A DNA stretch of 50,169 nucleotides from Chloroflexota bacterium (GTDB lineage: Bacteria > Chloroflexota > Dehalococcoidia > JACVQG01), in NCBI GenBank assembly GCA_016210545.1, contig JACQTY010000166.1, forward strand, positions 1 to 50,169, written 5' to 3'. The notes beneath the pieces are model-generated. The model was not told the origin of the DNA, did not search any database, and was given only the letters and a program-made list of their open reading frames with translations. Positions 1 through 50,169 of this stretch are shown here, one piece after another. Numbering within the stretch: position 1 is the first letter of the stretch; each line of letters opens with the position of its first letter. Made by a program: the position numbers and the translations under genes.

Positions 1-155
1 CAATGACGGGGGTTGTTTGTTTTCAGAGCAGTAACCGCGACCAATGTCCCACAACCCCGAAATCCCCCTGTGTCCAGCAACCCAGGATATGGGTAAGGGT
101 CAGTTTACTAAAGGGGGAGGCTCCGATTCGTGCGTGATGAATCGGAGCGGGGGAT

Positions 156-1412
156 TTAGCTGGTTTCTAGCTCCGCCAGCCACTCTCTCACCAGGCCCGC
201 CTCATCGTCACGCGTTGGCGCCTCCCCGTCCAGTTTGGCCGCAAGCAAACGGTCCAGCAACCCGCCGAGCCGCGGCCCAGGCGCCAGGCCCATCTCCATG
301 AGGTCGCTCCCCTTCAGAGATACCTTTACATATCGCAGCTTGTCCAGGTAAAGGCGCAGCTTCTCCTGCACCTGGGACGAGCCGCCGACCAGGGCGTTGG
401 CCAGGATAGCCGTCGGCGAATGGCCCCCCAGCAGGCGATAGATACCGCTGGTGCGCTCAGCGCGGGCCAGGAGCGGCAGCTTCTTCTTGACCTCAAGCGT
501 ATCCCGCATCGCCTGGGCCGTCTTCGCCGGGAAGCGTAACCGGGCGATGAACCGCTCAAGCCAAGTCGGCTCCTGCAGGTATGCCAGCAGGCACAGGTAT
601 AGCGTCGGCGAAGGCCCGACCTGTCTCGCCAGCCCAAAGCGGGCCTCAAGCCCCTCGTCCAGACCCCAGGTAAGCAATCGGGAGAGGGCGCCAACGTCCT
701 CCAGCCGCCACAACACCTTCTCCGGGTATGGCTCTCGCAAAATAAGCTCCAGCTCGCGACGCAGCCGGTCGGCGGAGATAGTGTCCAGCATGGCCACGTC
801 CCGCCGCATAAGCTCCGCTGTTCTCTCTTCAAGGCAGAACTCCAGGCGTTGCTCGTAGCGGACCGCCCGCAGGATGCGAGTGGCGTCGTCCACAAAGCTC
901 CCGGGGTGAAGAACGCGGATGAGGCGAGCTTCCAGGTCCTTCAGGCCTCCGTGAGGGTCCACCAGCTCACCTAAGGGTCCCGGTTCCACCTTGAAGGCCA
1001 GGGCATTGATAGTAAAGTCGCGACGGAAGAGGTCGTCGGTGAGATTGCCGGGCTGCACCACGGGGAGAGCGCCGGGGCGCGGGTACTCCTCGCGGCGGGC
1101 AGTGACCACATCCAGTACCCATCCCTCGGAGTAGAGCTTGGCCGTCCCGAAGCGAGAGTGGACCACTAACCTGGCATCCAGACCTGCCGCGAGCCGCCGG
1201 ACCACCTCCACGGCATTCCCTTCCACCACCAGGTCCAGGTCGAGGGTAGGCCGGCCCAGCAGAAGATCGCGCACCGCCCCGCCAACCACGTGCAGTTTGA
1301 CACCCAGGTCGCGGGCTATTTCCCCGGAGGCCTCCACCAGGGACAACATGGAGGCGGGCCAGCGCTCGCGGATGAGGGGCAACAAATCAGACGGTGGACG
1401 TGCTGTCGGCAT
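156..1412 (-). CDS. cca: CCA tRNA nucleotidyltransferase / poly(A) polymerase family
   Basis: VGGAVRDLLLG..DLDLVV, RRDFTINALA and SFVDDATRILRAVRY motifs; start moved to ATG 1412, downstream of an extended -10 (TGTTATAAT). Confidence 0.88.
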   Translation of the reverse strand: MPTARPPSDLLPLIRERWPASMLSLVEASGEIARDLGVKLHVVGGAVRDLLLGRPTLDLDLVVEGNAVEVVRRLAAGLDARLVVHSRFGTAKLYSEGWVLDVVTARREEYPRPGALPVVQPGNLTDDLFRRDFTINALAFKVEPGPLGELVDPHGGLKDLEARLIRVLHPGSFVDDATRILRAVRYEQRLEFCLEERTAELMRRDVAMLDTISADRLRRELELILREPYPEKVLWRLEDVGALSRLLTWGLDEGLEARFGLARQVGPSPTLYLCLLAYLQEPTWLERFIARLRFPAKTAQAMRDTLEVKKKLPLLARAERTSGIYRLLGGHSPTAILANALVGGSSQVQEKLRLYLDKLRYVKVSLKGSDLMEMGLAPGPRLGGLLDRLLAAKLDGEAPTRDDEAGLVREWLAELETS

Positions 1413-1597
1413 AGCTTCACGTGGATTATAACACAGAAGCACCGGCCAGGAAGACACGCTATGTCTTGGATTCCGGGGTATGGCCAGGACCGAACTCAGG
1501 CCGGGGCATTGGGCGACGACAGATCTTCAGCGCACACGGCCAGCCCGTGTTGTCTGGAGCCTTTCCTGGCGCGGCAGGTTGGCGCCGAGGTCGGTCT

Positions 1598-2749
1598 TTA
1601 CGGTGCGGCCAGGAGAGAGGGAAGGAGGTCTTTAATGGAATTGATGGATATGGCGAAGCCTATAGACTCAATTGGCGTGCCTGTTTTTCCCCGGATTACC
1701 GCCCGGTTCATGCCGATAACCTCGCCCTGGGTGTTCAACAGGGGGCCGCCGCTATTGCCAGGGTTCAGCGGGGCGTCTATTTGGATCACGTCTACGCTTT
1801 TGTCTCTTCGTTTCGCTGAAACGACACCTTTGCTCAACGACGCCTGACCGGCCAGCGTGGAACCAAGGGCGTAGCCTATTGCCAGAACCTCATCCCCCAC
1901 AGCCGCTTTGTCGCTGTCGCCGAAGGCCAGGGAGGCATCGTGCTGGATATTCAACTTTACTACGGCCACGTCTCTGACCTCATCCCGAGCCACGACGTCG
2001 CCGACAAAGGAACGGCTGTCCCCCACCACCACCGTGACCTTCCCGTCGGCGCCAACAACATGCGCATTGGTCAGGATATGCCCCTCCGAGTCAAAGAAGA
2101 AACCTGAGCCGCTTCCCCTGGAGTTCCTGATCCTGACGACACACCTGCTGGCCTGCGCAAAGACCTCGGCCGTTGTGAGTAGCCTCGGGGACTCCCTGCT
2201 ATTGGAAGACTGAAGGAGCGTTAGCTGGGACCGGAGATCAAGCACCTGCCGGTTGAGAGTCCCATTTGAGCCATTCGCCTGAGACAACTCAGCTTTCAGG
2301 CTGTCGATTTGGCCATTCAGGGCACCGTTGGTCTGCCTGGCCTCGCTCAAGTTGCTGGCAAGGTCCGACACATCCTTCCTGTACAGCTCGAAAGAGGTCT
2401 GCAGGCTCGCCAGTTGCTTCTCCAGGTCTGTATTACGGCCCTGCGCCGCCGACAGTTCGGCCAAGAGGCCGTCCCGTTGGGAAACGACCTCTCCCGATCT
2501 CCCCTGCTCCCTGGACACTTCAGCGGTGAGACGGGTGACCTCTGTTTGCTGGGCGGCAAGCTGCCTTTGAGTTTTGTTCAACTGGGACCGGAGTTCCTCG
2601 TGGGCATCGCTAGAGACGCAGGCTGAGGAAGCTATTACGAGGACACCCACGATGAAAGCCAACGCCCTCAAGGACGGCCTGTCCAGGCGGAAGGCGCCTC
2701 CGTGGCTTCCACAGGGCTGAGAACCGGTTATCGCAGATGATGATGTCAT
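1598..2749 (-). CDS. Trypsin-like (S1C/HtrA-type) serine protease with N-terminal membrane/lipid anchor and coiled coil, no PDZ
   Basis: GSGFF, LTNAHVV, DVAVVK and LNPGNSGGPL catalytic triad motifs; hydrophobic segment ending SSAC; long heptad region; start uncertain (2749/2755/2818). Confidence 0.85.
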   Translation of the reverse strand: MTSSSAITGSQPCGSHGGAFRLDRPSLRALAFIVGVLVIASSACVSSDAHEELRSQLNKTQRQLAAQQTEVTRLTAEVSREQGRSGEVVSQRDGLLAELSAAQGRNTDLEKQLASLQTSFELYRKDVSDLASNLSEARQTNGALNGQIDSLKAELSQANGSNGTLNRQVLDLRSQLTLLQSSNSRESPRLLTTAEVFAQASRCVVRIRNSRGSGSGFFFDSEGHILTNAHVVGADGKVTVVVGDSRSFVGDVVARDEVRDVAVVKLNIQHDASLAFGDSDKAAVGDEVLAIGYALGSTLAGQASLSKGVVSAKRRDKSVDVIQIDAPLNPGNSGGPLLNTQGEVIGMNRAVIRGKTGTPIESIGFAISINSIKDLLPSLLAAP

Positions 2750-2842
2750 AAACATGCGGGTACATGTAACAGAAACATGCTTGGCGACCAATATAGCCGA
2801 AAGTCCGGGAAAAATCAAATCACTTACCCGAGCGGCCAGCCC

Positions 2843-2896
2843 GTAACCAAAAGTTCATCGGTCTGTAACATGTCTGAAATATTTCCCCGCTATTGT
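2843..2896 (+). promoter_or_regulatory. GlnR-box-like tandem site and -10 upstream of P-II-glnA
   Basis: GTAAC-n6-TTCAT-n6-GTAAC-n6-GAAAT at 2843-2880 followed by TATTGT at 2891-2896. Confidence 0.6.
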
Positions 2897-2925
2897 TGTA
2901 TATGTGTAAGCTGCAAAGAGGGCCA

Positions 2926-3261
2926 ATGAAGAAGATCGAGGCAATCATCCGCAGGGAACGTCTGGGACCGGTGCGCAAGGCCCTGGAGGCAGTCGGTTAC
3001 CCGGGAATGACCCTTACCGAGGTCAAAGGCCACGGCAGGCAGAAGGGCCGTCTCAACGGCCAGAGCGACACGGCCCGGTCGGAGTACCTGCCCAAACTCA
3101 AGCTGGAGATCGTAGTCGACGATGCGGAGGTGGCGCCGATCATGCGGGCGATCATGAGCAAAGCCCACACCGGTGAAATCGGCGACGGCAAGGTGTTCAT
3201 ATCCAGCATAGACACGGCAGTGCGGGTCAGGACTGGCGAAGAGGGCGAACAAGCCCTCTGA
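2926..3261 (+). CDS. glnB: P-II family nitrogen regulatory protein
   Basis: MKKIEAIIR, GHGRQKG, LPKLKLEIVV, TGEIGDGKVFI, VRVRTGEEG; directly upstream of glnA (glnB/glnK not distinguishable). Confidence 0.92.
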   Translation: MKKIEAIIRRERLGPVRKALEAVGYPGMTLTEVKGHGRQKGRLNGQSDTARSEYLPKLKLEIVVDDAEVAPIMRAIMSKAHTGEIGDGKVFISSIDTAVRVRTGEEGEQAL

Positions 3262-3306
3262 GACCCGAGACCCGCTTATCGCGGCAGCAATAAGAGGAGG
3301 CAAACA

Positions 3307-4773
3307 GTGACAACCACCAAGGGACCCGCCAGGAGGACGTCCAGAGACGTCCTGCAGTTGGTGGAAAGCAAGAACCTGCGCATGGTGGACCTCAAGTTCA
3401 TCGACCTTCCCGGGACATGGCAGCATTTCTCCATCCCGGCGACGGAGTTGAGCGAGGACCTGTTCACGGAAGGCATCGGGTTCGACGGCTCCAGCATCCG
3501 CGGGTTCCAGAAGATACACGAGAGCGACATGCTCCTGTTCCCCGACCCGACAACGGCCATTGTAGACGTGGGCTGCGACATGCCCACACTGAGCCTGGTG
3601 TGCAATGTCAAGGACCCGATGACCGGCCAGCCGTACAGTCGCGACCCCAGGTATGTGGCCCAGAAGGCGGAAGCCTACCTCAAGTCTACGGGCCTCGCCG
3701 ACGTTAGCTACTGGGGGCCGGAGCTGGAGCACTTCATATTCAGCAGCATCTCCTTCGACCAGACCAGCCACAGCGGCTACTATTTCATAGACTCCGAAGA
3801 GGGTATCTGGAACTCCGGCGAACAGGGCAACAAGAACTCAACCAACGGCCATGACCGCAACCTGGGCTACAGGCCACGCCACAAGGAAGGCTACTTCCCC
3901 GTCCCACCCATCGACAAGCTACAGGACCTGCGCTCAGAGATTGCCCTCAAGATGATAGACTCGGGCATCAACATCGAGGTGCATCACCACGAGGTGGCCA
4001 CCGCCGGTCAGGTAGAGCTGGACATGCGCTATGATACGCTGACCAAGATGGCCGACAATGTCCTGCTATTCAAATACATAACAAAGAACATGTGCCTGAA
4101 AAAGGGGTACACGGCGACATTCATGCCTAAGCCGCTGTTCCAGGATAATGGCTCCGGTATGCACGTCCATCAGAGCCTGTGGAAGAATGGCGTGAACCTT
4201 TTCTACGACGCCAAGGGCTACGCCCAGATCAGCCAGTTAGCCAAACACTACATCGCGGGGTTGCTGGCTCACTCGCCGGCTCTTCTGGCCCTGGCCGCCC
4301 CAACCACCAACTCTTATCGCCGCCTGGTGCCGGGCTACGAGGCCCCCATCAACCTGGTGTACTCGCAGCGCAACCGGAGCGCCTGTGTGCGCATCCCCAT
4401 GTATTCCACCAATCCCAAGACCAAGCGCATCGAGTACCGTTGCCCGGACGCCACGTCCAACCCTTACCTGGCCCTCCCGGCGATGCTCATGGCCGGCCTC
4501 GATGGCATCAAGAGAAAACTGGACCCGGGCACGCCGATAGATAAGGATATCTACGAGTTGCCGCCCGAGGAGAAGGCCAAGATCAAGTCCACGCCCGGTT
4601 CCCTGGGCGAGGTGCTGGACGCCCTGGAGAAGGACCATGCCTTCCTGCTGGAGGGCGGGGTCTTCACGCCGGACCTTATCGAGACCTGGATTGAGTACAA
4701 AAGGAAGAACGAGATGCAGCAGGTGGCCCTGCGGCCGCACCCGTACGAGTTCTACCTTTACTACGACGCCTAG
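3307..4773 (+). CDS. glnA: Glutamine synthetase type I (beta class)
   Basis: FDGSSIRGF, HHHEVATAGQ, TFMPKP, NGSGMHVHQS, RNRSACVRIP, adenylylation-site-like DIYELPPEE; GAGGAGG RBS before GTG. Confidence 0.97.
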   Translation: MTTTKGPARRTSRDVLQLVESKNLRMVDLKFIDLPGTWQHFSIPATELSEDLFTEGIGFDGSSIRGFQKIHESDMLLFPDPTTAIVDVGCDMPTLSLVCNVKDPMTGQPYSRDPRYVAQKAEAYLKSTGLADVSYWGPELEHFIFSSISFDQTSHSGYYFIDSEEGIWNSGEQGNKNSTNGHDRNLGYRPRHKEGYFPVPPIDKLQDLRSEIALKMIDSGINIEVHHHEVATAGQVELDMRYDTLTKMADNVLLFKYITKNMCLKKGYTATFMPKPLFQDNGSGMHVHQSLWKNGVNLFYDAKGYAQISQLAKHYIAGLLAHSPALLALAAPTTNSYRRLVPGYEAPINLVYSQRNRSACVRIPMYSTNPKTKRIEYRCPDATSNPYLALPAMLMAGLDGIKRKLDPGTPIDKDIYELPPEEKAKIKSTPGSLGEVLDALEKDHAFLLEGGVFTPDLIETWIEYKRKNEMQQVALRPHPYEFYLYYDA

Positions 4774-4793
4774 ACCAGGGTAACTGAAGGTTG

Positions 4794-4860
4794 TCATGAC
4801 CGGGGCCGTCCCCGATTGAACCGGGGGCGGCCCCGATCATGACGTGTTAACTCTTCTTTT
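4794..4860 (+). terminator. Hairpin downstream of glnA, probable intrinsic terminator
   Basis: GTCATGACCGGGGCCGTCCCCG-loop-CGGGGGCGGCCCCGATCATGAC followed by a T-rich tract. Confidence 0.65.
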
Positions 4861-5160
4861 CGGGCTTGGCGGCTGGAGTGGAGCATGCTTTTAGGCCACG
4901 GCGATCAACGCCAAAAGGCCAGACGCATCGCCATCCGTGTCTGCAGATACGGGCCGCCTTTCAAACTCAGAGTTTCAATTTGCACGCCGTTGCATGGGGC
5001 TAACCCAGCCATCTGAACGTGGAATGCACCCCGTAAGGGCGGGTTTGAACCTCCCCGACCACATTGCTCCGCTTGCGATAAGCGCCTGACCCCTGTATGA
5101 TAAACGCGGGGGGCAAAACCTCTTTCTGTGGGCAGTAAGAGCCACCCTGCTGGTGTACAC

Positions 5161-5688
5161 ATGGGCATTAGACGGTTTCTGAAGGGCAGCCACCGGCTCC
5201 GCCGGCTGCTCAGGGTCAAGACCAAGGGCCGGGCCTTCGCTGTCCTGGTCATAGTCGTCAGCATTGTCCTGGGGTACGTCTTCTTTCTCGCTAGCTGGCT
5301 TTCCGGGTTCTTCATAGCCAAGTGGCTATCTGGCCGAGACACGGGCAAACGGGGGATAGTGCCTTCCATCAAGCTGCCCCTGGGCCGCTACAGGCTCCAT
5401 CTGCACCACTGGTTCATATCATCGGTGTTAATGGCATGCACACTCATCGTGGGAGGCCTGGCCATCCCCGGGCAACTGTTCTACGGGATTGCCGCGGGAA
5501 TAACGTTCCAGGGGATCTACTCCTATAGAGACTGGCATACTATCATTGTACGACAGGTCAAGCGGACCGACGCCTCCATGCAGTCCATAACAAGCGGGCC
5601 GGGGCCGGGTCCAGCCCGCCACACGGACGTCTTCGCCGGGAACGCCCCCTCGCTCGTCGAAGGAGATAACGCTGACCATCCTGCATAA
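5161..5688 (+). CDS. Hypothetical membrane protein with HLHHW motif
   Basis: About 3 hydrophobic segments, HLHHWF and YSYRDW motifs; overlaps the start of the next gene. Confidence 0.65.
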   Translation: MGIRRFLKGSHRLRRLLRVKTKGRAFAVLVIVVSIVLGYVFFLASWLSGFFIAKWLSGRDTGKRGIVPSIKLPLGRYRLHLHHWFISSVLMACTLIVGGLAIPGQLFYGIAAGITFQGIYSYRDWHTIIVRQVKRTDASMQSITSGPGPGPARHTDVFAGNAPSLVEGDNADHPA

Positions 5689-6307
5689 CGGGGAAGTCCG
5701 TATCGAGCGCCTGGCCCTGGGGCCGTGGGACTCCAATTGCTATGTGGTGTCCGACCCTACCGGGAAAGACGCAGTCATTATCGACACGCCCGCCGACGCT
5801 GAAAAGATCCTTCAGGCCGTCGACGGCCTGGGCGTGAAATTCATCCTCATCACCCACGGGCATTCCGACCACCTGGGCGCGCTAAGCGAGGTCAAGGCGG
5901 CGCTGAACGTCCCTGTGGCAGTGCACCCCGAAGACGCCAGCCGCCTGCCTGTTTCTCCAGACATGATGCTGGAACACGGACAGTCGCTTCCCCTGGGCAA
6001 ACACAAGCTGAAGGTGGTCCATACCCCAGGCCACACGCCGGGCAGCGTCTGCTTTCTGCTGGCAGGTCACCTCTTTGCCGGCGACACCCTCTTCCCCAAC
6101 GGGCCGGGAAAGACCAACTCACCCCGGGACTTCGACGTCATCATGGAGTCGCTGGTGCATCAGGTGTTCGTCCTGCCCGGCGAGACCGTCGTTTACCCCG
6201 GCCACGGGGGGAGCACTATCCTGGGCAAAGAAAAGAAGCTGTTCGAGGCCTTCAGCAAGCGGCCGCGGAAACAGGGGTTGTGCGGGGACGTGGTGTGGAT
6301 GGCATAG
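5672..6307 (+). CDS. MBL-fold metallo-hydrolase (glyoxalase II/YcbL-like)
   Basis: THGHSDHLG, HTPGHTPGS, GDTLF, YPGHG; conserved N-terminus (LGPWDSNCY) extends upstream to an in-frame CTG at 5672 preceded by AGGAG. Confidence 0.9.
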   Translation: MTILHNGEVRIERLALGPWDSNCYVVSDPTGKDAVIIDTPADAEKILQAVDGLGVKFILITHGHSDHLGALSEVKAALNVPVAVHPEDASRLPVSPDMMLEHGQSLPLGKHKLKVVHTPGHTPGSVCFLLAGHLFAGDTLFPNGPGKTNSPRDFDVIMESLVHQVFVLPGETVVYPGHGGSTILGKEKKLFEAFSKRPRKQGLCGDVVWMA

Positions 6308-6815
6308 GCGCAGCTTCAACCCAGGCAAGCCGTAACTCCCAAAGCATCGGAACCACCTGAATCCGCCATCAAATCCCTCTCAATCTCCCTTTTCCAAAGG
6401 GAGAGATGGGTTGGCCGCCTATTTGCCGCAAGGCGCGCGCGGACCAAGGTGCTGCACCAGCCAGGTGAAGAATCGTTCCGTTTCGTGAGATTGAATAGGC
6501 GGCGGATTTTGGAACCATGATCATCCTTGACAGATGGCCGAAACCCCCCATCCCAATTCAGCGGGTGAATCACCCTGACAATCGTCTATCACTTCCAACG
6601 GGAGAATGCTCGGCGGAAGACCCAAAATGGGGCGCCAAAGGCGCCAAGCCCCTTGGCAAAGTCTAAATCCGATGCATCCGGATTCCTCTTGAATGGCCCG
6701 AAGGTCTACCCTTCTGGCTACAGACCCTTCGCCCAGCTCAGGGCCAGCTCTCGAGGGCGCAGCCTTGAACCCCCTTCCTGAGGCTAAGACACAATCAAGA
6801 TAGCAGGAGACGCAA

Positions 6816-7025
6816 ATGATCCAATTGCTATTCGCATTAGTCACGGTATTTGCCATCGGAATGCTGATAAGGTGGGGCGTCAGGAAGCGCAGGAAGCAGC
6901 ATTCAGCCGGCCCCGCTGCACCCCCAACCTCTACGGCTGCGCCACCGGCGTTCTGTCCCCAGTGCGGTCAGCCGGCCGGACCTGATTCCGAGTTTTGCGC
7001 CGGTTGCGGCTCCAAACTCAGATAA
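6816..7025 (+). CDS. Small membrane-anchored zinc-ribbon protein
   Basis: N-terminal TM helix, basic stretch, Pro/Ala linker, FCPQCG...FCAGCG; AGGAG RBS. Confidence 0.8.
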   Translation: MIQLLFALVTVFAIGMLIRWGVRKRRKQHSAGPAAPPTSTAAPPAFCPQCGQPAGPDSEFCAGCGSKLR

Positions 7026-7045
7026 TAATCCGAAGGAGCTGCCCG

Positions 7046-7624
7046 ATGTATTGTCCGAAATGCGGCGCATTAACTCAGGATGACTCACAATTCTGCCCTT
7101 CGTGCGGGGCCCCGGTTGCCCCACCCGCATGTCCCAATTGCGGACGTCCAATTAAGGCCGACGCGCGGTTTTGCGCCGGCTGCGGACAACAATTGACCGG
7201 CGGCCAGACGGCGCCGGGTCCGCGCCCCCCTTCTCCAGCGCCCGCAGGAATAGCCTCTGACCTGAAAGGGCTTGAGCCTGGAGAGGTTGTCCTGATGGAT
7301 ACCGGGTTTTTCCCGATAACCTATGTAAAGAACTTTGCCAGTTCAACCAACGGCAAGCTGTATCTCACCAACCGCCGGCTTGTTTTTAAGGCAGGTAAAC
7401 TCCAGGGGGTGGGCGGAGTGGCGGCGGGCGGCATCTTCGTCCCCAACCTGAAGGACGTCAACAAGTCGAAAGAGTTCTTTGCCATCGCCCTGTCTGACAT
7501 AACCGCGGTAGATACGGTATGGGCTGGTATAACCGTGAATGCGGCGGGACAGAAATATAAATTCGGCGGCATGCGCAAGACTAACGAATGGCAGGAAGCC
7601 ATCAGCAGGGCCATGAATAGTTAG
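7046..7624 (+). CDS. Double zinc-ribbon protein with C-terminal PH/GRAM-like domain
   Basis: Four CxxC motifs, then GKLYLTNRRLVF and IALSDITAV typical of PH/GRAM folds; AAGGAG RBS before ATG 7046. Confidence 0.8.
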   Translation: MYCPKCGALTQDDSQFCPSCGAPVAPPACPNCGRPIKADARFCAGCGQQLTGGQTAPGPRPPSPAPAGIASDLKGLEPGEVVLMDTGFFPITYVKNFASSTNGKLYLTNRRLVFKAGKLQGVGGVAAGGIFVPNLKDVNKSKEFFAIALSDITAVDTVWAGITVNAAGQKYKFGGMRKTNEWQEAISRAMNS

Positions 7625-7677
7625 TATTTCCAGAAACCCTTTGATATAATATGTAAAGTTGTTTGGAGAGGATGCGC

Positions 7678-10074
7678 ATGGATAAGTCACACGGCCGCGA
7701 GATAACGCGGGCCACGCAAGCGATGTTGGCCGTTGCCTTCGCGTTGGTCATGGTGGTATCCTTTTTTTTACCCGCAGGACACGCTCTGGCTGACCAGCCA
7801 GTTTCGGTTGCCAACGACCTTGGGGCGCGGGGTACCGTGCTTATTACTTCCCTGGCTGACGGGCAGACCTGGCCTGCAACTGGAATGAAGATCCCGGTAA
7901 ACGTCTTCTATACGATTGATGGTTACGGAACGCACGGCTCTGGTGAGTATTGGGAGGTCTCAGTTATCGGCAATCTTGGGGACAGTCCCCTATGGTCGGA
8001 TAAGAAGCGGGTTAGCGGCAGCCAGGGTGAGGTTTCTTTTACTATAGACCTGTCCAGATACGGCTCCGAAATAGCCCCTGGCCAGTTTACAGTTAAAGCG
8101 AACCTGTATGCCAACTTTGGCGGCGCAGGCTCATTCCCCAGAACAGTCGCGATGCACAGGATATCGCTCAATATCGTTTCTGGCTCTAAGCCGTCATCAG
8201 GCGGCGCTATCCCGGGAAAGCCGCCGGGGGGATTACCAGGCGGCGCCAACCCGGTGACGCGGCCGCCGCCAAATTCCGGTAATTCGGACTCTGATGGCGC
8301 CAGCCCCATCGTCCCCATCGCCGTCGCAGCGGGTGGGGCCGCGGCCGCCGGGCTTGTCGTCAAGAAAATAATCGATAGGGTGAGGAAGCCAAAGAAACGG
8401 AATAAGCTCCGCTCTAAGGAAGACGAAATTCAAGTTGCCGGGAGTACTGAAGAAGCCGAAGGAAGGCAGAAAACACAACGAATTCAAGATGCTGCCCGGA
8501 AAATTGATGAGGCCGACAGGAGGCAGGAAACAATTGAAGCCTTGCGCAGCACTGACAAGGGGGCGCTCAAGGACCGGGAACAGCTCGACCGGCTGAATAA
8601 GATCAGGAATGCCGTCGCCGATGATATCAGGCTGAGCGAATTTGTGAACGACGCCCATAAGAGCATTGTGGATGGCCACGGCCATGTGGATAAAGAAAAG
8701 CTGGACAAGCTCGAAGGCTTGCTGAAACGGTGGATAGTCAGGGACAAGTTAAAAGTTCATATGCCCGACTACACCACATCCGATGCTTTCTACGATACCG
8801 TCCGGCAGGGTTCCGGGAACATCGTCATAAGAGGGGGCGCCGCCTATCTCAGCGCCGGCTACTCCGAGATGGCGCTGAATCCCATCTCCGCTCTCTCGAC
8901 GATGAGACAGGGAATCATGGATGGCAAATCCAGTCTGAGAGCGGTGGCCGAGGGTTTTGCCCAGTCCTCCTTCGAACTGGCGCTGGGCGAAAGCGGCCGC
9001 CTGTTCAAATACGCCGAGCCTTACCTCGAAAAGATAAGGGAAAGCCGCAATCTCGCCAAACTGGCCGATGCCAGCCCGGACCTGGCTTCCGAAGTGTCCA
9101 CCATCAACCAGTTGGCCAGACAGTCTGACGACCTGGGGAAGTACAGCCGGGACGCCTTCATTAAAAGAACGGATGTGGTACAGTTGGGCAAGACTGCCCC
9201 GGCCAGGCTGGATGACCTGGAGAGGGCGGCCTTGAACCTTAATAACAATCCGGAATTCAGGCAACTGCTTTCCAAGAACCCGGACCTGGTCCCGGGCAGG
9301 GTCAAGGACATCATGGGTTCGGCCAGGCAGAAAGCCTATCAGCAGGCCAGAGACAATGCCATCGGCGATGTCATTAACCAGATGAGCAAAGATGGCGTCC
9401 CGGTAGGCGACAACCCATTTTTTATCAATCAGACCGGCACTCATGCCCGCCCCGGGAACCCCGGCTGGAATCCCGTGAAGAGCGATTTCGACCACACGGT
9501 CAACTTCGGCGAGAAGTACAACAAGTTGTACGAGCAGCGATTGAATACCCATCTGGAAAGCCAGGGGACCTCGGCGTCGGCGCTTGATGTCAACGTGTAC
9601 GGTCCGGGTACCAGCGCACGGGGATCGTATACCGGCGGCGCCACCAAGATCGTCGAGAACTATAACCAGACGACGGGAAGCGATGTTATGATCCGAATCA
9701 GGGACGGCGTACCCACCATCAGCCGGGAAACGCCGCAGACATCCACCTCGCTGCTCTCCACCGTGAAACCGGCAGATTTGCCCAGCGCCAGGTCCAATCT
9801 CCAGAGCTTCTTCGGGAAGAGCCTGGATAAGGGCGGCTCGGTGGAAAACATGTTACAGAATTCCTCCAAGGAGGTCTCGCGCATGAGTGCGCTGGACCGT
9901 GTAGCGTACTTCCAAAAGACGGGGAGAACGGATTACGTGGCGCCTGAAGCCGTCCAGGTGGCCCACATGGTCAAGAACTGGGGGCTGTCCGTTGATGACG
10001 CCATTCATGAGGCGGGGTACAGCGGCAGCAAGATGCAGCTTCTCAGTGATTATAAGAAGTATATGGGGTTGTAA
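7678..10074 (+). CDS. Large single-pass membrane protein: signal peptide, beta-rich ectodomain, TM, helical region, putative nucleotidyltransferase-like C-terminal domain
   Basis: 800-codon ORF with GGAGAGG RBS; signal peptide ending ALA-D; Pro/Gly linker; TM IVPIAVAAGGAAAAGLVV-KK; QTGT..SDFDH..DVNVY. Confidence 0.7.
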   Translation: MDKSHGREITRATQAMLAVAFALVMVVSFFLPAGHALADQPVSVANDLGARGTVLITSLADGQTWPATGMKIPVNVFYTIDGYGTHGSGEYWEVSVIGNLGDSPLWSDKKRVSGSQGEVSFTIDLSRYGSEIAPGQFTVKANLYANFGGAGSFPRTVAMHRISLNIVSGSKPSSGGAIPGKPPGGLPGGANPVTRPPPNSGNSDSDGASPIVPIAVAAGGAAAAGLVVKKIIDRVRKPKKRNKLRSKEDEIQVAGSTEEAEGRQKTQRIQDAARKIDEADRRQETIEALRSTDKGALKDREQLDRLNKIRNAVADDIRLSEFVNDAHKSIVDGHGHVDKEKLDKLEGLLKRWIVRDKLKVHMPDYTTSDAFYDTVRQGSGNIVIRGGAAYLSAGYSEMALNPISALSTMRQGIMDGKSSLRAVAEGFAQSSFELALGESGRLFKYAEPYLEKIRESRNLAKLADASPDLASEVSTINQLARQSDDLGKYSRDAFIKRTDVVQLGKTAPARLDDLERAALNLNNNPEFRQLLSKNPDLVPGRVKDIMGSARQKAYQQARDNAIGDVINQMSKDGVPVGDNPFFINQTGTHARPGNPGWNPVKSDFDHTVNFGEKYNKLYEQRLNTHLESQGTSASALDVNVYGPGTSARGSYTGGATKIVENYNQTTGSDVMIRIRDGVPTISRETPQTSTSLLSTVKPADLPSARSNLQSFFGKSLDKGGSVENMLQNSSKEVSRMSALDRVAYFQKTGRTDYVAPEAVQVAHMVKNWGLSVDDAIHEAGYSGSKMQLLSDYKKYMGL

Positions 10075-10075
10075 T

Positions 10076-11269
10076 ATGGAAAATTCGCGCCCCCCCGGGG
10101 TCACCGCGGCGGCCATCTCCGATGGCGAGCTATCCGCGCTGTTGAGCTTGTCCGGAATAACGCCGGAGAAGGCGTCGCCGCTGGCGCAAATCAGCAGCCA
10201 GCCCGCAGCGCCCGATGCGGTCCGCAAGTTGCAACAATCCGGCCTCATGGACGCCGGCAGCCGGCCTACCCCGGGATGTCAGGAGTGTCTCAGGATCCTG
10301 GCCAGCCCGGGCGTTGAGATGGACCTGGTCTGGGGTAATGCGGAAGGCGTTAGCCTCAGCAAGGTATATGCCGCCGGTGAGAACAGCAAATTGGTCTCTT
10401 TCACCAGGATTGACGGCAGCAATCACCTGTCTTATTTCCTGTCTCCGCAGGACATCACCGACCTGATTGTGGAGAAGACGGCGGGGCCTTCAATTCGGGA
10501 AGCTGTAGACCTTTCGATAGAGACCAGTGTAGAGGCCATGCCGGTCTTCTTTGCCTTGCTTGACTCATGCCGGGAGTCACAGCTCAGAACGGCCCTGGAG
10601 CGGAGGCGGGAAGCCGAAGTGACGGTAACCGCCGATGACGCAAATCGCATTACGCAAACGGCCAAAGTGGAGCTCGACATGAGCTGGTACGCTCCGGTTG
10701 CCTACGTGGCGGTACCAATGGACACGCCGATAACTGGGAACAGCATCGCTGAAGGTATAAAAACCCTGAACCGGGAAGGAATTATTGGCGCAAACGGCGT
10801 CTTGAATGCGCGCCTGGTTTCCTTTGCCCGGGCCGCTTTCCCATTGGTTTCATTTGTGGGCGTAAGGGTAGTAAGAAGAAGCTCCGCCTCCCTTGAGAAG
10901 ACACAGTTGGCTCTCTTCCGGGGCTTCTCGACACTGCTGCTGGTACAGATGTCTTCGGACGGCGCTGCGAAACAGGTCCTCATAAACTCGATATCTACTT
11001 CGCAATTGCCGGAGCTGCTTTTTAGCCTGGCTACACGCCCGTTTGAAGTTGAGGCTCTGAAGCCCGCTCCACAGACGCAAGCGGCAACATCGGGGCCCGG
11101 CCTTGTGTGCGCCAAGTGTGGCGCCCCGAGCCCGGGTGGCGCAGGGTTCTGCGTAAAGTGCGGAGCGCCGCTTCCGCTGCCATCAACTGCCAATTTCTGC
11201 CGCAAGTGCGGCCGTCCGGTGACAACCGGGGCGAAGTTCTGCAATAAATGCGGCGCCCGGTTAGATTAG
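10076..11269 (+). CDS. Hypothetical protein with C-terminal double zinc ribbon; N-terminal region EspG-like
   Basis: Starts 1 nt after the previous stop; four C-terminal CxxCG motifs; N-terminal LQQSGLMD..LRILASP pattern. Confidence 0.75.
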   Translation: MENSRPPGVTAAAISDGELSALLSLSGITPEKASPLAQISSQPAAPDAVRKLQQSGLMDAGSRPTPGCQECLRILASPGVEMDLVWGNAEGVSLSKVYAAGENSKLVSFTRIDGSNHLSYFLSPQDITDLIVEKTAGPSIREAVDLSIETSVEAMPVFFALLDSCRESQLRTALERRREAEVTVTADDANRITQTAKVELDMSWYAPVAYVAVPMDTPITGNSIAEGIKTLNREGIIGANGVLNARLVSFARAAFPLVSFVGVRVVRRSSASLEKTQLALFRGFSTLLLVQMSSDGAAKQVLINSISTSQLPELLFSLATRPFEVEALKPAPQTQAATSGPGLVCAKCGAPSPGGAGFCVKCGAPLPLPSTANFCRKCGRPVTTGAKFCNKCGARLD

Positions 11270-11883
11270 ACTTCGCGGAGGCTCTGGTAAGTGGCGTGTG
11301 ATTTCCGGACCACCGGCACGAATTCCCAACCGTTGTCTTCAACCGCTTGCTTGATCGGGTCACGGACATAGCCGACATCAAACTTGTATTCGTAAATCTT
11401 GCCCGGCTTCAGATTCTCCTTCAGGCCGTACTGCACCCCCCAGGACTTCTGGAAAAGGATCCTGCCCCGGAAGAACTGACGCTGATAGGCTAGCGTCGGC
11501 GTCGGATGCCCGTCAGTGCCGGCCAACCATTGCACCGTGACTAGCTCCTCACAATAGCGGGCGGCCCGGCGTGACTCATCCAGAACGATGAAAGCGCGGT
11601 AGATCTTGCTCAGGCGTTCCCTGGCGAATACGGCAAACCACTTTGCGTCGACAATCTTCCATTCCACCAGCAGATCCGTCTCGCTCGTTGGCTTTATTTC
11701 ATACGGCAGCTCGGGCGAGTTCAGGCCAAGCAGCCGCTGTTTCAGGCTATCCTTACCTGTAAAGATGTCGGTCTTGCTCTTCCTCCCCCCAAGGTACTCT
11801 CCAATACCCAGAGCAAGGAACATGGCCCACACGCCAATTACGGCGCCGAGCACTCCAGCAGCCGCGCCAATCAGAACGAGCAT
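11266..11883 (-). CDS. Hypothetical membrane-anchored protein
   Basis: GGGGAGG RBS, N-terminal TM helix, C-terminal PIKQAVEDNGWEF; converges on the zinc-ribbon cluster. Confidence 0.75.
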   Translation of the reverse strand: MLVLIGAAAGVLGAVIGVWAMFLALGIGEYLGGRKSKTDIFTGKDSLKQRLLGLNSPELPYEIKPTSETDLLVEWKIVDAKWFAVFARERLSKIYRAFIVLDESRRAARYCEELVTVQWLAGTDGHPTPTLAYQRQFFRGRILFQKSWGVQYGLKENLKPGKIYEYKFDVGYVRDPIKQAVEDNGWEFVPVVRKSHATYQSLREV

Positions 11884-12179
11884 TACGGCCTCCCCACCAT
11901 AGGCATGGACTTGTACCACTTTCGTGCGCCAGCAGCGCCGCAAATCCGGCCGGGTGCACAGTATCGAGTGGCGCAACCCACAAAAGCCTCCTCACATTCT
12001 GTCAAAGACCATCATCGGGATTTACGTAAAGGGGGGTCCATGGGGTTCCCTTCGCAGCACATCTCCACGAGCGAGCAACGCCGGCGGGACTGACAAGTCA
12101 CAAACTTTCGTCCCCTACGCCGATCAAGCGCCCCCCGATACATCGCGGCGAGTTCCCCAGGAGCTTGGTTCTCAATGTT

Positions 12180-12869
12180 TTAGAAAGGCACCACCACGTG
12201 ATAGAACGCCTCCGCCAGCGGTATGCCCTTCTCTTTGCCCCAATCGGCCGCCCGCTGCCTGGCCCGCTGTTCGACATCGAGTCCGGGATGGTTCTTGATC
12301 TGGCTCAGATGGCACCTTATGGCCCGGACTTTTTGTCCAAACGTAGATGTTATGTCAACATACAGGTTAGGCTCGTCGGCAGCCCAAAAATAGATATCCT
12401 CCACCTTGTGGGGCTTCAGCCCGGCGGCCTCATGCTCTGGATAGGAAAGCCGGTCACGGGCATAGGGGAAGATGGCATCCAGGGCGACTCTGCCGGTGAT
12501 GCGATGGTCGCGGTGCCAGACGTATTTGCGGTAGGGGTCGGCGGTGGCTACTGCTTTGGGCCGGTAATACCGGATGAGCCGCACCAGGTCACCGCGGAAC
12601 TGGGGGGTGTCCTCCAGGCCGCCGTCGGGGTAGTCCAGAAACACCACTTCTTTCACCCCCAAAACGTCAGCGGCAGCCTGCTGCTCTTTGCGGCGGACCT
12701 CGGCCAGCCTCTCTGAGGTCATCTTCGGGTCGGTGGTACCCTTGTCCCCGTTGGTACATATAGCATAGAAGACCTCTTTGCCTTCGGAGACCCATTTGGC
12801 GATGGCGCCGCCGGCGCCGAACTCGGCATCATCGGGATGGGGACAAATTGCCAGAATTCTTTCACTCAT
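12180..12869 (-). CDS. PIG-L family deacetylase (MshB/BshB/LmbE-like)
   Basis: PHPDDAEFGAGG, TNGDKG, RRKEQQAAADVLGV, HRDH, AEAF. Confidence 0.92.
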   Translation of the reverse strand: MSERILAICPHPDDAEFGAGGAIAKWVSEGKEVFYAICTNGDKGTTDPKMTSERLAEVRRKEQQAAADVLGVKEVVFLDYPDGGLEDTPQFRGDLVRLIRYYRPKAVATADPYRKYVWHRDHRITGRVALDAIFPYARDRLSYPEHEAAGLKPHKVEDIYFWAADEPNLYVDITSTFGQKVRAIRCHLSQIKNHPGLDVEQRARQRAADWGKEKGIPLAEAFYHVVVPF

Positions 12870-12922
12870 AGTTGCTCCGAAAATGGCGTTCTCCTATTCC
12901 CGCGCGGCGAAAGAGGGCGTCC

Positions 12923-13170
12923 CGTAGGGGCACGATGCATCGCGCCCCCTTCTACGGTGACGGGCACGGCATCGCCGTGCCCCTACGCACGTCACACATT
13001 TTCATTCTTGATGGCGCCCCTGTGGGGGAGCATGTGCGATTCCCCAGAAAGCAGAACGCCCTCGGACGGGCGAGGGCGATTCGTGAATCGCCCCTACGGG
13101 AATCCTCCGTTCAGATGCGCGGGGCGCTTCTGAACACCCCCTTTATTAAAGGGGGCAGGGGGGATTCGCG
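12923..13170. repeat. Cluster of REP-like (GTAG-type) palindromes
   Basis: GTAGGGGCACGATGCATCGCGCCCC, GGGCACGGCATCGCCGTGCCCCTAC, GGGCGATTCGTGAATCGCCCCTAC and CCCCCTTTATTAAAGGGGG. Confidence 0.75.
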
Positions 13171-13178
13171 CCCCGCAT

Positions 13179-13760
13179 TCAGCCCCTGGAAGCGGCCCTC
13201 GACAACAGATCCTTCAGTTCCTTGACCGTCTCCTGTCGCCAGGCATCGGCCATGGGCGCGTTGCGCTTGCGCCGCTCCTGGCGCATCTCATCATCGCTCA
13301 GCTTCTTCTTCGACAACTCGGCGGCTATCTCTTCCATAAACTTGGCAGCGACCGCCGGGCGCTCGATCCAGTGGCACAGGGGCTTAAGGTCCTTGTCGAA
13401 GAAGGCTAACACTGGTATCGACTGGAACTTGCCCTGGTTGAGATACAGATTGATGATGTCGGGGTTCTTGTCCCGGTAGAAGACGCGAAGCTCCATGCCG
13501 CTGGCCCGGGCGATCTTGGCGATGACGGCCAGGCCGCGGTGGGCATCGGGGCACCAGTCCTCAACGATGGCGAGCACCTTCACGCCGCCCAACTTCTTCA
13601 CGACGTCCTTGAAGGACCCGCCGTCGGCGTCCGATAGCTTGAAGACGGCCTCGTGCTGTTGGACCAGCTCCCGGTTAGAGGACATCTGGGCCAGGTAGCT
13701 CTCGTAGGTGAACCCCTGCGAGAACCGCTGAGAAGTGATGACCTTTGATGTGTCTGGCAT
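13179..13760 (-). CDS. Thioredoxin-family protein (Thioredoxin_9-like, monothiol WCPDA)
   Basis: EDWCPDA, RDKNPD, QSIPV cis-Pro motif, WIERP; AGGAG RBS. Confidence 0.85.
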   Translation of the reverse strand: MPDTSKVITSQRFSQGFTYESYLAQMSSNRELVQQHEAVFKLSDADGGSFKDVVKKLGGVKVLAIVEDWCPDAHRGLAVIAKIARASGMELRVFYRDKNPDIINLYLNQGKFQSIPVLAFFDKDLKPLCHWIERPAVAAKFMEEIAAELSKKKLSDDEMRQERRKRNAPMADAWRQETVKELKDLLSRAASRG

Positions 13761-13823
13761 AGCTTACTCCTTCTTTGAGAAATGGGAAGTGAGAGGCGAG
13801 AAGTGGGACCCAGACTCACACTC

Positions 13824-14111
13824 TCATATCCCGCTTTTCCCCACAATCAGATTGCAGAAGCACGTCCCCATCATATCGACCAGCCCGTTGCGCACCGGCT
13901 GGCAGACGCACACCGTCTCGGGAAGCCGCTGCGGCTGGCAGGTGCAATAGAAGTCGCCGGTCAGCTTCTTCATGTTGACGATGTCGCGCAGGATGCTCTC
14001 GGCCTGCGGCGACAGGTCGTAGCCGGCCTCGGCGCAGAAGGCCGTCACCCTCTGCCGGAGTCGTTCCAGGTCTCGGTCTTGAGTCAGGTTGACTGCCCTG
14101 CTCTTGCGCAA
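13824..14111 (-). CDS. Ferredoxin:thioredoxin reductase catalytic-subunit-like protein
   Basis: Three CxC motifs (YCTC, VCVC, TCFC-NL) with FTR-c spacing; adjacent to a thioredoxin. Confidence 0.75.
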   Translation of the reverse strand: MRKSRAVNLTQDRDLERLRQRVTAFCAEAGYDLSPQAESILRDIVNMKKLTGDFYCTCQPQRLPETVCVCQPVRNGLVDMMGTCFCNLIVGKSGI

Positions 14112-14136
14112 GTTTGTGCGGCCCCCTTATAGGCGG

Positions 14137-14249
14137 ATTATAGGGACGAAAGGGAGGAAAAGTCAACTGCCTGACCAAGCCCCCGGATGGGTAGCATCGC
14201 CAAACGGTGGGCACAGGCGCTTGACACGGCATATAGAATAGGCTAATCT
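14137..14249. promoter_or_regulatory. Divergent sigma70-type promoters (FTR operon and cupin)
   Basis: Minus strand TTGACT-18-TATAAT (14166-14137); plus strand TTGACA-17-TAATCT (14221-14249). Confidence 0.65.
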
Positions 14250-14423
14250 GCGTCCGACTTGAGCGTGGGCGGGGTCGGTGATGTTGGCGCCCCCTGGCAA
14301 GGTGCAGACCACGCTCAAGGCAAGCAAGGCGCAGTCTGGCGGACGCCAACGTCAAACAGTCTTGGAATGTTCCATCGGGACGCCCAGCGCCATCGAAATA
14401 TTGGGAGAAGGGAAGCCATCACC

Positions 14424-14954
14424 ATGGAAAGAGTACTGGAAAGGGGCAAAGAGCCCGAGCCCGAGCAGTCCATCTACGATAAGATCTACAACCAGCGGGC
14501 GGAGTTCCGCCGGCTGCGGGAGCAAGGCAAGGTAGTCATAAAGGGCAAAGACCTGCAGTGGCGGCAGGACCGCCAGGCCCTCTCACGGTATTACTCCTAC
14601 TATGAGCTCTGGCCGGAACTGGCGGCGCCTTTCTGGATACTATTCCAGATCCGTGTCTTCAAGCAGTCCGGGAAGCACACTCACCAGGGAGGACTGGCCC
14701 TATTTGTCCTCGACGGGAAAGGCTATTCGATAGTAGATGGGGTACGATACGACTGGGAGGCCGGCGACCTGGTGATACTGCCCGTCAAACCCGGGGGCTG
14801 CGAGCACCAGCACTTTAACGCCGACCCCGACAGGCCAGCCGAATGGCAAGCCTTCATCTTCGATATCCATTCCGCCTCCATGGGACATCCGCTGGAGCAA
14901 AAGGAAGAGGTGAAGGACTGGCAGAAAGGTCCGAATGTGGGCCACCGGGCGTAG
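14424..14954 (+). CDS. Cupin domain protein (gentisate dioxygenase-like cupin)
   Basis: SGKHTHQG..VLDGKGYS..DWEAGD..EHQHFN metal-binding motifs. Confidence 0.85.
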   Translation: MERVLERGKEPEPEQSIYDKIYNQRAEFRRLREQGKVVIKGKDLQWRQDRQALSRYYSYYELWPELAAPFWILFQIRVFKQSGKHTHQGGLALFVLDGKGYSIVDGVRYDWEAGDLVILPVKPGGCEHQHFNADPDRPAEWQAFIFDIHSASMGHPLEQKEEVKDWQKGPNVGHRA

Positions 14955-15230
14955 GGCACGGGGGCCAAAGCTGCCTGCGGCCGGTCACTTGGGCAGGCGG
15001 CCATACCCCTGCCGGGGGCGTCACGACCTCGTTAGTTGCGACTTGGCAACGGGTGCCGGACGGATTCTGCCGACGGTCCGAGGGCTGGACACCAGCGGCG
15101 TCAATCGGGGACTCTCCGCGGCTTTGCCTCCTCATTGCGCCGCCGCCACAATCAAATGCGACCGGAAGAAATCGCGCGGGCAGTCTGCGACCTGCGCATG
15201 GCAGTCCTCAACGGTAGTCATGCGTACCTG

Positions 15231-16183
15231 GCCACGAAAGAACACAAAGAACGCAGAGGTAATATCCTCAAATAGGAGCGGTCACGTTCTCTGCGCACCT
15301 TGCGTTCCCTGGCGGCTCATGACATATTTCTTGATTTCGAACTTGTAGCTTCCAAAGTTTATCAACAGCCCATCCTCAATCCGTGCCGATCGCAGGTAGC
15401 CCAGGATTTGCGCCGTGTGCTCGTCGGCCAGCGCACGGCACGCCTTCAACTCCACGATCAAGCACGCCTCCACGATGAGATCGGCGAAAAACTCGCCGAT
15501 TAATGTGCTGTCCTCGTCGTAGACTGTGAGCGGCTGTTGCTGCGTCACCTCGATGCCGGCCTTCCGCAGCCGGTGGGCCAGTGCATTCTCGTACACCTTC
15601 TCCATGTGCCCATGCCCATGATAAACATGGATAGCGTACGCTATGTCCCGCACCAGGTCGCAGAGTTCGTTAATCGTCTTCATCGCTGGTAGCGGGTGCT
15701 CCATCGCGGCCTATCAAGTATCTCCTGATATGGATTTGGCCGCCAAAGAGCACAAAGAAGGCAGAGTAACTGACCTTTCAATCCGCTCGGCGCAAACTTA
15801 GCCTGTATTCTCAATTCATCCCTCTCCATAGTTTCCGGTATTCGCGCCCGGATAACCCACCTCTGCTGTCCCAGAAGTCTAGCCGAAAACCCCTTTTTGA
15901 CGTGATTTAGGCTCCAAAATCGTATCCGCGACGGGGCGAAATTTCGGCCATTTTGGACTTTTCGGCTGCGTCTCTAGTCTCTCTATCGTGCTCTTTGCGT
16001 TCTCTCGCGGCTAAATAGAATCGGCTACCAAACACCACAAAGAACATGATAACGCACTTCTTAATCAGCGCGGGCTAAACCCACCCGGTACTCTCCGTTC
16101 CTTACCTTCTATGGGGCCCCACATTCGCCCCCACATACCCCCACCCCTCCTCATCTATCGTGCTCTTTGCGTTCTCTCGCGGC
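15231..16183. repeat. 9-nt-periodic repeats flanking GxxExxY, including a 30-bp exact direct repeat
   Basis: GCCACGAAAGAACACAAAGAACGCAGAG (15231), an inverse copy at 15289-15316, another at 15739-15766; TCTATCGTGCTCTTTGCGTTCTCTCGCGGC at 15982 and 16154. Confidence 0.8.
15282..15704 (-). CDS. GxxExxY protein (PD-(D/E)xK-like)
   Basis: GHMEKVYE, FADLIVE, IVELKA, AQILGYL, GLLINFG; alternative start at 15683. Confidence 0.92.
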   Translation of the reverse strand: MEHPLPAMKTINELCDLVRDIAYAIHVYHGHGHMEKVYENALAHRLRKAGIEVTQQQPLTVYDEDSTLIGEFFADLIVEACLIVELKACRALADEHTAQILGYLRSARIEDGLLINFGSYKFEIKKYVMSRQGTQGAQRT

Positions 16184-17497
16184 CCGCACCGCCGCGTGGG
16201 AGACCACTGTAGCCAGCCTCCCGTACTCTCCGGCCAACCTCTCGGCCACGCTGGCCCAGCTCAGTCCCGCCACGCGGGAACGCGCCGACCGAGAAAGTCG
16301 CTGTTGCAGGCCCTCGTCTTCGAGGAAGCGGCCCAGCGTATCGGCAAGACCGCGGGGCGACAGGTCATCGGTGAGCAGGCCCGCCCCTCCGTCCTGGACC
16401 AAAGTGGGCATGACTCCTACAGGCGCCGCCACCACCGGCAGTCCGCAGGCCATGGCCTCCAGGGCCACCAGCCCGAAGGTCTCGTAGCGGGAGGGCAGCA
16501 CCATGACATCGGCGGAGGAGTAGTAGAGGGGCAGCTCATCCTGGTCGATGGCCCGGTGGAAGCGGACCATTGACTCGATGCCCAGGCTGTGGCTCAGGCC
16601 ATACAGCTCGGTCAGTTCCTCCGGCTCCGAGTCATCGCCGCCCACTATCATGAGATGGACCGGCCTCTGCTCCGATACGATGGCCGTGGCTTCCAGAAGC
16701 TGGTGGACACCTTTTTCACCCCCCAGACGTCCCACGTAGAGCACCACCGGCAGCCCATTCAGGCCCACAGCCCGCCGCGCCCACGCCTTTGGCAACGGAC
16801 GGAACGTCTCCAGGTCTACGCCGCAGGGGATTACTGCGGTCTTCGAAGGCTCGACACCATACAGTTCGGCGAGGTCCTGTTTCTCGGCGTCGGTGGAGGC
16901 CACGACCAGATCGGCTAAGGACAAGACCTGCTGCTCCGTGACAGCCCGCAGACCCGGCTCCGCCGTGTAGCCCAGGCGCCGCTCCTTGCCGCGGGCCGAG
17001 GTGTGGAGCATGGTCACGTGCGGGACCTGCCACTGTTCAGCCAGCGCCATTCCCACCCACCCGGATAGCCAGTAATGGCTGTGAACAATGTCGTAACCGA
17101 TGCCCTCAGCGTCGCGGAAGCGGTCTACCGCCTCGGCAAACTCCGGCAGGTAAGGGAACATATCCGTTTTACTCGGATTGCCGCCCAGCGGCAGGTGGAT
17201 AAGCCGGGCGCGCTCCCCCAACCCCACTACATCAGCCGACCCCGGCTGGTGCCGGCGAGTGAAAACGTCCACGGCAATGCCCAACTGCCCCAGATCGCGC
17301 GCCACGTTCTGCACGTAGATGCTCATGCCCCCCGTATCGCGCGTCCCTGGCCTGCCCAGAGGGCAGCTATGGACGCTGAGCATGGCTACTCTCAAAGCGC
17401 CGCGCTGACCGCTCTCAGCCTGTCTAAGGGAAGTCCCGACAGGTCGGGATTCGACAGGTTCAGCGCGGCGAGTAACTGCCCTGCGTTGTTCCTTCAT
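16151..17497 (-). CDS. mshA: GT4 glycosyltransferase, MshA-like (D-inositol-3-phosphate glycosyltransferase family)
   Basis: MLSVHSCPLGRPGTRDTGGMSIYV, HSHYWLSG, PSRYETFGLVALEAMACG; ATGA overlap with the GNAT gene. Confidence 0.8.
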   Translation of the reverse strand: MKEQRRAVTRRAEPVESRPVGTSLRQAESGQRGALRVAMLSVHSCPLGRPGTRDTGGMSIYVQNVARDLGQLGIAVDVFTRRHQPGSADVVGLGERARLIHLPLGGNPSKTDMFPYLPEFAEAVDRFRDAEGIGYDIVHSHYWLSGWVGMALAEQWQVPHVTMLHTSARGKERRLGYTAEPGLRAVTEQQVLSLADLVVASTDAEKQDLAELYGVEPSKTAVIPCGVDLETFRPLPKAWARRAVGLNGLPVVLYVGRLGGEKGVHQLLEATAIVSEQRPVHLMIVGGDDSEPEELTELYGLSHSLGIESMVRFHRAIDQDELPLYYSSADVMVLPSRYETFGLVALEAMACGLPVVAAPVGVMPTLVQDGGAGLLTDDLSPRGLADTLGRFLEDEGLQQRLSRSARSRVAGLSWASVAERLAGEYGRLATVVSHAAVRAARERKEHDR

Positions 17498-18525
17498 TGC
17501 CGCACAACCTCCGGGACACTGGACTTGCCCGGCTGGGTCACGATCGTGCAGCGGTACACCGGCGTGGGCTTGCCGCCCAGGTGCGCCTTGTAGTCTTCAG
17601 CCCCCCGCAGGAAGTCGTACGCCCTTTCCCCCTCGGATATGGCCGTCTGGATGGACAGGACCTTGCACAGCAGGCCAACGCTGAGCCCCTGGTAGGCGGG
17701 CTCAAAACCGCTGTTATACAGATACAGGGTACCGTTGAAATTGAAACAGAAGGCGGCAGCCACGCGCCTGCCATCCAGCTCCATGAAATACAGCCGCAGC
17801 CAGCCGCGCTCGCCCGTCGCCTGGTACAACTGGCGGAAGAAGGCTTCCCTTCGGGGGGTGAGAAACTCATCCTTGGATGCCCGGCTGATACGGAAGAGAC
17901 GAAGGAAATCCTCTAAGTCCTCAGAAAGGGAATGACTGGCATAGAAACGTACCTGTCCGGCCCGCTCCAGCCGGCGCAGCTTCCGCTTCAACTCGTGGCG
18001 GTCCTTGCCGTGGAGGCTCTCCAGGTACTCATCCCAGGAAGAGGGCAGGGGCATGCCGTAGGAGACATCAAGGGGTTCGGTATGGGTGACACAGCCAAGC
18101 TCTCTGGCCAGTGGGACGACATTCAGCGATGCTGTGGAATCTGGAAGCAGGGGATGAAGGTCAAGGGAGCAGCCTCCGTTACTGGCAAACCGAATTAAGG
18201 CGCCGGCGACGATGTCTCCCGCGCCGACCGCAGCGATGATGTCCAGGTAATCGCAGACCTCTTTGTCGCCCAGCAATCGTAGGGTGTCGCCTTGGCGCAC
18301 CAGAGGGACAATGCCCACCACGGCGCCGCCATGCCTCACCGACAGCAGGTGAAGCTCCCCGGCGCCGAGGTTCTGCCACCACGAGCGGCCCCAGCAAGGA
18401 GTGAAGAAGATATGCCGCGCCGGGCTGCTGGCCAGGACCCGATGCCAGTCGGCCTCCAGGGAATCGAAGTCGTCGAGGTGGTCTTGTATCGTTGCTGTAG
18501 ATGGAAGAACGGTCAATGTCTCCAA
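17494..18525 (-). CDS. GNAT family N-acetyltransferase (CelD/BcsL-like)
   Basis: W..F.TP.W...WW, CDYLD, LKRKLRRL, YLYNSGF, YDFLRGAEDYK. Confidence 0.88.
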   Translation of the reverse strand: METLTVLPSTATIQDHLDDFDSLEADWHRVLASSPARHIFFTPCWGRSWWQNLGAGELHLLSVRHGGAVVGIVPLVRQGDTLRLLGDKEVCDYLDIIAAVGAGDIVAGALIRFASNGGCSLDLHPLLPDSTASLNVVPLARELGCVTHTEPLDVSYGMPLPSSWDEYLESLHGKDRHELKRKLRRLERAGQVRFYASHSLSEDLEDFLRLFRISRASKDEFLTPRREAFFRQLYQATGERGWLRLYFMELDGRRVAAAFCFNFNGTLYLYNSGFEPAYQGLSVGLLCKVLSIQTAISEGERAYDFLRGAEDYKAHLGGKPTPVYRCTIVTQPGKSSVPEVVRQ

Positions 18526-18599
18526 TCTCGTGGGAGTGATTACGGGCCAGACCTTGAGATTTCATTATAGCGCAGGAGTAAGGGGCAGGTATAGTAGGA

Positions 18600-18930
18600 G
18601 ACCTTACCCTCTCCGAAATCGCGACTAGTCGGGTCTTTACGCAGTCTCGTCGAAGACTCTCCCGCGAGCGGGATCTCCGATCGGAACGGAGATGAGCAAA
18701 GCGTCATCGGACTGGCCCCCTCTCCGACATGGGGCGTTGCCTCAAATGTCATTCTGAGGAGTCCCGACGTGTCCCGATGTATCGGGAAGAATCTGGGTCC
18801 CGATTTATCGGGATTCGTATCTGATTGACCCTCCACCCCATCCCGACTAGTCGGGATTCGCTACACTCAGGGTGACAGTGAGGGCACTTTTGGGGCAAAG
18901 CCCCGACATGGGAGAGGGGAATGGGGGAGA
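18600..18930. repeat. Intergenic cluster of palindromic elements
   Basis: TGTCATTCTGAG...GAAGAATCT element, ATTCGCTACACTCAGGGTGACA, and three CCCGA-N4-TCGGG palindromes (18773, 18799, 18842). Confidence 0.7.
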
Positions 18931-18938
18931 AGTCTGTC

Positions 18939-20672
18939 CTACCGTCTCCCGAATTCCTTCTCCAGTTGCGAGGCGCTCAGGTGCACCATGGTCGGCCGGC
19001 CGTGGGGGCAGGTGCGGGGCATAGCCGCCTTCTCCAGCAGCCTCACCAGCTCCCGCATCTCCTCCGGGTCGAGCGATTGGCCCGCCTTCACCGCCCCGTG
19101 GCAGGCCAGCGACGCCTCTATGCGCTCTTCCCACCCCGTGCGGCGGCCCTCGGCCAGCGCATCCGCTATTTCCTTCAAAGCCTCGGCCAACCCCTGTCCA
19201 GAGTTCTTCGACGAGGTTGCCAGGACCGCGGGAATAGAGCGCACCAGGAAGCTCTTATCGCCAAAAGGCTCCAGGGCAAAGCCGTACGCCTTCAGGTTGT
19301 CTACCTCGGCGTTCAGGATGTCCTGCTGCTGTGGACTCACCTCCAGCACGAACGGCTCCAATAACCCCTGCTCCTCGACCTGCTGTCTGGCCCGCTGCGA
19401 GTGGACCTTCTCGAAGAGGACGCGCTCATGTGCGGCGTGCTGGTCGATGAGGTAAACGCCCTCCGGCCCCTCGGCGATGATGTAGCAGTTGGACACCTGG
19501 CCAAGGACCCGGAGAATTGGGATCTGAGATGTGGGAGGTCGGATGTGGGAGGTGGGGGACGGAAAAAGCGAATCGACAGAATTGTCATCTCCGGAGGGCG
19601 AAGCCTTGAGCACGCCCTGGATCGGGAGGGGCGACAGCTTCAGCGGTGCAGCCGCGGGGACTTCCATTTGCGGAACGGGCATCCTGGCGACAAGCGCCGC
19701 CCGCACGGCCTTCTGCGCGGCAGCAAAGACTATGTGCTCGTTTCGGAAACGGACCTCGGCCTTGGTGGGATGCACGTTGACGTCCACCTCGGTAGGGTCC
19801 AACGTGATATTCAGTATGGCCACCGGGTGCCTGCCCGTCATGAGCAACCCGTGGTATGCCTCTTCCACGGCATAGGCCAGCACAGGGCTTCGTATCCAGC
19901 GGCGGTTGAGGAAGAAGCTCATGTAGCCCCGGTTGGAGCGCGCCGCCTGCGGCGGCCCGATGAGGCCGCCCACCTTCGGCGAGACATCCTGGTCATTCGG
20001 GGCTATCTCGATCAGCTCCTGGGCCAGCTCCAGACCGTAAAGCTCCACGGCGGCATCACGCAGGCTGCCACTCCCTGGCGTACGCAAAGAGACCCGGCTC
20101 TCTATGTACAGCGTGAAGCGGACCTCGGGGTAGGCCAGGGCGTACTCGGACACCACCGCGGAGATGTGGCTGCTCTCGGTGGCCCACGACTTGAGGAACT
20201 TGCGCCGCGCCGGCACATTGTAGAACAGGTTGCGCACCGTGATTGTGGCGCCCCGCGGACGGCCCCTTGCCATCCGTTCAATCACTTCCCCGCCCTTCAG
20301 GCTGAGGAAGGCGCCCGCAGCGTCGTCCGCGGTCTGGGTAAATAGCTCCACCAGGGACACCGAGGCGATGGACGGCAGCGCCTCGCCGCGAAAACCGAGA
20401 GAGGATATCTTTTCGAGGTCCTCCAGCGAGGTTATCTTGGATGTGGCATGGCGCTGGAAGGCCACGTCGACCTCGCCCGCAGGGATGCCGCAGCCGTTGT
20501 CGGTAACGCGGAGCAGCGTGATACCGCCGCCGCGGACCTCCACAGTTATCTGGGAGGCGCCGGCATCCAGGGAGTTCTCGATAAGCTCCTTGACCACCGA
20601 GGCTGGCCGCTCGATGACCTCGCCGGCGGCGATCTTGGAGACAAGGTCAGGGGAAAGGACTTGAATGGGCAT
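18939..20672 (-). CDS. mutL: DNA mismatch repair endonuclease MutL
   Basis: IAAGEVIERPASVVKELIENSLDAGA, GFRGEAL, DVNVHPTK, DQHAAHER, ACH, CPHGRP. Confidence 0.97.
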   Translation of the reverse strand: MPIQVLSPDLVSKIAAGEVIERPASVVKELIENSLDAGASQITVEVRGGGITLLRVTDNGCGIPAGEVDVAFQRHATSKITSLEDLEKISSLGFRGEALPSIASVSLVELFTQTADDAAGAFLSLKGGEVIERMARGRPRGATITVRNLFYNVPARRKFLKSWATESSHISAVVSEYALAYPEVRFTLYIESRVSLRTPGSGSLRDAAVELYGLELAQELIEIAPNDQDVSPKVGGLIGPPQAARSNRGYMSFFLNRRWIRSPVLAYAVEEAYHGLLMTGRHPVAILNITLDPTEVDVNVHPTKAEVRFRNEHIVFAAAQKAVRAALVARMPVPQMEVPAAAPLKLSPLPIQGVLKASPSGDDNSVDSLFPSPTSHIRPPTSQIPILRVLGQVSNCYIIAEGPEGVYLIDQHAAHERVLFEKVHSQRARQQVEEQGLLEPFVLEVSPQQQDILNAEVDNLKAYGFALEPFGDKSFLVRSIPAVLATSSKNSGQGLAEALKEIADALAEGRRTGWEERIEASLACHGAVKAGQSLDPEEMRELVRLLEKAAMPRTCPHGRPTMVHLSASQLEKEFGRR

Positions 20673-20925
20673 ACCAGATTATAGCAGTTGGGACGGAGGG
20701 ATGTAATCCCGATGCATCGGGACGCCGGTGGGCGATGGAGGAGGGACGAGCACGCGGCGCAACTCCAGAAAGCCGGGGTAGATATGGCACAAAGGAGGTA
20801 AGAGGCGCTCCCGCAAGCGGGATAAACTATGCCCCTGAGGGCAATGTCCTGACGCCCCAGGTTTTCTCAACCTCAGACCTGGAACTTGGACCGTGCTCCA
20901 CCACCCCGGCGAGAAATATTATACT

Positions 20926-21165
20926 TTATCTGTTCTCTTCTTCCAATAGGGTGCGGATTTCCTTAAAGACTTCATCGCCGGGTATGGTCTTGACTTTGCC
21001 GGTCTTGATTTCACTAACTCTGTTCTCAGCTTCCTCTGCCCATAATGCGTCTATTTCTTTTTGCGAGGGATGCAAGCTATTGAGAATCTTCTCAACCAAC
21101 ATAGTCTTTAAGTCCACAGGCAAAGACTCGACCATTGAAATTAGTTCGTCCGTCTTAGTACCCAT
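20926..21165 (-). CDS. Addiction-module (unstable) antitoxin, apparently without its toxin
   Basis: LP..K..LVEKILNSL, IDALWAEEAENR..IKTGKVKTIPGDEVF; GAGG RBS. Confidence 0.8.
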   Translation of the reverse strand: MGTKTDELISMVESLPVDLKTMLVEKILNSLHPSQKEIDALWAEEAENRVSEIKTGKVKTIPGDEVFKEIRTLLEEENR

Positions 21166-21205
21166 GAGATCGCCTCACTTTCCCACATATTAGCATAACG
21201 CAGGG

Positions 21206-21727
21206 TCAGCGGCTGGCAGAAGCGCCCAGCGGTAAAGCTGCTCCGTCGGACAGCAATTCTGCCAAAGGCCGTCCCAGCCCGTGGGCCAGGGCCACAAGTG
21301 TCTCGTAGCGCGGTGACTGCTCGCCGTTCTCAATGCGCACCAGCGTAACCCGGCCTATCCCCGCAGCAGTAGCCAGGTCCCTTTGCGACATGTGCGCCGT
21401 TTTCCTTAGCTCGCGAATCCGGCTGCCAATAGATTGCCTTCCTCGTGCTGCGACGGCTTCCATGCGCGGCCGGTAAGAAACGTCACAATAGTGGCGAACG
21501 AAGTCCCACGGCAACTCTACCGCCTTGCCCCCGGCAGAGCGCAGAATTACCTCATAAGGGTTGGGCAACTCGATCGCGGAGAGACTGGCAAGGTCGCCAA
21601 TATCGGGTATATCAGCAAACGGAATAATACCCGTGCAGCCATCCGCGAAAGAAAGCTCAATACCTTCCTTCAGCGGGTTTGCTGAAGTCATCATCCTGTC
21701 TGCGTTCCTGACTAGCACTGCACCCAT
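21206..21727 (-). CDS. XRE-family HTH protein with N-terminal DUF2442-like domain (antitoxin)
   Basis: IGSRIRELRK..MSQRDLA..AGIGRVTLVRIENGEQSP; N-terminal LSFADG; downstream of DUF4160. Confidence 0.8.
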   Translation of the reverse strand: MGAVLVRNADRMMTSANPLKEGIELSFADGCTGIIPFADIPDIGDLASLSAIELPNPYEVILRSAGGKAVELPWDFVRHYCDVSYRPRMEAVAARGRQSIGSRIRELRKTAHMSQRDLATAAGIGRVTLVRIENGEQSPRYETLVALAHGLGRPLAELLSDGAALPLGASASR

Positions 21728-21737
21728 GTTGGCATCT

Positions 21738-21974
21738 TTACCTCTTGTGGACGTTGTCCCAGGTTTTCCTGATTGCCTCAGCATATTTTCTATAGACTCG
21801 CAAGATCGCGCCGTAGTCGCCGGATGGCGGCTCGTCCATGAATCCCCCGCTGTTGAGATCAATCCGGCAGACGTCTTCGTTGCCGACCCACACGTGAACG
21901 TGGGGCGCCTCGAAATCGTTCTCCCGTGTGTACACCACGAACCGGAACTGCCCCTCTGTAGCTACAGTTGGCAT
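21738..21974 (-). CDS. DUF4160 family protein (HicA-like putative toxin)
   Basis: MPTV..GQFRFVVY..APHVHV, W near the C-terminus. Confidence 0.82.
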   Translation of the reverse strand: MPTVATEGQFRFVVYTRENDFEAPHVHVWVGNEDVCRIDLNSGGFMDEPPSGDYGAILRVYRKYAEAIRKTWDNVHKR

Positions 21975-22021
21975 CCACTACACCTGCGCACAGCCCGCCA
22001 ATAGCCCGTAAGCCTATCGTT

Positions 22022-22051
22022 AGTATGTATCATAAACGATACACATGTCAA
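22022..22051 (-). promoter_or_regulatory. Promoter of the DUF4160-XRE operon with palindromic operator
   Basis: TTGACA (22051-22046)-18-CATACT; TGTATC-N6-GATACA at 22026-22043 between and overlapping the boxes. Confidence 0.65.
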
Positions 22052-22334
22052 GGGGACGGAAGTTCAGTTTCAGCATGAACCTCTGTCAACGGATTGACTA
22101 TTAGATCTACCTCGTAGTCGCGCAGATTGGGTGCTGGTCGAACATCGATGGTTTTCATTCCCGGCGGCAGTAACGCGCGCCAGTCTGAGGCCAGGAATTC
22201 TTCCTGTGCTCCCGCCGTCTTACTATCTCCTGCAGCAAGTGCCCCGACCTTAGGATGTTTGAATCTTGTCTTGACGAACGCTCTAGCCAGGCATGAATTC
22301 ACTGATCCAGAAGCCGACGCCTACAGCAAGAGAC

Positions 22335-22670
22335 TCAGAATGAAGCCAAAAGAGTTAATGGGCCAGACGTAAACATACACTCTTCGGCATTGATTACCCT
22401 GGCGTAACGGGAGACTTCTTCAGGACGAGGGTCAGGGCAGACCTCGGGTGGATAGAGGACCAGAAGCTCCTGCAACGCGATGACTCTGGCCGGCATCTTG
22501 CTTCTCACTGCTCTTATCACTTCTTCCAGGACTAACCTGGATATGACGGCCTCGAATCTGTTGTCGAGGAAGAGCGATATTACCTTGCCGGGCGCGCCCC
22601 GCGGAGAACACACGGCAGAGTATATTATGTTGCTGTCGAGGAGCGCCCTAATCCTCGTACTCCAAGCCAT
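22335..22670 (-). pseudogene. PIN-domain (VapC-like) toxin, apparently 3'-truncated
   Basis: ALLDSNIIYSA and LEEV motifs are present, but after INAE the expected D..ILA and VTGD C-terminal motifs are missing and unrelated sequence follows. Confidence 0.6.
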
Positions 22671-22935
22671 AGCGTTCCTTGATAAGCTCCTTCCTGATCT
22701 TCCTGCCCTCCTCGATTAGTTCTTCCTCCGCTATCCCCGACCTCTGGAACGCCTCCTGGATCTCCCGCAGGGCGTTGAGGGCTAGCACCTTTTTGGGCGT
22801 GACTACCAGCTTTGAGTCCTCCACCGATAGCTCCAGCTTGTCACCAGGGCTTAGCTTCAGTCTCTCGCATATCTCCCTGGGCAAGGTAAGCTGTCGCCGA
22901 GGGCGCAGTTGTATATCCACAGTCGTCTTGGCCAT
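22648..22935 (-). CDS. AbrB/MazE/SpoVT family antitoxin
   Basis: QLTLPREICERLKLSPGDKLELSVEDSKLVVTP; overlaps the PIN gene; AGGAG RBS. Confidence 0.88.
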   Translation of the reverse strand: MAKTTVDIQLRPRRQLTLPREICERLKLSPGDKLELSVEDSKLVVTPKKVLALNALREIQEAFQRSGIAEEELIEEGRKIRKELIKERYGLEYED

Positions 22936-23068
22936 ATACTATCTACTCCTACGATATATCTAATGTCTGACATCAGACGTGCGATGGCAGACAGCCGCAT
23001 TGTGGTGGGGTTGAGCGCGGTTGTCAAATGTAAGGCGAAACGCGCGCTGCGACAGGCTCAGCGCGGCG

Positions 23069-25687
23069 TTACCCCTTCCCCTCCGCCTTCTTCTTCAGTT
23101 CGTACAGCCTGGTCAGGGCCTCCAGGGGCGTCAGCGAATCGATGTCCAGTCTGGCCAGCTCGTCTTCTACCTGAGAGCGGGCAGGCAGCAGCGGCAACTG
23201 CTCCACCGGCGCCTTCCGCCCAACCCGTTCAACTCTGCCGACTCTATGGACCGCAGAAGCCCCGCGGACCTGGCCGCTCTCCAACTCCGAGAGTATCTCC
23301 TGCGCCCGGTGGATCACCGCCCGCGGCAGTCCGGCCAGTTGCGCCACATGGATGCCGTAGCTCTTGTCGGCGCCGCCGGGAACGATCTTGCGCAGGAAGA
23401 CGACCTTGCCCCCTTCCTCCACCACCCCTACATTGAAGTTCTTCACCCGCGGCAGGAAGGCCGCCAGGTCTACAAGCTCATGGTAGTGGGTGGCGAAGAG
23501 GGTCTTGGCCCCGAGCTTAGGGTGGTTGTGGATGTACTCGGCCACGGCCCGGGCGATGGATATGCCATCATAGGTGCTGGTACCGCGGCCAATCTCGTCG
23601 AGGATAATGAGCGACCTTGATGTAGCGTTGTTCAGGATGTTGGCCGTCTCGGTCATCTCCACCATGAATGTGGACTGCCCGGCCGCCAGGTCATCCATGA
23701 GGCCGACGCGGGTGAAGATGCGGTCCACCAGCCCCATGGCCGCCGACTCCGCCGGCACAAAACTGCCGATCTGGGCCATGAGCACAATGAGGGCCACCTG
23801 TCGCAGATAGGTGGATTTCCCCGACATATTCGGTCCGGTAAGGACGATAAGCTGCGACTCCTGGTTGGAGAGCAGGGTGTCATTGGGGACAAACTCTTGC
23901 ACGGTACACTCGACCACCGGATGGCGCCCTCCCCGGACATCTATCCTGTCGCCGTTGTCCAGCCGGGGCCGGACATAGTTCTGTCTTACGGCCACCTCGG
24001 CCAGCGCAGCCAGCACGTCCAGTTGCGCCAGAGCCTCGCCAAGCGCCAGCAGCCGCTCGCCGCCGGCCCCCACCTGCTGGCACACCTGGCGAAAGAGCGT
24101 TCCCTCCAGATCCTCGATCCTCTCCTGGGCGTGGAGCACCTGGGTCTCATACTCCTTGAGCTCCGGCGTGAAGAATCGCTCGGCATTGCTCAGGGTCTGC
24201 TTCCGAATATAGTGGGACGGCGCCTGGTCGATGTTAGGCTTAGACACCTCGATGTAGTAGCCGAAGACCTGGTTGTAGCCCACCTTCAGCGACCTGATAC
24301 CCGTCTTCTCCCGCTCCTGACGCTCCAGGTCGGCCAGGAACTGTCTGGCATTTTGTGAGAGAGAACGGAGGCCATCCAGTTCCGGAGAGAAGCCGGGCCG
24401 GATGACATGGCCCTCCGAGGGATCGTCGTCGATGGCCTGGGCAATCAAGGCTGCCACCTCGGGACATGGCTTGATCTGGCCGGAAACCCATTCCAAACCA
24501 CGCCGCGCTGAGCCTGTCGAAGCGAGGTTGTTCTCCAATTCAGCCTTAATCTGTGGCACTCTCTCCAGGCTGCGCCGGAGGCTGACCACCTCCCGCGGCA
24601 GGGCCAGACCGGAGCGGACCCGGTTGGCCACGCGCTCCAGGTCGGTGATCTCTCCCAGATGCTGGACCAACCTCCCCCGGGCGATGGTGTTGTCGTGAAG
24701 CCACTCCACCCCGTCCAGCCGGCGCTCCAGGCCAGCCAGGTCCAGTAACGGCTGGCCGAGCCACTTCTTCAAAAGACGGCCCCCCATAGCTGTCTTTGTC
24801 AGGTCGAGGACCGCTAGCAGCGCCCCGCCCGCCCCCAGCCTGCCACCCTGGAAAAGCTCCAGGTGACGCCGCACCGGACCATCGAGGAACATGAAGGACT
24901 GCGTGGAGTAGGTGGACAAACGGTTGATCTGGCCCAGCGACCCCTTCTGCGTCTCCTGAAGATAGTGGACTATGGCCCCGGCGGCCCGTATGGCCAGGGG
25001 CAGCCCGGCGCAGCCGTAGCCTTCCAGGGTAGCCGCCTCGAAGTGCCTGAGGAGCAGGTCGCGGGCCGTCTCCAGGTCGAACCAGATGTCGTCGAGGTTG
25101 GTCAGGGGGGCGGTTGGGCTGCCGTTGGCGCCGGTCAGGCTTTGGACCAGATCCCGGGAGGCCAGGACCTCCGAGGGGCGCAGCCGTTCCAGTTCAGACA
25201 GGAGCTTGTCCCTGGGGAGCTGGGTAGCAGCGAACTCGCTGGTGGTGATGTCGGCGTAGGCAATGCCCGCTGCGTCCCCGTCCACCACCACCGAGGCCAG
25301 GTAGTTGTTGGCCTTGCCCTCCAGGAGTCCCGGGTCTACCACGGTGCCGGGGGTGACCACCCTCACCACATCCCGCGGCACAATGCCCTTCACCGAGCCG
25401 GGGGACACCAGTTGCTCGCAGATGGCCACCTTATAACCCCGCCCTACCAGCCGGCCCAGGTAATTGTCCAGGGCATGGTAGGGAATGCCGGCCATGGGCA
25501 CCCGCTGCCCCTTGCCCATCCCCCGGCCGGTGAGGACGATCTCCAGTTCTTTGGACACAAGCTTAGCATCCTCGTCGAACGTCTCATAGAAATCACCGAG
25601 CCTGAAGAGGACGATGGTATCGGGGTAGCTCCGCTTCACCTGGAGGTATTGGCGGCGGATGGGGGTGATGTTGTCTTCTGTCGACAT
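23069..25687 (-). CDS. mutS: DNA mismatch repair protein MutS
   Basis: TPIRRQY, FRLGDFYETF, GPNMSGKSTYLRQ, STFMVEM, DEIGRGTST, FATHYHEL, SYGIHVAQLAG; start set at MSTEDN. Confidence 0.97.
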   Translation of the reverse strand: MSTEDNITPIRRQYLQVKRSYPDTIVLFRLGDFYETFDEDAKLVSKELEIVLTGRGMGKGQRVPMAGIPYHALDNYLGRLVGRGYKVAICEQLVSPGSVKGIVPRDVVRVVTPGTVVDPGLLEGKANNYLASVVVDGDAAGIAYADITTSEFAATQLPRDKLLSELERLRPSEVLASRDLVQSLTGANGSPTAPLTNLDDIWFDLETARDLLLRHFEAATLEGYGCAGLPLAIRAAGAIVHYLQETQKGSLGQINRLSTYSTQSFMFLDGPVRRHLELFQGGRLGAGGALLAVLDLTKTAMGGRLLKKWLGQPLLDLAGLERRLDGVEWLHDNTIARGRLVQHLGEITDLERVANRVRSGLALPREVVSLRRSLERVPQIKAELENNLASTGSARRGLEWVSGQIKPCPEVAALIAQAIDDDPSEGHVIRPGFSPELDGLRSLSQNARQFLADLERQEREKTGIRSLKVGYNQVFGYYIEVSKPNIDQAPSHYIRKQTLSNAERFFTPELKEYETQVLHAQERIEDLEGTLFRQVCQQVGAGGERLLALGEALAQLDVLAALAEVAVRQNYVRPRLDNGDRIDVRGGRHPVVECTVQEFVPNDTLLSNQESQLIVLTGPNMSGKSTYLRQVALIVLMAQIGSFVPAESAAMGLVDRIFTRVGLMDDLAAGQSTFMVEMTETANILNNATSRSLIILDEIGRGTSTYDGISIARAVAEYIHNHPKLGAKTLFATHYHELVDLAAFLPRVKNFNVGVVEEGGKVVFLRKIVPGGADKSYGIHVAQLAGLPRAVIHRAQEILSELESGQVRGASAVHRVGRVERVGRKAPVEQLPLLPARSQVEDELARLDIDSLTPLEALTRLYELKKKAEGKG

Positions 25688-25905
25688 CTTAGAGCCTATT
25701 TTAGCAGAACCGGGGCGCTGCGGTGAGGTCAAATTGGGTGCAGGCACCATTGACCGCAATAGTTTCCCATTTCATACTGTGGGCAGTTGATCCTGAATCA
25801 CGATCTCTAAACAGGTCCGAATGACCTGAGTCGAGGCCCTAAAGGTAGAGAATCGTTTATGCACGCTTGCGCCGGGCGCAGCGAAGCATAAAGTAGCCTG
25901 GCGCT

Positions 25906-26015
25906 GTCATTCTGATGGAGTCCCGACGTGTCGGGACGACTGAAGGATCTGGGGCGGAGTAATCCCCGAGCATCCCCAGACCCTTCGTCCCGATGCATCG
26001 GAACTCAGGCTGACA
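25906..26015. repeat. Palindromic intergenic element (TGTCATTCTGA...TCAGGCTGACA) with nested CCCGA-N4-TCGGG
   Basis: Terminal inverted repeats and similarity to the element at 18747. Confidence 0.7.
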
Positions 26016-26123
26016 AGAAGCGGCTATTTTCGGGGGAGGGGCTGTCGGGTCATGCGGCCTGTATCTTGTTTGAGATTTGGGGCCCGGGATTTGGAATCTT
26101 CTGCCCGGAAAGGATCCAGAGTT

Positions 26124-27002
26124 GTGAGTAAGCCGTCGCGCCTTGTCCTTCCTTTGGGCCTTGCTGTGGCACTGGTCGTCGCCGCGCCCGGCTGCTCCGA
26201 CTTCGACGCCCTGCCCGGCGCACCCTCCGACCTGCAGACACAGGGCTTCGACATGTTCAAGAAAAGCACCTTCAAGGAGAAGGCCGACGAGTTCAATGCG
26301 AGATATACGAGTACGCTGGATGACCTTCTCGCCTACCAGGAGAATGCTGACCTGGACAAGATCGAGGCAAAGCGAGAGGAACTGGTGTCAGAAGCCAATG
26401 CCCTGGTAGCCAAGCTGCAGGCCGCGGCCGAGGGGCTGCAGGTGAGCCTTGATCGGTCGACCCAACAGGCGGCAGCAAACCAGCCCGGCGCGCAGACCAG
26501 GGGCACAGACATGGCCTTCCGGAATGCCCTTCAACAGAAAGCCGACGAGTTCTATTCGCAGTATACGGCCGTGGTGGACGATATGCTGGAGTACGAGAAG
26601 GACGGAGACCTCCAGAAGCTGGAAAGAAAACGACAACAGCTTATATCTCAGGCCGACGCCCTTAAATCGAAACTAATAGAGCTGGCAAACAGGCTCCAGC
26701 CGAGGAAGGACAACCCCCCCACGGAGGAGACCACCGGGATCAAGATAGCTGGCATCGACCCTCTGGATAGAAAGGCAGCCGAGGACAAGGCCGAGGAGTT
26801 CTACACAAGATACGCGGCCACAATCGACGACATGCTGTCCTTCCAGGAGCAGCCGGATTACAGGAAGGCCGAGGAGAAAGGCCAGCTACTGGCGACCGAG
26901 GCAAATACACTGGCCTCCAAATTTCGCGAGACGGCTACCAGGCTCCAGGCTACCCTGGACAGACTGAGAAGGCAGGGATTTGGGCCAGGCAGGCAGCAGT
27001 GA
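26124..27002 (+). CDS. Lipoprotein with three internal helical repeats
   Basis: Signal peptide with lipobox APGC; three copies of KADEF(Y)..Y...DD...YQ. Confidence 0.8.
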   Translation: MSKPSRLVLPLGLAVALVVAAPGCSDFDALPGAPSDLQTQGFDMFKKSTFKEKADEFNARYTSTLDDLLAYQENADLDKIEAKREELVSEANALVAKLQAAAEGLQVSLDRSTQQAAANQPGAQTRGTDMAFRNALQQKADEFYSQYTAVVDDMLEYEKDGDLQKLERKRQQLISQADALKSKLIELANRLQPRKDNPPTEETTGIKIAGIDPLDRKAAEDKAEEFYTRYAATIDDMLSFQEQPDYRKAEEKGQLLATEANTLASKFRETATRLQATLDRLRRQGFGPGRQQ

Positions 27003-27088
27003 ACCTGGCGGGGGGCGTGTCTGTGGCGCAACCTGGCGACACCGGATATGTGGGCGGAACGAGGTGCAAGGGACGGCGGAGTAACCAG

Positions 27089-28018
27089 ATGGAACATGTG
27101 TCCAGGCCAGACCGGCGGGTCCGAGGCCGGCCAGTCTACTTCATACTGCTGACAGCCCTGCTGTTGGCCTTACCGGCCGGCATCGCCGGTTGTTCCCTTT
27201 TTTCGGGCGAGCTCGCCGGCGCGGACGAGTCCGATACACCAGGTCTGGAAACCCTCACCCGCAAGGCCCTCCAGGAGAAGGCCGATGAGTTTCAGGTCAG
27301 ATACCGGGGACTGCTGGACGACATAGCTTCGTACCAGAAGGACCCCGACCACAAGAGGGCCGAGGGGCAACGTCAGAAGCTCATTATCGAGGCCAACTCC
27401 CTTGCGTCCGGTTTTCACGAACTGGCCGATGCGCTGCAGTTGAAACTCGAACAGCCGGCGCCCGATGGGGCCGGCAGCGCTCCCCCATCGGAGATCGGTG
27501 GCATCGACATACTGAATAGGAAAGCCTACGAGGCGCAGGCCGACGAACTCCGCCGGAGATACACCGGGATCGTCGATGACCTCAAGTCCTACGAAAAGGA
27601 CCCCAACTACCAGAAGGCCGAGGAGAAACGGCAACAACTCATTTCAGAGGCCCGCGCCCTGGCCGCCGGTTTCAAGCAACTGGCTGACAGCCTCGATCCC
27701 AGGCGAGTCAGGTCTGGGACCCCTGAGGACTTCCCCGCCGAACTCGGCGCGCAGACCCTCGGCATAGACATATTCGACAAGAAGGCCGTGCTGGCCAGGG
27801 CCGATGAGTTCTATTCCAAATACACGGGGGCAGTGGAAGACATTTCATCTTATCAGAGCAATGCCGACTACAAGAGGGCCGAGGAACAGCGGAGGAACAT
27901 GGTGGCCCAGGCCGACTCCCTGGCCTCGTCGTTCTACGACCTGGCCAACAGGCTCTTGAAAGTGCTGGGTAAACTTGTCCCCGGTATTGAGGAGGTAGGC
28001 AAGCTGCCACCACGGTAA
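27089..28018 (+). CDS. Paralogous lipoprotein with three internal helical repeats
   Basis: Lipobox IAGC; three copies of the same repeat as the upstream gene. Confidence 0.82.
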   Translation: MEHVSRPDRRVRGRPVYFILLTALLLALPAGIAGCSLFSGELAGADESDTPGLETLTRKALQEKADEFQVRYRGLLDDIASYQKDPDHKRAEGQRQKLIIEANSLASGFHELADALQLKLEQPAPDGAGSAPPSEIGGIDILNRKAYEAQADELRRRYTGIVDDLKSYEKDPNYQKAEEKRQQLISEARALAAGFKQLADSLDPRRVRSGTPEDFPAELGAQTLGIDIFDKKAVLARADEFYSKYTGAVEDISSYQSNADYKRAEEQRRNMVAQADSLASSFYDLANRLLKVLGKLVPGIEEVGKLPPR

Positions 28019-28063
28019 GCAACTCTTCGGGCGGCAGACCGCTATTCTTTTTTCCCAGGGGTA

Positions 28064-28092
28064 TTGCAATTTGCCTGGGAGTGGTTTATAGT
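28064..28092 (+). promoter_or_regulatory. Sigma70-type promoter
   Basis: TTGCAA-17-TATAGT about 150 nt upstream of the zinc-binding gene. Confidence 0.65.
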
Positions 28093-28239
28093 AGGTTCGG
28101 TAGAGCCGATTTCGATGCCAGCTCCGTTATCCAAATGGCGAGGTGTGAGAACCTCAACTCAGGTTAAGGGTCTTGAGCCTCAGGGGACTGCACAGAAACC
28201 AGGCAAGCCAATTAACAGGAAAGGAGGTGCAGAATCCCT

Positions 28240-28539
28240 ATGGCCGACAAGAACTTAACGTGTCGCGACTGTGGCAAGACCTTCGTGTTCACTACTGGTG
28301 AGCAGGAGTTCTATCAGAGCCGTGGGCTCATGAACGAGCCCACCCGCTGTCCGGAGTGTAGAGCTTCGAAGAGGCAGGAGCGTTCCAGAGGTGGCTACGG
28401 CGGCGGAGGCACCCGTGAGATGTTCACGGTGACCTGCGCAGCGTGTGGCAAGGAGACGCAAGTCCCCTTCCAGCCCCGACAGGATCGCCCAGTCTATTGC
28501 AGCGACTGCTACAGCAAGACGAAACCAGCCAGGCGCTAA
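28240..28539 (+). CDS. Zinc-ribbon / CxxC-x17-CxxC domain protein
   Basis: DKNLTCRDCG..F.FT.GEQEFY..P.RCPECR and CAACG..VPFQP..RPVYCSDCY; AAAGGAGG RBS. Confidence 0.92.
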   Translation: MADKNLTCRDCGKTFVFTTGEQEFYQSRGLMNEPTRCPECRASKRQERSRGGYGGGGTREMFTVTCAACGKETQVPFQPRQDRPVYCSDCYSKTKPARR

Positions 28540-28617
28540 ATGGGCCTTCGGTAGCACTGGCGACTAAATGAAATTATCGTCAGTTAGCTCAGTGAAGTAA
28601 GCTCAATTGGTGACCCG

Positions 28618-28661
28618 AAAGGGGCCGCCCCGGTGTGATACCGGGGCGGCCCCTTTATTTT
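28618..28661 (+). terminator. Intrinsic terminator
   Basis: AAAGGGGCCGCCCCGGT-GTGAT-ACCGGGGCGGCCCCTTT followed by ATTTT. Confidence 0.85.
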
Positions 28662-28689
28662 ACCCGCGTGCCGTCGTCGCCATAGGAAC

Positions 28690-29320
28690 CTCACGGGCGG
28701 TTCGCGAATCGCCCTCACGACGGCTCGAAACAACCTCTTTGCCAGCTAGCGTCTCGACTGGACATTAACTTACGGTGTATCAACGTCTTGGGTCTGGACT
28801 CTTGCGCGATGGAGAAAACCCCAACCCCCTTTACGTAAAGGGGGCGCCGAAGGTCGGCGTTGCGGACCCTCGCTGGCGGAGCGGGGGATCTTGTACACTG
28901 GATTCCCGCTTCCGCGGGAATGGGGAAATAGCTGTTTTCGGGTGAACCGTTCATGCCCGCTTGCGCTGAGCGCCGCGAAGGATGAAAATAGCCCGCCCGC
29001 GGCCCGTAGTCGCCCAATTCATTGGGCAGACCCTGCCCCGACCTGTCGGGGCAACTACATTTTCACGGGGCTATTTTCGGGAGAACTTCCATCCCGACCA
29101 GTCGGGACAACGCAGATATGAAAATGGCTGCCACCGTCATTTCGAGTCCCGAATCGGCTGGGGGGCATCCCGGTAGGGTGGGACGAAGTCCCGAAGCACC
29201 GGGACTCCTGGATGAACGGTTGGCGCTAACGTCATGAGATTGCTTCGCGGAGTTTTACCCTGTCCGAGTAAAACATCGGACTCCGTGCGCGGAGAGCAAC
29301 GCGAAGGGCTCGCAATGACA
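28690..29320. repeat. Intergenic mosaic of palindromic repeat families
   Basis: GGGCGGTTCGCGAATCGCCC, CCCCCTTTACGTAAAGGGGG, GGATTCCCGCTTCCGCGGGAATG, CCCGA-N4-TCGGG (29037, 29093), GAGATTGCTTCG...CTCGCAATGACA. Confidence 0.7.
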
Positions 29321-29453
29321 ACAAGGTCTATTTTCGGGAATCCCTCAGTTCCTGCTTGTCAGGCCGGGAATGTCGCCACGTCGGTAGGCGCCATATTGCC
29401 ATCATGTAAAGACATGTCAGGACACTGGGTCCGACCGTTTTGGTAACCCCGCC

Positions 29454-29482
29454 TTGACTGCCCTCTTTCCCCAAGCTATGCT
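29454..29482 (+). promoter_or_regulatory. Promoter for a leaderless transcript
   Basis: TTGACT-17-TATGCT, 6 nt before ATG 29489. Confidence 0.7.
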
Positions 29483-29488
29483 AGGCGC

Positions 29489-30256
29489 ATGAGCGCTGAG
29501 CAAGTCACCTTACATGTTGACGGCCTCGCCATCGCCGGAGAGATCCATCTTCCCGTATCTGAGCATTCCACTTCCCACTTCCCATGTCTCATCCTGTGCC
29601 ACGGCATACCGGCCGGCCCCTACGACCCTTCGGACAGGAGCTACGCACAATTGGCGGAAAGGACAACGGGGCTGGGCTTCGCCGTCTTCATCTTCAACTT
29701 CCGCGGCGCCGGCCTCTCCCAGGGCAACTTCGATATCCTGGGCTGGGCGCACGACCTCCACGCCGCCATCGACTACGTGCATGAGCGCGAGGAGATAGAC
29801 AGGAGACTGCTCTTTGTCCTCGGCTCCAGCGCCGGCGCCGCCGTCTCGGTCTACGTTGCCGCCCACGATCCACGGGTGTCTGCGCTGGCCTGCCTGGCCT
29901 GCCCCGCCCGGTTCGGGGTAGAGAAAGGCGACGCCAACCGGCTCCTGGACCAGTCGCGGCGGGTCGGCATTATCAAGGACCCGGCCTTCCCGCCATCGGT
30001 AGAGGAATGGAGGGCCAACTTCCGAGAGGTCAGCCCTATCCGCTGGATCGATAGGGTGTCGCCGCGGCCGCTATTGCTCATCCACGGGGAGCAGGATGAG
30101 CTCATCCCGGTGGGCCAAGCAAGCGCCCTGTTCGACAAGGCAAAGGACCCTAAAGAACTGGTGCTTCTGCCGGGGCTGGGCCACCGGCTGCGTCGGGAGG
30201 AGAAGCCGATGCAGGTAGCGCTGGAACGGTTCCGAAGACTCTCCTCTACCACGTAG
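29489..30256 (+). CDS. Alpha/beta fold hydrolase
   Basis: ILCHG, FNFRG, GSSAG nucleophile elbow, HGEQD, GH. Confidence 0.9.
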   Translation: MSAEQVTLHVDGLAIAGEIHLPVSEHSTSHFPCLILCHGIPAGPYDPSDRSYAQLAERTTGLGFAVFIFNFRGAGLSQGNFDILGWAHDLHAAIDYVHEREEIDRRLLFVLGSSAGAAVSVYVAAHDPRVSALACLACPARFGVEKGDANRLLDQSRRVGIIKDPAFPPSVEEWRANFREVSPIRWIDRVSPRPLLLIHGEQDELIPVGQASALFDKAKDPKELVLLPGLGHRLRREEKPMQVALERFRRLSSTT

Positions 30257-30330
30257 GGGACAATGGGGGCGCGCTGAGGTGAGCCGGCTTTGGCGCGGCA
30301 GTTCAGGGCCGGCAAAGGAGGCGCTAACAA

Positions 30331-30732
30331 ATGGAATGGGAAAAGGCTTCCCCGGAGCTGAGCCGACTGCTCGATGCCGCCACGAAACCGTTTGCCTGCC
30401 AGAAGAAGACCATGTTCGGAGCGCCGGTCTACGTCGTCGGCGGCAACATGTTCGCCGGGGTCCACGCCGATAGCATCTTCATCCGCCTGTCTGAGCCTGA
30501 CAGGAAAGAGATTGCCGCGTTGCACGCCACGTCCCCCTTTGAACCGGTGAAGGGGCATGTTATGAAAGAGTATGTCAGCCTAACCCAGGCTGTCTATCGG
30601 GATGAGAAGGCTATGCAGGCGTGGCTGGAACGCGCCTTCGAGTTTGCCCGGGCCCTTCCCCCCAAAGAGCCAAAACGCCGGCCCTCCAAAGCCGCGCCAG
30701 GCGAGATAGAGGACCACGAAGCTGAGAGCTAA
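30331..30732 (+). CDS. TfoX/Sxy N-terminal domain protein
   Basis: KKTMFG..NMFAG..MKEYV..WLERA..LPPK; AAGGAGG RBS. Confidence 0.85.
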   Translation: MEWEKASPELSRLLDAATKPFACQKKTMFGAPVYVVGGNMFAGVHADSIFIRLSEPDRKEIAALHATSPFEPVKGHVMKEYVSLTQAVYRDEKAMQAWLERAFEFARALPPKEPKRRPSKAAPGEIEDHEAES

Positions 30733-31358
30733 CTGACTATCCCCTTCAGGTCTCTCCCCAGACACACTGCTCCACGACCGAGCCTATCCGTCGCCTTCCC
30801 TCACCGGTCCCCTCCCACCGTAGGGGTCGTCATGTCCCCCCTCACCGCGCCCCGGAGAATGAAAACATCAAGCACGGCGCTTTGCACGGGGACGGCGTAA
30901 CTCCCACTCCCCTCTTCAAGAACAGCGCTCTTCATTCGCCCTCAGCCGGCGAGGCTGACATTCGGGCTATGTCACCGGGGACGCATCGCATCCTATTCCT
31001 CTCCGGGCCTGCATCGGCCATCCGGTCATCGCCAGATCTCTTCGGTAACGTTACTTCCCGACGGATGCCACGCGCTGAGACGACAAGAAATGTGCCATTT
31101 GGCCTATTTACAGGCCCAGTATGCAACGGTATAGTAGTGGTTGCGTATCCTATTACTAGCGTTAATTTCTGTTAAGAACTGTATAGGCATCGTTAATACT
31201 CCGTATAAACTCCTGAGGCGGTCCAGGCCGGCTTTATCAACGTGTCGACGGGCGCCTTTCCACACAAAAGGGGGTGAGAGCGCGGAACCAAAATACGGGC
31301 ATTACCCACACCTGCATCCCAGGAGAGCCAACTCAGATCTACAAGAAAGGAAAAATCG

Positions 31359-31994
31359 TTGAAAACCAAACTATTCGTGATAGCTCTAGCCGTCATGCTG
31401 TTGGCAGCAGGGACGGGCGGCGACCTGGCTTCCGCGACGGGCAACGGCGCCCCCAGCGGCGAGCACTATAACCTGAACATCATCGGCGTGCCCAAAGCAA
31501 AGACCGCAGACATGACCAACGACGACGGTCACAGGATCTTTGTGGCCCTGGGGAACAAGACAGGCGATCCGGTCAACACCAAGATAGCTCTGTCCCAGAG
31601 CACAGATGGCACATTCCGTGTGCTGGATGCTAACGGGACCGACGGCAAGGCGGCCTTCCAACTGCCAGCGCCAGGCTCCTACACTATCTGGGCGCGGCCC
31701 CTCGGCCAGCCTGGCGGCCAGGCCAAGGTGACCACCTGCGCCATAGACCCTGTTACCGGCGAGGAAGTATGCTCCACCTCGTTTGAGGTATTTGTCCGCG
31801 GCGCCGGCCAGTCCAAATTCACCGACGTCACCACGAACCTGACCTTCATCGTGTTGGACCCGTCCCTGACCGAGCTAATCACGGCTTGCGACGGCGCCAC
31901 CGTCAGCCTCTTCAGCCCCTGCCTGCAAGGCTATTTCTGGAACTACGCCAACAACGGCCTGAAGCTGCTGCAACTGCGGTTCTACCCCAACTAG
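31359..31994 (+). CDS. Secreted hypothetical beta-rich protein
   Basis: Signal peptide; GNGAPSGEHYNLNIIG; four Cys; ends LQLRFYPN. Confidence 0.75.
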   Translation: MKTKLFVIALAVMLLAAGTGGDLASATGNGAPSGEHYNLNIIGVPKAKTADMTNDDGHRIFVALGNKTGDPVNTKIALSQSTDGTFRVLDANGTDGKAAFQLPAPGSYTIWARPLGQPGGQAKVTTCAIDPVTGEEVCSTSFEVFVRGAGQSKFTDVTTNLTFIVLDPSLTELITACDGATVSLFSPCLQGYFWNYANNGLKLLQLRFYPN

Positions 31995-32195
31995 GGTAAC
32001 CCTCACGGCAGCACTGAATGCGCCGCAGAAGCCGCGAGAGCTCGTGGCTTCTGCGTTCGCGCCGCTGAGGCCTCCCTCAACGGATGTCCTCGAACCAATC
32101 CCCCAACCCAACACGACGCAAAAGATCTCTATCGCCCCCCCCGCTCAGCCGTTGAATAATTTACCAAGACCGTCAACAATCTCTGGCCTTACCTC

Positions 32196-32255
32196 TTGAC
32201 AACCTTCCTTTTCGCCTCTATAATGTTGATGTTTTGAATCAACAATACTGTTGAT
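32196..32255 (+). promoter_or_regulatory. Consensus sigma70 promoter with overlapping inverted-repeat operator
   Basis: TTGACA-17-TATAAT (32196-32224); TGTTGAT-N7-ATCAACA-N4-TGTTGAT (32224-32255). Confidence 0.8.
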
Positions 32256-32256
32256 G

Positions 32257-32354
32257 GCGGCCTGTGACCAATGGTGGGGTAGGTAAGAGAAGGACGCCGA
32301 CCAGACTTACTGCCCGGTACTTCGAGTTTCCTTCGGGAGGCACAGTGAAGCCGC
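32257..32354 (+). ncRNA. Candidate structured cis-regulatory leader RNA
   Basis: GCGGC/GCCGC, CTGTG(A)CC/GGCACAG, GGGTAGGTAAG/CTTACTGCCC and a TCC-UUCG-GGA hairpin; together they would sequester the GGGAGG RBS and GTG start. Confidence 0.45.
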
Positions 32355-32518
32355 AGGAAGAACCAAGAAGGGACATGCCCGAATACGTGCCTGGGTTGCC
32401 TGTTGGTGAGATTGTTAGGGCGCTCAACAGTGTCCGGTTCGGGGAGGTGCGCATAGTCCGTCAGAACGCGAACATCGTACAGATCGACAAGATTGAAAAG
32501 ACGCGGTTCACTCAGTAA
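32345..32518 (+). CDS. YezD / DUF2292 family small protein
   Basis: I..AL..VRFGEV.I..QN..IVQIDK.EK.R signature; GGGAGG RBS then GTG 32345 (alternative ATG 32375). Confidence 0.8.
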   Translation: MKPQEEPRRDMPEYVPGLPVGEIVRALNSVRFGEVRIVRQNANIVQIDKIEKTRFTQ

Positions 32519-32606
32519 CCCGACAACGGGCGATGGCATGGAAAACTCAAGTATTTGGCCTGCTGACCGGACATCTGGAGGCCTGGGCCGAGAGAGGTTT
32601 GTTCAA

Positions 32607-33647
32607 ATGAAGGGTCTCATCAAGGGTAAGCAGGCTTTATCGTTGAGCGCAATACTCGGAATACTGATGGTCATCAGCGCTTGCGCCCCCAGGGAGCCGG
32701 TATCTTCAACACCAGCACCGTCCCAGCCGGCCTCTTCATCTCTGCCGGCGCGGCCATCGGGAACAGGCCCCACGCTAACGGGTAAGATCACTGTGTCCGG
32801 CGCCTGGGCGCTCTATCCTATGATGGTGAAATGGGCTGAGGAGTTCCAGAGGACAAACCCCGGCGTGAAGATCGATGTGTCGGCGGGGGGAGCGGGAAAG
32901 GGAATGGCTGACGCCTTGTCCGGCCTGGCGGACATCGGCATGGTAAGCCGCGAGGTTTACCCTGTGGAGATCGACAAAGGGGCGTTCTACGTGCCATCGG
33001 TGATAGATGCCGTGGTCGCGGTTGCCAGCGCCGGGAATCCGTTCAAAGACGATATCCTGGCCCGGGGCATAGGGAGGCAGGCTTTCACTGGTATCTGGAT
33101 AAACAGGAACGTAGCTAACTGGAGGGACGTTTTCCCGGGGGCAAAGGCTTCCGGCAAGACCGACATTCACGTTTATACCCGCAGCGACGCCGCGGGCGCG
33201 CCGGAGACCTGGGCCAAATACCTGGGTGCGAAACAGGAAGACCTCCTCGGGACCGGCGTCTATGGCGACCCGGGACTGGCCGAGGCAGTGCGGAGAGACC
33301 CGCTGGGGATTGGCTTCAACAACATCAGCTATGCCTATGACATCAGGTCCGGGAAACAGGTGGATGGATTGGTGGCCATCCCCATCGACGTCAACGAGAA
33401 TGGCAAGATCGACCCTGAGGAGGCAGTTTACGGCTCCCTGGACGACATAACCCAGGCAATAGCCAAGGGGGTCTATCCATCCCCCCCGGCCAGAGAGCTC
33501 AATCTGGTGACCCTCCGGGAGTTCAAGGGAGTCACCAGGGAGTTCATCAAGTGGATTCTAACCGAGGGGCAGAAATATGCTCCGGAGGCGGGCTATATTC
33601 CGCTGTCTCAGGCAAGGGTGGATAGCCAGCTTCCCAAACTGCGGTAA
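32607..33647 (+). CDS. pstS: PstS-like ABC substrate-binding lipoprotein
   Basis: Lipobox ISAC; ITVSGAWALYP, AGGAGKG, DIGMVSR, EFIKWIL..GQ..GYIPL. Confidence 0.85.
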   Translation: MKGLIKGKQALSLSAILGILMVISACAPREPVSSTPAPSQPASSSLPARPSGTGPTLTGKITVSGAWALYPMMVKWAEEFQRTNPGVKIDVSAGGAGKGMADALSGLADIGMVSREVYPVEIDKGAFYVPSVIDAVVAVASAGNPFKDDILARGIGRQAFTGIWINRNVANWRDVFPGAKASGKTDIHVYTRSDAAGAPETWAKYLGAKQEDLLGTGVYGDPGLAEAVRRDPLGIGFNNISYAYDIRSGKQVDGLVAIPIDVNENGKIDPEEAVYGSLDDITQAIAKGVYPSPPARELNLVTLREFKGVTREFIKWILTEGQKYAPEAGYIPLSQARVDSQLPKLR

Positions 33648-33674
33648 ACGCGATCTAACGACGTGTTGCGAGGC

Positions 33675-33702
33675 GCAGGGGCGCAGCATGCTGCGCCCCT
33701 AC
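33675..33702. repeat. REP-like palindrome between pstS and pstC
   Basis: GCAGGGGCGCAGCATGCTGCGCCCCTAC. Confidence 0.75.
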
Positions 33703-33729
33703 TGCGGGCAAACCTCGTTCTCCGGGTGA

Positions 33730-34602
33730 GTGTTTGATTTGATATCTAAGAGAAGACTGGCAGACCTCGTATCGACGAGGCTGATGCTGGCGGCGACGGC
33801 CCTTGTCGGCGTCACCGTCCTGTTCATAGCCGTCATGCTTTTCTTGAAAGCCAGGCCTATTCTGGCAACAAACTCGTTGGGCGACCTGTTCCTTTCGTCT
33901 TCGTGGCGTCCCTCCAGGGGCGAGTTTGGCCTGTTCCCCTTTATCATGGGCACCCTGTGGGTGACGGTCCTGGCGGGCATTATTGCTCTGCCGGTCAGCA
34001 TTTTGGGCGCCCTTTACATTACGGAATATGCTCCGCCCAGGGTGCGGGCTGTAGCCAAGCCCGTCGTTGACGTTCTGGCCGGAATCCCGCCGGTAGTGTA
34101 TGGCGTCTGGGGCCTGGTGGCGTTGTCCATCGGCGGCATCGCGATCGGGTTCAACGTGCTGTCCGGCAGCATAGTGTTGGCGATAATGGTAATACCGGTG
34201 ATACTGGGTGTGTCGGAGGAGGTATTCCGGATGGTGCCCCAGGATGTCAAGGAGGCATCTCTGGCAGTGGGGGCCACCAAATGGGAGACAGCCAGGAATG
34301 TGGTCATACGGAGCTCCCTGCCGGGGCTGGCGGCGGCGACGATCCTGGGTTTCTCCCGCGCCTTTGGCGAGACTATGGCGGTGCTCATGGTGGTGGGGAA
34401 CATCGCCAGGGTACCCTCATCGCCGTTGGACCCGGCATACCCCCTGACAGCGCTGATCGCCAACAACTACGGAGAGATGATGTCCATTCCCCTCTACGAC
34501 TCGGCCATCCTGCTGGCGGCCCTGGTGCTGCTTCTGGTAGTGCTGTTCTTCAACATCGCCGCAAGGCTGGTCCTGATAAAGGTCCAGCAGAAGTGGGCCT
34601 AG
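33730..34602 (+). CDS. pstC: PstC-like ABC permease
   Basis: LAGIPPVVYG, EASLAVGATKWET, SRAFGETMAVLMVVGN. Confidence 0.9.
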   Translation: MFDLISKRRLADLVSTRLMLAATALVGVTVLFIAVMLFLKARPILATNSLGDLFLSSSWRPSRGEFGLFPFIMGTLWVTVLAGIIALPVSILGALYITEYAPPRVRAVAKPVVDVLAGIPPVVYGVWGLVALSIGGIAIGFNVLSGSIVLAIMVIPVILGVSEEVFRMVPQDVKEASLAVGATKWETARNVVIRSSLPGLAAATILGFSRAFGETMAVLMVVGNIARVPSSPLDPAYPLTALIANNYGEMMSIPLYDSAILLAALVLLLVVLFFNIAARLVLIKVQQKWA

Positions 34603-35454
34603 ATGCAGCGGAGGAAGACAGAAGAGGCCGTCTTCAAAGGCTTGATGATAGCCTCGGTGTCCATCGTGGCGGCGGGCCTGCTTACCATCGTGGCCGTGAT
34701 AGCCTGGAAGGGTGTTCCGGCCCTCAGCATTGGCATGATAACGCAGACCCCTAAAGGCGGGTTCTACCTGGGCAAAGAGGGGGGCATCCTGAACGCAATT
34801 GTTGGCTCTCTCTACCTGGCCGGGGGGGCTACGTTGCTGGCCCTGGTCATCTCTCTGCTGGTGGCCCTCTTTCTACAGCGGGAATACATAGGTAAGAGTC
34901 GGTGGGCTGGCGTTGTCCGTTTGTCGCTGGACGTCCTGTGGGGGGTCCCGTCCATCGTCTACGGCGCCTTCGGTTTCGTCATTATGGTCTATCTGGGCAT
35001 GAGGGCGTCACTGCTGGGGGGCATTATAGTCCTGACGCTCCTGGAGATACCCATCATGGCCAGGGCCCTGGACGAGGTATTGAGAGCGGTGCCCAGGGAG
35101 TTGAAAGACGCCTCATATGCCCTCGGGACGACGCGTCTGGAGACCAGTTTGAACGTCGTGACCAGGCAGGTATTGCCCGGGATCTTGACCGCCGTGTTAC
35201 TGGCCTTCGGCCGGGGGATCGGCGACGCCGCTTCGGTGCTATTCACCGCCGGATATACGGACCGCATCCCGACCTCATTGCTAGACCCGGTGGCCTCCCT
35301 GCCGTTGGCCATATTCTTCCAGCTTGGCACGCCGTTCCCCGAGGTGCAGGCCCGGGGCTACGCCTCGGCGGTCGTCTTGCTGGTGATTGTACTTCTGATC
35401 GCGGTGGGATCCCGGGTACTGTCCCGGAGACTCACCAAATACGTGGTCAAGTAG
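34603..35454 (+). CDS. pstA: PstA-like ABC permease
   Basis: GGILNAIVGS, GVPSIVYGAFG, DASYALGTTR, GRGIGDAA. Confidence 0.9.
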   Translation: MQRRKTEEAVFKGLMIASVSIVAAGLLTIVAVIAWKGVPALSIGMITQTPKGGFYLGKEGGILNAIVGSLYLAGGATLLALVISLLVALFLQREYIGKSRWAGVVRLSLDVLWGVPSIVYGAFGFVIMVYLGMRASLLGGIIVLTLLEIPIMARALDEVLRAVPRELKDASYALGTTRLETSLNVVTRQVLPGILTAVLLAFGRGIGDAASVLFTAGYTDRIPTSLLDPVASLPLAIFFQLGTPFPEVQARGYASAVVLLVIVLLIAVGSRVLSRRLTKYVVK

Positions 35455-35471
35455 AAACGAGACAGCCGTTA

Positions 35472-36467
35472 ATGAACGACATCTGCCTCCGCATCCACGG
35501 TCTTAACGTCAGCTATGACGGGCACACGGCCCTCAAGAATATATATCTTGACATCCCGCACCGGCAGATCACCGCCATCATCGGGCCATCGGGCTGCGGC
35601 AAAACGACCCTGCTCCGGTCCATTAACCGGCTGATAGACCTCACCGACGGGGCCAAGATCCGCGGCGAGATATGGCTGGACGGACACAACGTGATGAGCG
35701 ACAGGGAGGACGTCACCTCGATAAGGAAAAGGATAGGGCTGATCTCCCAGAAGCCATCCCCGTTGCCCATGTCCATATACGACAACGTGGCCTACGGCCC
35801 TCGCATCCACGGGATGCGGGATAGGAAAGAGCTGGACAAGACGGTGCGTAGCTGCCTGGAGACTGCCGGGCTGTGGACCGAGGTGAAGGACAGGCTCCAG
35901 TCACCGGCAACCAGGCTATCGGTGGGGCAACAGCAACGTCTGTGTCTGGCCCGGAGCCTGGCCGTCAGGCCTGAGGTCCTCTTGTGCGACGAGCCTACAT
36001 CGGCGCTCGACCCGGTGTCGTCGCAGAACATCGAGAATAGGCTCATCGAACTCAAAAAGGACTACACCATCGTGATAGTCACCCATAACATCCACCAGGC
36101 GATGAGGCTCGCCGATTACGTCGTCCATCTCTATCTGGGCGAACTGGTGGAACACGGCCCGGCCAGCGAGGTGTTCCAGAGGCCCAAGCAGGACCGCACC
36201 CGGGCCTATATCAACGGCACTGTCCTTACGAAGCCACGGACCGACGTTGAGATCAACCTGAAGGGGAAGGTGTGCCCCTTGAATTTCGTCTTCGCCAAAG
36301 CGGCGCTGGAGAACCTGGAGATCGGGCAGGTGCTCAAGGTAATAGTCGACTACCCGACGGCGATAACCGAGGTGCCCCGGGCCATGGAGTACGATGGCCA
36401 TAAGGTGCTGGGGGTGAAGCAGCTTAACGAGACCGATTGGGAGGTAATCATACAGAAACGAGAATAG
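35472..36467 (+). CDS. pstB: PstB-like ABC ATPase fused to a C-terminal TusA/SirA sulfur-carrier domain
   Basis: GPSGCGKTT, LSVGQQQRLCLAR, DEPTSALDP, VTHN; continues in frame into INLKGKVCPLNFVFAKAALE..GQVLKVIVD. Confidence 0.9.
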   Translation: MNDICLRIHGLNVSYDGHTALKNIYLDIPHRQITAIIGPSGCGKTTLLRSINRLIDLTDGAKIRGEIWLDGHNVMSDREDVTSIRKRIGLISQKPSPLPMSIYDNVAYGPRIHGMRDRKELDKTVRSCLETAGLWTEVKDRLQSPATRLSVGQQQRLCLARSLAVRPEVLLCDEPTSALDPVSSQNIENRLIELKKDYTIVIVTHNIHQAMRLADYVVHLYLGELVEHGPASEVFQRPKQDRTRAYINGTVLTKPRTDVEINLKGKVCPLNFVFAKAALENLEIGQVLKVIVDYPTAITEVPRAMEYDGHKVLGVKQLNETDWEVIIQKRE

Positions 36468-36559
36468 GGACCACCGTAGCCTCTCCCCCATGGGAGAGGG
36501 AATCCCACCCGCCTCTTGTGCGGCGCCAACATGAAGATGGAAAGGAAGGTCAAGGTCAA

Positions 36560-37285
36560 TTGAGAGACAATGTTAGCCTGGAAGAACTGAAGGAGTTGGT
36601 CAACGGCCTGAACTTCGCCGAGAAGGTCGACCGCTCCCTGAGACTCATCGATGAGGCATACAAGGAGTACGGCGACCGCCTGGTGGTCGCCAACAGCCTG
36701 GGCAAGGACTCCGTGGCAGTATGGCACCTGGCCAAGCGGGTGTCGCCGGAGATCCGCGGCTTCATAGTCACCACCCGCTACAAGCCAAAGGAGACCGTGG
36801 AGTTCATGAACCGGGAGGTCACCCGCTATCCGGAGTTGAAGGTGTTCCGTAACGACGCGCCGATACCGGAAGAGCTTTACCGCACCGACCCCGACCGCTG
36901 CTGCGACGTGCTCAAGGTGCAGCCGGTGCAGTGGGCCATAGAGCAGATGAACGTCGGCTGCTGGGTAACCGGGCTGCGCTGCACCGAGGGCAGGACCCGC
37001 ACCGACTACCGCGAGATCGAGGAGCGGGACGAGGGGCTCATCAAGCTGAACCCCATCCTGCTGTGGCATGAGCGCGAGGTGTGGCAGTACCTGGCCATCA
37101 ACCAGGTGCCGGTCAACCCACTGTACGCCAAAGGGTATCGCTCGCTAGGCTGTCTGCCGTGCACCCGCATCACCAACGACGCCAATGAGCGCGCCGGTCG
37201 CTGGGTGGGTACCAGCAAGTGCGGCGGCGAGTGCGGCATTCATACCCGTCCCTTGAAGGTCGGCGCTTCAAGTCAAAGGAGCTAG
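36560..37285 (+). CDS. cysH: APS/PAPS reductase, [4Fe-4S] (APS-reductase) type
   Basis: SLGKDS, RCCDVLK, WVTGLR, GYRSLGCLPCT, ERAGRW, GECGIH. Confidence 0.92.
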   Translation: MRDNVSLEELKELVNGLNFAEKVDRSLRLIDEAYKEYGDRLVVANSLGKDSVAVWHLAKRVSPEIRGFIVTTRYKPKETVEFMNREVTRYPELKVFRNDAPIPEELYRTDPDRCCDVLKVQPVQWAIEQMNVGCWVTGLRCTEGRTRTDYREIEERDEGLIKLNPILLWHEREVWQYLAINQVPVNPLYAKGYRSLGCLPCTRITNDANERAGRWVGTSKCGGECGIHTRPLKVGASSQRS

Positions 37286-37287
37286 CT

Positions 37288-37623
37288 TTGCAGTTGGACA
37301 AGGTTCGCGAATGGCTGCCTTTTTTCCGGGGGCACGGCATCTGCTCCAAATGTCACCTTCGTGTGGAGTTCACCGGCGTCCCTCCGGGGAATCCCGCCGA
37401 AGAACTCATAGCAAAGGTAGCTGGCAGCCGCAGGTCGGTGTCGTTGCACTGGCTGGAGGAGCGGCTGGCCGATGCCCTCTACTATGCCGAACTGGACAAG
37501 GGCGGCGGGGTGAACGACATCGGAGTGTGGGGCTGCGCTGTGTTCTGCAAGGAGTCGGCCCGAATGATAGGGGAGATGCGACCGGAGTTTGCCGTGGTGC
37601 GAGACGCAAACTCCGGTCACTAG
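37288..37623 (+). CDS. Hypothetical protein, last gene of the operon
   Basis: AAGGAG RBS 6 nt before TTG, immediately after cysH; contains CSKC. Confidence 0.6.
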   Translation: MQLDKVREWLPFFRGHGICSKCHLRVEFTGVPPGNPAEELIAKVAGSRRSVSLHWLEERLADALYYAELDKGGGVNDIGVWGCAVFCKESARMIGEMRPEFAVVRDANSGH

Positions 37624-37662
37624 GGGCGCGGCGCGCCGCGCCCGCGTCGCCCGGGGGCAAAA

Positions 37663-37701
37663 CGAAAGCCCACCTTCTTGAGAAGGTGGGCTTTCTCATT
37701 T
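37663..37701 (+). terminator. Intrinsic terminator of the yezD-pst-cysH operon
   Basis: GAAAGCCCACCTTCT-TG-AGAAGGTGGGCTTTC followed by TCATTT. Confidence 0.8.
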
Positions 37702-37811
37702 CCGGTCACCCCGACTATGTCGCTCGGGGGTTGGCGGGTTCCGCTTCGCTTCACCTTGCCCTCTACAACTGATTATCAACGGAACGCCCGTTGGCGCCCC
37801 CTCTCTCTATG

Positions 37812-37924
37812 ACTCTCTCCCTCGCTCCGCGCGACGGAGTGTTCGATGGGGGCGAGAGAAAACCCTGCGCCCCGGCATCTCCGCGCCCTCTGCGGTGATA
37901 GCCTGTGGCTGATGGACACGGGCC
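37812..37924 (+). repeat. Imperfect direct repeat, copy 1 (copy 2 at 39375-39475), flanking the S8 peptidase gene
   Basis: Shared blocks ACTCTCTCCCTC, CGAGAGAAAA, CCCCGGCATCTC, AGCCTG.GGCT.ATGGACACGGGCC. Confidence 0.75.
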
Positions 37925-37939
37925 AACCTCGGCCCGCCT

Positions 37940-39112
37940 CTACTTGACAGCTTCGAACGCGTTCACCCTCCCCAGATTCGAGGTGAAACCCACGACGGGA
38001 TTGGTAGAAGCCAACACGTGACTCTTCACCTGGACGTTAGTCCAGTCCGGATGCATGGCAAACAAAAGGGCGATTGTCCCCGCCACATGCGGCGCCGCCA
38101 TGGAAGTGCCGGTAAGATAGCCGTAGTTTCTCAGTCCCATGAGGTTCTCATGGTTGGGAAAGGTTGAAAAGATGTCAACGCCGGGGGCGGCCACGTCTAC
38201 CCAGTCTCCGAAGTTAGAGAAAAACGCTTTGACATCGTTGGGGTCAGTAGCGGCCACGGCAATAACATTATCGTAAGAGGCGGGATATACAGGAGAAGAA
38301 CTATTATCGTTTCCGGCCGCTGCTACCAGGACCGCCCCCTTGCTCCAAGCATAGTTTATGGCGCTTTCCAGGGTGCTGGACGTGGCGCTCCCAACGAAGC
38401 TCATGTTGATTACCTTAGCGCCTTGGTCCGCCGCGTAGACTATGCCCTGGGCAATGGAGCTGTGATTTCCCGAACCGCCGTCGTCCAGCACCTTTATATT
38501 CACTAGAGCGGAATCGAAGGCCACCCCTGCCACGCCTTTGCCGTTGTTGGTGGCCGCGGCGGCAATTCCGGCCACGTGTGTGCCATGGCCGAAGAGATCA
38601 TCAACACTGCTGGCGGTGGTGAAGTTCTTGTTGTCCACTATCTTCCCCTTGATGTCGTCATGGTCCTGGTCAATGCCACTGTCCAGAATGGCGATTTTCA
38701 CGTCCCGACTACCTGTGATCAGGTCCCATGCCTCCGGAGCCTGTATTCTGGATATTCCCCATTGCAGGCCAAAAGACACGTCGGTGGAAGTGAGCATCGC
38801 GTGAGCCACGTAGTCCAACTCGGCGAAGGCTACTTCTGGCTCCTTGCCATAATCGTCCCTTTTCCTCTTGGACTCGCCCTTGCCTACCTGTACCACTTGC
38901 ACATCGACGCCGGGGACCACCTGCACCACCCTGCCGCCGTGCTTCCCATGGACCTTTCCTTTGGTAACCTCATCCGTCCCACGGCGAAACTTCACCAGTA
39001 TTTGCCCGGAGTCAAATTCATCCGGGCCTATCTGGCTTTGGCCAGAAGCGGTTACGGGAAGGAGAAGTACAGCTACGAGTACAACTGCCGTCACCCAATA
39101 CCTTCCCCGCAC
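37940..39112 (-). CDS. Secreted S8 subtilisin-like (thermitase-like) serine peptidase
   Basis: Signal peptide and propeptide; AILDSG, HGTHVAG, AAAGN, GTSMAAPHVAG. Confidence 0.95.
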   Translation of the reverse strand: MRGRYWVTAVVLVAVLLLPVTASGQSQIGPDEFDSGQILVKFRRGTDEVTKGKVHGKHGGRVVQVVPGVDVQVVQVGKGESKRKRDDYGKEPEVAFAELDYVAHAMLTSTDVSFGLQWGISRIQAPEAWDLITGSRDVKIAILDSGIDQDHDDIKGKIVDNKNFTTASSVDDLFGHGTHVAGIAAAATNNGKGVAGVAFDSALVNIKVLDDGGSGNHSSIAQGIVYAADQGAKVINMSFVGSATSSTLESAINYAWSKGAVLVAAAGNDNSSSPVYPASYDNVIAVAATDPNDVKAFFSNFGDWVDVAAPGVDIFSTFPNHENLMGLRNYGYLTGTSMAAPHVAGTIALLFAMHPDWTNVQVKSHVLASTNPVVGFTSNLGRVNAFEAVK

Positions 39113-39236
39113 GGAAGTCTCCTTTTACAACATCTGTTCGCTAACTTTCAGCCCAGGTTGGCGGACAATAAATGCTTTCTCGGCGACCGGCCAGCGCCTC
39201 ATTTATTAATACTAATAGTTAGCATTACCTATTAAG

Positions 39237-39265
39237 ATTGTACAGCATCTCTCTTTGGGAGTCAA
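39237..39265 (-). promoter_or_regulatory. Promoter of the S8 peptidase
   Basis: TTGACT-17-TACAAT on the minus strand. Confidence 0.65.
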
Positions 39266-39374
39266 TAGTAGCACATAGTCACCCCGATACGGACAGGTCA
39301 CTACATCGAGGGGTTTGGGCTCCCCGTTTCGATTGGAGATCCGTTCGCGGGAGGGTCTTCGCAGGGCATGCCTA

Positions 39375-39475
39375 ACTCTCTCCCTCATAAGGACGAGAGA
39401 AAATCCTCCCCTCCCCGGCATCTCTGCGCTGTCCGCGGCCTCCGCGTGAGAGCCTGCGGCTTATGGACACGGGCC
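39375..39475 (+). repeat. Imperfect direct repeat, copy 2; includes the -35 of the downstream gene
   Basis: Matches 37812-37924; TGGACA-18-TAAACT then GTG 39501. Confidence 0.75.
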
Positions 39476-39500
39476 GCCCCCACCAACTAAACTATAAGCT

Positions 39501-40325
39501 GTGGCCAGAAGAACCCGCCCTCGCTTGACCCCCATCGGGACCTCCGAAGCCTGCCTTGACGGCCGGGTCGTTACTTACTGCATCAAGCGCAGCCCCCGGG
39601 CCTGTCGAGTCCGGCTGGAGGTCAGGTCGGACACGGGCCTGACAGTGGTGATCCCCCGGGCTTATCAAATACGTGACCTCCCTGACGTGCTTCAGCAGAA
39701 GAAACGCTGGATCCTGGGCAAGCTGGCGGAGAGCGCCAGGGCCAGGACTGCCGCCAGCGGGGGACTCCGACACGGCGATGCCGTTCCATACCTGGGCCGG
39801 GAGCTGCAGGTGGTCCAACTGCCCCGTTCCGAGGGTCTTCGACACGAGGACCCGGCCTGGCTCGGCGTCCGCCTGGAAGGTGACAGGCTCGCCGTCAGCT
39901 GTCCCGATTTGTCGGGACCCGGAGATGCGGCGCTCGGCTCTATGGTGGAGAGATGGTACCGGGCGCAAGCTCTGAACATAGTTAGCCGGAAGGTGGAGGA
40001 GGCGAGCCGGGTGGTTGGGGTGGACATCTGCCGCATCACCGTCCGGGAGCAGCGGACCCGGTGGGGTAGCTGCTCTCGGAAGGGAAACCTGAGTTTCAAT
40101 TGGAAGCTGCTTATGGCGCCGGAGCCGGTGATGGACTACGTCGTCATCCACGAGCTTTGCCATCTGAAGGAGATGAACCACAGCAAGCGGTTCTGGCAGG
40201 TGGTGGCCCGCTACTGTCCCCGGTGGCGGGAGCACAAGAAGTGGCTGCGCGACCATGGGGTGGAACTGGCAGCCGCCGGTGAAACCCTAAATCCGAAGCT
40301 CCAAACCTCAAACCAACCTCAATAG
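39501..40325 (+). CDS. YgjP/DUF45 (SprT-like) zinc metallopeptidase-family protein
   Basis: RTRWGSCS, DYVVIHELCHL..NHS..FW. Confidence 0.9.
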   Translation: MARRTRPRLTPIGTSEACLDGRVVTYCIKRSPRACRVRLEVRSDTGLTVVIPRAYQIRDLPDVLQQKKRWILGKLAESARARTAASGGLRHGDAVPYLGRELQVVQLPRSEGLRHEDPAWLGVRLEGDRLAVSCPDLSGPGDAALGSMVERWYRAQALNIVSRKVEEASRVVGVDICRITVREQRTRWGSCSRKGNLSFNWKLLMAPEPVMDYVVIHELCHLKEMNHSKRFWQVVARYCPRWREHKKWLRDHGVELAAAGETLNPKLQTSNQPQ

Positions 40326-40370
40326 CGGCGCCCGGATTAGTTTGAAATTTGGTGCTTGGTGTTTGGAGCT

Positions 40371-41210
40371 TCACTTCTCTATTGGCGCCCCTACCAGATT
40401 GCCCCACTCGTTCCAGGAGCCGTCGTATACTCGCACCTCACTGTTGCCCAGTACGTACTTGAGAACGAACCAGGAGTGAGAGGCGCGCACCCCCAGACGG
40501 CAGTAGGTAATGACTTCTTTGTCTCTGGTGATGCCCAGCGACCGGTATAGTTGCTCCAGATCCTCCAGAGACTTGAACGACCCATCCTCCTTGAGGGCTT
40601 CTTCCCAGGGACGGTGGGCAGCGCCGGGGATGTGGCCCAGCCGCCGTATGCCGGTCTGCGGATGCTCGGGGTGGTCCCGGCCCTCGAACTCCTCTCGCGT
40701 GCGGACGTCGAGTAGCGCAACCGATGGCTTGCCGATAACGCGCAGCACCTCCTCGCGAGTAGCCCGCACGGAAGGGTCAGTCCCTTGGACCTGATAGCGG
40801 GTGGGCGTGACCGAGGTCCTTTTCCGGGTCAGTGGCCGCCCCTCCTTCTCCCATTTTTTCTTGCCGCCGTTGAGCAGTCGCACGTCCTTGTGCCCGAACA
40901 GCTTCATGACGAAGAAGGCCCACGTGGCGTGGCGGTTAAGGCCATCGCCATAGAGTACGACGGCGCTGTCTTCAGCGATGCCCGACCTGGACATAAGGGC
41001 CGAGAACTGCTCCTGGGACGGGACATCGGCCCGTACCGGGTGCTCCAGGTCCTGCTCCCGCTCCCACCCTACCGCCCCGGGGATATGTCCTCGCAGATAC
41101 TCGGAGACGTTTCCGTTCACCTCCACCACGCGAAGGCCGGGGTCATCGAGATGGCGGGCCAGCCATTCCGTCTCTACGATAGCCTCCGGATGTGCATAGC
41201 GGGTCGACAT
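40371..41210 (-). CDS. Tandem-domain rhodanese sulfurtransferase (SseA/TST-like)
   Basis: GHIPGA twice, LLNGG..KW, active-site YCRLGVRA, YDGSWNEWG. Confidence 0.93.
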   Translation of the reverse strand: MSTRYAHPEAIVETEWLARHLDDPGLRVVEVNGNVSEYLRGHIPGAVGWEREQDLEHPVRADVPSQEQFSALMSRSGIAEDSAVVLYGDGLNRHATWAFFVMKLFGHKDVRLLNGGKKKWEKEGRPLTRKRTSVTPTRYQVQGTDPSVRATREEVLRVIGKPSVALLDVRTREEFEGRDHPEHPQTGIRRLGHIPGAAHRPWEEALKEDGSFKSLEDLEQLYRSLGITRDKEVITYCRLGVRASHSWFVLKYVLGNSEVRVYDGSWNEWGNLVGAPIEK

Positions 41211-41285
41211 GGCACGCCTCCCTTTACATTGCCCTTCCGGGGACCCAGCTTCACTCCAGCCACCCGTCGATCGTTGATGGTGGCA

Positions 41286-42515
41286 TTACGGGGCGCGGTG
41301 TTGCACGGGGCCTCCCCCTTGCCTCACAAGGGGAGAATGCCGCCGGACTCTAATCAGCCACAGCGCCGCCGCCGCCGCTGTCACCAGCAGGGCGAACAGG
41401 GCCATCGTCCCGAAGCCGGAAGTGTAAGAGCCGGTGACGTCGCGGCTCAGGCCCACAAGTTGAGGCCCGACGGCGACCCCAACGTTGTTTACAGTGGACA
41501 CGATTCCGAACCCCAGTCCCAGCCGCTCCGGCCTGACCACGTCCGGCGCCAGCGAGAAAACGGCAACCGGGACAAGCGCGGCAGCAACTCCGATTGCCGC
41601 CATGAGAAGCACCATACGGTCTGTGCCGCCGGGCACCAGGACCAGGAGCAAAGCCATGCCCAGCCCACCCGCCGCGATGAACGCTTCTTTGCGTCCTACC
41701 TTGTCGATAAGGTACCCGATGGCCGGGCCCAGGACCAGGGAGCCTACCATGAGCAGGCTGACGTTGAAGCCGGCGGAGGTCAGGTCCAGGCCCTGGCCCA
41801 CCATGAAGTCCGGAGCGAAGGTGAACAGGGCTATGAACGAGGCGTTGAATAGCCCCCAGGCCAGTCCCACCAGCCAGATGGGAAGCCCGTCTCTACCTAT
41901 GTCGGAAATGCTCCACTTTGTCTTCGGCCCGCCGTGGGCGCCTGCGGCGGATGGCGGCGAGAAGAACAGGGTAAAAACGATGAGGGCCGCCACGCTGACC
42001 GCCACTGTTACCCAGATACTGGACCTCCATCCTGAACCGGCGGCCATCGCCGCCAGGGCGTTCAGGGTAAAAATCGTTCCTACCGGCATGGCGGTGTTGA
42101 ACACCCCCATGGCTGTACCCGTCTCCTTGTTCATGAAGCACTGGGCTATGGCCTGGGGGCAAATGATTACCAGGCTCAAGGCGCCGATGCCGGCGATCAA
42201 CCTGCCCGCTGCCAGTAGCGCGAACGTTGGACCGGTGGCAACCATTACCGAGCCCGCGATGGTAAGCGCCAGACATACAACGCCTACTCGTTTGATGCCC
42301 ACCCGGTCGGCGAGGATGCCGACTGGCAAAGAGATGATTACGCCAGGCAGCGCAAACAGGCTCATGAGGAGCCCGGCTTGCTGGTACGAGATGTCGAACT
42401 CCTGGATGATGAGGCTCAGCACGGGGGGAATTGACTGGAAGACCAGCGCGAAGGCCAGCATGCACAGGTACATTATCGCCAGGACGGCCCAGCGGGAGGG
42501 GTTTCTATCTTGCAT
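41286..42515 (-). CDS. MFS transporter (CynX/NimT-like)
   Basis: About 12 TM helices; GILADRVGIKR and GYLIDKVGRK motif A copies; GAGGA RBS before MQDRNP. Confidence 0.9.
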   Translation of the reverse strand: MQDRNPSRWAVLAIMYLCMLAFALVFQSIPPVLSLIIQEFDISYQQAGLLMSLFALPGVIISLPVGILADRVGIKRVGVVCLALTIAGSVMVATGPTFALLAAGRLIAGIGALSLVIICPQAIAQCFMNKETGTAMGVFNTAMPVGTIFTLNALAAMAAGSGWRSSIWVTVAVSVAALIVFTLFFSPPSAAGAHGGPKTKWSISDIGRDGLPIWLVGLAWGLFNASFIALFTFAPDFMVGQGLDLTSAGFNVSLLMVGSLVLGPAIGYLIDKVGRKEAFIAAGGLGMALLLVLVPGGTDRMVLLMAAIGVAAALVPVAVFSLAPDVVRPERLGLGFGIVSTVNNVGVAVGPQLVGLSRDVTGSYTSGFGTMALFALLVTAAAAALWLIRVRRHSPLVRQGGGPVQHRAP

Positions 42516-42718
42516 CGGTCCTCTTGCTGAAATGGTCCACGCAGTCAGCGGTCCCCGAGCATGGCGCATCCGTCACCAGGGCAAGTCCCGGTCCGTTGGG
42601 ATGACGTCTCACCCCGCATTCTACCCGAACGCCTGTATCATGGCAAGGAACGGCGACGATTTCCACTTATTGCCGGAATACCCTATGATAGGAGGAACTA
42701 AGGAAAGGAGGTGTTGCA

Positions 42719-42874
42719 ATGAAACTGAACGTCAAGAAGGTAAATTGCCGGAGCTGCCGCCGGTTGGTGGCGGCGCGCGAAGAGAAGATAGCAAACGGCA
42801 ACGTGCGACTGCTGTGCATGAAGTGCGGCAATCCCGTGTACGAGTGGAATGGCGCAATCTGGCGGCCAATCTAA
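42719..42874 (+). CDS. Small (51 aa) zinc-finger protein, absent from the ORF track
   Basis: MKLNVKKVNCRSCRRLV...LLCMKCGNPVYEWNGAIWRPI; very strong RBS AAAGGAGGTG. Confidence 0.75.
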   Translation: MKLNVKKVNCRSCRRLVAAREEKIANGNVRLLCMKCGNPVYEWNGAIWRPI

Positions 42875-43050
42875 CAGGGTTCCTGACACGATGACCATTG
42901 TTACGTTTTGTTATGAATGCAGAGGTGCAGCGGGCCTCCAGCGGGCCAGGGTCTGCGGCGGCGGGCGTGGCCGTCGCCGCAGACCCACGGGGCAGATACG
43001 TGGGCAGGGCAGCGGTGAGCGGCGGGGCCCCCGCACGGGGAGATGATAAC

Positions 43051-43890
43051 ATGACGGACTTGGAACTGCAGAAGCCGAAGTTCTCGGAGAGAGACTTGGA
43101 CTTCGTCGTCGAGGGAGCGGCCCCAGAATTTAAGGATAAGACGAAGCTGAAACGTCTCATCACGGAAGACGAGGCTTTCAGAAAAGGTCTCGTGGGCGAT
43201 GAGAAGGTATTCAAGAAAGTGATGACGGAAGAAGATGCCTTTCTGAAGATTTCTCCGCCCCTGTATTTCGAGATACTGCTGAGAAAAGCGCTCAAGGAAC
43301 TGGAGAGGGCAAGCCACACCGTCGAAAGGACAGGGACTCAGGTTGTTGCCGTGTTTGACACCAAAGAAGTGGTGGAGCTTTTTGCACGGGAAGTCGTCGT
43401 CGATTACCTGGCGGAAATGATGTCGTCGTTTACCAGAGTTGAAAGCTATTCGATACCCGTCAGGGTAAGGGAAGGCACCTGGCGTAAGCTCAGATTCAAC
43501 GACATGGATATTGACAGCCTGACGAAGTTCGCTGAGGCGGTGGAAGAGGAGTACAGGTTCGGGTTCTACAAGAGGATAGCGGACGTCTGTCTCTTTACCC
43601 TGGGCGTATTCCCGGAATATGCCCACTTCGACTACCGTTATCCCTTCTCGGGAGAAGCGCGACCGGCGATCAGCGGCAGGGCGCGCCGGGGCATGGAGGA
43701 GTACGAGGAAGAGGGCAGGAAGTTCTACAAGCTGGCAGCGGACCACCGTTCGGCTGCCGACCTCGGCCTAACTGAGGTCATGGGGATCCTCCGGGACAAA
43801 CTCAACGTGGCCAAGAAGCCGCTGAATTTCGTTTCGGACCATTACCTGAACTACAAGAAAACGACCCTATTCGGGCTGGAGGCGCAGTGA
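43051..43890 (+). CDS. Conserved-looking hypothetical all-alpha protein
   Basis: Long ORF with coding-like codon bias; LYFEILLR, DYLAEM, KRIADVCLF..GVFPE; GGGGAG RBS. Confidence 0.75.
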   Translation: MTDLELQKPKFSERDLDFVVEGAAPEFKDKTKLKRLITEDEAFRKGLVGDEKVFKKVMTEEDAFLKISPPLYFEILLRKALKELERASHTVERTGTQVVAVFDTKEVVELFAREVVVDYLAEMMSSFTRVESYSIPVRVREGTWRKLRFNDMDIDSLTKFAEAVEEEYRFGFYKRIADVCLFTLGVFPEYAHFDYRYPFSGEARPAISGRARRGMEEYEEEGRKFYKLAADHRSAADLGLTEVMGILRDKLNVAKKPLNFVSDHYLNYKKTTLFGLEAQ

Positions 43891-43999
43891 ACGGGCGTCC
43901 CATGCTGACAATTCGGTCTCATTCTTGAAGAGGAATTTACCGAACAATCAAGTGAAATGCCTACGTGTCAGATCATTTAGGTAAGTACCCTCCAGCCTA

Positions 44000-44028
44000 T
44001 TGACAAGCAAGAAATCGTATGGTATATT
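44000..44028 (+). promoter_or_regulatory. Strong sigma70 promoter
   Basis: TTGACA-17-TATATT with extended TG. Confidence 0.7.
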
Positions 44029-44063
44029 TTGGTTTGTTAAATGCGTAACTGAGGGGTAACTAC

Positions 44064-44321
44064 ATGATTTCAACAATCACGACAACCACGGTCACCACGG
44101 TCACCACGGTAACTTCCGCTGTAGGGGTTAGCCCGATCGGAGCTTTCAGCCTCGTGTCGGCGCTCGCTCTGGTAGGCTATCTCTGTACAAGGGAAGTGCT
44201 GGGCGCCAAGCGAAACAAGGGTGGGTTTTCGGCTTCATTCCTGTATATTGGTGTGGTGCCGCTCAGCATTGCCTTCTCAGTTTGGGCCGTCGTAAAGGTC
44301 TTGTCTGCCGTTAGATTGTAA
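44064..44321 (+). CDS. Small Thr-rich N-terminus membrane protein
   Basis: MISTITTTTVTTVTTVTS followed by two TM helices; GAGGGG RBS. Confidence 0.8.
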   Translation: MISTITTTTVTTVTTVTSAVGVSPIGAFSLVSALALVGYLCTREVLGAKRNKGGFSASFLYIGVVPLSIAFSVWAVVKVLSAVRL

Positions 44322-45138
44322 GCAGGCCCGGGATAACTACATAGAGAAAGGTATTCGCCAAGCCGTGCGCCAGGCTCACTCCCAAGAGTGAGCCTGATTT
44401 TTTTGCCGCCCAGGCGAAGTAGACGGCCACCGCGAATACGAAGAGCACGTCAGCTATTGCCAGGAACCCCAGGTGGAGAACGGCGAATAGCAGGGAGACG
44501 TACAGCCAGCCCCAGGACCCCAGCGTGTCCTCCGACAACTTGCGCAGGACGCCCCTGAAGATCAGCTCCTCCACAAATCCCGTCGTTGCTATGATTATGA
44601 AAGCAGGCAGCCAGGCCCTTTGCAGAGTGAACGGCGGCAACACCAGCCCATCCGGCGCCAGGATGAGGTACTCGACCAGCCCCAGAAACGGCCCTGAGAG
44701 GATGATAAGCATCTGGAAGGGGACCTTGCCCCATCTGAAGCCTATTTCCTTGAACGGAAGGCGAAGGGTTACCGCAGCGATTATGGTACCCGCCAGCAGC
44801 GGACCGTATATGAGGGGAAACCATGTGACCTGCGGAAAGGTCTGCAGGGGCATGGCAAGGCTGAGTATGCGCGTTAAGGGCGCCAGGGTAAGGCCCAGAA
44901 GCAGCCTGGCGCCAGGTTCCCTGAAGCGAACAGAGCCATGGACCAGCAAGGCCGTGAGCACCACTACATGGAAAATGATGCCCAGCAGAGGCCGGCTGAA
45001 GACCACTACGATCTCTGCCGCGGTGATTACTGCCAAATAGACCAAAGGCGCCAGCAGCGAACGCTGCCGGGCAATTGCGCTATACAACATGACTCCTGTC
45101 TGTCGGACTGCGGTGCGAAATGGGATGCGAATTCCCAA
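44311..45138 (-). CDS. CPBP (type II CAAX/Abi) intramembrane metalloprotease
   Basis: EELIFRG, FAVLH, HGLAN motifs; multiple TM helices; start uncertain. Confidence 0.9.
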   Translation of the reverse strand: MGIRIPFRTAVRQTGVMLYSAIARQRSLLAPLVYLAVITAAEIVVVFSRPLLGIIFHVVVLTALLVHGSVRFREPGARLLLGLTLAPLTRILSLAMPLQTFPQVTWFPLIYGPLLAGTIIAAVTLRLPFKEIGFRWGKVPFQMLIILSGPFLGLVEYLILAPDGLVLPPFTLQRAWLPAFIIIATTGFVEELIFRGVLRKLSEDTLGSWGWLYVSLLFAVLHLGFLAIADVLFVFAVAVYFAWAAKKSGSLLGVSLAHGLANTFLYVVIPGLLTI

Positions 45139-45153
45139 CCCAAGCGTGGCCGA

Positions 45154-45789
45154 TCATCGGGTAACTTGCGCCGCCGGGTGGTCGAGGCGCCCGGTCTTCA
45201 AGGCGTACAAGAACCGTCTGGTGTGGAATACCCTCACGGCAGCAAACACAAGAAAGCCGATGCCGATAAGCTCCGGAACGAAGGCTTCGGGGTCACTGAT
45301 GAGGGCCTGGAGCATGTTCCCGAACCACCCGTTCAGGTCCTCCCGGGGGAAGGCCCACCCTTTCAGCGGCCACCACATGACGCTGGGCCACCGCCACATC
45401 TGGTCCTCCAGGTCGTGCATCAGAGAACCAAAGGCCAGGATGAGCAGCCAGCTTCTCCGCCGTGTCCTGAACAGCCACAGGCCCGGTATGCCGGTGATGA
45501 GCGCGAACAAAAAAGTGTGGGCGTGGATGCGGCCGTAGCTGAAGGTATCCCTCAACAAGGCCTGTCCCAACGGCTTGTCGATAATATCGGGGAGAAGGCT
45601 TGCTACCAGAAGCAGCCTGTAGTCCATCCATTCCCTGATGGGTAGAAAACCGCGCCAACCCGCCCTTGACCGCCTGTCTCCGTGATTATCTGTTGCGGCG
45701 GGTGTCACGTTAGCCCGCTGGCGGGAAGTCAGGGCATCGGCGATCATGGCCATACCGATTGTGATACCCGCGTGTCCGAACACAAACAT
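45154..45789 (-). CDS. YdjM-like membrane metal-dependent hydrolase
   Basis: FGH, SLLPDIIDKP, GR..AHT, HDLED, WPL.G. Confidence 0.85.
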   Translation of the reverse strand: MFVFGHAGITIGMAMIADALTSRQRANVTPAATDNHGDRRSRAGWRGFLPIREWMDYRLLLVASLLPDIIDKPLGQALLRDTFSYGRIHAHTFLFALITGIPGLWLFRTRRRSWLLILAFGSLMHDLEDQMWRWPSVMWWPLKGWAFPREDLNGWFGNMLQALISDPEAFVPELIGIGFLVFAAVRVFHTRRFLYALKTGRLDHPAAQVTR

Positions 45790-45822
45790 TTCGTTCGAAA
45801 TCTAGCTGGAGGTCGTAAGGGT

Positions 45823-46779
45823 TCAGCGCCCGCTGCCGGAAGCGGAAACGCGATAGTGGGCGACCGTCCTCGCCAGTCCTTCCTCAAGGGAAACCAGGGG
45901 TTGCCACCCCAACGCAGCCCTGGCCTTAGAATAATCGAGACAGATACGATAGATCTCCCCTTTGCGCACCGGGGCGTAGTTGGGTTCTTCCCCGTAGCCG
46001 ACAACCCTGGCTATCAGATCGAATATGCGGCGGTCCGATGTTTCAGCAGCCGTGCCCAGGTTGAGAATACCCACCGCTGGCGCCTTCATAGCCAGCACAT
46101 TGGCCCGGGCGATGTCGTCCACGTAAGCATAGTCCCGCGTCTTGTCCCCCTTGCCGAATATGGTGGGGCGTTCTCCTCGTAGCATCTGGCCGGTGAAGAT
46201 AGCAATAACCCCCGCCTCGCCCAGAGGGTTCTGCCGCGGGCCATACACGTTGGGGTACCGGAGGGCCACATACTCCAGGCCATTCTGAAGCCAGTACAGG
46301 TGAAGGTAATGCTCCACAGCATGTTTGGCGGCGCCGTACTGAGACAGAGGATTGACGGGATGACCTTCATCTACCGGCAGGTGCTTTGGCTCGCCGTAGG
46401 CGGCCCCCCCGGAGGATGCGTAGACTATCTTCTTCACCCCGAACTCCAGGCCATTGCAGATTATGGCAAGGCTCCCCAGTATGTTCACCCGGGCATCGAA
46501 GAGCGGGTCAGCCACCGAGCGGCTGATGACCGCCTGGGCCGCCTGATGGCTGACCACCTGAGGTTTCTCCAGTTCAAAGACCTTGCCCAGATCGGACGAG
46601 CAGATGTCTGCCTCGTAGAAGCGGGCCTTGGGGTTTACGTTGCGCCGGGAACCGGTGCTCAAGTTGTCAACAATAGCGACATCGTGCCCTTCGGCGAGCA
46701 AGGCATCTACGATGTGGGAACCGATAAAACCGGCCCCACCTGTAACCAGCACCTTCAACTGCCGTCCGCCTTCAAGCAA
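45823..46779 (-). CDS. NAD-dependent epimerase (UDP-glucose 4-epimerase-like)
   Basis: VTGGAGFIGSH, YGAAK, NVYGPRQ, TRDYAYVDD; alternative TTG start at 46758. Confidence 0.93.
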   Translation of the reverse strand: MLEGGRQLKVLVTGGAGFIGSHIVDALLAEGHDVAIVDNLSTGSRRNVNPKARFYEADICSSDLGKVFELEKPQVVSHQAAQAVISRSVADPLFDARVNILGSLAIICNGLEFGVKKIVYASSGGAAYGEPKHLPVDEGHPVNPLSQYGAAKHAVEHYLHLYWLQNGLEYVALRYPNVYGPRQNPLGEAGVIAIFTGQMLRGERPTIFGKGDKTRDYAYVDDIARANVLAMKAPAVGILNLGTAAETSDRRIFDLIARVVGYGEEPNYAPVRKGEIYRICLDYSKARAALGWQPLVSLEEGLARTVAHYRVSASGSGR

Positions 46780-46856
46780 AATTCGAGATCGTTCGGCGAG
46801 GCCAAACGATCTCGAAATTCACGCTATTTCCGTTCCATATGTTACAATATTAGCTG

Positions 46857-47732
46857 ATGGAAAGCAAAAAGACCATACGCATCACCGCTCGCGTTGAGCT
46901 TATCTCGGTCATCTCCTTCGTCGCCCTGCTGGCGTTATCGATTGCAGTCCCCTGGATTGTCCCCCGCGTAGTCCTTGGTATTCTGTTTGTCCTGTTTGTA
47001 CCTGGATACACATTGCTCAGCACTCTTTTCCCACGGAAAAAGCCTCTGGACTTGTTGGAAAGGCTGGTGATCAGTGCAGGCTTCTCTCTGATCGTCGTGA
47101 GTCTAATCGCCTTTGTCATGAACTTTACCCCGTGGGGCCTGCGCCTGGCGCCCCTGTTCATTGGCTTCTCCGCGTTCGCTGTAGGCATGACCCTGGCTTC
47201 TTACCTGGTGCGCAGGCGCATACCGGAGGGGGAACGTTTCGAAATAGTAATACCCGTCAAGCTACCGGTATGGGAGGGCGCGAACCGCTGGAGCAAGGCA
47301 TTATCGCTAACGTTGCTGGCTTCCATCGTGATAGCAGTTGGCAGCATAGGCTTTGCCATAGCCAGGCCCAAAGCAGGAGAGAAGTTCACCGAGTTCTACG
47401 TTCTCGGGTCCCAGGGCAAAGCTGCGGATTACCCTCAGATGATCAAGATGGGGGAAACGGTCTCCATCAAGGTGGGCGTTATCAACCGCGAGCAAAGGCC
47501 TGTGGCCTACCGGCTGGAGGTGCTGATCGGCGGCGCCCGCGCCGTGAGCAGAGGTCCGATAACGTTGGACGATGGCGAGACGTGGGAAGAGGACATACCG
47601 CTGAAACCGACAAGGGCAGGGCAGCAACAGAAGGTGGAGCTTAACCTGTATCGGCCCGAGGACGTCCAGCCCTATGAGTTTCTGATTCTATGGGTTGACG
47701 TGCCCGAAGCCGGGGTTTCGCTCCCGGGCTAG
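46857..47732 (+). CDS. DUF1616 domain membrane protein
   Basis: FVPGY.L...LFP, LERLV.S.G.S, NFTPWG, EKFTEFYVLG..GKAADYP. Confidence 0.88.
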   Translation: MESKKTIRITARVELISVISFVALLALSIAVPWIVPRVVLGILFVLFVPGYTLLSTLFPRKKPLDLLERLVISAGFSLIVVSLIAFVMNFTPWGLRLAPLFIGFSAFAVGMTLASYLVRRRIPEGERFEIVIPVKLPVWEGANRWSKALSLTLLASIVIAVGSIGFAIARPKAGEKFTEFYVLGSQGKAADYPQMIKMGETVSIKVGVINREQRPVAYRLEVLIGGARAVSRGPITLDDGETWEEDIPLKPTRAGQQQKVELNLYRPEDVQPYEFLILWVDVPEAGVSLPG

Positions 47733-48926
47733 CGTCGCGTAAAGCTCCTCAGCTTCGCTGGCTCGGGCGTCCAGACCGAAACCGCTTCGCACAAACTGTT
47801 TCCCTGCTTCGCCCATGCTCGCCATCCGGCTCTTGTCCTGGAGAAGGCCCAATAAAGCCCCGGCCAGTTCCCTGGCGTCCCCGGGCGGCACGAGGGATCC
47901 CGTTTTGCCACTAAGCACAATCTCGGGTATGCCACCGACGGCGCTGGCTACGGCCGGCCGGCCCATGGCCATGGCCTCCAGAATGGAGATGGGGTAGTCG
48001 GCGATGCCCTCGATGGTGATATACGGCGCGACCATGACGTCGCACGCCGCCATTGCCGCCGGCATATCCTGCACGATTCCCAGGGGCACTACGTTGGCAT
48101 CAAGGCCGTCTTGATGGAAGCGGGTCTTGACCTCGAAAGTCCCTCCCGCGTAGGCCTCCAGGGGCATGTTCACCGCCAGGAGAAGTCTGATCTCCGGGAA
48201 GCTCTCTTTCACGGTCTTCAAAGCGGCCGACAGCACCGAAAGGCCTCGCCGCGGCGTCAGATCGCCCACCGCCAGGACAAAGGGGCCTGTTCCCCGCAGA
48301 CCGAGGCGACGGCGCGCTTCCTCGGCCGAAATGGCCCCGCTGAAACGGGTCAGGTCGATGCCTGGGGGCGTTAGCCTCACTTTGCTGGCCGGGACGCCGA
48401 TCCCCTTCACAGACTGCAACGTATTCCGGCTGAGCACCCCGAGGCAGGTCACGGAATTCAGGTACATTCGGGCCAGAGCCGAATGGGATAATACCTGGTA
48501 AGGGCGCCAGCCCTTCACCGGCAAGATAGGACAGTACAGCGTGTGCAATGACGGCGTAGCAGTCCGGCGGCCCGCCAGGCCGGTGATGAGGGCGGGCATC
48601 GGGTAGCCGGAGTGTCCGTGGATAACGTCGAACCGCCCGAAGCGAGAGAGGCGCTTGACTTCGCCCACCGCCTTTGTCATCCAGCCCAGCCCATATCTGA
48701 GGGAAGCGTACGTCCCCGGGATACGCAGGGAATGGACCTCAGCCCATTCCAGGCCGGTATGCGCGTCGCCCGGCCGGGAGTGGAGATGGGGGGTTGTCAC
48801 CACGGTGGTCTCGTGGCCGCGCTCGGCCAGCGACTTCGCTATGCGTACTGCATTATTCTCGTGCCCGCCCACGAATGCCTTTCCCCCGGCGTTCCCCAGT
48901 CCCGGGCAAATCACGCAGACCCTCAT
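47688..48926 (-). CDS. GT4 glycosyltransferase
   Basis: MRVCVI..GGHE, HGHS, PISILEAMAMG.P, VGGIPE. Confidence 0.9.
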   Translation of the reverse strand: MRVCVICPGLGNAGGKAFVGGHENNAVRIAKSLAERGHETTVVTTPHLHSRPGDAHTGLEWAEVHSLRIPGTYASLRYGLGWMTKAVGEVKRLSRFGRFDVIHGHSGYPMPALITGLAGRRTATPSLHTLYCPILPVKGWRPYQVLSHSALARMYLNSVTCLGVLSRNTLQSVKGIGVPASKVRLTPPGIDLTRFSGAISAEEARRRLGLRGTGPFVLAVGDLTPRRGLSVLSAALKTVKESFPEIRLLLAVNMPLEAYAGGTFEVKTRFHQDGLDANVVPLGIVQDMPAAMAACDVMVAPYITIEGIADYPISILEAMAMGRPAVASAVGGIPEIVLSGKTGSLVPPGDARELAGALLGLLQDKSRMASMGEAGKQFVRSGFGLDARASEAEELYATLARERNPGFGHVNP

Positions 48927-48954
48927 TTCTTCCCCCCGGGGCAAGACGAACAAG

Positions 48955-49040
48955 CGCCGCGCTGAGCCAGTCGAATCCCGACAGGTCGGGATGGCCGCCA
49001 GTCCTTCGACACGCCCAGGATGGCGGCTCGAATCCCGCCC
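48955..49040. repeat. CGCCGCGCTGAGCC..TCGAA palindromic element with nested CCCGA-N4-TCGGG
   Basis: Near-identical to the copies at 17398-17470, 23045-23068 and 24501-24524. Confidence 0.75.
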
Positions 49041-49080
49041 CCGGCAGCCATCCTTCTCGGTACCCCCCAATGAAACGAGG

Positions 49081-50169
49081 TCATGTGGGATGCCCTCTGT
49101 CTCTATCGTTGTCCCTGTCTTCTGCCACTTCCTCGTAGACACCTGTGATCCTGGCCAGGACTGAGTCCCAACCGTAGTTCGCCAGGGCGTCTCGTCGAGC
49201 CCGGGCCCCCAGCTTCGCCCTCAGTTCCGGGCTGGCCAGCAGCAGGTCTATCTTCTGCGCCAGGTCCCGGGGGTCGCCCGGTGTGCACAGCAGCCCGTTG
49301 GCGCCATCCTGGATGGCATCGCAGTTGCCCGGTATGTCGGTGGCCACGATGCCCTTGCCGTAGGCCATAGCCTCCATGACTACGATGGGCAGGCCCTCGA
49401 TGAAAGAGGGCAGGGCAAATACATCGGTCGCCAGATAGGCTGGCTCCAATTCGTCGCGGGTGAAATGTCCCAGGAAGAGGACGTCCTTGTCTACGCCCGC
49501 CTCGACGGCCCTCTGTTTCAGGAACTCCTGGTGGCCGGCGAACCCGGGTATCTCGCCGCCGACCAGCAATAACAGCGGCTTCGACGTGGTATAGCGAAGG
49601 GCCTCTATAAGATACTCCACACCCTTCCTGGGGATAAGCGTGCCCACGAACAGCACCGTCTTCCTATCGCCGATGCCGTACCTGGACCTGAACGTCCTGC
49701 TGTCGCCATCAAGATGAAAGCGACTTAACTCAATGCCCGGCGGAATAATACGAATGTCCCTCCGGCGTGCGCCCAGGCCCTGGAGGATATCCGCTTGCGT
49801 GGGCGATAGTGCGATGACCCTGTTCATGGCCTTCAGGGTCCAGTTGCCGGCGGTAGCATTGTAGACTATCTCCATGCCGCGTTTCCAGCCGCCGTAGCCG
49901 GGGATGGCGCCGTGGGAAGTCAACACCATCGGGAGGCGGTTAAAACACCTGGACAGGGCAGCCATATTGCTGGAGAGGAAAACGTGGCTATGAACGTGGA
50001 CTACGTCATACCTGTTCCTGCCGAGCAGTCTCAGGAACAGTCCGGGGACGAACTGGTTGTTAAGCGGTCCGAACCAGGAGCGGAAACGGTTGACGTGGAC
50101 ACCGTGGTCACCCGCACGCCTGGCGGAGGGCGGCACGTTGGAGGTGTATACAGTGACCTGGTGCCCGGC
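49081..50169 (-). CDS. GT4 glycosyltransferase (5' end outside the window)
   Basis: HVHS, FVGTL..RKG, PSFIEGLPIVVMEAMAYG; frame open to the window edge. Confidence 0.9.
   Translation of the reverse strand, partial: AGHQVTVYTSNVPPSARRAGDHGVHVNRFRSWFGPLNNQFVPGLFLRLLGRNRYDVVHVHSHVFLSSNMAALSRCFNRLPMVLTSHGAIPGYGGWKRGMEIVYNATAGNWTLKAMNRVIALSPTQADILQGLGARRRDIRIIPPGIELSRFHLDGDSRTFRSRYGIGDRKTVLFVGTLIPRKGVEYLIEALRYTTSKPLLLLVGGEIPGFAGHQEFLKQRAVEAGVDKDVLFLGHFTRDELEPAYLATDVFALPSFIEGLPIVVMEAMAYGKGIVATDIPGNCDAIQDGANGLLCTPGDPRDLAQKIDLLLASPELRAKLGARARRDALANYGWDSVLARITGVYEEVAEDRDNDRDRGHPT

Follow-up and report, generated by a model that had tools for sequence, protein, structure and literature searches.

A conserved gene cluster of groundwater Dehalococcoidia centred on a membrane protein with an exchangeable ectodomain and a putative nucleotidyltransferase domain

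The window analysed here, a stretch of 50,169 nucleotides from a Chloroflexota bacterium, contains five adjoining open reading frames, called A to E in the following, of which four lie on the plus strand and E is convergent on the minus strand. The preliminary description of this DNA had reported co-directional zinc-ribbon genes (A, B and D) around a gene for a protein of ~800 aa (C), followed by a convergent gene for a membrane protein (E); we recovered all five reading frames at the coordinates given there beforehand, and the zinc ribbons with them. The genes are:

6816–7025, plus strand: gene A, 69 aa; a transmembrane helix and one zinc ribbon
7046–7624, plus strand: gene B, 192 aa; soluble, with a double zinc ribbon and a weak GRAM/PH match
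7678–10074, plus strand: gene C, 798 aa; predicted type-I membrane protein, the core of the module
10076–11269, plus strand: gene D, 397 aa; soluble, with a weakly EspG-like domain and a double zinc ribbon
11266–11883, minus strand: gene E, 205 aa; an N-terminal transmembrane helix, no known family

As had been stated before, profile searches against Pfam and NCBIfam place none of the cluster genes in a housekeeping family. That the cluster goes beyond a chance neighbourhood follows from the fact that the same genes adjoin each other in nine other loci (L002–L005 and L010–L014, compared with the window as ten loci in all). In 10/10 loci (9/9 of the related ones) gene D is the next gene after the last copy of C, starting in the window 1 nt past the stop codon of C, and B was likewise found in all ten (9/9 related loci), although in L013 it is cut by the contig end. 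C, D and B thus occur together in every locus compared, and this synteny bears out the earlier proposal of a membrane-associated module, which is real and conserved. Full-length A is present in seven of the ten loci (6/9 related loci), with only a 19-aa remnant of it kept in L010, and E in six (5/9 related loci), being absent from three complete-looking ones (L002, L005 and L014); the five parts are therefore not all obligatory. The gene order is shuffled between loci, the two arrangements being B-A-C-D and C-D-B-E/A, and the flanking genes differ from locus to locus. Two loci, L002 and L003, contain two copies of C each and L005 contains three, with A, B and D remaining single in each of them.

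The hosts of the cluster are uncultured groundwater Dehalococcoidia (Chloroflexota), and the distribution of its core is very narrow. Among 401 sampled genomes of the phylum, the conserved part of C was found only in the window's own genome, and the same holds for D in the same sample; to date, neither of the families of C and D has been found without the other. A search of 5.8 billion proteins returned 15 other homologues of C, and one of 1.84 billion representatives returned 41 matches at E≤0.001; D has 40 homologues of the full-length type besides the window's own record. The family of E is far wider, with 205 proteins at E≤0.001, and its conserved domain also forms the C-terminal end of many ~410-aa membrane proteins in other Chloroflexota. 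In the window, E (205 aa when read from its homologue-supported start) consists of a single N-terminal transmembrane helix, recognized by hydropathy, and this ~165-aa cytoplasmic domain, for which profile searches found no family; its gene overlaps the convergent D by 4 nt.

Protein A begins with a transmembrane helix (aa 1–23, by hydropathy), continues through a basic stretch and a Pro-rich linker, and ends in a zinc ribbon (PF13240, 26.2 bits against a cut-off of 25) that is predicted to be cytoplasmic. Protein B comprises a double zinc ribbon at aa 1–50 (PF12773 with 48.5 bits and PF13240 with 56 bits, both over the cut-offs), a Pro-rich linker and a GRAM/PH-like domain at aa ~75–190. The GRAM family (PF02893) scored 18.3 bits (E=2e-3) on B, under its cut-off of 23.6, and recurs at E≤0.1 in eight of the nine members of the B family (best value 2e-4), two of the nine also matching the PH-like family Vps36 GLUE. 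The ribbons of D exceed their cut-offs as well (48.1 and 38.3 bits; PF13240/PF12773). The Cys columns of the ribbons are invariant or nearly so, and those of the three proteins match one another at 40–55% identity, which would be compatible with the suggested role as shared interaction tags but does not demonstrate it.

Protein C matches no family in Pfam, NCBIfam, PADLOC or PHROGs. The window's own record of it (P0006) has 798 aa; an alternative start, TTG at 7663, would extend it to 803 aa, and residue numbers are counted here from that codon. Its parts, as delimited by hydropathy, alignment and structural models, are the following:

7747–8696, plus strand: replaced block, aa 29–345; no detectable nucleotide similarity to L010
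7798–8193, plus strand: ectodomain, aa 46–177; Ig/CBM-like beta sandwich in the full-length model
8299–8373, plus strand: predicted transmembrane helix, aa 213–237 (hydropathy), with a Lys/Arg-rich stretch after it
8620–9027, plus strand: conserved helical 'GGxSE' module, aa 320–455 (alignment)
9028–10071, plus strand: nucleotidyltransferase-like domain with a HEPN/KNTase_C-like helical bundle, aa 456–803 (model)
9436–9588, plus strand: candidate catalytic motif, G592-T593, 14 residues, D608-F-D610, 31 residues, D642

The protein thus runs from a Sec-type signal peptide (hydrophobic aa 14–44, by hydropathy) through the Ig/CBM-like ectodomain, predicted to be exposed at the surface, the transmembrane helix and a long coiled-coil helix (aa 267–317), which precedes the GGxSE module, to a conserved cytoplasmic region. 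According to the positive-inside rule, a basic stretch beside a transmembrane helix marks the cytoplasmic side, and since the helix of C is followed by such a Lys/Arg-rich stretch, the C-terminal ~540 aa, including the enzyme-like C-terminus, are predicted to be cytoplasmic. The GGxSE module is 57–85% identical among homologues and is modelled with low confidence, the pLDDT of the conserved aa 359–452, which lead from the coiled coil to the enzyme-like domain, being below 50. The module (profile positions ~275–432) recurs in long membrane proteins bearing other C-termini, and an hhalign comparison with P0045 gave a probability of 97.4%.

The ectodomain of the window's C shows structural similarity to carbohydrate-binding modules and to Ig domains of the S-layer: in a structure comparison with VIA it matches 8wae_B with Z 11.1 (rmsd 3.2, 104 aligned residues), 7ptp is matched with Z 8.7 (rmsd 3.0, 96 aligned) and Foldseek retrieves 8wae_A with E=9.5e-4. 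The identity of this part to its counterparts in the 15 homologues, one of which has no ectodomain, amounts to 13–27%, against 49–95% for the enzyme-like domain, and seven of the 23 members of the C family, some paralogues included, carry PEGA and CarboxypepD_reg ectodomains and three of the 23 a TcaA_3rd_4th-like one. A blastn comparison of the window with L010 finds matches only at 6969–7746 (86.9%) and 8697–11912 (90.3%); the DNA common to the two loci, 87–90% identical, is confined to 6969–11912, gene E lying inside this block, and the flanks beyond are unrelated. What separates the two matches is the replaced block, which spans the ectodomain, the stalk, the transmembrane helix and the coiled coil. 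In close relatives, the hypervariable ectodomain of C has been swapped en bloc.

From a model of the last 349 aa of C (aa 455–803; pLDDT 87.8, pTM 0.81) we infer that this part is a GlnE/ANT-type nucleotidyltransferase of the Pol-beta superfamily joined to a HEPN-like helical domain. Its best matches in VIA are GlnE 3k7d_B (Z 7.1, rmsd 6.2, 280 aligned), AadA 6fzb_A (Z 6.8, rmsd 5.4, 188 aligned), ANT(3'')(9) 7uy4_A (Z 6.6, rmsd 5.3, 191 aligned) and GlnE 1v4a (Z 6.5, rmsd 6.5, 272 aligned), the last also being the best Foldseek match (E=0.021, probability 0.91); both this E-value and the best Z of 7.1 lie in a middling range, where unrelated models also fall. Nine of the top 11 rows of a second-look alignment are GlnE, AadA, ANT(3'')(9) or AAD(9) (Z 5.9–7.1, rmsd 5.1–6.5, 180–280 residues aligned), and the list is completed by a HEPN toxin (7ae8_C, Z 6.3) and a further AAD(9) entry (6xz0). 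A search of 48,161 chains independent of Foldseek again ranked GlnE first (Z 7.1) and laid the helical bundles of HEPN, MNT, Csm6 and Las1 proteins on model aa 247–349. The AadA match covers the whole ANT chain (residues 6–252 on model residues 98–349), a nucleotidyltransferase core followed by a helical bundle, while DrrA and the MNT protein of MNT-HEPN pairs are more distant relatives in structure. GlnE, ANT-type enzymes, DrrA and MNT all transfer AMP to a hydroxyl group.

The Pol-beta nucleotidyltransferase signature consists of hG[GS]-x9-13-Dh[DE]h and a third carboxylate on a neighbouring strand. It can be recognized in C (F-F-I-N-Q-T-G592-T593 ... S-D608-F-D610-H-T-V ... D642-V-N-V-Y), where the spacer between G-T and DxD is one residue beyond the usual range, and the resulting order of residues, G-[ST]...DxD...D, is common to C and the GlnE/ANT enzymes. 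G592, T593, D608, D610 and D642 are invariant in 16/16 aligned sequences, so the putative enzyme is predicted to be probably active. Three distant relatives, P0035, P0045 and P0049, retain the pattern TGTxA[KR]P...[ST]DFD; hhalign supports their homology (97.4% probability), and in P0045 D642 is replaced by K. The proposal of a nucleotidyltransferase effector at this locus therefore finds support in the predicted fold and the motif, but not in any sequence family: Pfam nucleotidyltransferase models match 0/23 members of the C family even at E≤10, the NCBIfam search of C gave no nucleotidyltransferase family, a PDB profile search with C returned only colicin E1 (E=6.8) and no nucleotidyltransferase, and a protein-atlas feature search gave no usable match.

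In D, an N-terminal domain of ~335 aa is followed by the double zinc ribbon with its four CxxC pairs. The EspG family (PF14011) matches aa 47–100 of D with 24.2–24.9 bits, under the cut-off of 27, and the match covers 55 of the 245 profile positions (39–93). A sub-threshold match to PF14011 (E≤0.1, best E=1.8e-6) recurs in all nine members of the D family and is the sole recurring family; nine of 41 D homologues carry a precomputed annotation of it. An hhalign comparison of the nine N-terminal domains with five EspG-family proteins of Chloroflexota gave a probability of 6.6% (E=0.0055, 178 collinear columns), the reference alignment being thin and very divergent, with three of the five proteins over the PF14011 cut-off. 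PDB profile searches with D did not find EspG, and feature matches in the protein atlas reached clusters with EspG, YfjC or DUF5081 members at 0.82–0.83, which are leads only. D can thus be called weakly EspG-like, as the consistency of the Pfam matches suggests, but profile–profile comparison does little to strengthen the earlier designation. Complex prediction on pairs of the proteins, which had been proposed as a check, was run for C and D and gave a score of 0.42, against 0.01 for the best of three controls, a result graded as weak support. Of 80 solved complexes, 58 attain the required mark, as do two of 110 mismatched pairs; only seven of those 80 attain it at 0.60 or under, and both mismatches do so. 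A pass of this grade is more often wrong than right unless the prior is strong. At least 14% of the contacts recur between the runs, with a partner pLDDT of at least 75.

Taken together, these features suggest an undescribed membrane signalling or conflict module. The overall reading that we favour, tentatively and at somewhat short of an even chance, is that of a receptor-like, membrane-associated nucleotidyltransferase complex. Proteins A to E would assemble into a single complex at the membrane's cytoplasmic side, with the single-pass, receptor-like C as its core. C would attach a nucleotide monophosphate, AMP being the likeliest, to a hydroxyl group, either on a small molecule or on one of its partner proteins, among which B, D and E are candidate targets. 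The activity of C would be set by a ligand bound outside by the ectodomain and acting through the transmembrane helix and the coiled coil. D may act as a chaperone, adaptor or regulator by binding C on its cytoplasmic side, and the zinc ribbons of B, D and the membrane-anchored A may tie the parts together at the membrane. Where two or three C paralogues are present, different ectodomains would feed one common set of A, B and D.

The same features can be accommodated by other readings. A conflict system, serving phage defence (abortive infection) or competition between bacteria, is in our view unlikely. In it the variable ectodomain, driven by an arms race, would act at the surface as sensor or decoy, with the nucleotidyltransferase as an effector that modifies a host or invader target or makes a nucleotide signal, and with D, B, A and E as regulators or immunity factors. 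The block-wise swapping of the ectodomain, the tandem C paralogues (one of which is frameshifted in L005), the patchy distribution and the unrelated flanks of two close relatives would suit such a system, as would the ParE toxin gene inserted beside the L010 cluster; a nucleotidyltransferase combined with HEPN recurs in MNT-HEPN toxin–antitoxin pairs, which are among the structural matches of C (8xeh_E, Z 6.0, rmsd 3.3, 102 aligned; 7ae2_A, Z 6.1, rmsd 3.6, 94 aligned), and a report on Bacillus subtilis describes an EspG-like protein, YfjC, working with a toxin whose antitoxin is YfjD (10.1101/2023.08.02.551746). However, no PADLOC-DB 2.0 model matched the cluster (best E=0.0084, the JetC coiled coil on C, then 0.04 and 0.091), the PHROGs matches were confined to zinc-ribbon families and, on C, a single weak one to a tape-measure family (E=0.0023), no relatives were found on viral contigs, and the genes flanking the cluster in the window and L010 are of housekeeping or sensor type, neither an integrase nor further defence genes being seen among them. 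Nor is the Rx4-6H motif of HEPN proteins visible among the invariant residues of the HEPN-like bundle in our alignment.

Improbable, in our estimate, is a cell-envelope module in which C would be a membrane-anchored surface protein (S-layer-associated or glycan-binding) with a cytoplasmic docking scaffold, possibly a pseudo-enzyme, and A, B, D and E would position it, assemble it or couple it to the cell interior. The invariant putative catalytic residues argue for an active enzyme, presence in one of 401 genomes is far too rare for a general envelope function and the flanks are not conserved between loci, even if the carbohydrate-binding and S-layer likeness of the ectodomain, the PEGA and CarboxypepD_reg variants, the E domain at the end of other membrane proteins, the GRAM/PH-like fold of B (a fold that is often membrane-binding) and the genes for a glycosyltransferase, a FemAB-like GNAT and a PIG-L deacetylase in the window flanks would all fit. 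The preliminary description had also envisaged a toxin–chaperone/immunity module and pointed to variable C-termini as the pattern of a polymorphic toxin; comparison of loci and homologues revealed the reverse, a variable N-terminus and a conserved C-terminus, different C-termini following the GGxSE module only at the superfamily level. As the two ends of C are reversed relative to that prediction and the C-terminus is predicted to be cytoplasmic, the polymorphic-toxin reading is not supported. Delivery of C, or of its C-terminal domain, by D as an EspG chaperone for type VII-like export is accordingly very improbable: the recurrent sub-threshold EspG matches and atlas leads of D would agree with it, but C has its own signal peptide, and WXG100 proteins were detected in 0/5 cluster-bearing genomes (the completeness of four is unstated) by a search that was positive in the controls B. 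subtilis and C. glutamicum. In the same five genomes no multi-domain EccC/EssC was seen, FtsK/SpoIIIE domains occurring only singly, in 731–813-aa frames, in four of the five.

Returning to the receptor-like nucleotidyltransferase complex, a bolder version of it, which as a whole we consider doubtful, is that C founds a new class of transmembrane receptors with a GlnE/ANT-like nucleotidyltransferase output, a 'receptor AMPylase'. Its ectodomain cassettes would sense different outside signals, every C copy would write the same nucleotide mark on the zinc-ribbon partners D, B and A, in a signalling chemistry parallel to that of receptor kinases, and the GGxSE superfamily would be a general chassis joining surface sensing to varied cytoplasmic effectors. 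If true, this would be a new route of transmembrane information, with an extracellular sensor wired straight to an enzyme that nucleotidylates proteins or metabolites. The adaptors dedicated to it would combine zinc ribbons with domains of EspG-like and PH-like type. The Pol-beta nucleotidyltransferase superfamily would gain a branch anchored in the membrane, and three unannotated families (D, E and the cytoplasmic region of C) a first clue to their function; an EspG-like protein would be seen at work without type VII secretion, and the replacement of the ectodomain block between near-identical clusters would represent clean natural sensor swapping on a fixed signalling chassis.

Several known systems invite comparison. 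The GlnE/ANT enzymes are soluble, whereas C is predicted to be membrane-anchored, its enzyme-like domain coming after a signal peptide, variable ectodomain, transmembrane helix, coiled coil and GGxSE module, and its identity to them is only 8–13% (Z≤7.1), with no Pfam or PDB sequence match. Mycobacterial EspG proteins, the chaperones of PE-PPE proteins, share with D the weak but consistent PF14011 likeness and a gene position beside a protein with long helical regions, contact with which is weakly predicted for D; D is, however, ~60 aa longer, fused to zinc ribbons and without a type VII context. In the yfjA operon of B. subtilis, EspG-like YfjC is encoded beside the paralogous membrane antitoxins YfjD and YfjE, which have a signal sequence, a transmembrane helix and a large cytosolic part (10.1101/2023.08.02.551746). 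The likeness to our cluster is one of layout, an EspG-like gene adjoining genes for proteins of this build, and the atlas features of D touch clusters with YfjC_N/YfjC_C members (0.83, a lead only). That operon also encodes a WXG100 protein together with a glycine-zipper toxin and requires type VII secretion, none of which was found for the present cluster, and we saw no mention of a counterpart in YfjC of the double zinc ribbon of D. PASTA-domain Ser/Thr kinases have the same layout as C, a variable ligand-binding ectodomain, one transmembrane helix and a cytoplasmic protein-modifying enzyme, but the output of C would be a nucleotidyltransferase, and the resemblance is an analogy, not homology. 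TcaA-type proteins (Pfam DZR, Zn_Ribbon_1), which NCBIfam describes and which combine a ribbon and an ectodomain within one protein, have the same short ribbon families as A, B and D and the type of ectodomain noted above in three members of the C family; in the present cluster, three different proteins accompanying membrane protein C carry the ribbons.

Five genes in the window, here called A to E, make up the cluster at 6816-11883. The open reading frames and domain matches were found again, and the preliminary description of the genes (four co-directional ones, three with zinc ribbons, arranged around a protein of some 800 aa and followed by a convergent membrane protein) proved to be correct:

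6816-7025, forward strand: gene A, 69 aa; a hydrophobic helix (aa 1-23), then basic residues, a linker rich in Pro and a single zinc ribbon
7046-7624, forward strand: gene B, 192 aa; a double zinc ribbon above the Pfam cut-offs
7663 or 7678-10074, forward strand: gene C, 803 or 798 aa
10076-11269, forward strand: gene D, 397 aa; a C-terminal double zinc ribbon; start one base past the stop codon of C
11266-11883, reverse strand: gene E, 205 aa from the homologue-supported start; one transmembrane helix; convergent with D, with an overlap of 4 nt

The ribbon of A belongs to PF13240 (26.2 bits against a cut-off of 25), the GRAM match of B is sub-threshold (18.3 bits against 23.6), and so is a match of D (aa 47-100) to EspG (24.2 bits against 27). 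Gene C has no family match in Pfam, NCBIfam, PADLOC or PHROGs, PADLOC matched none of the cluster proteins, and no family was found for E, for which a PDB profile search had no hit better than E=0.36. A scan for promoters and terminators returned no more sites than in shuffled sequence. The database record of D (P0060, 340 aa) begins at 10247 instead of 10076, 57 residues after the homologue-supported start; S34, P35 and L36, which do not vary in the alignment of nine D N-terminal domains (A4), make a start at the ATG at 10076 likelier. No description of the cluster was found in a literature search that covered few of the subscription journals, nor did this search find work on EspG-like proteins in Chloroflexi, on EspG in Dehalococcoidia, or joining EspG, zinc ribbon and nucleotidyltransferase; for a double zinc ribbon with GRAM it returned unrelated mammalian work only. 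The gene cluster is real, conserved, rare and undescribed.

A search of 185,579 species genomes with a profile of C detected four loci, all labelled as Chloroflexota/Dehalococcoidia metagenome-assembled genomes, and five further loci in metagenome contigs; the five window proteins were placed on these nine related loci by tblastn. The co-occurrence of the cluster genes in other genomes, which had been set beforehand as a test, was borne out: D lies immediately downstream of the last C copy and B is present in all nine loci (in L013 truncated by the contig end). Full-length A occurs in six of the nine, the contigs of L011 and L013 being too short to judge, and E in five, with none found in L002, L005 and L014 and L013 again too short. 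Two kinds of gene order are seen, B-A-C(n)-D and, with E and A further on, C(n)-D-B, and the flanks are unrelated from locus to locus. The closest cluster, L010, shares 87-90% DNA identity with the window, confined to 6969-11912, a stretch that begins at the end of A and stops shortly beyond the start of E, the sole other match in the 50-kb window being a piece of 94 nt. These limits mark out the five genes, E included, as one unit. In L010, A is reduced to a 19-aa ribbon remnant (L010:7290-7346), and the position of A holds a gene for a ParE-type toxin (PF05016, E=2.9e-12) with a small upstream reading frame lacking a Pfam match (L010:6683-7214).

The C family is small, with 15 other proteins at E<=0.001 among 5.8 billion; a search of 1.84 billion representatives returned 41 at E<=0.001, 13 of them at E<=1e-30. 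Among 401 sampled genomes of the phylum, that of the window alone contained the conserved part of C, two others giving weak matches confined to the non-conserved N-terminal part of the profile; D was likewise restricted to the window's own genome, and E-like domains occurred in nine. C was absent from all 60 relatives of the window genome searched, and no relative of it was found in the viral contigs scanned. D has 40 homologues of the full-length type, not counting the window's own record. DNA of the window was found in groundwater metagenome runs of three studies, one of them its possible source, and no RNA dataset was among the sequencing runs containing it.

C is variable in its outer part. 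Two of its segments are hydrophobic in the hydropathy profile (aa 14-44 and 213-237), the second followed by a stretch rich in Lys and Arg, from which the positive-inside rule predicts a signal peptide, an extracellular domain, a single transmembrane helix and a cytoplasmic part of about 540 aa. The parts, as they appear in a full-length model with a mean pLDDT of 64, are:

aa 46-177: beta sandwich, nearest to carbohydrate-binding modules and Ig-like domains
aa 178-215: stalk rich in Pro, Gly and Ser
aa 267-317: single long helix
aa ~320-455: GGYSEMALNP motif and its surroundings, strongly conserved (the GGxSE module); pLDDT below 50 at aa 359-452
aa 456-803: last, enzyme-like domain

The best-matched structure for the sandwich is 8wae_B (Z 11.1, rmsd 3.2, 104 residues aligned; Foldseek E=9.5e-4). 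In comparison with the window protein, the ectodomains of 15 homologues (14 have one) are 13-27% identical, their GGxSE modules 57-85% and their enzyme-like domains 49-95%. In L010, whose B, D and E proteins are 89%, 88% and 78% identical to those of the window, no DNA similarity to the window is detectable at 7747-8696, with both sides of this block 87-90% identical, and the replaced block codes for aa 29-345 of C, that is, the ectodomain, stalk, transmembrane helix and coiled coil. PEGA and CarboxypepD_reg ectodomains are found instead in seven of 23 C-family members, and ectodomain families were the only matches in a lax Pfam scan of these 23.

C is also the gene that is multiplied, with two paralogues each in L002 and L003 and three in L005, whereas A, B and D are single genes in each of these loci. 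The two copies in L003 fall into different groups in a tree of the C-terminal domain, and are therefore not recent duplicates, in a topology with few supported branches (two of 11 inner branches starred, seven drawn open). The middle copy of the tandem in L005 (L005:9689-11841; tblastn pieces 9701-11323 and 11326-11841) is frameshifted, either through decay of the gene or through an error in the assembly; its row in the tree spans the frameshift and is unreliable. Several other membrane proteins of 700-1600 aa (P0038, P0039, P0043, P0050 and P0051 among them) have only the GGxSE module in common with C and end in other, unannotated C-termini, P0039 opening with a zinc ribbon of its own. Membrane proteins with this module may form a wider uncharacterised superfamily.

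As a structure search with full-length C returned ectodomain matches only, its C-terminal 349 residues (aa 455-803) were folded alone (23-row alignment; pLDDT 87.8, pTM 0.81). Foldseek against the PDB gave nothing at E<=0.001; the best row was the N-domain of GlnE (1v4a, E=0.021, probability 0.91), and further top rows were also nucleotidyltransferases (AadA, the GlnE C-domain 3k7d, DncV, DrrA, AAD(9) and CdnE). An independent structure search of 48,161 chains, in which Z values below 8 can be due to chance, placed GlnE 3k7d_B first (Z 7.1, rmsd 6.2, 280 residues aligned), with 1v4a (Z 6.5, rmsd 6.5, 272), AAD(9) (Z 6.2, rmsd 5.1, 183), ANT(3'')(9) (Z 6.2, rmsd 5.1, 187) and an MNT antitoxin (Z 6.0, rmsd 3.3, 102) also matched. 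Model residues 247-349 matched many HEPN-type bundles (HEPN toxins, Csm6, Las1). When 11 top rows were aligned in a second look, ten were GlnE, AadA, ANT or AAD(9) and one was a HEPN toxin. Given such Z values, we place the weight on the coherence of the hits, on ANT chains being covered over their whole length and on a sequence motif. The latter reads F-F-I-N-Q-T-G592-T593, 14 residues, S-D608-F-D610-H-T-V, 31 residues and D642-V-N-V-Y, with G592, T593, D608, D610 and D642 invariant in all 16 C sequences; its residues follow the order of the Pol-beta nucleotidyltransferase signature, the spacer of C exceeding the usual 9-13 by one residue. Distant relatives (P0035, P0045 and P0049) retain TGTGA[KR]P...TDFD, and hhalign aligned P0045 with C across the GGxSE module and the motif (probability 97.4%), the position of D642 being Lys in this protein. 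The putative nucleotidyltransferase of the preliminary description is supported by the predicted GlnE/ANT-type fold and the invariant motif, but not by sequence models, since none of the 23 C members matched any nucleotidyltransferase model even at E<=10. A PDB profile search with C returned colicin E1 alone (E=6.8), and the protein atlas gave no usable match for the domain. Altogether, aa 456-803 of C probably adopt a GlnE/ANT-like nucleotidyltransferase fold, GlnE and the aminoglycoside adenylyltransferases being the closest enzymes on fold and motif only, and the core of the cluster is best described as a putative new, membrane-tethered form of Pol-beta nucleotidyltransferase whose partners are novel.

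Among these partners, D shows one recurring family, EspG (PF14011), detected at E<=0.1 in all nine members (best 1.8e-6), each time under the cut-off and over 55 of 245 profile positions; it is precomputed on nine of 41 D homologues. The best atlas features of D are unnamed clusters (0.94 and 0.92), clusters with EspG, YfjC or DUF5081 members following at 0.82-0.83 as leads only. A PDB profile search with whole D returned zinc-ribbon proteins only and no EspG, and hhalign of D against five Chloroflexota PF14011 proteins, three of them above the cut-off, gave a probability of 6.6%, with an alignment collinear from the N-terminus. SafD, matched by the N-terminal domain of D in a PDB profile search without EspG (E=0.0076), was judged a chance hit. 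PF14011 proteins above the cut-off were seen in three of the 401 sampled genomes (G190, G163 and G305; loci L041-L043). When C (aa 262-803) and D (aa 1-335) were modelled as a complex, the prediction reached 'weak support' at a score of 0.42 against 0.01 for the best control, a mark attained by 58 of 80 solved complexes and two of 110 mismatched pairs, scores of 0.60 or less comprising only seven of those 80 complexes plus both mismatched pairs; the runs share at least 14% of contacts and the partner pLDDT is at least 75. In the B family GRAM is matched by eight of nine members at E<=0.1 (best 2e-4) and Vps36-GLUE by two of nine. E belongs to a wide family: 205 proteins reach E<=0.001, and some of them are assigned to other phyla by their sources. 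Elsewhere in Chloroflexota its domain stands alone or is C-terminal in membrane proteins of about 410 aa; in one genus it ends membrane proteins of about 400-440 aa present in 5-7 copies per genome (G309, G333, G371). These proteins (L021, L022, L028 and others) carry an uncharacterised N-terminal outside domain, and two copies are adjacent in L022. No A, B, C or D lies within 1.5 kb of such copies, and E is thus a facultative part.

We tentatively propose that the cluster encodes a receptor-like nucleotidyltransferase complex. The ectodomain of C would bind something extracellular, perhaps a glycan in view of its CBM/Ig/PEGA character, and the transmembrane helix and coiled coil would pass the signal inward, whereupon the GlnE/ANT-like domain would move a nucleotide monophosphate onto a hydroxyl group, either in a partner protein or in a small molecule. 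D may dock onto the cytoplasmic part of C at the membrane, and the zinc ribbons of A, B and D may bring the components together there. The topology, conservation pattern, synteny and co-distribution in this proposal are observed, whereas the enzyme activity, its substrate, the ligand and the role of the ribbons are inferred. A hypervariable surface part, a patchy distribution, differing genomic sites and an MNT-HEPN-like architecture would also suit a conflict system, but no defence hallmark supports it, and we consider this rather unlikely. An envelope scaffold with a pseudo-enzyme seems to us more doubtful still.

The toxin-chaperone reading of the preliminary description, in its type VII-like form, is contradicted by the evidence and highly improbable. 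WXG100 proteins were found in none of the five cluster-bearing genomes (that of the window has a stated completeness of 93.8%, the only one stated) by a search positive in the controls Bacillus subtilis and Corynebacterium glutamicum, and FtsK/SpoIIIE domains, present in four of the five, are single only, in frames of 731-813 aa, so that nothing here points to a type VII system. The nearest operon logic described is that of the B. subtilis yfjA operon, in which the EspG-like YfjC is encoded beside YfjD/YfjE, proteins that combine a signal sequence and a transmembrane helix with a large cytosolic part (10.1101/2023.08.02.551746). The likeness of C to YfjD/YfjE is one of description, and the WXG100 protein, glycine-zipper toxin and type VII dependence reported for the yfjA operon (10.1101/2023.08.02.551746) were not found for the cluster.

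The cluster is flanked in the window by genes for a CCA/poly(A) polymerase, a trypsin-like protease, glnA, an MBL hydrolase, a PIG-L deacetylase, a thioredoxin, a cupin, a glycosyltransferase, a GNAT protein and mutL. A tie between the GlnE-like fold of C and glnA (3307-4773, 2 kb upstream) was considered and rejected, and their proximity is taken as a coincidence, because the other loci are flanked differently. Between glnA and the MBL-fold hydrolase gene lies a reading frame of 186 aa with hydrophobic stretches and no Pfam match (5128-5688). Further downstream, the GT4 glycosyltransferase at 16151-17497 also matches the Pfam family 'GT4-conflict' (E=1.5e-18) and adjoins the FemAB-like GNAT gene at 17494-18525.

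Follow-up and report, generated by a model that had tools for sequence, protein, structure and literature searches.

A PstSCAB-derived ABC importer probably recruited for sulfur assimilation in a Dehalococcoidia genome

What does a phosphate-type ABC transporter import when its operon also encodes a TusA-like domain and a CysH-type reductase? The question is raised by positions 32196-37701 (+ strand) of a 50,169-nt stretch of DNA (the window, to which all coordinates refer) from Chloroflexota bacterium GCA_016210545.1, contig JACQTY010000166.1 (Dehalococcoidia; JACVQG01). From context and sequence, we consider it probable that this unit encodes an ABC importer that descended from PstSCAB and was recruited for sulfur assimilation, with sulfate and/or thiosulfate as its substrate. 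The original prediction of a Pst-derived importer of a sulfur oxyanion finds support in sat/cysDN neighbours of related loci, in the replacement of phosphate-ligating hydroxyls and in a separate pstSCAB-phoU of the host. As binding pocket and neighbours indicate sulfate or thiosulfate, the genes of this clade that are currently annotated as phosphate uptake are probably mislabelled. A literature search for a Pst-derived sulfate or thiosulfate ABC importer found none.

The operon and its transporter genes

The region is a single unit in which a promoter and an operator are followed by yezD, the gene of a substrate-binding protein (SBP), pstC, pstA, pstB::TusA, cysH, a 111-aa open reading frame and a hairpin. 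The promoter-to-terminator arrangement proposed from the bare sequence is thereby borne out, with all genes at their predicted positions and each of them, including the protein without a family, recovered by profile or ORF analysis; the proposed lack of phoU and ATP sulfurylase within the unit also held, and the host phoU sits on another contig. The sigma-70-type promoter (TTGACA-17-TATAAT, 32196..32224, +) matches the consensus at 12/12 positions and is the sole promoter-like site between 31800 and 38200 (shuffle mean 1.9). A candidate palindromic operator, TGTTGAT-N7-ATCAACA (32224..32244, +), overlaps the -10 hexamer and the transcription start; it occurs once in the window, and 0/100 shuffles contained any match. 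One loosely similar palindrome lies elsewhere in the host genome, upstream of a subtilase-like gene (contig C16), while the exact pattern of promoter and following palindrome recurs in the metagenome loci L102, L103 and L104. The terminator-like hairpin (37664..37695, +) has a 14-bp stem, and the surrounding 37620-37710 folds at -51 kcal/mol (z = -4.36); it was missed by a consensus terminator scan because its T run is not clear.

The first gene, yezD (32375..32518, +), encodes a small DUF2292 protein of 47 aa (PF10055, E 4.9e-11; 42.5 bits, above the cut-off of 22). It matches NF033785, 'sulfur starvation response protein OscA', weakly (28.4 bits, cut-off 85), and this likeness was counted for the sulfur-importer reading. 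L015 and L105 have orthologues upstream of the SBP gene, and L014 has a weaker match there.

The permeases and the ATPase stay close to their phosphate-transporting relatives. The PstC-type permease (33730..34602, +) scores 245.7 bits against TIGR02138, over the phosphate equivalog cut-off of 196, and the PstA-type permease (34603..35454, +; TIGR00974, 189 bits, cut-off 193), whose start abuts the pstC stop, and the PstB-type ATPase (35472..36467, +; ABC_tran; TIGR00972, 340.6 bits, cut-off 343.2) fall 3-4 bits short. Judged by these profiles, the permeases and the ATPase look entirely like those of a phosphate importer, contrary to a sulfur reading. Similarity to the sulfate importers of the SulT family (CysPTWA/Sbp) does not reach the family level: the two permeases score 35.6 (PstC) and 47.2 bits against CysT (cut-off 246) and 20.6 and 16.7 bits against CysW (cut-off 329), the sulfate ATPase model TIGR00968 gives 126.5 bits (cut-off 342.75), and the SBP lies outside the Sbp/CysP family.

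The ATPase carries a C-terminal TusA/YeeD-like domain (about 36249-36461, +; PF01206, E 1e-17, 64.2 bits, cut-off 28.6), matched over residues 261-330 of the 35469-36467 translation, with the conserved cysteine at Cys268 (codon 36273-36275). Among solved structures, TM0983 (3e-12) and the S. thermophila YeeE-YeeD fusion (4e-8) come closest to it, and the Cys aligns in both. By sequence comparison the fused domain most resembles the thiosulfate-uptake partner YeeD, and this was counted for a thiosulfate or sulfur importer. A YeeD study describes the protein as essential for YeeE thiosulfate uptake and as decomposing thiosulfate (PMC11073785). YeeE-YeeD (TsuA-TsuB) likewise couples a TusA-family cysteine protein physically to the cytoplasmic side of an importer; however, the partner is an ABC ATPase here and the YeeE channel there, and the motif is CPxNF, with Asn for the second Pro of CPxP. 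The Cys is retained in 8/9 fused proteins. The exception, L051, has Ala in its place and sat immediately downstream, so that Cys-based catalysis may be dispensable.

A binding pocket stripped of phosphate ligands

The SBP (32607..33647, +) is a lipoprotein of 346 aa with a signal peptide ending in ...VISAC. It matches PBP_like_2 (98.5 bits), which we take to be the Pfam family that also holds the tungstate binder TupA, and SBP_bac_11 at only 16.7 bits, and it stays far under the PstS cut-offs (TIGR02136, 95.4 bits against 206.6; TIGR00975, 68 against 205; NF008171, 20 against 339). In a Foldseek comparison of its AlphaFold model (mean pLDDT 80.7) with the PDB, the top matches were all phosphate-binding proteins (best E 2.4e-19); judged from this model, the fold is that of a periplasmic binding protein of the PstS type.

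A database search returned at least 8000 relatives of the SBP. For the tree, 160 of the clade were taken together with the window SBP, the canonical PstS of the host and a host TupA-like protein (contig C225). The window SBP and all 160 related SBPs form one clade (SH-like support 98) that leaves the canonical host PstS outside; within it, the window SBP is nested in a group of 97 rows (support 100), 49 of which have ATP-sulfurylase neighbours. On this phylogeny, the window SBP is a member of a new and large PstS-derived clade, which extends across many phyla, bacterial and archaeal.

As given in a structural report, phosphate is bound in C. perfringens PBP-1 by S11, T12, S13, S41, S59, R125, S129, G130 and T131 (PMC5381212). 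The aligned residues of the window SBP are A66, W67, A68, A96, S114, R192, A196, G197 and A198; by this alignment to a homologue, 6/9 phosphate-contacting residues are replaced, mostly by Ala. The substitutions recur almost invariantly in the clade: S11, T12, S13, S41, S129 and T131 have become A, W/F, A, A, A/C and A in 159-160/160 members, only S59, R125 and G130 are kept, and an extra residue, Lys98, is invariant. Thus altered at 6/9 ligands and supplied with an invariant Lys, the clade departs from PstSCAB, whereas the host's own PstS retains the Ser/Thr pocket residues. In the alignment, the SBP lacks the phosphate-ligating hydroxyls of phosphate binders and also their proton acceptor, which is Asp in the D-type and Ser/Thr in the S-type. 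Two features of phosphate binders nevertheless persist, the Ser-Arg pair and Arg192, and this counts against a sulfur substrate.

Sulfur genes, not phoU, as neighbours

Gene neighbourhoods were surveyed at 160 related loci, 80 from genomes and 80 from metagenomes. ATP-sulfurylase genes (sat or cysDN) stand beside the transporter in 57/160 and other sulfur-assimilation genes in 8/160, while 47/160 have Rrf2 or ribbon-helix-helix (RHH) regulators alone. The remaining 48/160 have neither sulfur genes nor such regulators, which counts against the sulfur reading, although many of these are short contigs. At genome loci, a sulfur-assimilation gene lies within 8 kb of the transporter in 17/80 (sat, cysD or cysN in 12) and an Rrf2/RHH regulator occurs in 53/80; at metagenome loci the figures are 44/80 for sulfur-assimilation genes and 43 for ATP sulfurylase, counts that overstate independence because many of these loci are near-copies of one another drawn from similar samples. 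No phoU was found at the genome loci (0/80) or the metagenome loci (0/80). The phosphate-type controls, 20 phoU-centred stretches drawn from 20 of the genomes carrying surveyed loci, gave the reverse pattern, with pstB beside phoU in 17/20, ATP sulfurylase in 0/20, any sulfur gene in 1/20 and Rrf2/RHH regulators in 0/20. The survey of phylogeny and neighbourhood proposed as a check therefore came out in favour of the prediction. Two features point the other way, namely an upstream porin belonging to the OprO/OprP family, whose name refers to phosphate selectivity (28-30/80 genome loci), and, in L013, an OmpR/PhoR-like two-component pair directly after the operon, below all cut-offs.

Of the clade-carrying genomes surveyed, 22/23 have phoU elsewhere, and in the host, contig C175 holds a canonical pstSCAB-phoU with a PhoR-like kinase, separate from the window operon. 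Sat or CysD is present in 18/23, and 12 of these 18 have neither Sbp (TIGR00971, E<=0.001) nor a strong SulP (E<1e-20). A canonical sulfate-binding protein over the cut-off occurs in only 1/23.

Compared with known systems, the window unit shares its four-component architecture and gene order with PstSCAB (PhoT family; E. coli and the systems with S-type binders, among them C. perfringens PBP-1), as well as the PstS fold, the Ser-Arg pair and the third-loop Arg, and it resembles PstSCAB in its scores for PstC (over the equivalog cut-off), PstA and PstB (just under). It differs in an SBP far under the PstS cut-offs; its clade differs in the absence of phoU from the 160 loci, in Rrf2/RHH regulators in place of PhoBR, in sulfur-assimilation neighbours and in being an extra copy alongside canonical pst-phoU. 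Its organization recalls SulT, which has the same proposed substrates and likewise places an SBP-permease-permease-ATPase unit next to cysDN, cysH or cysK, with a small DUF2292/OscA-like gene upstream; in L014 a cysteine synthase within the transporter operon resembles cysPUWAM. Yet Sbp/CysP over the cut-off is missing in 22/23 clade genomes. Recruitment of a phosphate-transporter family to sulfate uptake has a precedent in Bacillus subtilis CysP, described in a review of sulfate transporters as a phosphate-type permease of the PiT family that transports sulfate and is encoded with sulfate-assimilation genes (PMC5840216); CysP, however, is a secondary carrier and the window system an ABC transporter. 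That review leaves Pst unmentioned, with PstS, Pst and PhoT occurring 0 times.

Which anion, and how it would reach CysH

A second phosphate importer, of lower affinity or differently regulated, with sulfur genes adjacent by chance or through cross-talk between P and S nutrition, seems quite improbable to us. The scores of PstC, PstA and PstB, which reach or approach the phosphate equivalog cut-offs, the PstS fold, the retained S-type Ser-Arg pair, the Porin_O_P neighbours (28-30/80 genome loci) and the PhoR-like kinase after the operon in L013 all speak for it; but 6/9 phosphate ligands, including the proposed proton acceptor, are replaced almost invariantly, the SBP reaches 95 bits against a 206-bit PstS cut-off, phoU is at 0/160 loci yet elsewhere in 22/23 genomes, and sat/cysDN adjoins 57/160 loci against 0/20 controls.

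Import of another tetrahedral oxyanion (sulfite, selenate, molybdate, tungstate or arsenate) is unlikely. As judged by alignment, a pocket of hydrogen-bond donors only would suit any fully ionised oxyanion, TupA presumably belongs to the same Pfam family, and sulfite would require no ATP sulfurylase, matching the host genome. The neighbouring sat or cysDN, however, act on sulfate, the recurrent neighbour clusters are free of molybdenum/tungsten cofactor and arsenic genes, and the host has a separate TupA-like single-permease system (contig C225), the most distant row of the tree. Import of APS or an organosulfur anion directly usable by CysH is most improbable, and the original suggestion of APS gained no support. 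It would account for the seven related genomes that have CysH but no detectable ATP sulfurylase (two searched for Sat only), and the aromatic W/F at position 67 could, speculatively, stack on a base; but the typical PstC/PstA permeases suit a small anion, and across the clade the transporter adjoins the enzymes of intracellular APS synthesis. Free APS is not known as an environmental nutrient.

For the preferred sulfate or thiosulfate importer, the lipoprotein would capture the fully ionised anion outside the cell in a pocket without the hydroxyls and proton acceptor that phosphate binders require, and the anion would enter via the PstC/PstA-type permeases, driven by the PstB-type ATPase. Expression would probably follow sulfur status via the operator at the promoter rather than PhoU/PhoB. 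The cysteine domain on the ATPase may, like YeeD for YeeE, capture or process thiosulfate as it enters, or may sense sulfur status and throttle transport. CysH is supplied by the same operon, and its sulfite product would pass to a small sulfite reductase and a CysO/CysM-type cysteine pathway on another contig. From gene order, coupling of import to reduction is plausible.

The cysH gene (36560..37285, +) encodes a thioredoxin-type sulfonucleotide reductase of 241 aa with Fe-S cysteines (PAPS_reduct PF01507, E 1.8e-40). Its ORF opens at 36437; the chosen start is TTG 36560, preceded by GGAAAGGAAGG about 10 nt before, and orthologues measure 244-246 aa. The protein passes NF002537 (167.3 bits, cut-off 154) and stays under the substrate-specific models for APS (TIGR02055, 127.5 bits, cut-off 235.3) and PAPS (TIGR02057, 112 bits, cut-off 254.2). 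It carries CC...CxxC and ECGIH motifs, which we take to be the cluster cysteines of APS-type enzymes and the C-terminal ECG(L/I)H cysteine motif of CysH. ATP sulfurylase (Sat/CysDN) was not found in the host genome (93.8% complete) or in G001, G041, G042 and G043 (94% complete), nor was Sat (PF01747, searched without CysD) in G003 (96% complete) and G496; the host and these six relatives share the cysH type. A tblastn search of the host genome found no APS kinase. With neither enzyme found in the host, no known pathway would lead from imported sulfate to CysH, which counts against the sulfur reading. In this lineage, sulfate activation is the missing step between import and CysH.

A rather unlikely solution is that the Dehalococcoidia module turns thiosulfate, once imported, into sulfite and sulfane sulfur without sulfate activation. 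Its parts would be the importer (the Pst-derived ABC system, or a TauE-type permease in a sister lineage), the TusA cysteine domain, the divergent CysH and the small sulfite reductase. The TusA domain of the ATPase would receive the anion leaving the permease, as YeeD does, and CysH would draw the sulfo group not from APS but from a thiosulfonate bound to a protein or to cysteine. If true, this would be a CysH operating without any ATP sulfurylase.

The last gene of the operon (37288..37623, +) encodes the 111-aa protein and is translationally coupled to cysH, with AAGGAG 7 nt before its TTG 37288. It had no match in Pfam (repeated on the refined ORF) or NCBIfam, nor in Atlas and PDB-fold searches, and falls into just 4 clusters, one of them called at 111 aa; it also follows cysH in a same-genus genome (67% identity) and in L015 (38%). 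Beyond the operon, the rhodanese anticipated about 3 kb downstream is present as a tandem rhodanese (40371-41210, minus strand), 2.7 kb past the hairpin.

An extra, divergent Pst system in an operon with cysH

Window positions 32196-37701 form one plus-strand unit. It opens with a promoter, a perfect TTGACA-17-TATAAT match (32196-32224) and the sole promoter-like site in 31800-38200, directly followed by the 7+7 palindrome TGTTGAT-N7-ATCAACA (32224-32244), which matches once in the window and in none of 100 shuffles. The genes, all on the plus strand, are yezD (32375-32518; DUF2292, E 4.9e-11), a PBP_like_2 substrate-binding lipoprotein (SBP; 32607-33647), pstC (33730-34602), pstA (34603-35454), pstB fused to a TusA domain (35472-36467), cysH and a gene for an unknown protein of 111 aa (37288-37623; AAGGAG 7 nt before its start). 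The cysH reading frame opens at 36437, and its likely start is TTG 36560 because a GGAAAGGAAGG box lies upstream. A hairpin with a 14-bp stem (37664-37695, plus strand; z = -4.36) closes the unit. The fold of the 5' leader is no more stable than that of shuffles (z = 0.17), and Rfam returned no match above the gathering score over 31900-38000. A single weak match, to the Burkholderia sRNA ncS011 (37519-37698, plus strand; 30 bits vs 48, E 7.8e-5), covers part of the unknown gene at its 3' end, a GC-rich palindrome and the terminator hairpin, and is probably due to chance.

The gene content of the unit is as originally predicted, and the rhodanese placed about 3 kb downstream proved to be a tandem rhodanese 2.7 kb beyond the unit, on the minus strand. 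The downstream genes (37940-42569) encode a subtilase with a fervidolysin-like prodomain (-), a YgjP-like metallopeptidase (+), the tandem rhodanese (-) and an MFS transporter (-); the one tie seen with the operon is the sulfur chemistry of the rhodanese.

The transporter belongs to the Pst lineage by descent, yet fails the defining PstS tests. PstC exceeds its NCBIfam equivalog cut-off (245.7 bits vs 196), PstA (189 vs 193) and PstB (340.6 vs 343.2) fall marginally below theirs, and models of sulfate-type transporters score far lower than Pst models on these components. The SBP reaches 95 bits against a PstS cut-off of 206 bits. The top PDB fold matches of its structural model (mean pLDDT 80.7) are all phosphate binders, and the protein is predicted to have a PstS fold. 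The sequencing runs listed for the window are of DNA, from groundwater metagenomes, with no RNA run among them. On contig C175, the same genome (263 contigs, 93.8% complete) encodes a canonical pstS-pstC-pstA-pstB-phoU set, accompanied by a PhoR-like kinase, and PstB scores 384 bits there. A third system, with a single permease, lies on contig C225; the window's system is therefore an extra, divergent copy. The system on C225 (2414-4831) consists of a PBP_like_2 binding protein (172 bits), the permease and an ATPase, and is a candidate TupABC-type tungstate system.

The 111-aa protein has no Pfam or NCBIfam match and no Atlas hit, and falls into only four sequence clusters. Its structural model (mean pLDDT 75) found no PDB fold at E <= 0.001. 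A redox or metal role is unsupported, because the CxxC and CxxxC pairs are not kept in the orthologue at locus L015, which leaves a single invariant cysteine.

Neighbours and phylogeny of the binding protein

The SBP has at least 8000 close relatives in a large protein collection and, at E <= 1e-30, 155 representative clusters. Among species genomes, 563 relatives were retrieved by a scan, the best 80 of which served as the genome neighbourhood set; these best 80 span Chloroflexota, Bacteroidota, Aminicenantes, Omnitrophota, Planctomycetota, Spirochaetota, Thermodesulfobacteriota, Methanomicrobiales, Theionarchaea and others. A metagenome scan added 80 further loci to give 160. The SBP-pstC-pstA-pstB core is conserved across both sets. 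When neighbouring ORFs were clustered and the recurrent clusters named by Pfam, these comprised Rrf2 regulators, Porin_O_P, CysH, CysD, CysN, cysteine synthase, O-acetylhomoserine-sulfhydrylase-type enzymes, sulfite reductase, sirohaem synthase fused to TauE, and sulfatase.

Counted by tblastn within 8 kb of each locus, a sulfur-assimilation gene accompanies the SBP at 17 of the 80 genome loci (ATP sulfurylase at 12) and an Rrf2 or ribbon-helix-helix gene at 53. The metagenome loci gave 44/80 (ATP sulfurylase at 43) and 3/80, respectively, with ribbon-helix-helix genes at 24/80 under a looser score; many of them are near-copies from similar samples, so that the counts are not independent. No phoU was found at any of the 160 loci. 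As a control, 16-kb stretches around phoU were taken from 20 of the same genomes: pstB adjoins phoU in 17, any sulfur gene in one, and ATP sulfurylase or an Rrf2/ribbon-helix-helix gene in none of the 20. The neighbourhood survey called for by the original prediction is, with these counts, in its favour, as is the tree. All 160 SBPs and the window's SBP form one clade (SH-like support 98), which excludes the canonical PstS of the genome, the protein from C225 and eight distantly related representatives. The window's SBP sits in an 11-row Chloroflexota group (support 100) nested in a 97-row clade (support 100), 49 rows of which have ATP-sulfurylase neighbours. Within the Dehalococcoidia, the SBP is present in just 6 of 401 sampled genomes, and this patchy spread suggests transfer.

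At a Dehalococcoidales relative (L014:3470-8218), a cysteine-synthase-like gene stands between SBP and pstC, with a Cys/Met PLP enzyme and Rrf2 upstream, a layout that recalls E. coli cysPUWAM.

A remodelled pocket and the likely substrate

In its phosphate-bound structure, C. perfringens PBP-1 holds the anion through Ser11, Thr12, Ser13, Ser41, Ser59, Arg125, Ser129, Gly130 and Thr131, and Ser13 has been proposed to accept the proton of phosphate (PMC5381212). In a profile alignment these residues correspond to A66, W67, A68, A96, S114, R192, A196, G197 and A198 of the window's SBP, whereas the genome's own canonical PstS retains Ser/Thr at these pocket positions. The resulting signature is almost invariant across 160 clade members: S-G-A-(W in 118, F in 41)-A; G-G-A-G-K-G; S-R; and R-S-D-(A/S)-(C in 137, A in 20, S in 3)-G-A. 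Judged from the alignment, a pocket of backbone amides, one Ser, one Arg, an added Lys and no acceptor would suit an anion that is fully ionised, as sulfate and thiosulfate are. Phosphate binders described so far are of two kinds, D-type and S-type (PMC13614923); the SBP clade fits neither. It may represent a case of specificity shifting from phosphate to a non-protonated oxyanion through loss of hydroxyls and of the proton acceptor, in parallel with the PiT-to-CysP switch among secondary carriers.

Collectively, the sat/cysDN neighbours, the remodelled pocket and the separate canonical pst-phoU set support the proposal of a Pst-derived importer, and the unit quite probably encodes an importer of a sulfur oxyanion. 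The claim is a computational one. Such a system would work like CysPTWA/Sbp, yet it is no member of that family. Its nearest precedent is CysP of B. subtilis, a phosphate-type carrier of the PiT family that transports sulfate (PMC5840216), and Pst goes unmentioned in that sulfate-transporter review. No Pst-type sulfate or thiosulfate importer was found described in a literature search that left subscription journals and supplements outside its reach, so an earlier description is possible. NCBIfam release 20 holds no model for the clade, whose members are named in databases as PstS, phosphate transport or plain substrate-binding protein. Because of such names, metagenomic counts of pstS taken as a sign of phosphorus stress would wrongly include sulfur-uptake genes.

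A whole-genome survey of 23 genomes carrying the clade found phoU elsewhere in 22 and a canonical sulfate-binding protein over the cut-off in one. Sat occurs in seven and a CysD-like gene (E <= 1e-20) in 12, with ATP sulfurylase in either form in 18; SulP at E < 1e-20 occurs in five. In twelve of the 18 ATP-sulfurylase carriers, both an Sbp/CysP match and a strong SulP are missing, in a transporter survey that covered Sbp/CysP and SulP and left out PiT-type CysP, CysZ, DASS and TSUP carriers. A recognised sulfate transporter is missing from many anaerobes and some archaea that do possess sulfate-activating enzymes, a gap that the clade would fill.

As for the oxyanion, the sat/cysDN neighbours across the family favour sulfate, while in the window's lineage the YeeD-like TusA domain and the lack of ATP sulfurylase favour thiosulfate. 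That domain has its closest solved relatives in TM0983 (3e-12) and in the YeeD portion of the YeeE-YeeD fusion from S. thermophila (4e-8), and a conserved cysteine aligns among all three. Thiosulfate uptake by YeeE requires YeeD, which decomposes thiosulfate by means of its conserved cysteine (PMC11073785). The pstB::TusA fusion is rare, with six clusters in the large protein collection and four loci (L013, L015, L051, L104) among those positive for pstB (67 genome and 44 metagenome). Eight of nine fusions retain the cysteine; in the Phycisphaerae relative L051 it is replaced by Ala, and a true sat gene lies directly 3' of the fusion. The TusA domain may act on thiosulfate; alternatively, it may serve for regulation or docking in place of the missing PhoU. 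In a genome of the same genus, the match to the TusA portion of pstB is split into two pieces meeting at one base (L096, G001:C125, 1017-1183), which suggests a frameshift or assembly error.

CysH without ATP sulfurylase, and regulation

The window's cysH is the single PAPS_reduct gene of its genome, and neither Sat, CysD nor APS kinase was found in that 93.8%-complete assembly. Sat and CysD were likewise not found in genomes G001, G041, G042 and G043 (the last 94% complete). The window's type of CysH passes the general CysH model and fails both the APS-specific and the PAPS-specific models. An 80%-identical cysH occurs in two further genomes, G003 (96% complete) and G496, where a search for Sat, the one form of ATP sulfurylase looked for, found none. 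G003, a sister Dehalococcoidia genome, has no copy of the Pst-like SBP; its cysH lies in the order Rrf2, cysK, cysM, thiF, thiS, TauE, cysH, sulfite reductase, TusA, hemerythrin, DsrE (locus L187, G003:C44:38001-52000, about 4539-12085), which is the same module except that a TauE-type permease replaces the ABC importer. The converse is seen in G322 and G346, of the same class but another family, which carry the SBP clade and Sat and no PAPS_reduct. In G346, SBP and Sat share one contig, about 3.5 kb apart.

Downstream steps are encoded elsewhere in the window's genome. Contig C187 (15911-21859 and 23203-23613; L185) carries Rrf2, cysteine synthase, ThiF and a second cysteine synthase. It also encodes a small sulfite reductase into which a ferredoxin domain is inserted, a stand-alone TusA, a tandem rhodanese and, at a greater distance, a JAB protease. 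The cluster looks like a CysO/thiocarboxylate-type cysteine pathway, and its genes give sulfite and sulfane sulfur a way into cysteine. The Dehalococcoidia variant poses the question of what CysH does in genomes without ATP sulfurylase: either a sulfate-activating enzyme has escaped recognition, or this CysH uses another sulfo donor.

Promoter and palindrome are repeated exactly at the related metagenome loci L102, L103 and L104 (SBPs 71-73% identical to the window's), which are mutually close and amount to about one independent lineage. In L105, L107 and L108, which are closer relatives, there is instead an upstream Rrf2 gene. No regulator gene adjoins the window's unit; its genome encodes three Rrf2 proteins. 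The best match of the Rrf2 proteins neighbouring the clade is the cysteine regulator CymR, under its cut-off. A genome-wide search for the palindrome yielded a single loosely similar site, upstream of a subtilase-like gene, and no sign of a sulfur regulon. The leader of L103 and L104 (about 300 nt, promoter to SBP) lacks yezD and contains three hairpins (ATTCCC...GGGAAT / AATCCAGA...TCTGGATT).

At metagenome loci L111-L181 and genome loci L018, L032, L042 and L078, one or two ribbon-helix-helix genes adjoin cysDN/sat and the SBP. Their products are small (about 72 aa), have no Pfam match and probably take over the role of Rrf2 as regulator. At these loci the SBPs bear an N-terminal membrane anchor rather than a lipobox.

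Follow-up and report, generated by a model that had tools for sequence, protein, structure and literature searches.

The gene at positions 35472..36467 (+) of the window, i.e. the whole stretch of 50,169 nucleotides that was analysed, raises the question of why the ATPase of an ABC importer should end in a sulfur-carrier fold. The original prediction that an ABC ATPase is fused here to a TusA/SirA-type domain is borne out by Pfam, which finds PF00005 and PF01206 in one open reading frame (ORF), the uninterrupted translation of which gives a protein of 331 residues. The fusion had also been suggested to be uncharacterised, and indeed no description of an ABC ATPase-TusA fusion was found in the literature searched, the coverage of which excludes subscription journals; nor did searches of the PDB, by Foldseek with the full model and by sequence, return a solved ABC ATPase with a TusA domain. 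The ABC ATPase-TusA architecture is uncharacterised, and, as described below, it is conserved.

Architecture of the fused protein

Profile and structure matches, together with motifs, define residues 1-250 (35472..36221, +) as a PstB-like ABC ATPase, i.e. the nucleotide-binding part. A short linker (residues 251-255; 36222..36236, +), which has low pLDDT and columns that are variable in 120 homologues, leads to a TusA-family domain at approximately residues 256-331 (36237..36467, +, including the stop codon), as assigned from the Pfam TusA match and motif conservation. The Pfam ABC_tran match spans residues 21-177 (E 4.2e-31). Residues 6-250 match positions 2-246 of 248 of the NCBIfam PstB model, TIGR00972, and residues 6-249 align with residues 11-254 of 257 of Escherichia coli PstB (9k3x_C); the extension therefore starts only once the PstB part has been completed, in agreement with the original prediction. 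At 340.6 bits over the full model length, the fused ATPase narrowly misses the TIGR00972 equivalog cut-off of 343.2, and Foldseek superimposes it on E. coli PstB with TM scores of 0.92-0.95 (normalised to target) and 48% identity. Of the catalytic motifs, Walker A (GPSGCGKT at 38), Walker B (VLLCDE at 169, with E174) and the H-loop (VTH at 203, with H205) are intact. The ABC signature is LSVGQ (at 149), compared with LSGGQ in E. coli PstB; it takes the form LS[IVL]GQQQR in all 46 fused proteins and LS[ITAVL]GQQQR in 31 of 33 unfused relatives. Public sources name relatives "phosphate transport ATP-binding protein".

The TusA match (PF01206) covers residues 260-329 and profile positions 2-70 of 70, with an E value of 1e-17 and 64.2 bits against a gathering score of 28.6. 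The codon of Cys268 is TGC at 36273-36275 within KGKVCPLNF, exactly where it had been placed. The AlphaFold2 model has residues 256-331 folded (block pLDDT 82-92), with a helix at 270-280 directly after Cys268, as TusA-family cysteine placement requires; linker residues 250-254 have pLDDT <50, and the placement of the two domains relative to each other is uncertain (pTM 0.69; mean pLDDT 63-86 over five models). Complex prediction with two copies of the TusA domain gave a score of 0.05 (mark 0.42), which is neutral with respect to pairing.

The TusA assignment holds at the level of the family, by PF01206, but not as orthology with TusA proper. The nearest solved relatives of the domain are TM0983 (1jdq, 3e-15) and the S. 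thermophila YeeE-YeeD fusion (8k1r, 8j4c; 6e-11 to 7e-11), whereas E. coli TusA (3lvj) gives an E value of only 5e-4 in the same domain-profile search, and the scores lie below the curated NCBIfam cut-offs for TusA (NF001423, 25.3 versus 78), YeeD (NF041048, 32.9 versus 147.5) and YedF (NF008242, 44.7 versus 79), of which YedF, a protein of selenium metabolism, is the best match. Similarly, the CPLN motif (CPxN) is confirmed, with both its Cys and Asn271 invariant, but the typical CPxP is absent; the relevant sections of the YeeD report describe CPxP as a TusA-family feature that YeeD carries (PMC11073785). Among the best 150 relatives from a library search, CPxT is the only such motif in 58, CPxN in 55 and CPxP in 10, and the others have different or several CPx motifs. 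The fused family is absent from these 150, presumably with its 50%-identity cluster represented by an unfused PstB, and the search therefore reveals the other contexts of the domain rather than fusion counts. In the representative library, CPxN domains end NIR_SIR sulfite reductases (P0164, P0190, P0221, P0224, P0232, P0263, P0254) and TusA domains are fused to Prok-JAB (P0168, P0202, P0224, P0233). The presence of CPxN domains on sulfite reductases and with JAB thus implies that one module recurs along a single pathway. At one fused locus (L040), the importer operon is adjoined by a divergently oriented gene for a histidine kinase, the N terminus of which is a TusA domain.

Distribution and conservation

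Both PF00005 and PF01206 occur in all of the 120 closest homologous protein clusters listed (63-81% identity, 326-350 aa), and the fusion is present in 46 loci of species-representative genomes, mostly of Methanoperedens with a few of Dehalococcoidia. These results contradict the possibility, raised at the outset, that the fusion is unique to this assembly. The motif K-G-x-x-C-P-x-N-F (K264, G265, C268, P269, N271, F272) is invariant in the 120 clusters and KGxxCPxNF, including Cys268, likewise in 45/45 sequences of the locus alignment. The TusA-family domain is 72-76 aa long in 43 of the 46 fused loci; that of L043 has 68 aa, being without the last 8 residues, and those of L021 and L046 are interrupted after 33 and 38 aa, respectively. 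The median pairwise dN/dS for the domain is 0.10 (42 sequences; 484 pairs with 0.1<dS<2, 266 saturated pairs being dropped and L009, L021, L043, L044 and L046 left out), a value that indicates purifying selection. A branch with SH-aLRT support of 96% separates the fused proteins, together with one truncated Methanosarcinaceae protein, from the rest of a tree of 74 ATPase domains; on this nucleotide-binding-domain tree a single origin of the fusion would suffice.

The operon and its likely substrate

The genes ahead of the ATPase comprise those for a substrate-binding lipoprotein that is distantly PstS-like (32493..33647, +; PBP_like_2, E 7e-28), with a likely start at ATG 32607, a signal peptide and the lipobox ISAC; a PstC-like permease (33730..34602, +; TIGR02138, 245.7 bits versus 196.45; BPD_transp_1); and a PstA-like permease (34603..35454, +; TIGR00974, 189.0 bits versus 193.45, i.e. 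just under; BPD_transp_1). A small DUF2292 (YezD-like) gene (32375..32518, +; PF10055, 42.5 bits versus 22) encodes approximately 47 aa from an internal ATG, its ORF being listed from GTG 32264; in L003, a 57%-identical copy is flanked by CysH and the gene for the binding protein. A promoter-like TTGACA-17-TATAAT site, with 12/12 consensus positions, precedes the operon (32196..32224, +); it is a consensus match only and, although the sole match in 31900-38000, it provides no evidence of function, shuffles averaging 1.6. Rfam gave no match in the whole window, and there is therefore no known riboswitch ahead of the operon.

Directly downstream of the fused gene is CysH, an assimilatory APS/PAPS reductase (36560..37285, +; PAPS_reduct E 1.8e-40; NF002537, 166.6 bits versus 154), the ORF of which is open from TTG 36437 with TTG 36560 as the likely start; its CC...CxxC and ECGIH motifs are those of the iron-sulfur APS-reductase type. 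The conserved ORF that follows (37219..37623, +; 134 aa as listed) has no assigned family, there being no Pfam or NCBIfam match and an uninformative best ESM Atlas score of 0.81, with none at or above 0.9; by tblastn it has homologues in L046 (61% identity over 132 aa) and L003 (38% over 95 aa). A tandem-rhodanese gene lies 4 kb from the fused gene. No ThiS, JAB, E1 or YeeE-type protein was identified among the window ORFs scanned (those of at least 180 aa plus a few chosen smaller ones).

The binding protein scores far under the PstS cut-offs (TIGR02136, 95.4 versus 206.6; a second PstS model, 68.0 versus 205), its best solved relative being the PstS 4gd5 (E 9e-18). The 4gd5 motifs SGSTS, GSSAG and REDGSGT are replaced here by SGAWA, GGAGKG and RSDAAGA, and the motifs SGA[WF]ALYP, AGGAGKG and YTRSD[AS][AC]GA do not vary among the binding proteins compared, 36 from fused loci and 22 from unfused ones. 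Residue 154, the acidic position that follows SR, is variable, with Ala common; the R-x-D of PstS REDGSGT is retained, which counts on the side of phosphate. Association with PhoU and the Pho regulon is typical of pst operons; here, PhoU was found neither among the window ORFs scanned nor in any of 233 flanking ORFs (88 and 145 from two neighbourhood scans).

With respect to gene context, CysH adjoins the fused gene not only in the window but also in L003, L036 and L046. Sulfur genes adjoin 11 of 33 unfused or truncated sister loci, with CysD/CysNC, ATP sulfurylase and TauE adjoining unfused sister operons: a PAPS_reduct-family protein and CysN/APS kinase lie directly downstream in L060, L064 and L067, PAPS_reduct and a CysN-like GTPase occur in L053, PAPS_reduct in L052, ATP sulfurylase and PALP in L049, a CysH-like tblastn match and PALP in L047, and TauE in L056, L066, L070 and L073. 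The context of the archaeal fused loci is weak, a sulfur-related gene being among the flanking ORFs scanned or matched in just 8 of 42 (L006, L008, L013, L031, L034, L037, L039, L040). ThiS and PALP genes stand immediately ahead of the operon in L031 and L039, and stand-alone TusA genes lie close to the fused gene in L006, L008 and L031. L027 has an extra weak TusA match. A separate search for TusA beside L047-L080 (34 loci) gave tblastn matches at E<1 in L047 and L048 only, the former a truncated remnant and the latter a contig-end piece of a fused gene.

The altered pocket motifs, the lack of PhoU among the ORFs scanned and the sulfur-linked sister operons favour a sulfur oxyanion, and the importer most likely takes up sulfate and/or thiosulfate, not phosphate; on the same grounds, the phosphate-transporter reading that the initial PstB assignment carried is doubtful. 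Both the gene context and the CPxN domains on sulfite reductases support a connection with sulfur assimilation.

Possible roles of the TusA-family domain

We consider it the leading possibility, with a probability of about 0.4, that the operon encodes a Pst-type importer of sulfur oxyanions, gated by a sensor that registers sulfur status through a cysteine. The fused protein is the ATPase of a four-part Pst-type ABC importer, the other parts being the substrate-binding lipoprotein and the pair of permeases, and the imported sulfur oxyanion would be used for assimilation. The TusA-family domain, with its invariant Cys268, hangs behind the complete ATPase on a flexible linker of approximately 5-10 residues, where Cys268 could be loaded by sulfane sulfur or a sulfur-oxyanion adduct, giving a persulfide or thiosulfonate. 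The loaded pair of C-terminal domains would then lock the dimeric ATPase in an inactive form and uptake would halt, in a cysteine-based counterpart of MetN/ModC/CysA trans-inhibition. The substrate, the Cys268 modification and the effect on ATPase activity are all matters that we infer, as are the persulfidation, the feedback on uptake and the passing of sulfur to enzymes that were put forward in the original prediction. A sensor is consistent with the location of the domain at the C terminus of an importer ATPase, which is the site of known regulatory domains, with the TusA-bearing histidine kinase beside the L040 operon and with the recurrence of CPxN-type domains on sulfite reductases and alongside JAB; however, the known regulatory domains of importer ATPases have other folds and bind their ligands non-covalently, and TM0983 and YeeD, the nearest solved relatives, speak rather for a role in catalysis or as a carrier.

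Those relatives point instead to sulfur capture in the manner of YeeD, which is possible, though on balance we think it unlikely. Thiosulfate, or sulfate together with thiosulfate, would be imported and split by Cys268 to give sulfite and a persulfide, rendering uptake irreversible, and the domain might feed CysH, sulfite reductase or cysteine synthases directly, in line with the hand-off of sulfur to downstream enzymes suggested in the original prediction. In type I importers the C terminus of the ATPase faces away from the membrane exit, and the short linker would keep the domain there; further, the YeeD model is matched with less than a quarter of its cut-off score, the motif is CPxN rather than the CPxP of YeeD, the neighbouring enzymes (APS reductase and, in sister operons, CysD/CysNC and ATP sulfurylase) act on sulfate, which is unreactive with a thiol, and the unfused sisters manage without the domain, no separate TusA gene having been found beside them. 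Against these points stand the invariance of the cysteine, the closer match of the domain to TM0983 and the YeeE-YeeD fusion than to E. coli TusA, the tandem-rhodanese gene at 4 kb, and precedent, in that the sections of the YeeD report drawn on here describe YeeD as essential to a thiosulfate importer, with Cys-dependent decomposition of thiosulfate and a natural fusion to YeeE (PMC11073785).

The domain might alternatively be a tethered relay of the Rosetta-stone type, carrying persulfide between sulfite reductase, ThiS-like proteins and PLP-dependent sulfhydrylases, with the fusion serving merely for co-expression or co-localisation and transport being unaffected. Iyer et al. predict a rhodanese-like role for SirA; the CPxN domains on NIR_SIR sulfite reductases, the TusA domains on Prok-JAB, the ThiS and PALP genes upstream in L031 and L039 and the stand-alone TusA genes nearby in L006, L008 and L031 also speak for a relay. 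We nevertheless regard a relay as improbable, given that a membrane-complex tether is a poor position for sulfur shuttling, that a stand-alone CPxP TusA beside a fused gene suggests that a carrier is already in place, and that the window ORFs scanned include no ThiS, JAB or E1.

We likewise give little weight to the proposal that the system is an ordinary phosphate importer, or one for molybdate, tungstate or selenate, in which the TusA domain ties the nutrient to sulfur, molybdenum-cofactor or selenium metabolism. The scores for PstB (340.6 versus 343.2), PstC (245.7 versus 196.45) and PstA (189.0 versus 193.45), the 48% identity of the ATPase to E. coli PstB and the naming of its relatives as phosphate transport proteins are in its favour, as are the domain's best NCBIfam match, YedF at 44.7 bits, and hints of molybdenum in FdhD (L057), MFS_MOT1 (L008) and Nitro_FeMo-Co (L004). 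The YedF score, however, is under the cut-off of 79, no selenium genes occur among the neighbours scanned, and a selenium or molybdenum link is ranked low because only isolated neighbours point to it; with respect to phosphate, PhoU is absent from the 233 flanking ORFs, the binding protein falls far short of the PstS cut-offs and has changed pocket motifs, and sister operons are followed immediately by genes for sulfate activation.

Finally, a lost stop codon or misassembly that merged separate pstB and tusA genes is rejected as wholly implausible, since, although the interruptions in L021 and L046 and the shortening of L043 show that errors or decay happen in these draft genomes, the fused architecture is kept in 120/120 listed clusters and, with a full-length domain, in 43 of 46 independent genomes, purifying selection acts on the domain (dN/dS 0.10), the linker is in frame with no trace of a stop, and the unfused sisters stop just past ...RAY[IL]xGxxx with no TusA gene after.

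Implications

Methanoperedens couples the oxidation of methane to nitrate or metal oxides. The sulfur acquisition of such methane oxidisers is unsettled, a gap that would close if the operon imports sulfate or thiosulfate; the relevant part of Yu et al. 2018 (PMC6286981) describes the sulfate transporters of methane oxidisers as just putative. Reviews, as represented by the section cited, count five families for sulfate/thiosulfate uptake, i.e. SulT, SulP, DASS, CysP and CysZ (PMC5840216). A bolder proposal, which as a conjunction we hold only tentatively and consider unlikely, is that the Pst-type operons with an LSxGQ signature and an SGA[WF]ALYP/YTRSD[AS][AC]GA binding protein constitute a sixth such family and, in addition, that in Methanoperedens and some Dehalococcoidia the ATPase has gained a cysteine switch by which a persulfide or thiosulfonate shuts the pump. 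Were this to be so, a new transporter family would be added to the five, many database entries for a "phosphate transport ATP-binding protein" would need renaming, and the sulfur-carrier fold on an ABC motor would represent a new link between the import of a nutrient and the state of the pathway downstream; the importer would also be the first of the ABC type to be trans-inhibited covalently in response to sulfur status. That sulfite reductases, JAB proteins and a histidine kinase all carry this type of domain hints at a common module, as yet unstudied, for signalling or relay in assimilatory sulfur metabolism.

Comparison with known systems

The operon shares with E. coli PstSCAB (PstB; 9k3s, 9k3x) the order of binding protein, two permeases and ATPase, and its ATPase, at 48% identity, has intact Walker A, Walker B and H-loop motifs. 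It differs in the extra C-terminal TusA-family domain, in the LS[IVL]GQ signature across the subfamily, in the other pocket motifs, and in having sulfur-assimilation neighbours and no PhoU among the flanking ORFs scanned. With SulT (Sbp/CysP-CysTWA) it has in common the proposed substrate class and the transporter superfamily, but it belongs to another family, as is clear from the scores for TIGR00968 (126.5 versus 342.75), CysT (35.6 and 47.2 versus 246.1) and CysW (20.6 and 16.7 versus 329.1).

In the YeeE/YeeD (TsuA/TsuB) system, a TusA-family module with an essential Cys also serves an importer from the cytoplasmic side, and transporter-TusA fusions occur naturally, according to the parts of the report cited (PMC11073785). 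The present system, by contrast, has BPD_transp_1 ABC permeases instead of YeeE and CPxN rather than CPxP, and its domain is joined to the ATPase, whereas YeeD is docked on the membrane protein. The sulfate-assimilation operons of the ThiS-JAB-E1 type, with their SirA/TusA proteins, resemble it in that sulfite reductases and JAB proteins carry fused domains of the CPxN type; in the account of Iyer, Burroughs and Aravind 2006, in the portion drawn on here, SirA is separate and a transporter-ATPase fusion is not mentioned.

MetN (C2 domain), ModC, MalK and CysA are type I importer ATPases that, like the fused protein, have an extra folded domain right behind the nucleotide-binding part. The Foldseek alignments with MetN extend through its C-terminal domain, over 343-355 columns, but with an rmsd of approximately 12 Å, implying a different fold; CysA (1z47) is also listed. 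The C-terminal domains of MetN, ModC, MalK and CysA bind the transported ligand non-covalently, whereas the conserved feature of the domain described here is a single cysteine.

The fused ATPase and its conservation

The open reading frame at 35472-36467 (+) encodes 331 residues without an internal stop. As the original prediction held, a complete PstB domain is followed in the same frame by a TusA-like extension: Pfam assigns ABC_tran to residues 21-177 (E 4.2e-31) and TusA to residues 260-329 (E 1e-17; 64.2 bits, the gathering score being 28.6), and the NCBIfam PstB model matches over its whole length to residues 6-250 with 340.6 bits, 3 bits below its cut-off. Residues 6-249 align with 11-254 of the 257 residues of E. 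coli PstB (9k3x_C), so the extension begins after the complete PstB part. Translation also places the predicted cysteine, codon 36273-36275 (+), within KGKVCPLNF. The ATPase part retains intact Walker A and Walker B motifs, the latter with Glu174, as well as His205, and looks active from its sequence. An AlphaFold2 model based on 120 homologues (mean pLDDT 86.3, pTM 0.69) consists of two folded parts and a linker between them, in which residues 250-254 have pLDDT below 50.

Both Pfam domains are present in 120 of the 120 closest protein clusters listed (63-81% identity, 326-350 aa), whose named sources are Chloroflexi, Methanoperedens and Methanosarcinales; K264, G265, C268, P269, N271 and F272 are invariant in all 120 homologues listed. 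When a profile built from the last 110 residues was scanned against one genome per species and the best 80 of 145 confirmed matches were kept (loci L001-L080), at least 46 (L001-L046) carried the full fusion, a lower bound because the scan requires exact pattern matches. These comprise 42 archaeal loci, mostly Methanoperedens, and four from Chloroflexota/Dehalococcoidia (L003, L036, L041 and L046). The TusA-type domain spans 72-76 aa in 43 loci and 68 aa in L043, and is interrupted in L021 and L046. Its median dN/dS is 0.10 (484 pairs from 42 sequences, after removal of 266 saturated pairs and of five sequences with gaps or breaks). The fusion is thus not unique to this assembly, and a lost stop codon or misassembly is, given this value, the 120 fused clusters and the 46 species-level loci, scarcely credible.

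In a tree built from 74 ATPase domains (excluded for want of an uninterrupted match: L007, L041, L047, L048, L055, L056 and L062), a branch with 96% SH-aLRT support separates all fused proteins, together with one Methanosarcinaceae protein, from the rest, and the window clusters with the three Chloroflexota fusions present (99%). Methanosarcina-type proteins (L047 and L049) still have the linker and the first stretch of the domain (LKGKCCP or LKDKRCP) and end after the Cys-Pro, the remnants lying at L047:7858-8040 and L049:10001-10186; this looks like secondary truncation. The remaining unfused relatives terminate at the normal PstB end. Across L047-L080, a tblastn search for the TusA-type domain reached an E below 1 just twice, with the L047 remnant and with a fragment of a fused gene at a contig end in L048. 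The fusion is therefore conserved, under selection and of single origin, with one invariant cysteine in its TusA-family domain.

The operon and its likely substrate

The fused gene is the fourth and last transporter gene of an operon that also encodes, in order, a lipoprotein binding protein (lipobox ISAC, start probably at 32607), a PstC-like permease and a PstA-like permease, an order retained in the loci of sufficient length. Upstream lies a perfect sigma-70 consensus, TTGACA-17-TATAAT (32196-32224; by consensus match alone). A small gene of the DUF2292 (YezD-like) family follows it within 32196-32518, just before the binding-protein gene; a copy with 57% identity to this gene occupies the equivalent position at L003:3291-3431. 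Downstream, a CysH that exceeds the phosphoadenylyl-sulfate reductase cut-off contains CC...CxxC and ECGIH motifs, which we take to mark the iron-sulfur APS-reductase type; a CysH gene adjoins the operon in each of the four Chloroflexota loci whose flank is long enough, namely the window and L003, L036 and L046. The ORF at 37219-37623, conserved after CysH (61% identity in L046, 38% in L003), has no match in Pfam, NCBIfam or Atlas and may be an unrecognised part of a sulfur operon. Elsewhere in the window are a tandem-rhodanese sulfurtransferase gene at 40371-41210 (-), 4 kb downstream of the operon, whose product scores 139.5 bits with the 3-mercaptopyruvate sulfurtransferase model (cut-off 250), and a Thioredoxin_9 gene at 13179-13760 (-).

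Family scores point toward phosphate, PstC being above its cut-off and PstB and PstA narrowly below theirs. Four observations cast doubt on a phosphate pump. PhoU is absent from all 233 flanking ORFs (88 beside unfused relatives, 145 beside fused genes). Unfused sister operons, with binding proteins 46-61% and ATPases 50-68% identical to those of the window, adjoin sulfur-assimilation genes in 11 of 33 loci. In L060, L064 and L067 the genes immediately downstream encode a PAPS_reduct-family protein and CysN/APS kinase; L053 has PAPS_reduct together with a CysN-like GTPase, and L052 has PAPS_reduct; L049 combines a confirmed ATP sulfurylase with a PLP enzyme and a CysH-like gene; L047 has a PLP enzyme and a CysH-like match; and L056, L066, L070 and L073 have TauE. 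Rrf2 regulators are present in L056, L072, L075 and L078. The binding protein reaches 95.4 bits against the PstS family (cut-off 206.6). PstS proteins bind and select protonated phosphate through hydroxyl side chains and an aspartate; the SGSTS, GSSAG and REDGSGT motifs of the solved PstS 4gd5 are replaced in the window by SGAWA, GGAGKG and RSDAAGA. All 36 fused-locus and 22 unfused-locus binding proteins compared share the replacements, and the acidic position after SR varies among them; the sulfate-binding protein is not known to use an acidic group. Finally, the PstB signature LSGGQ is LS[IVLTA]GQ throughout the subfamily, fused and unfused (window 35916-35930, codons 149-153), a handy marker for these Pst-like systems. 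On this sequence evidence, the importer is probably not a phosphate pump.

Counting against a sulfur substrate, sulfur-related neighbours are few among the flanking ORFs covered in the archaeal fused loci, with 8 of 42 having one: MetX/MetW in L013, L037 and L040, a PLP enzyme in L034, a stand-alone TusA in L006, L008 and L031, and ThiS-family and PLP-dependent enzyme genes directly upstream of the operon at L031:4379-6168 and L039:4638-6193. The ThiS/PLP pairing suggests that sulfur may be incorporated by way of carrier proteins; an HdrD/DsrK-like iron-sulfur protein is encoded downstream in the same setting. Overall, gene context ties the importer to sulfur assimilation, from which we infer a sulfur-containing substrate, and one without sulfur seems improbable.

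Other genes lie in or near some of the archaeal operons. In L040 a YeiH-like membrane protein gene sits between the binding-protein and permease genes, and at L014:8398-9333 an ORF whose product combines RRXRR and HNH endonuclease domains, probably a mobile element, lies between the PstA-like and fused ATPase genes. An ORF of 98-172 aa, with no Pfam match, occurs upstream of the operon in 11 Methanoperedens-type loci (L004:5740-6069 and ten further archaeal loci), in most of them directly preceding the binding-protein gene, and may encode a regulator.

The TusA-type domain and its possible role

Among solved structures, the best match to the domain profile is TM0983 (3e-15), ahead of YeeD in the S. 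thermophila YeeE-YeeD fusion (6e-11) and of YedF (1e-9), with E. coli TusA reached only at 5e-4; all curated cut-offs are missed (YedF 44.7 against 79, YeeD 32.9 against 147.5, TusA 25.3 against 78). A search of 1.84 billion representative proteins returned 1536 matches at E up to 0.001, 162 of them at E up to 1e-10. The majority of the best 150 of these 1536 are 73-130 aa long; CPxT alone occurs in 58, CPxN alone in 55 and CPxP alone in 10. Where a CPxN domain ends a longer protein, that protein is a two-module sulfite reductase of 504-864 aa (seven scanned: P0164, P0190, P0221, P0224, P0232, P0263 and P0254), with P0224 uniting JAB, sulfite reductase and CPxN TusA domains; in P0168, P0202 and P0233 a Prok-JAB domain precedes a TusA domain of CPxT type or with no CPx motif. 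SirA/TusA proteins of ThiS-JAB-E1 sulfate-assimilation operons are treated by Iyer, Burroughs and Aravind (2006), who predicted that SirA acts in a rhodanese-like manner. From these profile matches, motif types and sulfite-reductase, JAB and kinase contexts, the fused domain belongs to a sulfate-assimilation-linked TusA branch, for which we found no biochemical study in the literature searched.

We tentatively prefer, at a probability of about 0.4, that the domain is a sensor: loading of Cys268 as persulfide or thiosulfonate would signal sulfur status and trans-inhibit the ATPase, so that uptake stops. The domain occupies the position of the trans-inhibition domains of importer ATPases. A TusA domain is also the input of a histidine kinase adjoining the L040 operon (L040:3939-4982 (-), divergent from the binding-protein gene; N-terminal TusA with CPFP, then HisKA and HATPase_c), and within one pathway the module recurs at several steps.

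The strongest competitor, though itself unlikely, is that the tethered domain splits imported thiosulfate at Cys268. Here the homology argument is better than that for a sensor: one report describes YeeD as essential to YeeE-mediated thiosulfate uptake, with thiosulfate decomposed at its cysteine (PMC11073785). Such capture is harder to reconcile with where the domain is attached, with neighbours that act on sulfate and with sister systems that function without the domain. That the domain is a passive tether, without effect on transport, is more doubtful still.

Public databases already contain the fused architecture, under the name phosphate transport ATPase. In line with the original prediction that the fusion is not a characterised one, no paper on an ABC ATPase-TusA fusion was found in the literature searched, subscription journals lying outside its coverage. 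Reviews distinguish five sulfate transporter families, the Pst type not being among them (PMC5840216). The system described here is an ABC importer whose accessory domain is new and whose substrate is probably new for its family.
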